Shown: positions 1-16,221 of the stretch, piece after piece
Layout of the letters: each line of letters starts with the position of its first letter
Numbering within the stretch: the first letter of the stretch is position 1
From: a virus
IMG/VR virus record: IMGVR_UViG_3300004481_000091
Coordinates: 1-16,221 of that record
Reading direction: 5' to 3' (one strand)
DNA: 16,221 nucleotides
Notes under the pieces: generated by a model
Seen by the model: the letters and a program-made list of their open reading frames with translations, nothing else
Told to the model about the DNA's origin: nothing
Database searches by the model: none
Program-made: the position numbers and the translations under genes

Positions 1-110
1 GGCGATCCGGGTCCCCATCACCTTCGTGATCAGCGCGGCGACGTTGAACGCGGAGTCCTGGAGCAGCTCGACGGACACGCGGATCGGGACGTCGTCCGCT
101 CCACCGGCGG
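1..110. repeat. Terminal direct repeat, copy 1, identical to 16112-16221. It is the closure overlap of a circular or circularly permuted 16,111-bp unit.
   Basis: Base-by-base comparison of the first 110 nt with the last 110 nt shows identity. The repeat lies inside one continuous reading frame, the capsid gene. Confidence 0.95.
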
Positions 111-663
111 TGTACTTGTACGCGCCCAACGGGACCTGGCCGAACGCCACATCTGCCCCGCCGGTGAAGGCCTCACTCTCACCGGTGAGGTTTCCGCTGT
201 TCGCGGTGTCGTCCAGGGTTGGGTACTCGATCGGGTTGCCCGTGGTCGTGGTGAAGTCCTCGACCTCAGCGGCCAGCCCGCCGTAGGCCTTCATGACCTC
301 GATCATCTGCGTGCGGTACGACGGAGGGACGAGGTACCCGCCGCCGGCCGAGGTGCCCTCACCCTGCGCACGCAACTCGGTGATGTCCTGGTTGGCCTGC
401 CCGGTACGCAGGTACGCGGTGTAAGCGCGCTCCAGGGTGTCTTTCTCGGCCCGGTGGGGGGCGACGATGCCCCCGGGGACCGGGGTGTTGTACGCGTTCT
501 GCCGCGAGCGGATCTCGGCGCTCTTCTTGGCGACCGCCAGCTTGCCTTCGAGTTCCTCGTACCGCTTCGCCTCGTCGTCGGTGAGGTCCCGGGGTTCCCC
601 CTGGTCGCTCATGGCACCGTCGATGATCGCCTGAAGGGCGGCCAAGATCTCTTCGATGGTCAC
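1..663 (-). CDS. Major capsid protein, HK97 fold, N-terminal 221 codons. The gene continues across the circular junction into 15587-16111.
   Basis: Manual translation from GTG at 663 has no stops down to base 1: VTIEEILAALQAIIDGAMSDQGEPRDLTDDEAKRYEELEGKLAVAKKSAEIRSRQ... then ...GTSAGGGYLVPPSY... A GGAGAGG Shine-Dalgarno sits in the protease stop region. The N-terminus is a coiled-coil delta-like domain. The frame is continuous with ORF 15587-16189 (16112 is equivalent to base 1, same codon phase). Confidence 0.9.
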   Translation of the reverse strand, partial: MTIEEILAALQAIIDGAMSDQGEPRDLTDDEAKRYEELEGKLAVAKKSAEIRSRQNAYNTPVPGGIVAPHRAEKDTLERAYTAYLRTGQANQDITELRAQGEGTSAGGGYLVPPSYRTQMIEVMKAYGGLAAEVEDFTTTTGNPIEYPTLDDTANSGNLTGESEAFTGGADVAFGQVPLGAYKYTAGGADDVPIRVSVELLQDSAFNVAALITKVMGTRIA

Positions 664-669
664 TGCTTC

Positions 670-1248
670 TCACCTCTCCAGGTGGTGTACGCGGGCGCGT
701 GCCCGGATGAGCTGGCTACGGCGCCGGCTGGCGACGAGCAGACGCGAGCGGGTCTCTGTGGTGGCCCCCGAGTAGGCGGGGAACGTCACCGGTGAGACGT
801 CGATCAGTTCACGCACGTCGGTGTGCGTGGTCGTGTCGGTGGCCTGGTCGTACTCGGCAAGATCGGGCACGAACGCGAACGAGGCGCCGTCGATGTCGCC
901 GCGCTCGACGAGCTGCCGGAGATCGCGGGCGTACGTGGTGTCCGGTAGGTCAACCTCGTACTCCAGGCCGTGAGAGTCCGCGCTGAGCCGGAGTGTGCCG
1001 GCCTTCTGCCGCCCGAGGACGTGCAGCGGGCTGTGGTTGTACAGCGAGCGCGCGTCGCTGGTCTCCAGGGCCCGGTCGAGCGATCCAACGGCCATGCGCT
1101 CGTTGCCGCGGTCTCCGAGGTCTGCGCTTTCGTCGAACACTGCCGCGTAGCCGCCGAGGCGGTTGCCGCGTAGCTCGGGCTTGGATCGGAACTCGATACG
1201 CGTTACGGAACGACGAAACGTATCGGGTTTACGCGAAACGGAACTCAT
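670..1248 (-). CDS. Prohead (capsid maturation) protease, HK97/S78 family
   Basis: 192-aa ORF lying between portal and capsid. It contains LGGYAAVFDE...NHSPLHVLG...GLEYEVDLPDT..ARDL..LVERGDIDGASFAF...VSPVTFPAY, typical of S78 prohead proteases. Its start is coupled to the portal stop by an ATGA overlap. Confidence 0.85.
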   Translation of the reverse strand: MSSVSRKPDTFRRSVTRIEFRSKPELRGNRLGGYAAVFDESADLGDRGNERMAVGSLDRALETSDARSLYNHSPLHVLGRQKAGTLRLSADSHGLEYEVDLPDTTYARDLRQLVERGDIDGASFAFVPDLAEYDQATDTTTHTDVRELIDVSPVTFPAYSGATTETRSRLLVASRRRSQLIRARARVHHLER

Positions 1249-2618
1249 GGGGTCACCTCGGGTGCGGGTTCCAGCGCGGCCAGGAGCGGTACGCCCTTGA
1301 TACGGATGATGTCGCCACCCTCGACCGGGGGGAGGTTCCGGACGGCCCGAGCCTCGTTGATGGTCATCAGCCCGCCGTCCACCTGCTTGTTCAGCAGGTC
1401 AACCTCAGCCTCGGGTGACGGCCGCTCCAACCCGCTGAAGTCGAACTCAACGAACCGATCCCCGCGGAGCAGACGCGAGAGCCGCTGCTCGATCAGGGCC
1501 GCCCACGGCGCCAGGACCGTGCGGCCCATGCCCCGATTGGACTCAGCGACCCCGGTACCCCAAGAGGTCTGCTTGTCGGTCTGCATGAGCAGGTGCGGGG
1601 GCACGCCCGTCCAGCGGCTGATCTCCTCGACCTGGAACGCCCGCGACTCGATGAACTGCGCGTCCTCCGCGCTCATCGTCCAGGGGGTGAACTTCAGGCG
1701 CCGGTTGACGAACCGAATGCCGCTCGCGTTCTCCCAGCCGGCCACCTTGCGCTGCAACGCCTCATTGATCAGCGCCGCGTCGTCGTCCTCTGTGTCGTCA
1801 CCCTCTGGACTGACCAGTCCGGAGATGAGCGCGCCGTTGTTGAACATGTTCGCCGCGGCCCGGTCACCGGCGATCGCCGTCCCGAGCGAGTTGCGGGCCA
1901 TGGTGAGCAGAGACAGGCCAACGATCCCGTCAGTGCTCATGCTCGGAATGTGCGTAAGGGTCGAACCGTCGTGCGTCTCCATGCTGCCGTCGAGCATCGT
2001 GATCGTGAACAGCTTGCCGCCGACCACAGGCCGGTTGCTGTCCGGCCAGTACCGCGCCACCTCGGTCCGCACGCACAACGGGTGCGCGGGAACGAGCGAG
2101 ACGATCTGACCGGCCCCACCTCGGACGTGCAGCAGGAACGCGTTACCGTGCAAGATCAAATGGACGAGGACGGTCTGCTTCCACTCGAACGCGGTCGGCC
2201 CGTCCGGGCCGCCTGGAGTGTCCAGGAAGCTCTTGACGCGCTCCCGCTGGCCGGGTGCCGGTTCGGCCAGGGCCCGCATCGGTAGCTGTGCCAGGGTGCC
2301 GCTGATGAGCAGCACGGCCCGGAAGAATGCGGCGATTCCGAGCGCGGTCTGTTCGTCGACCTCGACGCCGCTGTAGTTGGGCGGGCCGACGTTGAAGATG
2401 GCCGCGAAGTTGGGATCCGACACGGAGATCAGTGATCTCTGTTCGGCCTGCTCCTGCCTTGTCCAAGGCCACCGGATCTTCACGACGCGATCATACGCCG
2501 AACGCGACCAACTAGGTACGATGATCACATGAGATGCGTCGCTGGTCAGCTCGCACAGACGGTCATGGATGCCGTCGATGGTCTCGACGTCACTGACCAG
2601 GACGAGCCGGTCATCCAC
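1245..2618 (-). CDS. Portal protein (HK97-family portal). The 5' end is uncertain.
   Basis: 457-aa maximal ORF (GTG at 2618). Portal-like segments include ...YSGVEVDEQTALGIAAFFRAVLLISGTLAQLPM... and ...FIESRAFQVEEISRWTGVPPHLL... It sits directly upstream of the protease. An alternative start is the GTG of VKIRWPW near 2484. The first ~90 nt of the maximal ORF overlap the terS ORF on the other strand. Confidence 0.85.
   Translation of the reverse strand: MDDRLVLVSDVETIDGIHDRLCELTSDASHVIIVPSWSRSAYDRVVKIRWPWTRQEQAEQRSLISVSDPNFAAIFNVGPPNYSGVEVDEQTALGIAAFFRAVLLISGTLAQLPMRALAEPAPGQRERVKSFLDTPGGPDGPTAFEWKQTVLVHLILHGNAFLLHVRGGAGQIVSLVPAHPLCVRTEVARYWPDSNRPVVGGKLFTITMLDGSMETHDGSTLTHIPSMSTDGIVGLSLLTMARNSLGTAIAGDRAAANMFNNGALISGLVSPEGDDTEDDDAALINEALQRKVAGWENASGIRFVNRRLKFTPWTMSAEDAQFIESRAFQVEEISRWTGVPPHLLMQTDKQTSWGTGVAESNRGMGRTVLAPWAALIEQRLSRLLRGDRFVEFDFSGLERPSPEAEVDLLNKQVDGGLMTINEARAVRNLPPVEGGDIIRIKGVPLLAALEPAPEVTP
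2517..2531 (+). promoter_or_regulatory. Candidate -10 element (TACGAT) placed to give a leaderless terS mRNA starting at ATG 2529
   Basis: GGTACGAT followed by 6 nt and then ATG. There is no Shine-Dalgarno upstream. The GGTACGNT-N6/7-ATG arrangement matches the one at 6731-6748. Confidence 0.25.
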
Positions 2619-2822
2619 CTCGCGATCAGCTACGCACGGCTGATCGACCAGGTGCCGGACTACGCGTCAAAGGTCGGTCCGATGCTGCTGGCCGCGCTCG
2701 AAGCGCTGCTGATGACTCCGCGCGCCCGTGCGGCGATCGTGAAGGGGGCGAACAGTGACCAGCGCAAGACACAGTCCCCGCTCGACGAACTCCGAGCGAA
2801 ACGAGCAGGGCGCGCCGGATGA
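2529..2822 (+). CDS. Small terminase subunit candidate (short, P27/HK97-type C-terminal signature)
   Basis: 97-aa ORF ending 1 nt before a GTG in the terL frame. It contains ...LAISYARLIDQ...MLLAALEALLMTPRARAAIVKG...SPLDELRAKR, which resembles the C-terminal helices and basic tail of small terminases. It lies immediately upstream of terL on the same strand. Confidence 0.5.
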   Translation: MRCVAGQLAQTVMDAVDGLDVTDQDEPVIHLAISYARLIDQVPDYASKVGPMLLAALEALLMTPRARAAIVKGANSDQRKTQSPLDELRAKRAGRAG

Positions 2823-2823
2823 C

Positions 2824-4302
2824 GTGCTGGGTGTGCCCGTCCCCCGGCTCTGGACACCCCCGCTCCGTGAACTGACTCCGGAGACCAGCTACGGGTTCGA
2901 CGTCGTTGACTTCGCCCGTGACGTGATGCTCATGCCCCTCGACCCGTGGCAAGAGTGGCTGGTCATCCACCTCGGAGAGTTGCTGATCGATGGCCGGCCG
3001 AGGTTCCGTACCGTGCTGGTGCTGGTCGCCCGCCAGCAAGGCAAGAGCCACCTGGCCCGGGTGTTGACCTTGTACTGGATGTTCGTCGACCAGGTCCCGC
3101 TCGTTCTCGGGCTGAATGCCACCCTGGCGTACGCCAAGGAGCAGTGGACGATGGTGTGCGAGACCGCAACTGGAAACGAGTGGCTGGCCGAGGAGCTGCC
3201 GAGCAACGCGATTCGCGCGACGATCGGCGAAGAGTGCCTGAGGACGACCAACGGAAGCCGGTACAAGATTGCGGCGAGCAACCGGAAGGCCGGTCGAAGC
3301 CTGACCATCGACCGGGTGCTGGCCGACGAGCTCCGCGAGATGCGCACGTGGGACGCGTGGAACGCTGCCGAGAACGCCATGAACGCCCGCCGGTACGCGC
3401 AACTCGTGGCGATCACCAACCAGGGCGATGACACCGCGGTCGTGCTCGACGCACTCCGTGGCCCGGCCCTGGAGTACATCGAGACCGGGCAGGGCGATCC
3501 GAGGCTCGGGATGTTCGAGTGGTCGTCCCCGATGGGATCGGATCCGTGCGACCTGGAAGCGCTTGCCCAAGCCTGCCCCGACCTCGGCAACAGAACCGAC
3601 CCTGACGCACTGCTCGGGAAGGCCGCGAGGGCGAAGCGCGCCGGAGGTGCGGAGCTGGCCAGCTTCCGCACAGAGGTCATGTGCATGCGCGTGCAGCTGC
3701 TCGATCCGGCGATCGATCCGGACTGCTGGAAGGCGTGCGCGACCACGACGCCGCTTGACCTCGCAACGGTCAGAAACCAGGTCGCGCTCTGTCTCGACGT
3801 GTCCCTGGACGGGTCGCATGCGTCGCTCGTCGCCGCGGCCGAGGTTGACGGCCTGGTGCACATCGACGTGGTCAAGGCGTGGTCAGGTTTTGGGTGCACG
3901 AAGGCGGTGCGCGCCGAGCTGCCTGCGATCGTGGCGCGGGTGAAACCTCGGGTGGTCGGCTGGTTCCCGAACGGACCGGCCGCCGTCCTCACGGCGGACA
4001 TGGCCAAGAAGCGCGCCCGCAACTGGCCACCGCGGCGAGTGAAGATCGAGGAGCTCAAGGAGGAGATGACGGCCGTCTGTATGGCTCTGCCGGCCCTGGT
4101 CGAGGGGAACGAGGTTCGGCAGGCCGACGATCCGATGCTCAACGCGCACGCGGGTGCGGCACAGAGGCTGATGCGCGCCAACGGAACGTGGGTGTATCAG
4201 CGGGCGGGTACCGGGCCGATCGATGGGACGTACGCGATGGCGGGCGCCGTGCACCTTGCCCGCACGCTGCCGCCCGCGCCCGCTCCGCTCGTCGTGATCT
4301 GA
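2824..4302 (+). CDS. terL: Large terminase subunit (Terminase_1-like ATPase plus RNaseH-like nuclease)
   Basis: The maximal ORF starts at GTG 2755. GTG 2824 is preferred because it follows the terS stop directly. Walker A-like VLVLVARQQGKSHL, Walker B-like LTIDRVLADELREM, and nuclease-domain ALCLDVSLDGSHASLV. The PRLWTPPLRELTPETSYGFDVVDFA...PWQEW N-terminus is typical of actinophage TerL. Confidence 0.9.
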   Translation: MLGVPVPRLWTPPLRELTPETSYGFDVVDFARDVMLMPLDPWQEWLVIHLGELLIDGRPRFRTVLVLVARQQGKSHLARVLTLYWMFVDQVPLVLGLNATLAYAKEQWTMVCETATGNEWLAEELPSNAIRATIGEECLRTTNGSRYKIAASNRKAGRSLTIDRVLADELREMRTWDAWNAAENAMNARRYAQLVAITNQGDDTAVVLDALRGPALEYIETGQGDPRLGMFEWSSPMGSDPCDLEALAQACPDLGNRTDPDALLGKAARAKRAGGAELASFRTEVMCMRVQLLDPAIDPDCWKACATTTPLDLATVRNQVALCLDVSLDGSHASLVAAAEVDGLVHIDVVKAWSGFGCTKAVRAELPAIVARVKPRVVGWFPNGPAAVLTADMAKKRARNWPPRRVKIEELKEEMTAVCMALPALVEGNEVRQADDPMLNAHAGAAQRLMRANGTWVYQRAGTGPIDGTYAMAGAVHLARTLPPAPAPLVVI

Positions 4303-4765
4303 GCGGGTACCCGCCGGAGTGGGTCGGTGCGTGCAGGTCGAGCGGGTACCCGGGGCGATGGTACCCGCCCGCTTACGCTGGCCCGGGTGCCCGACAACGG
4401 GCGGGTACCTCAGCGGGCGCCCGCACGCGGCCGAGGCGTAGGCGGGTACCCGCTTGTACCCGTTCGCGGTCGGGTACCCGCTCATCGTACCCGCGCTGTA
4501 CCCAGGTGGACTGCGGGTATAGATGATGACCTATCTAGCTCGAGGTTTCATCTACCACAGTCAATACCCGGTACCCGCCCGGTCATGCCCCCAACCGGCC
4601 CGAACACCCGCGCAAAAAAAGGACAGTACGGCGGGTGTTCCGATCGGTCAGGATCCTGAACTTTTTGGCTCCGCGCTGCCGCCCGCCCGATCTGCACGCG
4701 CATGCCCGCTCATCTTGCGGGTACCCGTCCGCACCTTCGGCGCTGCTCGCTCTGGCGGGTACATG
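4303..4765. repeat. Array of at least 14 copies of a GGTACC-centred palindrome (GCGGGTACCCGC) and its half-sites. It is a putative multi-site protein-binding region (cos/packaging recognition or other).
   Basis: Full or near-full palindromes at 4303-4314, 4343-4352, 4442-4453, 4471-4480 and 4717-4728. GTACCCG-type half-sites at 4360-4369, 4456-4462, 4487-4493, 4498-4504, 4564-4570 and 4570-4579. CGGGTA-type half-sites at 4401-4410, 4513-4520 and 4755-4764. One degenerate copy at 4384-4393. An AT-richer core lies at about 4519-4566. Confidence 0.85.
4602..4640. repeat. Perfect 10-bp inverted repeat (GAACACCCGC ... GCGGGTGTTC) around a 19-nt spacer containing an A7 tract. It is a possible terminator or protein-binding site at the end of the early operon.
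   Basis: The arms are at 4602-4611 and 4631-4640, with A7 at 4614-4620. It lies just downstream of the 91-aa gene stop (4648) on the minus strand, where the spacer reads as T7. Confidence 0.4.
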
Positions 4766-4923
4766 CCCATCAGCGCGTGCACGGCGGCCAACTCGATCAT
4801 CAGTTGCCGAGTGTTGACCAGCACGGGACACCCCGCCTCGGCCATGTCCTGTGCAGTGATCTTGGGCAGGTAGGCCAGTGCTAGGAGCCGCTCTGCCTGT
4901 GCTCGATGCTCGTCGTTCGTCAT
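4648..4923 (-). CDS. Hypothetical protein (91 aa), last gene of the early minus-strand operon
   Basis: ATG at 4923 is preceded by GGTGAGGA, and the gene follows the HNH stop closely. No recognisable motif. Its 3' third overlaps two copies of the GGTACC repeat. Confidence 0.55.
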   Translation of the reverse strand: MTNDEHRAQAERLLALAYLPKITAQDMAEAGCPVLVNTRQLMIELAAVHALMGMYPPERAAPKVRTGTRKMSGHARADRAGGSAEPKSSGS

Positions 4924-4930
4924 GTCGTCC

Positions 4931-5200
4931 TCACCACTTCGATACCGGGCGCGGCTCGGGTGAGATGCGCCCCGGGTTGCCTACGTGCAGGTTGCACGCT
5001 GCGCACGCGGGGACCAGGTCCAGGGGGCGATCGCCGTACGCCTTTCCGCGTACGTGGTGGATCGTGGTCGCCTCGCCCGTACAGACCCCTGCGATGAGCA
5101 GGGTGCACCTACCTCGGTTCTCCAGTCGGTTCGCTGCCAGCAAGGACGCTCGGAGCTCCCGCCAGCGCCTGGTAGAACCGTTCTTCCAGGATCGGCTCAT
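4931..5200 (-). CDS. HNH endonuclease (packaging-associated type)
   Basis: 89 aa: GSTRRWRELRASLL..., Cys pairs (C..C ... CAAC), and the core TTIHHVRGKAYGDRPLDLVPACAACNLHVG, which fits His-Asn-His. It occurs together with a P27-like terS, terL, an HK97-type portal, protease and capsid. Confidence 0.85.
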   Translation of the reverse strand: MSRSWKNGSTRRWRELRASLLAANRLENRGRCTLLIAGVCTGEATTIHHVRGKAYGDRPLDLVPACAACNLHVGNPGRISPEPRPVSKW

Positions 5201-5381
5201 GGGGGATATCCATCGCCTTCTCTGCCCGGAGAATGCTCTCCACGGTCTTTCCGCGTGACCGGCGCTCTCTGAAGGCTCGCTCGCGTACGTACTCGGCTAT
5301 GTCCGAGTCGACCCATACGTGTAGCTGTACGCGCTTCGTTCCGGTCGGGAATGACCCCGTATCACTGGTCATGCAGACCAT
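5109..5381 (-). CDS. Ribbon-helix-helix (CopG/Arc-like) DNA-binding protein
   Basis: KRVQLHVWVDSDIAEYVRERAFRERRSRGKTVESILRAEKA fits a beta-strand/helix/helix RHH pattern. A G-rich Shine-Dalgarno (GGGGGA) lies upstream of ATG 5381. The 3' 92 nt overlap the HNH gene in another frame. Confidence 0.55.
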   Translation of the reverse strand: MVCMTSDTGSFPTGTKRVQLHVWVDSDIAEYVRERAFRERRSRGKTVESILRAEKAMDIPHEPILEERFYQALAGAPSVLAGSEPTGEPR

Positions 5382-5406
5382 TTAACGGGGTCCCCCTACC
5401 TGATGT

Positions 5407-5721
5407 CTACCTCCGGTGGATGCCAGGGCATCGAGCAGAGGTGAGCGGGTCTGCCCCATACCACCAGCGATGCGGACTGTGCGGCGCCCGATCCGGGCAG
5501 TTGGTCATGCCATCGTGCAGCGTGCTACGAGCGATGAGTGCTGAGCGCAGCGCGTCGCTGTGGCACACGATCAGCGCGTCGAGAATCCACTGATCGACGC
5601 CTTCTTGACCAGCCAGCACGTAGCGATCAGCGTGCAGTTGGGCGATGCGGAGCAGGGTCTCTGGAGTGGTTTCCAGGTTCCTGAGTCTGATGATCTCCAA
5701 GTTGATCTCATCGATGGTCAC
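5407..5721 (-). CDS. Hypothetical protein (104 aa)
   Basis: The start is trimmed to GTG 5721 (AAAGGGG Shine-Dalgarno 6-7 nt upstream), 12 nt after the Rep-like stop. The longer 146-aa ORF would overlap the upstream gene. No recognisable domain. Confidence 0.55.
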   Translation of the reverse strand: MTIDEINLEIIRLRNLETTPETLLRIAQLHADRYVLAGQEGVDQWILDALIVCHSDALRSALIARSTLHDGMTNCPDRAPHSPHRWWYGADPLTSARCPGIHRR

Positions 5722-5732
5722 AATTGCCCCTT

Positions 5733-6623
5733 TCAGGCAGCGATGATCTTTCGTGCAGTGGGGTAGTGCTCCAACCAGCCGGCAGGACGCAGATGCTCGC
5801 GGCCCGCGTACGGGTCTTCTCCAGCGGCCAATTCGCCCTTGCAGCACGGGCAGGCGCTCCAGGTGCTACCGCGATGCAGCGGGCAGGGCCGCTCCGTGCC
5901 CTGAGCGCGTCTCTGTGGCTCCAGCGCGGCTATGCGTGCCGCGAGTACGCGACCGGGCATTCTGGCGCCGTCCAGGCTCTTGCCGGCTACCTCGGAGACG
6001 ATCTGAGATTCGGCCACGCCTCGCCCGATCGCCTCGATCGTCGCGGTTGTCATTCGACCAAAGTCCATGTTGGACAGTTGGGTTTCGAGCACAGGCAGGG
6101 CGGCCCGCACCCGAGCGACGCACGCCTGCCCTGCCGCTACCTCTCCGTCGGTGCGCTTTTCCCCAACCGATGCGAGCGGGGGGGAGGGGGGGGTTTCCCG
6201 AGGAAGGACGGGGAAAGACGGGGAGGGTGCGTCTACAGAGGCAGAAGGTGCGTCTACAGAGGCAGTAGGCGCGTCTGTAGACGCACCTTTACGTGAGTTA
6301 TCCACAGGCAGAGCGGGCAGGACGTATGTGGTCTGCCGTCCCTTGTGTGCGTAGATGGGGCGTCCGCGTGAATCTTCGCCATGCGAAACGCGGCACTCCA
6401 GTCCTCGAGAGGACAGCCGTTCCAGTACCTGGCGGAGCCGCGAGACTCCGATGATCGTCGAGAGGTTCCATCCGTCCGTATCCCATGCTCGGCGCGCATT
6501 CGGGCCGCGCTCCGAGGCGTTCTCGGCGATCACGTACAGCACCAGTCGCTCTGCCGGCGTGAGGTCACGTCCGGTCCCGCTGGCCAGGTAGTTTGTGACT
6601 TCCTGGCTGAGCTGCCATGCCAT
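5733..6623 (-). CDS. Winged-helix DNA-binding protein, candidate replication initiator
   Basis: The N-terminal wHTH-like segment is LTPAERLVLYVIAENA...STIIGVSRLRQVLERLSSRGLECRV...GRPIYA. A low-complexity P/S/A/T/D linker follows. The C-terminal domain has a Cys/His cluster (CPLH...CPCC). GAAAGG Shine-Dalgarno before ATG 6623. It is the first gene of the early operon, and repeats are embedded in the linker-coding DNA. Confidence 0.45.
   Translation of the reverse strand: MAWQLSQEVTNYLASGTGRDLTPAERLVLYVIAENASERGPNARRAWDTDGWNLSTIIGVSRLRQVLERLSSRGLECRVSHGEDSRGRPIYAHKGRQTTYVLPALPVDNSRKGASTDAPTASVDAPSASVDAPSPSFPVLPRETPPSPPLASVGEKRTDGEVAAGQACVARVRAALPVLETQLSNMDFGRMTTATIEAIGRGVAESQIVSEVAGKSLDGARMPGRVLAARIAALEPQRRAQGTERPCPLHRGSTWSACPCCKGELAAGEDPYAGREHLRPAGWLEHYPTARKIIAA
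6178..6193 (+). repeat. G7-A-G8 homopolymer pair, followed by further G4/G3 tracts up to about 6227
   Basis: Read directly: gggggggagggggggg, then ...acggggaaagacggggaggg. It encodes TPPSPP on the opposite (sense) strand of the Rep-like gene. Confidence 0.9.
6226..6287. repeat. Two tandem 21-bp repeats plus an inverted copy (candidate iterons) inside the Rep-like gene
   Basis: GGTGCGTCTACAGAGGCAGAA (6226-6246) and GGTGCGTCTACAGAGGCAGTA (6247-6267) are followed by a degenerate third unit. CTGTAGACGCACC at 6275-6287 is the exact reverse complement of GGTGCGTCTACAG. Confidence 0.85.
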
Positions 6624-6656
6624 ATGCTCGCCTTTCGGCTATGACTGTCGCCGTGC

Positions 6657-6684
6657 GCCCCGGGTCCCATGCCCGGGGCTTTTC
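6657..6684. promoter_or_regulatory. GC-rich hairpin (GCCCCGGG / CCCGGGGC, 7-nt loop) followed by T4, in the Rep/RHH divergent region
   Basis: The arms are at 6657-6664 and 6672-6679, with TTTT at 6680-6683. It looks like a terminator on the plus strand, but no plus-strand gene lies upstream. On the minus strand it falls in the 5' leader of the Rep-like gene. Confidence 0.4.
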
Positions 6685-6706
6685 CTTGCCCGCTGACTGT
6701 AGCAGT

Positions 6707-6725
6707 GTTCACTACCGTTCACTAC
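6707..6725. promoter_or_regulatory. Tandem direct repeat GTTCACTAC x2 (10-bp register), candidate operator upstream of the RHH gene
   Basis: GTTCACTAC at 6707-6715 and 6717-6725. It sits 8 nt upstream of a TACGCT -10-like hexamer (6733-6738), and ATG 6746 lies 7 nt after that hexamer. Confidence 0.45.
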
Positions 6726-6745
6726 GTTGTGGTACGCTGCGATAC

Positions 6746-6889
6746 ATGCTGATCGTCAAGGACACCATTCAGGTCAGGCTCGGCGCGTCGCTGTACGAGC
6801 GGATCTGCCGAGCAGCGGACAAGCGCGGGCTGAACCTCTCCAACCTCACCCGCATGATCTTCATCGACTGGCTTGAGCGAAACGAGTAG
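6746..6889 (+). CDS. Small ribbon-helix-helix (Arc/CopG-like) regulator, 47 aa, probably leaderless
   Basis: MLIVKDTIQVRLGASLYERICRAADKRGLNLSNLTRMIFIDWLERNE fits the beta/alpha/alpha RHH pattern. The start is trimmed from the 90-aa ORF to the ATG directly after a -10-like TACGCT, and there is no Shine-Dalgarno. Confidence 0.6.
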   Translation: MLIVKDTIQVRLGASLYERICRAADKRGLNLSNLTRMIFIDWLERNE

Positions 6890-6891
6890 CC

Positions 6892-7008
6892 ATGAAACGT
6901 CGCCGGGTACGACGAGCATGGTGGCGGCTCTGCCGCTACGCACGGGAACATCAGAGACGGGACTGTCCCGCTGAATATCGACACAACCACTGGCCGAGCA
7001 GCAGGTGA
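6892..7008 (+). CDS. Possible 38-aa arginine-rich peptide
   Basis: The ATG lies 2 nt after the RHH stop, and the stop lies 3 nt before the next ATG: MKRRRVRRAWWRLCRYAREHQRRDCPAEYRHNHWPSSR. Support comes only from tight packing, and the codon bias is weak. Confidence 0.3.
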   Translation: MKRRRVRRAWWRLCRYAREHQRRDCPAEYRHNHWPSSR

Positions 7009-7011
7009 GAG

Positions 7012-7161
7012 ATGAACAACGACGATGAGCGCGACTACGACGAGGAACCAGCGAACAACCAATCAGTATTCGAATATCAAGACCCGGAATGCACGCACTG
7101 CACGCACTGGTCTCGCATGGAAGACATTTGCTGCTGGTGCCACGACGATCCGGAGGTGTGA
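7012..7161 (+). CDS. Small acidic Cys-rich (CxxC ... CCxC) putative zinc-binding protein, 49 aa
   Basis: GGTGAGAG Shine-Dalgarno before ATG 7012. MNNDDERDYDEEPANNQSVFEYQDPECTHCTHWSRMEDICCWCHDDPEV. The stop lies 1 nt before the next GTG start. G/C is reasonably enriched at third codon positions. Confidence 0.5.
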   Translation: MNNDDERDYDEEPANNQSVFEYQDPECTHCTHWSRMEDICCWCHDDPEV

Positions 7162-7162
7162 C

Positions 7163-7444
7163 GTGGCGTATGTAAAGGACGAGTGCGACGCCTGTCAGGC
7201 TGCGATCATCTGGGCGCGCAACGAGAAAACCCTGAAGATGATGCCGATCGACTATGAGCCGGTCGACGTCAATCGGGGAGGTGGAACGATCATTCTCACC
7301 CTCCAGCCTGGTGTGTGGCCATCGGCGAAGGTGGTCACGAATCCCGCGAAACTGTTCGGTGTTCGGATTGTGTACCGGTCGCATTTCGACACGTGTCCAC
7401 ACGCGCATCGCTATAGGCGCGCGCGGACACGTGCAGGCGCCTAG
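7163..7444 (+). CDS. Hypothetical 93-aa protein with CxxC ... CPH motifs and a basic tail
   Basis: GGAGG lies 6 nt upstream of GTG 7163. VAYVKDECDACQAAIIWARNEKTLKMMPIDYEP...YRSHFDTCPHAHRYRRARTRAGA. The start is trimmed from the 139-aa ORF. Confidence 0.6.
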   Translation: MAYVKDECDACQAAIIWARNEKTLKMMPIDYEPVDVNRGGGTIILTLQPGVWPSAKVVTNPAKLFGVRIVYRSHFDTCPHAHRYRRARTRAGA

Positions 7445-7536
7445 AACAGCGCGCCCATCCCCCCGAACATCATCATGAGCCCGTAATAGAGGCTTACCAG
7501 GCCCACATTACCGGCCAGGGCATACCAGAATCGCAT
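7441..7536 (-). CDS. Possible 31-aa hydrophobic membrane peptide at the end of the late operon
   Basis: MRFWYALAGNVGLVSLYYGLMMMFGGMGALF, found by manual translation. It starts 26 nt after the minor tail gene stop, and only a weak GGGAA lies upstream. Its TAG stop shares the CTAG at 7441-7444 with the convergent plus-strand gene. Confidence 0.35.
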   Translation of the reverse strand: MRFWYALAGNVGLVSLYYGLMMMFGGMGALF

Positions 7537-7562
7537 CTTGTTTTCCCGACGCTGCCGGGTGG

Positions 7563-8066
7563 TCAAATGGCCACCCGATAGCTTCCTGTGATGCGCAACC
7601 AATCCCCTGTTGTCCATGATGATGACAAGCCTCCCGAGCCAATGTTTCCCCCGGCTGCGTCATACCAGCCGGCAAGGTGTGTGGTGTCAACGTAGCTCGT
7701 CCCGCCCACTCTGAGCGCGACTCCGGATTCGTTGATCGTGATGTGGTACGCGCCGTTCTCTGACGCATGAGCCGCGAAGGGGAGCAGAAATCGATACGCG
7801 CCAGATCCCGCGTTGAATCCTCCACCGGTGTCGATGCTGAGTAGGTACTGAAACGCACAGATATCCGAATTTGCCGCGCGCCGGTACACGGCGGTTACCG
7901 ATGAGCTGCCCTGCGTCGGGTTGGTGGTCGCCGCTGTGAGCAGGGTCGCCCACGTGCCGTAGGACGTCCATCCGGGCGCGGTCAGCGAGTCGACCTGGTT
8001 GACGATGGCCTGGAGTTGCGCGCCGGTGAGCCGTTGGCCGGCTGAGAAGGTGAGTCCGAGCGTCAT
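7563..8066 (-). CDS. Minor tail protein, candidate receptor-binding protein (167 aa)
   Basis: It is the last sizeable gene of the tail module. The N-terminal LTGAQLQAIVNQVDSL motif is common in actinophage minor tail and fibre proteins. The remainder is G/S/T-rich and beta-like. GAGGTAGGA Shine-Dalgarno. Confidence 0.6.
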   Translation of the reverse strand: MTLGLTFSAGQRLTGAQLQAIVNQVDSLTAPGWTSYGTWATLLTAATTNPTQGSSSVTAVYRRAANSDICAFQYLLSIDTGGGFNAGSGAYRFLLPFAAHASENGAYHITINESGVALRVGGTSYVDTTHLAGWYDAAGGNIGSGGLSSSWTTGDWLRITGSYRVAI

Positions 8067-8072
8067 GGGGTC

Positions 8073-10160
8073 CTACCTCGCGAGAATGAACGGGTCGACG
8101 ACGTGTACCTGCTGGCCGGTGGTGTGCGCCTTGACGACGCCGTTGACGCTCCTGGTCAGCGTGAGGGTCTGTGTGTAGGCGCCGGGGGTACCGCCGACCG
8201 CTGATACCGCCGTCACCGTGCACCGCTCGCCACTGATCAGCACGTCGTAGTCGCCGCTGGCGTGCGTCCAGGCGCACAGGTCGGCACAGGCGACGTCACA
8301 GAGGGTTTCCGTGGTGGTGAGCGCCTCGGCGGTGGTGCAGGCGCCGCAGTCGAGGTATCCGGCGTTGTCGAGGACACCAACGTCGAACATGTCGGCCGGG
8401 GTGGTCCCGATGGCGAGGGTGCGCCGGTGGTTGGTGCTCTGCTCGGTCAGGCTGGTGACCAGGAGCCGCGGCGTGTTCGGGTCTTCGGTGACGGGCACGC
8501 CTGACAGCTCGATGACGCTGCCGACGTCGATGCCGGTCACGTCGACTGCGCTGGCGTCAAGGTCGACGACGAGGTTATCCCACCGCGCCTTCTCCGAGGT
8601 GCGGGTCGCGACGAACCAGCCGGCGATGTCGAGCAACTGCCCATCGGTCTCGGGGTTGACGGCCAGGCTGGAGTCGTAGCGGCCGACACCGTTCGGTGGC
8701 GCCAGGATCGACATCGGCCCGGTGGTCAGAGTGACGCGGGCGTTGACGTTGCCCCGGGTCGCCTGCACGTCGTTGCGGACGTCCCGATCGTCGAGGACGG
8801 GCGCCCCGGTTGGGGTGATGTCCCCGGACCAGGCCAGGGTCTGTGCTGTGGTCTGGTTGTACAGCTCCGACAGGGGTTTGTAGACCAGGCCGATGGCGTC
8901 GGAGTCTTCGAACAGCACTCCGCCATCGGTTCTGGCGGTCTCGGTGAGGATCGCGGGCAGCGTCGCCAACGGCTGCGGGCCCATCGGGGTTGTCTCCGCC
9001 GCGGTCCCGAGAACGGTGATCGTCACGCTCTCCTCGGCGCAGATTCGGGTCATCCGGTCTGCGGCGGTCTCACCGGTCCAGGCGATCATCGCCTGTGAGT
9101 TGTCCGGCGAGGCGGTGTCGTACACGGCGAGGTGGCCGATGTACACCGTGGCTGCCCCGATGTCCGGGAACACCTCTTGTGGGTCGGTGGTCAGGTTCAG
9201 GATCCGGCCGACGGTTGACGCGGTGGTTGCCACGCCGAGTGAAACACCGTCCAGGAACAGCTCTACCAGCATGTTCGCTCCGGATTGGGTCACGGTGGCC
9301 CGGACGTGGCGCCAGGTTCCCCGGAAGGTCACGACGTCGGAAACGCCTGACGCGGTTGTGCTCGACTTCAGGGTGCGGTGGTAGACCGCCAGGATCTCGA
9401 TGTTGCTGGAAGTGTCGTACTGGTAATCGATCGTCCAGTGCGTTTCTTCCCCGGTGGTGTCCCATCCGACGAACCTGACCAGGTCATCTTGTGTGGTGTC
9501 CGGGTCGACGTAGGCCATGAACTCGATGTCGAAGCGGCCAGCGGTCGAGTTCAGTTGGGTGCGGAGCCCGCCGAGTCGGCCGCTGGCGATGGTCCGGACG
9601 AGTACCGGCTTCCCTGGTGCGCCAGCGGGCCCGTCCGGTGCGGTGTCCTCGCTGAACAGCGGCGCGTCGACCATCTCCAGCGGCGTGCCACCGGCGATGC
9701 TGCTCGCCGCGCTCGTCGACCCCTTCGCGTCGTTCAGCTGCCAGTAGCCGATGGGGTCACCGGACAGGACACCGCGCTCCAGGGCCGCGCGGAGCGGCGT
9801 TGAGCCGCGGTTGAGCCGCTGGAGTACGCCAGCAGCGGCAATCTCGGTCCACCGGTCCCCGCCCGCGGTGCGCTTCGGCTTCCAGGATGTTTCGCCGGTC
9901 CATCGCACCGCGCCGTCCACGGTGATCCGGATCGGCGTGTTCCGGCCGACGAGACCGTAGACCGGGCTCGTCGGGTTGAGCGGCGACCAGGCGCCATCCA
10001 CTGACCGGATCGAGCCGGACAGGGCCGCCGGCACCGGCTCCAGGGTCACCGGCGAGTAGGCCCGCGACCACCTCAGCGGCGAGCGGATCAGGAAAGTGCT
10101 GGTGTGGTCGTGCCACGCTGACGAGTAGTACAGCTCGATCAGAACGGTATGCGCGGTCAT
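8073..10160 (-). CDS. Distal tail (Dit)-like minor tail protein with an inserted LamG/concanavalin-like domain (695 aa)
   Basis: It lies immediately after the tape measure (ATGA overlap). The N-terminus is ...GSIRSVDGAWSPLNPTSPVYGLVGRNTPIRITVDG... as in actinophage Dit-type proteins. The central segment IGYWQLNDAKGS...TWRHVRATVTQSGANMLVELFLDGVSLG...VYIGHLAVYD matches the LamG-like pattern. The C-terminus is Cys-rich. Confidence 0.65.
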   Translation of the reverse strand: MTAHTVLIELYYSSAWHDHTSTFLIRSPLRWSRAYSPVTLEPVPAALSGSIRSVDGAWSPLNPTSPVYGLVGRNTPIRITVDGAVRWTGETSWKPKRTAGGDRWTEIAAAGVLQRLNRGSTPLRAALERGVLSGDPIGYWQLNDAKGSTSAASSIAGGTPLEMVDAPLFSEDTAPDGPAGAPGKPVLVRTIASGRLGGLRTQLNSTAGRFDIEFMAYVDPDTTQDDLVRFVGWDTTGEETHWTIDYQYDTSSNIEILAVYHRTLKSSTTASGVSDVVTFRGTWRHVRATVTQSGANMLVELFLDGVSLGVATTASTVGRILNLTTDPQEVFPDIGAATVYIGHLAVYDTASPDNSQAMIAWTGETAADRMTRICAEESVTITVLGTAAETTPMGPQPLATLPAILTETARTDGGVLFEDSDAIGLVYKPLSELYNQTTAQTLAWSGDITPTGAPVLDDRDVRNDVQATRGNVNARVTLTTGPMSILAPPNGVGRYDSSLAVNPETDGQLLDIAGWFVATRTSEKARWDNLVVDLDASAVDVTGIDVGSVIELSGVPVTEDPNTPRLLVTSLTEQSTNHRRTLAIGTTPADMFDVGVLDNAGYLDCGACTTAEALTTTETLCDVACADLCAWTHASGDYDVLISGERCTVTAVSAVGGTPGAYTQTLTLTRSVNGVVKAHTTGQQVHVVDPFILAR

Positions 10161-11446
10161 GCTGGCGTCCCGAGCGTGATCTGAACGTCCCCGCCGCGGC
10201 GCCCGATCGCCTCGGCGAGGATGTCAACCAACGCATCGCCGATGCGGGTGCCATCCGATTGGATGACGATCGGTGCCGGCTTGGACGCTTGCCCTGGTGG
10301 TGTGATGGTCTCACCGGCCTGGAGTACGGCGACCATTTCAGATCCGGGCGGCCCTGGCACGGTCCCTCCGGAGTGGAACTTCGGCAGGTGCGGCGCGCTG
10401 ATCGTGTTGCCGCCGATCTGCGGCACCCAACCGGGCACCGACCAGGACAGCCGGCCGACGGTGTTGTTCCACGCGTCCGCAACGAAGTTGAACGCGGTTC
10501 TGAACGGCCAGCTGATGATGCTGACCAGGCCCGAGAACGCCGACCGGAGGACGCCGGGTATGCCGGCCATCTTGTCCAGCATGAACTTGCCGGCGTTCCA
10601 CGCCATGGTGTACCCGCCAACGATCCAGTCAACGACGAACTGGAATGTGGCTTTGATGGCTTTCCAGGTGGCTTCCCACGCGGTCTGGAACCAGGTGGTT
10701 TTCGTGGCGATCACGATGATGGCGCCTACCAGTGCGGCGATACCCAGCACGATCAGCCCGATCGGGTTGGCGGACAGGGCGACGTTCAGCAGCCACTGTG
10801 CCGCCGTCCAGACGCCGGTAGCGACCGCCGAGGCGCCCATCGCGACCTTGCTCGCGACCATGCTGGCCGTTGACGTGATGGTGGAGGTGTTCAGCGCGGT
10901 GTTGGCGAGCATGAGTAGGTCAGTCACGCCGACCACACCCATGATGATCGGGCTGATCAGTTCCATCTTTTCCCCCCACTCTTGGATCTTGGAGGGTGGT
11001 TCTGCGTCGCGCTGCGCCTGGTTGAGCGCGAGCTGGGCCTCACGTGCTTCGATCGAGCCGGCCCCGAACTCCTTCGTCGCGTCGGTCAAGTCCTTCTGGG
11101 CCTTCTCGACGTTGATCTGTGCCTGCGCCTGCCGGTCGGCTGCGCTGGCCGCGGCGTCCTGAAGGTCGGTGAACGCGGTCATCGCGCCACCGATGTCACC
11201 TACCCCGCCGGAGAGTTGCGAGAAGGCGCCCGAGGCGGTGTCCAGGGATTCCCCGAGGCGGCCCGAGGCCCGGCCCATCGAGTCGAACGCCTGTTCTGTC
11301 GAGCCCATCTGGCTCGACATGGCCGATGAGGCCCGGCCGACGTCGGCCGCCATGCCAGCGGCGCCCTGGCCGACGCGGGCCATAGCCTTCTCTACCGCGA
11401 GGCTGTCACCGGCGAAGGTGAGTGTTACCTGGTTGCCGGCCATCAC
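10157..11446 (-). CDS. Tail tape measure protein (about 429 aa, short)
   Basis: It has a coiled-coil, A/Q-rich N-terminal region and central hydrophobic segments (ELISPIIMGVVGVTDLLMLA..., NPIGLIVLGIAALVGAIIVIA). It lies between the chaperone region and the Dit-like gene. The start is GTG 11446 or ATG 11443, overlapping the upstream stop. Confidence 0.85.
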   Translation of the reverse strand: MMAGNQVTLTFAGDSLAVEKAMARVGQGAAGMAADVGRASSAMSSQMGSTEQAFDSMGRASGRLGESLDTASGAFSQLSGGVGDIGGAMTAFTDLQDAAASAADRQAQAQINVEKAQKDLTDATKEFGAGSIEAREAQLALNQAQRDAEPPSKIQEWGEKMELISPIIMGVVGVTDLLMLANTALNTSTITSTASMVASKVAMGASAVATGVWTAAQWLLNVALSANPIGLIVLGIAALVGAIIVIATKTTWFQTAWEATWKAIKATFQFVVDWIVGGYTMAWNAGKFMLDKMAGIPGVLRSAFSGLVSIISWPFRTAFNFVADAWNNTVGRLSWSVPGWVPQIGGNTISAPHLPKFHSGGTVPGPPGSEMVAVLQAGETITPPGQASKPAPIVIQSDGTRIGDALVDILAEAIGRRGGDVQITLGTPA

Positions 11447-11859
11447 GTCACGTCCAGGCCAGCGTCAGAGACCACCTTGGCGAGGGCGGTCTCAAGAATC
11501 GCCTGGAAGCGCTCCCGGTTGGCGTAGAACGCGGGGTACACGTACCGGCCGTCCCCGATGAACGGGCGCCGTGCGGTCTTGTTCCGGCCCGTGCGCCCGC
11601 CGTAGTCCAACCAGGGGAAGTACGGTGCCCGCTTGCCACCGGAGGTAACCCGGGCCGCCGTGCGGGTGCTGGCGGCCCGGATGGACTGTGCGGCACGGCC
11701 GGTGCGGCGCGGTACGCCGGCCCGCGCCGCTTCGACAACGACCATCGCTGCCTCGTTCGCCGCGAGCCGGAGCGCCTTCGGTGCGTCGCTGGAGATCGAG
11801 CGCAGAGACCGGTTCAGCTGGGCGAGGCCTTCCACCCGTACCGTGTCGATGATCGGCAT
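11443..11859 (-). CDS. HK97 gp10-family head-tail/tail completion protein (138 aa), in an atypical position
   Basis: MPIIDTVRVEGLAQLNRSLRSIS...AANEAAMVVVEAARAGVPRRTGRAAQSIR...RAPYFPWLDYGGRTGRN...RPFI resembles the HK97 gp10-like family pattern. The ATG directly follows the TAG of the T-frame ORF. Confidence 0.6.
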   Translation of the reverse strand: MPIIDTVRVEGLAQLNRSLRSISSDAPKALRLAANEAAMVVVEAARAGVPRRTGRAAQSIRAASTRTAARVTSGGKRAPYFPWLDYGGRTGRNKTARRPFIGDGRYVYPAFYANRERFQAILETALAKVVSDAGLDVT

Positions 11860-12054
11860 CTATCCCGCCTTCAGTCGTGCCAGCTCTTCCCGTTGCGCCC
11901 GCCGTGCGTAGAAAATGCACCAGTGGAGGAATTCGTCACTCGACATCGAGTGGCGGAGTTCCTCCACTGTCCGGCCCAACTTCTGTGCTAGGTAGAACTC
12001 GAACTCCATCGTCGGATCCGCTTCGAAGGCTTTTGTACGCCTCCTTGTCGGCCC
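11860..12054 (-). CDS. T-frame extension of the tail assembly chaperone, reached by a +1 (or -2) frameshift from the G frame
   Basis: The frame is open from 12081 to TAG 11860-11862. It encodes ...MEFEFYLAQKLGRTVEELRHSMSSDEFLHWCIFYARRAQREELARLKAG, and no Shine-Dalgarno precedes its internal ATG (12009). Candidate slip sites are CCG-GGG-GCC (G5 run at 12052-12056) and TAC-AAA-AGC (A4 run at 12031-12034). Confidence 0.5.
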   Translation of the reverse strand, partial: GPTRRRTKAFEADPTMEFEFYLAQKLGRTVEELRHSMSSDEFLHWCIFYARRAQREELARLKAG

Positions 12055-12331
12055 CCGGGCCCATGCCCGAGAGTTTCGTGATCAGCATGGTGACCGGCTC
12101 AATCTCGCCCGCCGGCGAGGCATTCTGCCACTGGCCGGCCTCCTCCTCTGAGATCTCCGGATCGACCATGCCGAATCGAAGCATGATCCGCTCTTGGGCT
12201 GAGACGCCCTTGACGGACTGCATGACGATCGCCTCGTGACGCGACAGCCCGCGCACGAGGACCATCCCGACCCCGGGAATCTGGATTGCCTCTTGAGGCA
12301 GGCGCGGTTTGAACAGCTCGGCCCTATCCAC
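11936..12331 (-). CDS. Tail assembly chaperone (G-like), 131 aa
   Basis: The start is trimmed to GTG 12331 (GGGAGAG Shine-Dalgarno right after the major tail stop). It lies between the major tail protein and the tape measure region. An overlapping downstream ORF in another frame is the hallmark of G/GT chaperones. Confidence 0.65.
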   Translation of the reverse strand: MDRAELFKPRLPQEAIQIPGVGMVLVRGLSRHEAIVMQSVKGVSAQERIMLRFGMVDPEISEEEAGQWQNASPAGEIEPVTMLITKLSGMGPGADKEAYKSLRSGSDDGVRVLPSTEVGPDSGGTPPLDVE

Positions 12332-12341
12332 GGTGCTCTCC

Positions 12342-12740
12342 CTACTGTGCGGTCGTGTTGACCAGTCCCGAGACCGTTGTATCACAGGACCACGTGATCA
12401 TACCGGCTACGGGGTTGGTCTCTACGTACTTGTCGATCGTCGCGGTGAAGCTGTCCTGTGGTAGGCCGCCCCCGGTGCCCTCGGGCCGCCGGACGATGGT
12501 CGCCTTTGTGGCGATCAGCCCGTTGAGGGTGGCTCTCGGGCCGCCCGCGGACGACTCGTACACCCCGCCCATCTTGAACGAGCCGGACCGCAGACCCGTG
12601 TCGTACGCGTAGTCATCTGCGCCGTAGCACGTCACATCATGCTTGTCGCCTGCACGCTCAAACTCGGACGTGTTGGTGTACGCGGATAGATCAATTCCCC
12701 CGACCGTGATGACCGTTTCCTTGCCGTGGACGAATGCCAT
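12342..12740 (-). CDS. Major tail (tube) protein, 132 aa
   Basis: MAFVHGKETVITVGGIDLSAYTNTSEFERAGDKHDVTCYGADDYAYDTGLRSGSFKMGGVY... resembles the tail tube protein pattern. It lies directly upstream of the chaperone pair. GGAGAG Shine-Dalgarno. Confidence 0.7.
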   Translation of the reverse strand: MAFVHGKETVITVGGIDLSAYTNTSEFERAGDKHDVTCYGADDYAYDTGLRSGSFKMGGVYESSAGGPRATLNGLIATKATIVRRPEGTGGGLPQDSFTATIDKYVETNPVAGMITWSCDTTVSGLVNTTAQ

Positions 12741-12752
12741 GATCCACTCTCC

Positions 12753-13256
12753 TTACGCCGACGCGCCGATGATCACAACGTCGTAGGTGACGCCCGTGCC
12801 GGCTGCCGAGTTGGTGACGGTTAGCAGGTCCCCAGTCCCCGCCGTCACCGCGATACCGGCCGCGTTCGGGGCGATCCAGTGGAACACCCCGCCGGGTAGG
12901 ACCGGCAGACCATCGCCAGCGGCCAGGAACAGCGGTACACCGTTCGCAGCCGGCCGGGTGACGTTGACGTTGTTGGTGTTGGCTGCCGCGGCGACGATCC
13001 AGACCTCTTTGATCCGGGCGAACGTCAACGTGGTACCGAACTTGTCGACGAGCACGCCGGCCAGGTCCAGGTCTTCTGTCCCGCTGGCCGCGAGGGTCCG
13101 CCGGTCATGGAACATGAGGTCTGCCTGGTTCGCCCCAACCCCACTGGCCAGGTCGACCCGCTTCGTGATCGCCAACGGGTCAACCGGGCTCGACAGGTCG
13201 GCGGTCGCCGTCTGCGTTGCCTCGATGACGGTTGTGCTGCGCACTACCAGCGTCAT
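12753..13256 (-). CDS. Hypothetical virion-module protein (167 aa), T/A/G-rich and beta-like
   Basis: The start is trimmed to ATG 13256 (GGGAGG Shine-Dalgarno), 5 nt after the upstream stop. It lies between the terminator-like gene and the major tail gene. No motif recognised. Confidence 0.55.
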   Translation of the reverse strand: MTLVVRSTTVIEATQTATADLSSPVDPLAITKRVDLASGVGANQADLMFHDRRTLAASGTEDLDLAGVLVDKFGTTLTFARIKEVWIVAAAANTNNVNVTRPAANGVPLFLAAGDGLPVLPGGVFHWIAPNAAGIAVTAGTGDLLTVTNSAAGTGVTYDVVIIGASA

Positions 13257-13260
13257 TTCT

Positions 13261-13665
13261 TCAGCCTCCCTGGCCGGTGATCTCACAGGAGAAGATGGCC
13301 GCGAGGTACTGCGTTGCGGCCAGCTCATACACATCGGGGACAACCCCAGTCACCCGGATGCTGTCGAACACGGTTGTCCGGCCGGACTCCAGGGCCGCCT
13401 TGACGCTGGCCGCTCCCGTGGCCCGGAGGTAGTCGGACAGCGCGGTGCGGGTTGAGCGATCGGTTGGCTTCCCGACCAGCACGACGACGGGAATGGTCAT
13501 GCCCTCCATGCCGTTGGCATACGTCTCGTCGTAGTCGTACGCCTCGGGGTAGGCCACGATCGCCGCTGGCGGGGTAGCGGACCCCAGTGGCCACTCATGG
13601 ACCCGCAGACCCGGCACGGTCCGCAGACGCGTTGCCAGCTCATCCATGACAGCTTCGAGGATCAT
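13261..13665 (-). CDS. Head-tail joining / tail terminator-like protein (134 aa)
   Basis: Its start overlaps the adaptor stop (ATGA). The size, position and the pattern MILEAVMDELATRLRTVPGLRVHEWP...PPAAIVAYPE...IPVVVLVG fit neck or tail-terminator proteins (DUF3168-like). Confidence 0.5.
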   Translation of the reverse strand: MILEAVMDELATRLRTVPGLRVHEWPLGSATPPAAIVAYPEAYDYDETYANGMEGMTIPVVVLVGKPTDRSTRTALSDYLRATGAASVKAALESGRTTVFDSIRVTGVVPDVYELAATQYLAAIFSCEITGQGG

Positions 13666-14261
13666 GCGACGCTCCAGGATCTGACGTAGTGCCCGAGCGA
13701 CACCCGCACGTCGGGGTCGACCGTGGCGAGGAGCCGTAGCTCCGACCCGTCCGACGGCGAGCCGGCAATGCCGTACGGGGACTCACGGCGGGCGAGAAAC
13801 CGGGCCGCCTGGAGCAGCGAGGCTTGCTTGACCGGACTGGGGACAGCAGACCATCCCCACGCGACGGTCACGCCGATCTCGTCATCGTCCCCGGTGCATG
13901 TGACCGCAGTCCCCAGCGCGATCTGTGTCCAGACCTTGCCCTTGTCGACCGCGCGCGTCGGCTCCTTGACGTAGTCCGTGGTGGCCACGCCGTTGACCTT
14001 CACGACCAGGCCGGCAGTGGTGGCGAAGTCGTCGACGACCACCACCCACCGGCCTCGCCGACGGTCGTACTCAGCCTTGTAGAACCATTCAGCAGCAGCA
14101 GCGAGGACACCGAACTGCCGATGGCACGCTTTGTCGACCGCGCGGGCGGCCGAGATGCACGCCAGCACGATCTCAGCGTCGTCGGCAGTGTCGCTGGCCT
14201 CCATGCGGAGGTAGCCCTTCAGGTCGACGTCGCTGGCGTAGTAGTCCGGTGCCCAAGCCAC
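13662..14261 (-). CDS. Head-to-tail adaptor (gp6/gp15-like connector)
   Basis: YASDVDLKGYLRMEASDTADDAEIVLACISAARAVDKACHRQF and C-terminal VPSPVKQASLLQAARFLARRESPYG are typical adaptor signatures. GTG 14261 has an AAGGGG Shine-Dalgarno. Confidence 0.7.
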   Translation of the reverse strand: MAWAPDYYASDVDLKGYLRMEASDTADDAEIVLACISAARAVDKACHRQFGVLAAAAEWFYKAEYDRRRGRWVVVVDDFATTAGLVVKVNGVATTDYVKEPTRAVDKGKVWTQIALGTAVTCTGDDDEIGVTVAWGWSAVPSPVKQASLLQAARFLARRESPYGIAGSPSDGSELRLLATVDPDVRVSLGHYVRSWSVA

Positions 14262-14263
14262 GA

Positions 14264-14932
14264 CTACCCCTTGCTGATCTCGGCCAGCAGAGCCTTAGCC
14301 AGCGCCGCGTAGTCGATCGGGACTTCCGGCCGGTCGGCGACCAGGGCCCGAACGTCGGCGATCGCCGTCCGGGCGTTGCGCAACTGCTCTTCGAGGCTGG
14401 CCAGGGTCGGGCCGCCCCGGTGGGAAACGTCAAACGTGCTGTCGTTGTACCCGTCACGCCAGCTGCCCTTGCGCAGGGACGCCGCAACGTTCTGGGTGAT
14501 GTCCTTCAGGTCCTGAGGGCTGAGTGCCACGTCACTACCTCCGAGGCTCCAGGGTTTGGTGTCGTCGGCCCGGCTGTCTCCAACGACGCTGATGTGGATG
14601 TGACCGGTGTGCGGGTCGTCCCCGGCATAGGGACTCCAGGCCCATCCGTAGTTCGGTCCGGTGATCAACCGGTTGGCGATCACGTAGCTGATACGCGGGT
14701 CCTGCGACGCTGCCAGCTCATCGCTGATCAGTCCGATGTCGCAGCCGTGGTACGGGTCGTGGGTGATGTCCAGGGCGCGCACGACGCCCTGAGCATCGGG
14801 GTTGTGGTCGGAACGCTGCGCCTGGTGCGCAGCGTCCCCGATCGTCCCGTCCGCGGACTTGTTCCGTCCCGGGTACAGCGCATCGATCTGCTCGCGGAGC
14901 TTGAGCAGACTCCCGGCCACTCTCCAGCCCAT
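14264..14932 (-). CDS. Putative endolysin, LAS-superfamily (M15/VanY-like) zinc peptidase (222 aa)
   Basis: GDAAHQAQRSDHNPDAQGVVRALDITHDP plus PHTGHIHISV give an H-x-x-D ... H-x-H metal-ligand arrangement. The start is trimmed to ATG 14932, 1 nt after the stop of the holin-like gene. Confidence 0.6.
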   Translation of the reverse strand: MGWRVAGSLLKLREQIDALYPGRNKSADGTIGDAAHQAQRSDHNPDAQGVVRALDITHDPYHGCDIGLISDELAASQDPRISYVIANRLITGPNYGWAWSPYAGDDPHTGHIHISVVGDSRADDTKPWSLGGSDVALSPQDLKDITQNVAASLRKGSWRDGYNDSTFDVSHRGGPTLASLEEQLRNARTAIADVRALVADRPEVPIDYAALAKALLAEISKG

Positions 14933-14933
14933 A

Positions 14934-15125
14934 TCAGCCACCGTTGAGCATCGTTGCGATGCCCCCGGTAGCCGCTCCAAGCGCGGTCGCGAGACCGAGC
15001 GCCGTCCAGGCCGCTCGCTCCAGGTTCCGCATGCGCTTGTCGATGTCGACCACGCACGTACCGATCGACTCCATTTTCTCTTCGAGGCGGGCCAAGCTCA
15101 CCGCGACGGGCTCACCCTGTGTCAT
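14934..15125 (-). CDS. Holin-like small membrane protein (63 aa, one C-terminal transmembrane segment)
   Basis: The N-terminal half is charged or coiled (SLARLEEKMESIGT...DKRMRNLERA), followed by the hydrophobic AAWTALGLATALGAATGGIATML. It lies directly upstream of the peptidase gene. Confidence 0.5.
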   Translation of the reverse strand: MTQGEPVAVSLARLEEKMESIGTCVVDIDKRMRNLERAAWTALGLATALGAATGGIATMLNGG

Positions 15126-15141
15126 GAGGTTTTCTCGCTTC

Positions 15142-15576
15142 CTATGCGTTGCTGGGGACGGCCAGCACCGTGCAGTGGGTGACGAACGTGTCGGTTGCGC
15201 CGCTGGAGGTGACGGCCACGCGGAGCCACGGGCGGCCCGGCTTGAGCTTGACCGCGAACACCGAGTAGGCGTCGCCGGTGGTTGCCGCGAGCGCGTCTGC
15301 GATCGCCGAGGTGGTTGCCGCGGCTGGGGTTCCGATGCTGCCGCTGGAGTCGTCCGCGTCCTGAATGACCCAGGTCAGGTTGTCGGTGGTTCCTGCGGTC
15401 GATGCGGTCAGGATGACGAGGATTCGGTCGCCCGGATCGTAGTTCGCCGCTGCGGCCAGGTTGACATCGTTGGGCGTGCCAAAGTCGAACGCCGTGGTGG
15501 TGGCAGTGGCGATGGTGACCTTGGACGTTGCCACAACTTCGGCTCCGGCCAGGTCCCACCTGACAGTGCTGCTCAT
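15142..15576 (-). CDS. Hypothetical protein (144 aa) directly after the capsid gene, a possible capsid accessory or decoration protein
   Basis: The start is trimmed to ATG 15576 (GAGAGGGAG Shine-Dalgarno), 10 nt after the capsid stop. It is T/A/S-rich and beta-like. The functional suggestion rests on position only. Confidence 0.5.
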   Translation of the reverse strand: MSSTVRWDLAGAEVVATSKVTIATATTTAFDFGTPNDVNLAAAANYDPGDRILVILTASTAGTTDNLTWVIQDADDSSGSIGTPAAATTSAIADALAATTGDAYSVFAVKLKPGRPWLRVAVTSSGATDTFVTHCTVLAVPSNA

Positions 15577-15586
15577 GTGCTCCCTC

Positions 15587-16221
15587 TCAGACGTTGCGGA
15601 GGATCTTGTACGCGGACCGGTTCTGAATGTTCCCGTCCGCGCGCTGCCAGCCGGTGTACTCGACCTGGCCGTAGTTGGCCCTGGAGTACGGGTTGACGAC
15701 GATCGCGAGCTGGGAGACGCGCCGGATGATGTACGCCTCGGACAGCACGCCGAGAACCGCGAAGTAGGCCCCGGTGTCGACGAGGTTCGGCATGCCCTGG
15801 TCGATGACGACCGGGTAGCCGAGGAGCACCTTCTCCGGCTTGCCGCCGATACCGGCCTGTGCCGCTGGCTGGACCAGGGGCCGCCCGTCGGTCCCGACAA
15901 TGGCCCTGATCTGTGTCCAGGAGGCCTTGTTCATGGCCCACTTGGCGTTCTGCTCGTACGCGGGGTCCAGGGCGCCTTCGAGGTCAAGCACGTCGTCGTA
16001 GTCGATCGTGTCGGAGACGTCCAAGGTCTCGTCGGCGGTCAGGCTCGCGGCGACGATGCCCTTGGGCTGTCCGACCCCGGTGCCGGTGCACCAGTGTGCG
16101 GCCTGCTTCCGGGCGATCCGGGTCCCCATCACCTTCGTGATCAGCGCGGCGACGTTGAACGCGGAGTCCTGGAGCAGCTCGACGGACACGCGGATCGGGA
16201 CGTCGTCCGCTCCACCGGCGG
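15587..16221 (-). CDS. Major capsid protein, HK97 fold, C-terminal part. 16112-16221 duplicates 1-110, and the gene continues upstream into 111-663.
   Basis: SVELLQDSAFNVAALITKVMGTRIARKQAAHWCTGTGVGQPKGIV...NAKWAMNKASWTQIRAIVGTDGRPLV...LLGYPVVIDQGMP...AYIIRRVSQLAIVVNPY... is typical HK97-family capsid sequence. The reading frame is open to the window end and in phase with 1-663. Confidence 0.9.
   Translation of the reverse strand, partial: AGGADDVPIRVSVELLQDSAFNVAALITKVMGTRIARKQAAHWCTGTGVGQPKGIVAASLTADETLDVSDTIDYDDVLDLEGALDPAYEQNAKWAMNKASWTQIRAIVGTDGRPLVQPAAQAGIGGKPEKVLLGYPVVIDQGMPNLVDTGAYFAVLGVLSEAYIIRRVSQLAIVVNPYSRANYGQVEYTGWQRADGNIQNRSAYKILRNV
16112..16221. repeat. Terminal direct repeat, copy 2 (identical to 1-110)
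   Basis: Direct comparison shows identity. Confidence 0.95.

Follow-up and report, generated by a model that had tools for sequence, protein, structure and literature searches.

What role could a dense cluster of short palindromes play at the end of a phage terminase operon? The window studied here, that is, the whole stretch of 16,221 nucleotides that was analysed (IMG/VR record IMGVR_UViG_3300004481_000091), is a complete circular assembly of an HK97-like siphophage of ~16.1 kb. It belongs to a very large family of uncultured, ~16-kb actinobacterial siphophages, with more than 2,300 TerL homologues at E < 1e-100. Between its large terminase gene and an HNH gene lies an array of palindromes and half-sites, which a preliminary description of the sequence had proposed as a strong candidate for the terminase/HNH recognition and cleavage region, with an RHH operator bank or a replication origin as alternatives. 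Comparison with related genomes leads us to favour, tentatively, another reading: the window would combine an HK97-type cos site at 4602-4641 with a separate, facultative and fast-evolving array anchored at the terL stop, whose units are most likely sites for a dimeric protein or self-pairing RNA.

The array and its genomic setting

The terS-terL module of the window is oriented opposite to all other late genes, with terL on the plus strand and the portal, protease and capsid genes on the minus strand, and the array occupies the head-on junction between this module and the oppositely oriented rest of the genome (Table 1). The same terminase inversion is found in contigs A, B, C, L004, L061, L066 and L362-L367. 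TerS, whose true start is probably the ATG at 2565, is present in all relatives compared, and its sequence matched nothing in the PDB. The 91-aa ORF on the far side of the junction is 90% identical in A, and no counterpart was detected in the other relatives compared, B and L186 included.

Table 1. Terminase genes, array sites, cos elements and neighbouring genes of the window
Feature	Position	Strand	Remarks
Small terminase subunit, P27/HK97-like	2529-2822	+	PF23931 Terminase_6 (Pfam), E = 3.8e-9; LMTPRAR motif
Large terminase subunit	2755-4302	+	phrog_9, E = 7e-63; stop TGA 4300-4302
Outlying near-palindrome GCGGGTACCGGG	4204-4215		Within terL 3' end
Palindrome P1, GCGGGTACCCGC	4303-4314		Begins directly 3' of terL stop
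Palindrome P2, GCGGGTACCCGG	4342-4353		Kept in A
Half-site GTACCCGC	4361-4368		Lone GTACCCG at 4361
Degenerate copy CGGGTGCCCG	4384-4393		
Half-site GCGGGTAC	4401-4408		Lone CGGGTA(C) at 4402
CG-centred palindrome GCGGGCGCCCGC	4413-4424		
Tight run, sites 11-17 bp apart	4442-4519		P3, P4 and half-sites
Palindrome P3	4442-4453		
GTACCCG	4456-4462		
Palindrome P4	4470-4481		
GTACCCG	4487-4493		
GTACCCA	4498-4504		Weaker
GCGGGTA	4513-4519		Left flank of AT-richer core, inverted relative to right flank
AT-richer core	4519-4566		TAGATGA/TCATCTA
TACCCG-G-TACCCGC	4565-4578		Right flank of AT-richer core; weaker GTACCCG at 4565, lone one at 4571
cos site	4602-4641		A7-GGACAG/TACGGCGG/GTGTTCC; from relative contig ends and conservation
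cos inverted repeat, 10 bp	4602-4611 and 4631-4640		GAACACCCGC and GCGGGTGTTC
cos A7 tract	4614-4620		
GGACAG/TACGGCGG/GTGTTCC	4621-4641		
Palindrome TCAGGATCCTGA, then T5	4648-4659, 4662-4666		13-31 nt inside right genome end
91-aa ORF	4648-4923	-	C-terminal tail covers right-end sites, reaching 13 nt from cos
Right-end palindrome P5, GCGGGTACCCGT	4717-4728		Inside 91-aa ORF
Right-end half-site GCGGGTAC	4755-4762		Lone CGGGTA(C) at 4756; inside 91-aa ORF
HNH endonuclease-like protein	4931-5200	-	phrog_333, E = 4.4e-4 (weak); adjoins cos, HK97 gp74 position

The density of the array at 4303-4765 is real. All five matches to GGGTACCC lie in 4305-4726, against 0.19 expected, and none of 200 shuffled sequences reached five, so that the comparison with shuffled sequence called for in the preliminary description leaves the window far above background. 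The heptamer GTACCCG, counted on both strands, has 22 matches (2.2 +/- 1.4 expected), 17 of them in 4205-4762, and 14 of the 16 exact GCGGGTA/TACCCGC copies of the genome fall in 4204-4761. The five full or near-full palindromes already described (P1 to P5), the degenerate copy, the outlier in terL, the AT-richer core with its inverted repeat and the position of the last two copies inside the 91-aa ORF were all recovered. Its list of copies was otherwise sound but overlooked the CG-centred palindrome, and its count of a single further copy in the window was slightly too low, as lone GTACCCG heptamers occur at 334, 6904, 10610, 14447 and 14870. The unit of the array is a 10-18-bp palindrome, (TGAG)CGGG-YR-CCCG(CTCA), with the core CGGG-YR-CCCG and the extended form TGAGCGGGTACCCGCTCA. 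A full-text literature search for CGGGTACCCG returned cloning primers only.

The cos site and the genome ends

At least 13 independent relative contigs from different samples (A, B, L010, L064, L165, L176, L178, L180, L186, L362, L364, L366 and L367) end at positions equivalent to 4626/4627 or 4629-4635 of the window, contig ends being here an assembly proxy and not end sequencing. This places the left genome end at 4626, reading towards terL, and the right end at 4629-4635; the window itself and contig C read through the site. Contig A lacks exactly the 8 nt 4627-4634 (TACGGCGG) between its two ends, amid the symmetric arms GGACAG and GTGTTCC, and contig B breaks at 4628/4629. The cohesive end would thus be about 8 nt long (4627-4634), and the missing 8 nt of A would fit a 3' overhang lost in end repair. 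We propose that the terminase, together with the adjacent HNH protein, would cut at 4626/4627 and 4634/4635 to leave these ~8-nt ends. The preliminary description had argued from HK97-like phages that the termini adjoin the HNH gene within the interval it described, and so they do, but not in the 4500-4570 segment where it looked for them: the ends at 4626/4627-4634/4635 belong to a distinct conserved element outside the AT-rich core.

This element adjoins the HNH gene in relatives with the canonical gene order (L006, L009, L011, L171) as well as in those with the inverted order, whether or not they carry the array. HNH homologues sit beside cos in A, B, L004, L006, L009, L011 and L186, and in L066 the homologue lies one ORF (~500 nt) upstream of cos. 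Counting from the left end, positions +7 to +13 hold an A7/T7 or CT-rich tract in all relatives. Across the cut, A and L186 preserve the TCAGGATCCTGA/T5 element, which C carries with a single mismatch. In HK97, TerS binds a single 15-bp A-tract site located 15-29 bp from the cut, and cutting is stimulated by the HNH protein gp74 (PMC11331095). By analogy, the present family probably has its primary small-terminase site in the conserved A7/T7 tract and adjoining sequence, less than ~30 bp from the cut.

The resemblance to HK97 extends to the HNH gene immediately upstream of cos and to other genes: TerS is small and of the P27/Terminase_6 type, the capsid has the HK97 fold, and a portal and an S78 protease are encoded. 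The genome ends appear unique and fixed, as judged by the contig proxy, the HNH-like gene adjoins cos in a genome that also has P27-type TerS and TerL genes, a synteny shared by relatives, and an A/T tract lies less than ~15 bp from the cut, where HK97 TerS binds (PMC11331095). The differences are that the HK97 overhang measures 10 nt as compared with the ~8 nt proposed here, that HK97 has no palindrome array, and that terS-terL is inverted in the window, so that cos abuts the 3' end of terL and not the 5' end of terS.

Array and cos across relatives

Is the array part of this packaging site? In nine genomes (window, A, B, C, L165, L061, L066, L363 and L365) it is found 0-75 nt from the terL stop; it comes after the final forward gene of B and of L186, and in L064 after a head gene. 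In six of these genomes (window, A, C, L165, L061 and L365), a P1-type palindrome is placed at the terL stop itself; in the window, the terL TGA and P1 together form the left part of the extended site TGAGCGGGTACCCGC.

A packaging array of the cosB/cosQ kind, in which the palindromes would be TerS or terminase-HNH sites that build up the packaging complex on either side of cosN, is on balance unlikely, although several observations point in its direction. The five closest genomes (window, A, B, C and L165) have an array that runs from the left end to terL, and further sites lie 68-177 nt inside the right end. In the window, the sites are spread over 50-320 nt from the left end, and the distances are similar between diverged genomes: left half-sites lie 50/57/108 nt from cos in the window and A and 27-35/97 nt in C and L165, and right-end sites at ~93/94 and 127/129 nt in A and L186 (93/94 also in the window), 109-177 nt in B and 81/112 nt in L066. 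Inverted half-sites flank a conserved, AT-rich and bendable core ~50-110 bp from the cut, in an arrangement resembling R3-I1-R2 of lambda; A keeps the core sequence ctatctaSctcgaggt, C and L165 do so more loosely, and B lacks it. The orientation of lone half-sites is biased, the bias being mirror-symmetric with respect to cos, and TerS is the only small DNA-binding protein common to all array-bearing genomes. The model for such an array is lambda cosB, with its R sites and IHF site. Lambda cosB/cosQ indeed shares with the window repeated short sites beside cosN on the first-packaged end, two inverted sites around a bendable AT-rich segment, and further elements across cosN. The present sites differ in being perfect palindromes, in up to ~15 copies, that can lie kilobases from cos, or be absent, in close relatives.

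This last point argues against a cosB-like role, since the array does not travel with cos. The cos element is intact and the array absent in five inverted-type relatives (L004, L362, L364, L366 and L367; TerL 61-72% identical), and also in all relatives of canonical order. In L004, L364, L366 and L367, cos follows 31-123 nt past the terL stop; in L362, a gene occupies that place, and a different, perfect 22-nt palindrome is found at the terL-stop junction. Conversely, intact and still-duplicating arrays lie at least 1.6 kb from cos: that of L066 abuts terL, more than 1.6 kb from cos, that of L363 begins ~50 nt downstream of the terL stop and is followed by 2.8 kb in which no cos element occurs, and that of L064 is flanked by head and adaptor genes and separated from cos by 5.4 kb. 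Judged from sequence comparison, cos and the array are therefore two separable features, and the proposal that the array is the terminase/HNH recognition region is not supported. Since a single 15-bp A-tract site suffices for HK97 TerS (PMC11331095) and the equivalent tract is conserved here, the array is probably an optional repeat cluster at the terL end and not the primary terminase site, and its contact with cos in the window would reflect genome layout only. An accessory role in packaging may nevertheless be envisaged, because the five closest genomes retain the array beside cos with similar site distances.

Possible roles of the array

Does the array have a function at all? A slippage- or recombination-prone palindrome might simply have expanded in the only long dispensable spacer of a compact 16-kb genome and been homogenized by gene conversion. 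Its distribution among close relatives is patchy, its copy number ranges from ~4 to 15, some tandem duplications look recent (33-nt units in L066, four heptads in C), and such palindromes are prone to cause assembly fold-backs, as in L365. Moreover, control GC-rich GTAC palindromes formed loci with at least 7 half-sites per 500 nt about as commonly (4 and 1 viral-contig loci) as the real motif did outside the family (~3). We nevertheless consider this non-adaptive explanation quite unlikely, as the sites appear to be maintained by selection amid rapid change. Alignment of the array region to A, with several indels of which most are not multiples of three (one is of 11 nt), marks it as non-coding, and P1 and P2 are kept while the spacer at 4315-4340 is scrambled. 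Among 66 unique copies, the 10-bp core is invariant, the centre is limited to a YR step and information falls outward, and this invariance spans genomes with TerL only 50-90% identical. The placement of P1 at the terL stop in six genomes and the similar distances from sites to cos in diverged genomes also argue against a purely selfish expansion.

The same control palindromes led us to discard the idea that arrays of the motif in L025/L026, L038, L056 and L057 point to a common host factor: as the controls gave similar numbers, these arrays in unrelated contigs are background, and that of L057 is a coding repeat. A motif scan of a genome collection returned mostly two-copy matches in many Actinomycetota. 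It also picked up repeats within coding sequence (GYPP-type proteins; L077, L122, L086 and others), along with arrays in the Myxococcota MAGs L089 and L120, and none of these loci matched window proteins.

An early phage protein could alternatively bind the array as an operator bank or as the iterons of an origin, with the AT-rich core as unwinding element. Candidates would be the RHH protein (5109-5381), an RHH-like ORF (6617-6889) and the winged-helix N-domain of a 296-aa protein (5733-6623, orf296). RHH or iteron binders would be well matched by phased direct repeats and palindromes, and the repeats do have an AT-rich core beside them. L041, an otherwise unrelated contig of 16.6 kb, carries the same array, with an RHH gene (E = 4.8e-4) 320 nt upstream of it and, 1.5 kb away, a homologue of orf296 (E = 2e-29), a very rare family with 7 matches among 5.8 billion proteins. 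Against this, neither a regulator nor an initiator gene co-occurs consistently with the array. The window, A, L186 and L041 encode the orf296 N-domain, which the array-bearing B, L066 and L064 lack, whereas L187 has an orf296 homologue and no array. The RHH orf90 family occurs in the window, A, L066, L186 and L041 and not in B or L363. In particular, the complete genome of B bears the array with neither gene, its early region being unrelated and encoding a RepA-like ATPase and an HTH_58 protein, which weakens the RHH-operator and origin alternatives of the preliminary description. The sites do not lie at promoters either: converging gene ends surround them, and no canonical promoter or terminator was found in 4150-5450, the promoter scan covering sigma-70-type sequences only. 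Over the whole genome, one promoter-like and four terminator-like matches were obtained, both below shuffle expectation. An operator or iteron bank thus seems improbable.

Other kinds of element were set aside on inspection: a CRISPR array (repeats too short, no cas genes), an attP site (no integrase in the window), an invertase site (no recombinase, and a terS-portal junction devoid of the motif) and SigF/SigB-type -10 elements (GGGTAY, no matching -35 elements). Chi-like end protection, whereby oriented G-rich octamers (TGAGCGGG) would attenuate a host RecBCD/AdnAB-type nuclease that enters at cos once the DNA is injected, is very improbable: sites do lie near both physical ends, lone half-sites are mostly mirror-symmetric about cos, and the half-site contains AGCGG, the Bacillus Chi core, but with arrays as remote from the ends as those of L066, L363 and L064, at kilobases, the genes in between would go unprotected. 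In addition, many relatives have no such sites, and one half-site of B is in the wrong orientation. We know of no actinobacterial Chi sequence for comparison.

Two types of known repeat invite comparison. Like REP/BIME elements of enterobacteria, the array is extragenic and groups copies of a single short, GC-rich palindrome at the 3' ends of genes and where operons converge, with variable copy number, patchy distribution and the ability to form hairpins on both strands. It differs in its shorter units (10-18 bp vs ~35 bp), in its residence in a 16-kb phage genome with no RAYT transposase known to be involved, in the frequency of lone half-sites and of direct, 7- or 11-bp-phased repeats, and in showing neither U-tracts after the palindromes nor compensatory stem changes. 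Left/right covariation at +/-6 to +/-9 equalled chance (p = 0.53-0.84, 66 copies). Centres do change between the window and A, from CG to TA at 4418-4419 and from TA to CG at sites 4456 and 4470, and one possible compensation between copies pairs GTACCCG/CGGGTAC in the window with GCGCCCG/CGGGCGC in A. RNA folding gave z of about -5 on both strands, a score that is uninformative here since it is an automatic by-product of palindromic repeats, and an Rfam scan of 4000-5400 gave no match above threshold. Cluster O mycobacteriophages carry 17-bp intergenic palindromic repeats dispersed through their structural operon. As in the present family, a conserved short palindrome is repeated in the non-coding gaps of high-GC actinophage genomes, dispersed in Cluster O and here with 14 of 16 copies packed in one 560-bp locus. 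To our knowledge, such actinobacteriophage repeats have neither a known function nor a known binder.

We therefore return to the reading of a facultative array distinct from cos. Its units would most likely be duplex-DNA sites for a symmetric dimeric protein, a reading in keeping with the invariant core and its YR centre, the outward loss of information, the chance-level left/right covariation, and the occurrence of lone half-sites and phased direct repeats. No gene among the window proteins is present in all array-bearing genomes and absent from the array-less ones, which suggests that the binder would come from the host or be one of the core phage proteins. Once occupied, the array could act, alone or with the mutually complementary repeats of its RNA, or these repeats could act by themselves, as a barrier and 3'-end element at the head-on junction, stopping each converging transcript from running antisense into the opposite operon. 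Such a barrier cannot be essential, since relatives devoid of the array need just 31-123 nt for the convergent junction. The location of P5 and one half-site within the 91-aa ORF is odd for a terminator. It is doubtful, if conceivable, that inverted-terminase phages recruited as a junction insulator the palindromic site of a novel sequence-specific factor, either from the host or a core packaging protein in a second activity. In that case, the module would also travel between unrelated small actinophages, L041 carrying it along with the rare orf296 and RHH genes, and would amount to a mobile, protein-bound insulator of phage genomes.

Several lessons may be drawn for this family. The cos site of an uncultured phage family could be fixed to the nucleotide without virion DNA, and in one branch of the family the terminase operon has been flipped, an unusual arrangement that brings cos against the 3' end of terL. 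A conspicuous repeat array beside cos need not be the terminase recognition site, and comparative positions can separate the two. The array itself stands as a clean, selected and fast-evolving cis-element. If TerS binds it, an HK97-type system, for which the current paradigm is one site, would turn out to possess a multi-site cosB; if it is a protein-bound barrier at the head-on junction, it would show how phages cope with the inversion of an operon.

Genome map and genome ends

The window begins and ends with an identical 110-nt direct repeat (1-110 and 16112-16221), and parts of the capsid gene lie on either side of the junction, indicating that the assembly is circular and represents a complete genome of about 16,111 bp (G+C content about 66%). 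Its gene map was derived from GC3 profiles and from Pfam/PHROG matches (see the table). Since the small terminase gene (terS) and terL are the only genes on the plus strand, the terminase operon is inverted with respect to the rest of the genome, and the array occupies the gap where terL and the HNH operon converge. The same inverted layout is present in relatives A, B, C, L004, L061, L066 and L362-L367, whereas L006, L009, L011 and L064 display the canonical order (HNH, cos, terS, terL, portal). At the other inversion breakpoint, the terS-portal junction, we detected neither a motif copy nor a recombinase. The longest terS and portal ORFs share about 90 nt (2529-2618) in head-to-head orientation; if translation starts at later codons, the divergent promoters of these genes must still fit into a stretch that is very short or coding. 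The best canonical hairpin followed by a T-run in the genome (GCCCCGGG-TCCCA-TGCCCGGGGC TTTT; 6657-6679, plus strand) belongs to the early region, close to where orf296 starts and to a weak RHH-like ORF on the plus strand (6617-6889).

Genes and cos-associated elements of the window
Feature	Position	Strand
Capsid		minus
S78 protease	670-1248	minus
Portal	1245-2618	minus
P27/Terminase_6 small terminase	2529-2822	plus
TerL	2755-4302	plus
10-bp inverted repeat of cos element	4602-4611 / 4631-4640	
A7 tract of cos element	4614-4620	
91-aa ORF	4648-4923	minus
HNH-like ORF	4931-5200	minus
Small early genes (block)	5100-8066	minus
orf296 (296-aa protein)	5733-6623	minus
Head-tail and tail genes	8073-14261	minus

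TerL is only about 35% identical to its homologues in the nearest cultured phages, and in metagenomes homologues at E < 1e-100 number more than 2,383, many of them on contigs of 15.6-17.7 kb. Prophage copies of the TerL family occur in Kribbella and Haloactinopolyspora, and we assign the host to Actinomycetota, at no finer level.

Relatives were gathered by TerL, HNH, orf296 and motif searches, and many of them turned out to be linear contigs that break off at one identical point. At the left end, contigs start with CTGTCCTTTTTTTGCG (A), GTGTTTTTTTTGTG (B), ATGTTTTTTCTCTC (L010), CTGTTCTTTCTCTC (L176), CTGTCCTCTCTC (L178), GTGTTTTGTCTCTC (L180) or CTGTTCTTTCTCTCC (L064), while L165, L362, L364, L366 and L367 finish at the reverse complement of that left-end sequence; right ends read ...GGAACAC in A and L186 and ...ACACCCGCCG in B. 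Transposed to the window, the left end corresponds to 4626 and the right end to 4629-4635. Contig A is missing precisely TACGGCGG (4627-4634), which separates the near-symmetric arms GGACAG and GTGTTCC; this loss would be consistent with trimming of a 3' overhang during library end repair. The element is kept beside the HNH stop in canonical relatives (L006, L009, L011 and L171) as well as in inverted ones. These assembly breakpoints lead us to propose, with high confidence, that 4621-4641 is an HK97-like cos site. The ends thus fall within the interval put forward in the preliminary description, although at this element and not in the AT-rich core that it had favoured.

In HK97, TerS uses a single 15-bp A-tract site located 15-29 bp from the cut, and the HNH protein gp74 stimulates cleavage (PMC11331095). 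All members of the present family retain an A/T or CT-rich tract at +7 to +13 which, by analogy, would be a better candidate than the array for the primary TerS site. At 13-31 nt inside the right genome end, the palindrome TCAGGATCCTGA is followed by T5 (4648-4666); this arrangement is kept in A and L186, with one mismatch in C, and may serve to terminate terS-terL read-through or contribute to recognition of cos.

Distribution of the array among relatives

The array was confirmed, its motif being enriched over expectation: the window contains five copies of GGGTACCC (0.19 expected) and 22 of GTACCCG (2.2 expected), 17 of the latter within 4205-4762, and 14 of the 16 exact GCGGGTA/TACCCGC heptamers fall in 4204-4761. 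The site inventory reported previously was accurate, except that a CG-centred palindrome at 4413-4424 had been overlooked. The stretch is non-coding; several indels separate it from its counterpart in A, most of them not multiples of three and one of 11 nt.

We inspected about 17 inverted-type genomes, out of thousands. The array adjoins cos in the window, A, B, C and L165, which form one subclade (TerL at least 77% identical). In two others cos is distant and the array lies no more than about 50 nt from the terL stop: L066, where four Ala-rich ORFs separate it from a cos-like element 1.6 kb away, and L363, which has six genes and, over 2.8 kb, no cos element. L061 and L365 are array-bearing fragments without cos. 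Conversely, L004, L364, L366 and L367 have no array and their cos lies 31-123 nt past the terL stop; L362 also has none, with a 131-aa gene between cos and terL. Relatives with the canonical order carry none at cos; one of them, L064, has the array 5.4 kb from cos, between a head gene and the adaptor gene. This distribution indicates that the constant partner of the array is the convergent junction at the terL 3' end, and not cos. In six genomes, the palindrome P1 (4303-4314 in the window) directly follows the TGA stop.

In L362, a different perfect 22-nt palindrome (GACCATGGTC GC GACCATGGTC; 11230-11256) is found at the terL stop, occupying the 23-nt gap before the converging 131-aa gene. The four forward ORFs of L066 (10686-12170), of which the first three are very alanine-rich and repetitive, resemble moron-type cargo carried at the left end of the genome. 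The tail of L365 (11616-11736) is the reverse complement of its terL 3' end, joined via a palindrome copy, and is probably an assembler fold-back artefact due to the palindromes.

Repeat unit and candidate binding proteins

Comparison of the window with A (88% TerL identity) shows that the palindromes persist even as the 4315-4340 spacer is scrambled. In these roughly 90% identical genomes, three sites (4418-4419, 4457-4458 and 4475-4476) exhibit a TA-to-CG swap of the central dinucleotide, a double transition that each time keeps self-complementarity and the YR step; neighbouring copies account for two of the three and changed together. The core CGGG-YR-CCCG does not vary in a set of 66 unique copies taken from 14 loci, the centre is preferentially TA or CG (p = 0.004) and the flanks decay outward (consensus TGAGCGGGTACCCGCTCA), left and right flanks varying independently with no compensatory excess at +/-6 to +/-9 (p = 0.53-0.84). 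Half-sites also occur alone, C has four direct heptads, and direct repeats phased at 11 bp are present in L186 and L041. From sequence, this pattern would be better explained by a symmetric dimer binding duplex DNA than by hairpins of single palindromes. Inter-copy pairing in RNA may also occur: one neighbouring pair co-changes, from GTACCCG...CGGGTAC in the window to GCGCCCG...CGGGCGC in A. The folding z-score is about -5 on both strands, a value expected for any palindromic repeat.

No window protein was found to be common to all array-bearing genomes and missing from array-less ones. The idea that the array is an RHH operator is weakened by B, which carries the array without an RHH gene; B also lacks orf296, and its early region is unrelated, with a RepA-like ATPase and an HTH_58 protein, which argues against orf296 iterons as well. 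L041 provides a counter-example: in this 16.6-kb contig, unrelated in other respects, the same array lies a short way downstream of an RHH gene and of an orf296 homologue, one of only seven family members among 5.8 billion proteins; array, RHH gene and orf296 may have moved as a block. The 296-aa protein combines a conserved N-terminal winged-helix-like domain with a Cys-rich C-terminus (CPLHRGS...CPCCKG), has no Pfam match, and may be a replication or regulatory protein.

A host factor shared with same-motif arrays in other unrelated viral contigs was dropped, since arrays of two control palindromes matched in composition were about as numerous, as expected of background; several genome matches are coding repeats. 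Non-coding GAGCGGGTACCCGC-unit arrays in L089 (7080-7420) and L120 (250-460), contigs binned to Myxococcota MAGs (one of 16.5 kb) and devoid of window-like proteins, may reflect chance, mis-binning or a wider phenomenon.

Possible function of the array

An accessory role in packaging is the main rival explanation. Site-to-cos distances are conserved in the closest genomes, and the inverted half-sites flanking the AT-rich core recall the arrangement of lambda cosB. Close relatives do without the array, which is thus not essential, and neutral or selfish repeat expansion is a serious rival too. On the basis of these comparisons, we regard the GGTACC array as a facultative cluster of palindromes that evolves rapidly and, in the lineage with an inverted terminase operon, is tied to the 3' end of terL. 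Its position suggests that its most likely role is that of a barrier or 3'-end element where the operons meet head-on, which it would fulfil through protein binding, RNA self-pairing, or both.

What the first reader, a model, noticed from the sequence alone, without database searches (positions are those of the whole stretch)
6178..6290. Iteron-like 21-bp repeats plus an inverted copy inside the linker-coding part of the Rep-like gene
- **Repeats.** Two tandem 21-bp units (6226-6246 and 6247-6267) differ by one base. A degenerate third unit follows. An exact 13-bp reverse complement (CTGTAGACGCACC, 6275-6287) of the unit core GGTGCGTCTACAG completes the set.
- **Position in the gene.** They sit in the DNA that encodes the low-complexity linker (ASTDAPTASVDAPSASVDAPS) between the winged-helix N-domain and the Cys/His C-domain of the only replication-initiator candidate.
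- **Precedent.** This matches the lambda O arrangement, where the origin iterons lie within the initiator gene at the domain boundary. The protein repeats may simply be a by-product of selection on the DNA.
- **Possible autoregulation.** A related CTGCTACAG element lies in the gene's own upstream region (minus strand, about 6695-6703).
Basis: partly seen in the sequence, partly recalled or inferred. Interest (0 to 1): 0.62.

Follow-up and report, generated by a model that had tools for sequence, protein, structure and literature searches.

The report
Replication origin inside phage initiator gene
A 16-kb high-GC phage very probably carries its replication origin (one perfect host DnaA box plus three 20-bp binding-site repeats) inside the floppy-linker part of its own initiator gene, as phage lambda does, and about a dozen distant relatives show that the DNA, not the encoded peptide, is what is conserved.

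Summary
The repeats are real and sit where stated. On the + strand, 6226-6287 holds three 20-bp sites spaced exactly 21 bp apart. The site nearest the N-domain coding part is a near-perfect palindrome (GGTGCGTCT-AC-AGACGCGCC).

It is the only such box in the genome.

The gene product has no direct Pfam or PHROG hit. Its relatives hit HTH_36 and PHROG "replication initiation (O-like)", and several sit directly upstream of DnaB-type helicase genes.

- **Relatives:** all 12 loci with DNA carry an array of dyad sites in the same linker, in a common frame RAAGG-N16-CCTTY. The inner bases differ between lineages in a compensatory way.
- **Reading frames:** in five relatives the same DNA motif is read in two or three reading frames.
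- **Synonymous changes:** they are suppressed in the box and iteron codons (0/27 versus 58/223).
- **DnaA boxes elsewhere:** perfect boxes recur at this spot in five other loci, four independent lineages in all counting the window's own clade, and nowhere else in those loci.

Best reading: a lambda-type in-gene origin with a plasmid-style DnaA box. Binding and origin activity are inferred, and no AT-rich unwinding tract is seen. This scan has reported similar in-gene origins on other DNA.

The parts
5733..6623 (-). Initiator-like gene (P0001, 296 aa). It has an N-terminal winged-HTH-like domain (aa 1-105), a disordered linker (aa about 106-155), a helical domain (aa 159-235) and a Cys/His-rich C-terminus.
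   Evidence: ORF and translation. AlphaFold2 model. No direct Pfam, PHROG or NCBIfam hit. Ten of 20 relatives hit PF13730 HTH_36. Eight of 20 hit phrog_270 'replication initiation protein' and 6 of 20 hit phrog_391 'replication initiation O-like'.
6298..6306 (+). Perfect DnaA box TTATCCACA. On the gene strand it reads TGTGGATAA and is translated as Pro-Val-Asp-Asn.
   Evidence: It is the only match with up to 1 mismatch in the window, against 0.055 perfect boxes expected. Perfect boxes lie at the same place in L002, L003 (x2), L005 (x2), L012 (x3) and L013, and nowhere else in those loci.
6268..6287 (.). Iteron 1, a near-perfect 20-bp palindrome (gene strand GGTGCGTCT-AC-AGACGCGCC).
   Evidence: (I2, I3). 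It fits the family frame AAAGG-N16-CCT.
6247..6266 (.). Iteron 2 (gene strand ACTGCCTCT-GT-AGACGCACC). The right half is exact and the left half matches 6 of 9.
6226..6245 (.). Iteron 3 (gene strand TCTGCCTCT-GT-AGACGCACC).
6172..6225 (-). Pyrimidine-rich, C-run tract on the coding strand directly after the last iteron (G-runs on the + strand). It encodes PSPSFPVLPRETPPSPP. It could be an unwinding or strand-asymmetric module, or simply a Pro/Ser linker.
   Evidence: The + strand over 6170-6225 is 80% purine at 71% GC. It contains the most pyrimidine-rich 40-mer of the whole window on that strand, and the same holds in 7 of 11 lineages. Third codon positions are 77% pyrimidine against 53% elsewhere, but the tract was chosen by its pyrimidine content, so this comparison is biased.

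Best explanation
Window 6172-6306 is the phage's origin of replication, written into the part of the initiator gene that encodes the disordered linker between its DNA-binding N-domain and its C-terminal domains.

**Proposed mechanism** (all steps inferred except where noted):
1. Dimers of the gene's own N-terminal winged-HTH domain bind the three 20-bp dyad sites. The sites are 21 bp apart, so they lie on one face of the helix.
2. Host DnaA binds the adjacent perfect DnaA box.
3. Together they distort and open neighbouring DNA, possibly the strand-asymmetric C-rich tract.
4. They recruit the host helicase, because this 16-kb genome encodes no helicase, primase or polymerase of its own.

**Role of the peptide.** It is a passive read-out of the DNA elements, tolerated because the linker is unstructured.

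**Shown here:** the elements, their phasing, their DNA-level conservation and their family-wide recurrence.

**Inferred:** binding, unwinding and origin firing.
For: **1. The elements are far from chance.** There are three sites at 21-bp spacing. The only DnaA box in the genome lies 11 bp away, against 0.055 expected.

**2. DNA-level selection.**
- W versus the 90% relative shows 0 synonymous changes in 27 conserved box and iteron codons, against 58 in 223 outside (Fisher p = 5e-4).
- W versus the 74% relative shows 3 in 25 against 81 in 197 (p = 0.003).

**3. Family-wide architecture.**
- All 12 loci with DNA have arrays of dyad sites in the same linker.
- Eleven of 12 fit the frame AGG-N15-17-CCT, at 6.5 per kb in the linker against 0.68 per kb elsewhere.
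- Of 153 family representatives, 135 have repeated 4-mers in residues 96-220, against 16 and 18 in the flanking segments.

**4. Dyad symmetry is kept by compensatory changes between lineages.**
- 82% of cells are paired, against 65.5% in shuffles (0 of 500 shuffles reach this).
- 41 cells change on both sides, against 18.5 in shuffles.
- Slid controls give at most 50% paired.

**5. The same DNA motif is read in different frames.**
- L006 uses three frames (GGQTVQ, GWTDCP, RVEGLST).
- L007, L010, L011 and L013 each use two.
- Eight family proteins show the multi-frame peptide signature.

**6. DnaA boxes recur.**
- Perfect boxes lie at the same spot, and only there, in L002, L003, L005, L012 (three in tandem, 12 bp apart) and L013.
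- The tripeptide VDN occurs in the linker of 26 of 160 family proteins and nowhere else in them.
- The prediction that VDN marks a DnaA box was tested on L012 and L013 and held.

**7. Initiator identity.**
- Relatives hit HTH_36 and PHROG 'replication initiation protein' and 'O-like' families.
- The homologous gene is followed directly by DnaB (L011) or Toprim/AAA_25 (L010), and after one small gene by AAA_25 (L007). It follows Cro/Xis-like HTH_17 (L007, L010) or RecT/YqaJ genes (L009, L011).

**8. The linker is predicted disordered**.

**9. Precedents.**
- ori-lambda lies in the middle of gene O, and extra iterons add residues to the O protein (PMC7466680).
- Iteron plasmids combine DnaA boxes with iterons (PMC4980987).
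Against: - No protein-DNA binding, unwinding or replication assay exists.
- No AT-rich unwinding element adjoins the iterons. The flanking tract is 71% GC, and the lowest-GC stretch of the genome (5661-5750) is about 480 bp away.
- P0001 itself has no significant family hit.
- Fold searches against PDB were not significant.
- The GC-skew profile gives no origin signal in so small a genome.
- L004, L006, L007, L009, L010 and L011 lack a DnaA box, so the box is not universal in the family.
- From memory, the DnaA box reported for high-GC actinobacteria is TTGTCCACA rather than TTATCCACA. The host is unknown.
- The dyads would also form RNA or ssDNA hairpins (z = -7.0).
- Some sites in the covariation set were picked by a dyad scan, which biases.
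Confidence: 0.7

Rival explanations
1. The array is a binding-site cluster for the gene's own product that serves only regulation, and replication starts elsewhere. Possible roles are autorepression by roadblock, copy control or handcuffing, or a centromere-like site.
For: Dyad sites for a dimeric wHTH protein are also typical of operators, and no AT-rich unwinding element is adjacent. Iterons in plasmids act in control as well as initiation (PMC4980987).
Against: - A perfect DnaA box recurs beside the array in four independent lineages. It has no obvious place in a pure operator.
- No copy of the half-site lies in the gene's promoter region 6624-6745.
- The only other repeat cluster in the genome (4303-4765) flanks the probable cos site.
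- No partition genes are present.
Confidence: 0.13
2. The palindromes act as RNA hairpins in the initiator mRNA, or as ssDNA hairpins or a cruciform. They might pause ribosomes between the two domains, control mRNA stability or prime synthesis, rather than bind protein as duplex DNA.
For: The mRNA over 6170-6320 folds at -51.2 kcal/mol, z = -7.0 against shuffles. Compensatory changes in the dyads fit base-pairing as well as dimer binding.
Against: - Units 2 and 3 in the window keep the right half-site exactly but pair at only 6 of 9 positions. Sequence, not pairing, is what is conserved.
- The W and L003 versions of iteron 1 are reverse complements of each other. This gives G-U in one and C-A in the other on the sense strand.
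- The outer arms GAAGG/CCTTC are conserved as sequence across the family.
- DnaA boxes are unexplained by this reading.
- Rfam gives no match.
Confidence: 0.06
3. The repeats are only a protein-level feature. A low-complexity Ala/Ser/Pro/Asp linker expanded by replication slippage, and the DNA has no function.
For: Disordered linkers often carry tandem repeats. In the window itself the three units are in frame (21 bp).
Against: - Dyad symmetry has no meaning at protein level.
- The same DNA motif is read in two or three frames in relatives.
- Synonymous changes are depleted.
- A perfect DnaA box is conserved across lineages whose proteins are about 25-35% identical.
Confidence: 0.03
4. The true origin is the GGTACC-palindrome array at 4303-4765, and the in-gene sites are secondary.
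For: It is the densest repeat cluster in the genome and is intergenic. It is conserved in the 90% relative.
Against: - The linear records of relatives end at the place equivalent to window about 4633, inside this array. That fits a cos or terminase-binding region. An earlier agent of this scan mapped cos to 4621-4641 (e1-3276631).
- The array has no DnaA box.
- It is not linked to the initiator gene in distant relatives.
Confidence: 0.05

Closest known systems
ori-lambda inside gene O of phage lambda and the Stx phages 933W and P27
   Same: - The origin lies in the middle of the initiator gene, in the part between the N-terminal DNA-binding domain and the C-terminal domain.
- It has several sites of about 19-20 bp with internal dyad symmetry.
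- Extra iterons add residues to the protein (PMC7466680).
- The initiator N-domain is of the HTH_36 type (PMC5509034, for O-like proteins; for relatives of P0001).
- The phage relies on host replication enzymes.
   Different: - P0001 has no detectable sequence match to O-family models.
- A perfect DnaA box sits beside the iterons.
- There is no AT-rich tract; a 71%-GC pyrimidine-rich tract follows instead.
- No P-like helicase-loader gene was recognised.
- The genome has about 66% GC, and relatives of the gene family lie in actinobacterial prophages (Lentzea, Streptomyces).
Iteron plasmid origins with DnaA boxes (RK2 oriV, P1, F, pSC101)
   Same: DnaA box(es) are placed next to an array of initiator-binding repeats. 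Host DnaA is thought to help recruit the host helicase (PMC4980987).
   Different: - Those origins lie outside the rep ORF and include an AT-rich DUE with 13-mers.
- Their Rep proteins have the WH1-WH2 fold (Rep_3). Only one relative here touches PF01051, at E = 0.03, and the fold match to a plasmid RepA (4pta) is not significant.
RepA of extrachromosomal mycobacteriophage prophages (Miko, Rachaly, Lokk, CRB1)
   Same: These are actinobacteriophage HTH initiators whose origin was proposed to lie just upstream of, or within, repA, by analogy with lambda (PMC7157519).
   Different: That paper found no repeated motifs. No homology between those RepA proteins and P0001 was seen here, because tblastn of P0001 against 50,697 phage records found nothing.

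Membership tests
Lambda-type in-gene origin (ori-lambda in gene O) | Origin elements lie inside the initiator ORF, between the DNA-binding N-domain and the C-terminal domain. | tested here: met
   The array and DnaA box occupy gene nt 318-398, which is aa 106-133. The N-domain (1-105) is confident and residues 111-155 are disordered.
Lambda-type in-gene origin (ori-lambda in gene O) | Several iterons of about 19-20 bp with internal dyad symmetry at about two helical turns. | tested here: met
   Three 20-bp dyads at 21-bp spacing.
Lambda-type in-gene origin (ori-lambda in gene O) | AT-rich unwinding tract next to the iterons. | tested here: not met
   The flanking tract 6170-6225 is 71% GC. The lowest-GC stretch of the genome is about 480 bp away.
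Lambda-type in-gene origin (ori-lambda in gene O) | Initiator homologous to lambda O (HTH_36-type N-domain plus an O-type C-domain). | tested here: inconclusive
   P0001 has no hit even at E up to 10. Ten of 20 relatives hit HTH_36, and relatives hit 'replication initiation O-like' PHROGs. BFVD fold hits are weak.
Lambda-type in-gene origin (ori-lambda in gene O) | The initiator binds the iterons and the fragment fires as an origin. | not testable with these tools
   Needs EMSA or footprinting and a replication assay.
Iteron plasmid origin (RK2, P1, F, pSC101 type) | DnaA box(es) adjacent to the iterons. | tested here: met
   A perfect TTATCCACA lies 11 bp from iteron 1 and is the only one in the genome. 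It recurs in relatives.
Iteron plasmid origin (RK2, P1, F, pSC101 type) | Rep protein of the WH1-WH2 (Rep_3) type. | tested here: inconclusive
   P0001 has no Rep_3 hit. One relative hits at E = 0.03. Foldseek to 4pta gives TM 0.46 at E = 3.
Iteron plasmid origin (RK2, P1, F, pSC101 type) | Origin outside the rep ORF, with an AT-rich DUE carrying 13-mers. | tested here: not met
   The elements are inside the ORF and no AT-rich DUE is present.
Pfam PF13730 HTH_36 | Match to the model above its gathering score. | tested here: not met
   P0001 gives no match. Membership rests only on transitive homology, through 10 of 20 relatives that match (best E = 4.2e-9).

The most novel reading that the evidence does not exclude
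A large, uncharacterised family of actinobacterial phage and prophage initiators uses its inter-domain linker as a 'translated origin'. The profile search found at least 831 clusters at 50% identity.

- DnaA boxes (read as Pro-Val-Asp-Asn) and 26-bp palindromic iterons dictate the peptide in whichever frame they happen to fall.
- The iterons have conserved outer arms (GAAGG/CCTTC) and lineage-specific inner bases.
- The family would therefore be a natural, directly minable data set for how a winged-helix recognition surface co-evolves with its site.
- DnaA boxes may be kept only where the element lacks its own helicase.
Probability: 0.45. Interest if true: 0.62.

Novelty: new variant of a known kind. 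Interest (0 to 1): 0.5.

Why it matters
**What it gives.** It gives a concrete, testable origin and initiator for a minimal 16-kb phage that encodes no replication enzymes. It also annotates a sizeable family of 'hypothetical' phage and prophage proteins as initiators with in-gene origins.

**What the comparative pattern shows.** The pattern consists of:
- the same DNA motif read in three frames;
- DnaA boxes translated as PVDN;
- compensatory changes in the dyads.

This is a clean example of a cis-element overprinted on a disordered protein linker. Such overprinting explains otherwise puzzling repeat-rich linkers.

**Practical use.** Small initiator-plus-origin cassettes of this kind could seed replicons for high-GC actinobacteria. 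The site and protein pairs could also inform rules of winged-helix DNA recognition.

**Limits on novelty.** The layout is a known design from lambda, and this scan has reported comparable in-gene origins with DnaA boxes on other DNA.

Tried and rejected
- **Direct family searches of P0001.** Pfam, PHROGs and NCBIfam gave nothing, even at E up to 10 for Pfam.
- **tblastn against 50,697 phage records.** It found nothing.
- **Profile searches against PDB sequences.** Nothing better than E = 0.16.
- **Foldseek.** The full model and the N-domain model against PDB gave nothing significant. BFVD gave only weak hits to phage HTH, 'replication initiator A' and 'replisome organizer' proteins.
- **The search for related loci.** The 7-sequence alignment was too divergent. 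With the N-domain alignment, only the known 90% relative turned up in IMG/VR, and nothing in GTDB genomes.
- **GC skew.** The profile was uninformative.
- **AT-rich DUE.** I searched next to the iterons and found none.
- **Upstream CTGCTACAG element.** Rejected.
- **My own error.** From I first concluded that the 90% relative lacks the GGTACC array. That region was not in the loci I held. on the whole record shows the array is present, split over the record's ends.
- **Host oriC.** I wanted to look at the host oriC boxes for L013, but that genome is not held.
- **Host.** It was not identified. The best phage portal matches are only about 32% identical and taxonomically mixed.
Full report
**Setting.** The window is a complete IMG/VR virus record of 16,221 bp. 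Its two ends repeat 110 bp inside the major capsid gene, so the unit is about 16.1 kb. The genome has about 66% G+C.

The portal, protease, capsid, tape-measure and tail genes are on the minus strand, and the large terminase is on the plus strand. I found no polymerase, primase or helicase. The gene in question runs 5733-6623 on the minus strand and encodes P0001, 296 aa.

- Tandem Repeats Finder reports 6226-6276, period 21, 2.4 copies, 93% matches.
- The 13-mer GGTGCGTCTACAG occurs exactly three times, at 6226 (+), 6247 (+) and 6275-6287 (-). All other matches in the window need 3 mismatches.

Read on the gene strand, the array is three 20-bp sites starting at gene nt 337, 358 and 379:
- GGTGCGTCT-AC-AGACGCGCC
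- ACTGCCTCT-GT-AGACGCACC
- TCTGCCTCT-GT-AGACGCACC

The first is a near-perfect palindrome with 9-bp arms and a 2-bp centre. The other two keep the right arm exactly and 6 of 9 bases of the left arm. The 21-bp spacing puts all three on one face of the helix.

A perfect DnaA box (TTATCCACA, + strand 6298-6306) lies 11 bp from the first site. It is the only match with up to one mismatch in the whole window. From base composition, 0.055 perfect boxes are expected. On the gene strand it reads cCTGTGGATAAc and is translated Pro-Val-Asp-Asn.

**What the protein is.** P0001 has no direct hit in Pfam, PHROGs or NCBIfam and no tblastn hit in 50,697 phage records.
- A word-indexed search found six relatives at 27-90% identity.
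- A profile search of 1.84 billion representatives found 831 clusters at E up to 0.001, and 590 at E up to 1e-10.
- Of 20 relatives, 10 match PF13730 HTH_36 (best E = 4.2e-9).
- Eight match phrog_270 'replication initiation protein', and several match 'replication initiation O-like' PHROGs.
- HTH_36 is the N-terminal domain that HHpred detects in lambda-O-like proteins (PMC5509034).

Gene context in relatives agrees. The homologue is directly followed by DnaB in a Streptomyces prophage (L011). It is directly followed by a Toprim/AAA_25 protein in L010, next to an integrase and a Xis/Cro-like gene. In L007 an AAA_25 helicase follows after one small gene. In L009 and L011 it lies downstream of YqaJ/RecT genes.

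AlphaFold2 gives a confident N-domain (residues 1-105, pLDDT about 90), a disordered stretch (111-155, pLDDT below 50) and a helical domain (159-235). The array and the box fall exactly in the disordered linker.

Fold searches against PDB were not significant. BFVD gave weak matches to phage HTH, 'replication initiator A' and 'replisome organizer' proteins. So 'initiator' rests on remote homology and gene context, not on a direct hit.

I fetched DNA for 11 relatives.

Every one has an array of repeated, dyad-symmetric sites in the same place, directly after the N-domain coding part. Examples:
- L005: GGTGCCCCT-AC-AGGGGCGCC (x2)
- L007: GGTGCGGTC-AG-GACCGCACC (six copies, period about 33)
- L006: GGTGGACAG-A-CTGTCCAsC (five copies)
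- L010: GGGCACGCC-GT-GGCGTGCCC (about six copies)
- L009: GGGTCGGTC-AG-CACCGACCC (about seven copies)
- L011: GGGGAGAAC-N-CAGTCTCCCC (four to five copies)

Eleven of the 12 loci fit a common 26-bp frame, RAAGG-N16-CCTTY. Even the loose pattern AGG-N15-17-CCT occurs at 6.5 per kb in the linker window against 0.68 per kb elsewhere.

The outer arms are conserved, and the inner bases differ between lineages while staying complementary. On 20 sites, 82% of cells pair against 65.5% in shuffles (0 of 500 shuffles reach this). Forty-one cells change on both sides against 18.5 in shuffles, and slid controls give at most 50% paired. The caveat is that a few of those sites were picked by a dyad scan.

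**Reading frames.** In L006 the five copies of one DNA motif start at codon positions 1, 1, 3, 2 and 3. They are translated GGQTVQ, GGQIVQ, RADEPST, GWTDCP and RVEGLST. L007, L010, L011 and L013 also read the same motif in two frames. Eight family representatives show this multi-frame peptide signature.

A repeat kept as DNA while its translation changes frame cannot be a protein-level feature.

At family scale, 135 of 153 representatives have repeated 4-mers in residues 96-220. Only 16 have them in residues 1-95, and 18 in residues 221-345.

**Synonymous changes.** Between the window and its 90% relative there are 0 synonymous differences in the 27 amino-acid-conserved codons of the box and iterons, against 58 in 223 outside (Fisher p = 5e-4). 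Against the 74% relative the counts are 3 in 25 and 81 in 197 (p = 0.003).

The 74% relative carries iteron 1 as the exact reverse complement of the window's version, as expected for a symmetric site. It also has an 11-codon insertion that duplicates the DnaA box plus half a site.

**DnaA boxes across the family.** Perfect TTATCCACA boxes lie in the same orientation, just upstream of the iterons, in L002 (1), L003 (2) and L005 (2). They occur nowhere else in those 4-14.5-kb loci.

The tripeptide VDN, mostly as PVDNS, occurs in the linker of 26 of 160 family proteins and never outside it. I used this as a prediction and fetched two such genes.
- L012 (70.5% GC) has three perfect boxes in tandem at 12-bp spacing, followed by dyad iterons.
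- L013 is an integrated element with 68% GC. It has one perfect box followed by four repeats read in two frames.
- These are the only boxes in either locus, against expected counts of 0.018 and 0.047.

Six loci (L004, L006, L007, L009, L010, L011) have no box, so it is an optional module. It is absent from all three lineages that have a helicase gene next to the initiator gene. It is present in 4 of 7 lineages without one. That hint fits DnaA-mediated recruitment of the host helicase, but the numbers are too small to test.

**A third module?** Directly after the last iteron the coding strand becomes pyrimidine-rich. In the window this is 6172-6225. The + strand over 6170-6225 is 80% purine, with G7 and G9 runs.

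It contains the most pyrimidine-rich 40-mer of the whole locus in 7 of 11 lineages. Third codon positions in it are 77% pyrimidine against 53% elsewhere. I chose the tract by its pyrimidine content, so that comparison is biased. A Pro/Ser-rich linker also gives pyrimidine-rich codons on its own, so I leave this open. No AT-rich unwinding element is adjacent, and that is the main gap in the origin model.

**The other candidate site.** The 4303-4765 array of GGGTACCC palindromes is real. I first wrongly inferred that the 90% relative lacks it. Those loci stop short of the region. The whole record shows the array split across its two ends.

The IMG/VR record and the ENA contig of that relative both end about 1,990 nt downstream of the rep start, equivalent to window about 4633. 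This agrees with an earlier agent's mapping of cos to 4621-4641 (e1-3276631). The array is thus better explained by packaging than by replication, and it has no DnaA box.

**Rivals.**
- A purely regulatory binding array cannot be excluded. It does not explain the conserved DnaA box, and no half-site lies in the promoter region.
- RNA hairpins are physically plausible (z = -7.0). However, in the window sequence rather than pairing is conserved, and the sense-strand mismatches are not consistently wobble pairs. Rfam gives nothing.
- A protein-level slippage repeat is contradicted by the frame changes, the dyad symmetry and the synonymous-site depletion.

**Comparison with what is known.** The layout works like ori-lambda. 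That origin lies in the middle of gene O and consists of O-binding iterons plus an AT-rich tract, and the extra iterons in Stx phages add 13 residues to O (PMC7466680).

It differs in three ways:
- a plasmid-style DnaA box beside the iterons, as in RK2, P1, F and pSC101 (PMC4980987);
- no AT-rich tract;
- an initiator that fails direct membership tests for the O and Rep_3 families.

This scan has already reported in-gene origins with DnaA boxes on other DNA: e1-3292462, e1-3294052, e1-3445820 and e1-2686681. None shares sequence with this protein.

**Verdict.** I rate it a new variant of a known kind: a lambda-type in-gene origin with a DnaA box, in an uncharacterised family of initiators of actinobacterial phages and prophages. 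Confidence in the origin reading is about 0.7, and interest is 0.5.

Noticed in passing
window 4303-4765 and about 4633; G001 (record of L008) 1-312 and 16012-16103: The GGGTACCC palindrome array is conserved in the 90% relative and is split across the two ends of its linear record. Two independent records of that relative end at the place equivalent to window about 4633. This fits a cos site inside the array.
   Followed up: partly
window 6172-6225 (- strand); same position in L003, L004, L009, L011, L012, L013: The pyrimidine-rich tract directly after the last iteron is the most pyrimidine-rich 40-mer of the whole locus in 7 of 11 lineages. The G-rich + strand carries G7 and G9 runs and could form G-quadruplex or triplex structures. 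Whether selection acts on the DNA or on a Pro/Ser linker is unresolved.
   Followed up: partly
L007, L010, L011 versus window, L005, L012, L013: Perfect DnaA boxes occur only in lineages without a helicase gene next to the initiator gene. They occur in none of the three lineages that have one. The numbers are small.
   Followed up: no
L003:2607-2660 (gene nt 301-354): An 11-codon insertion duplicates the DnaA box plus half an iteron, giving two perfect boxes 33 bp apart.
   Followed up: partly
window 6657-6684 (+) and 6707-6726: A 9-bp GC hairpin followed by T4 (terminator-like on the + strand) and a tandem 10-bp repeat GTTCACTACC/GTTCACTACG lie in the 122-bp divergent control region. That region sits between the initiator gene and a 47-aa plus-strand ORF. 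No iteron half-site is present there.
   Followed up: no
window 1-110 and 16112-16221: The 110-bp terminal direct repeat lies inside the major capsid gene. It therefore marks circular assembly, not physical genome ends.
   Followed up: partly
window 2755-4302 (+) versus 1245-2618 (-): The large terminase gene is transcribed divergently from the portal-protease-capsid operon. This is an unusual order for a siphovirus-type genome.
   Followed up: no
window 5661-5750: The lowest-GC stretch of the whole genome (47% over 60 bp) spans the stop of the initiator gene and the start of the next small gene, about 480 bp from the iterons.
   Followed up: no
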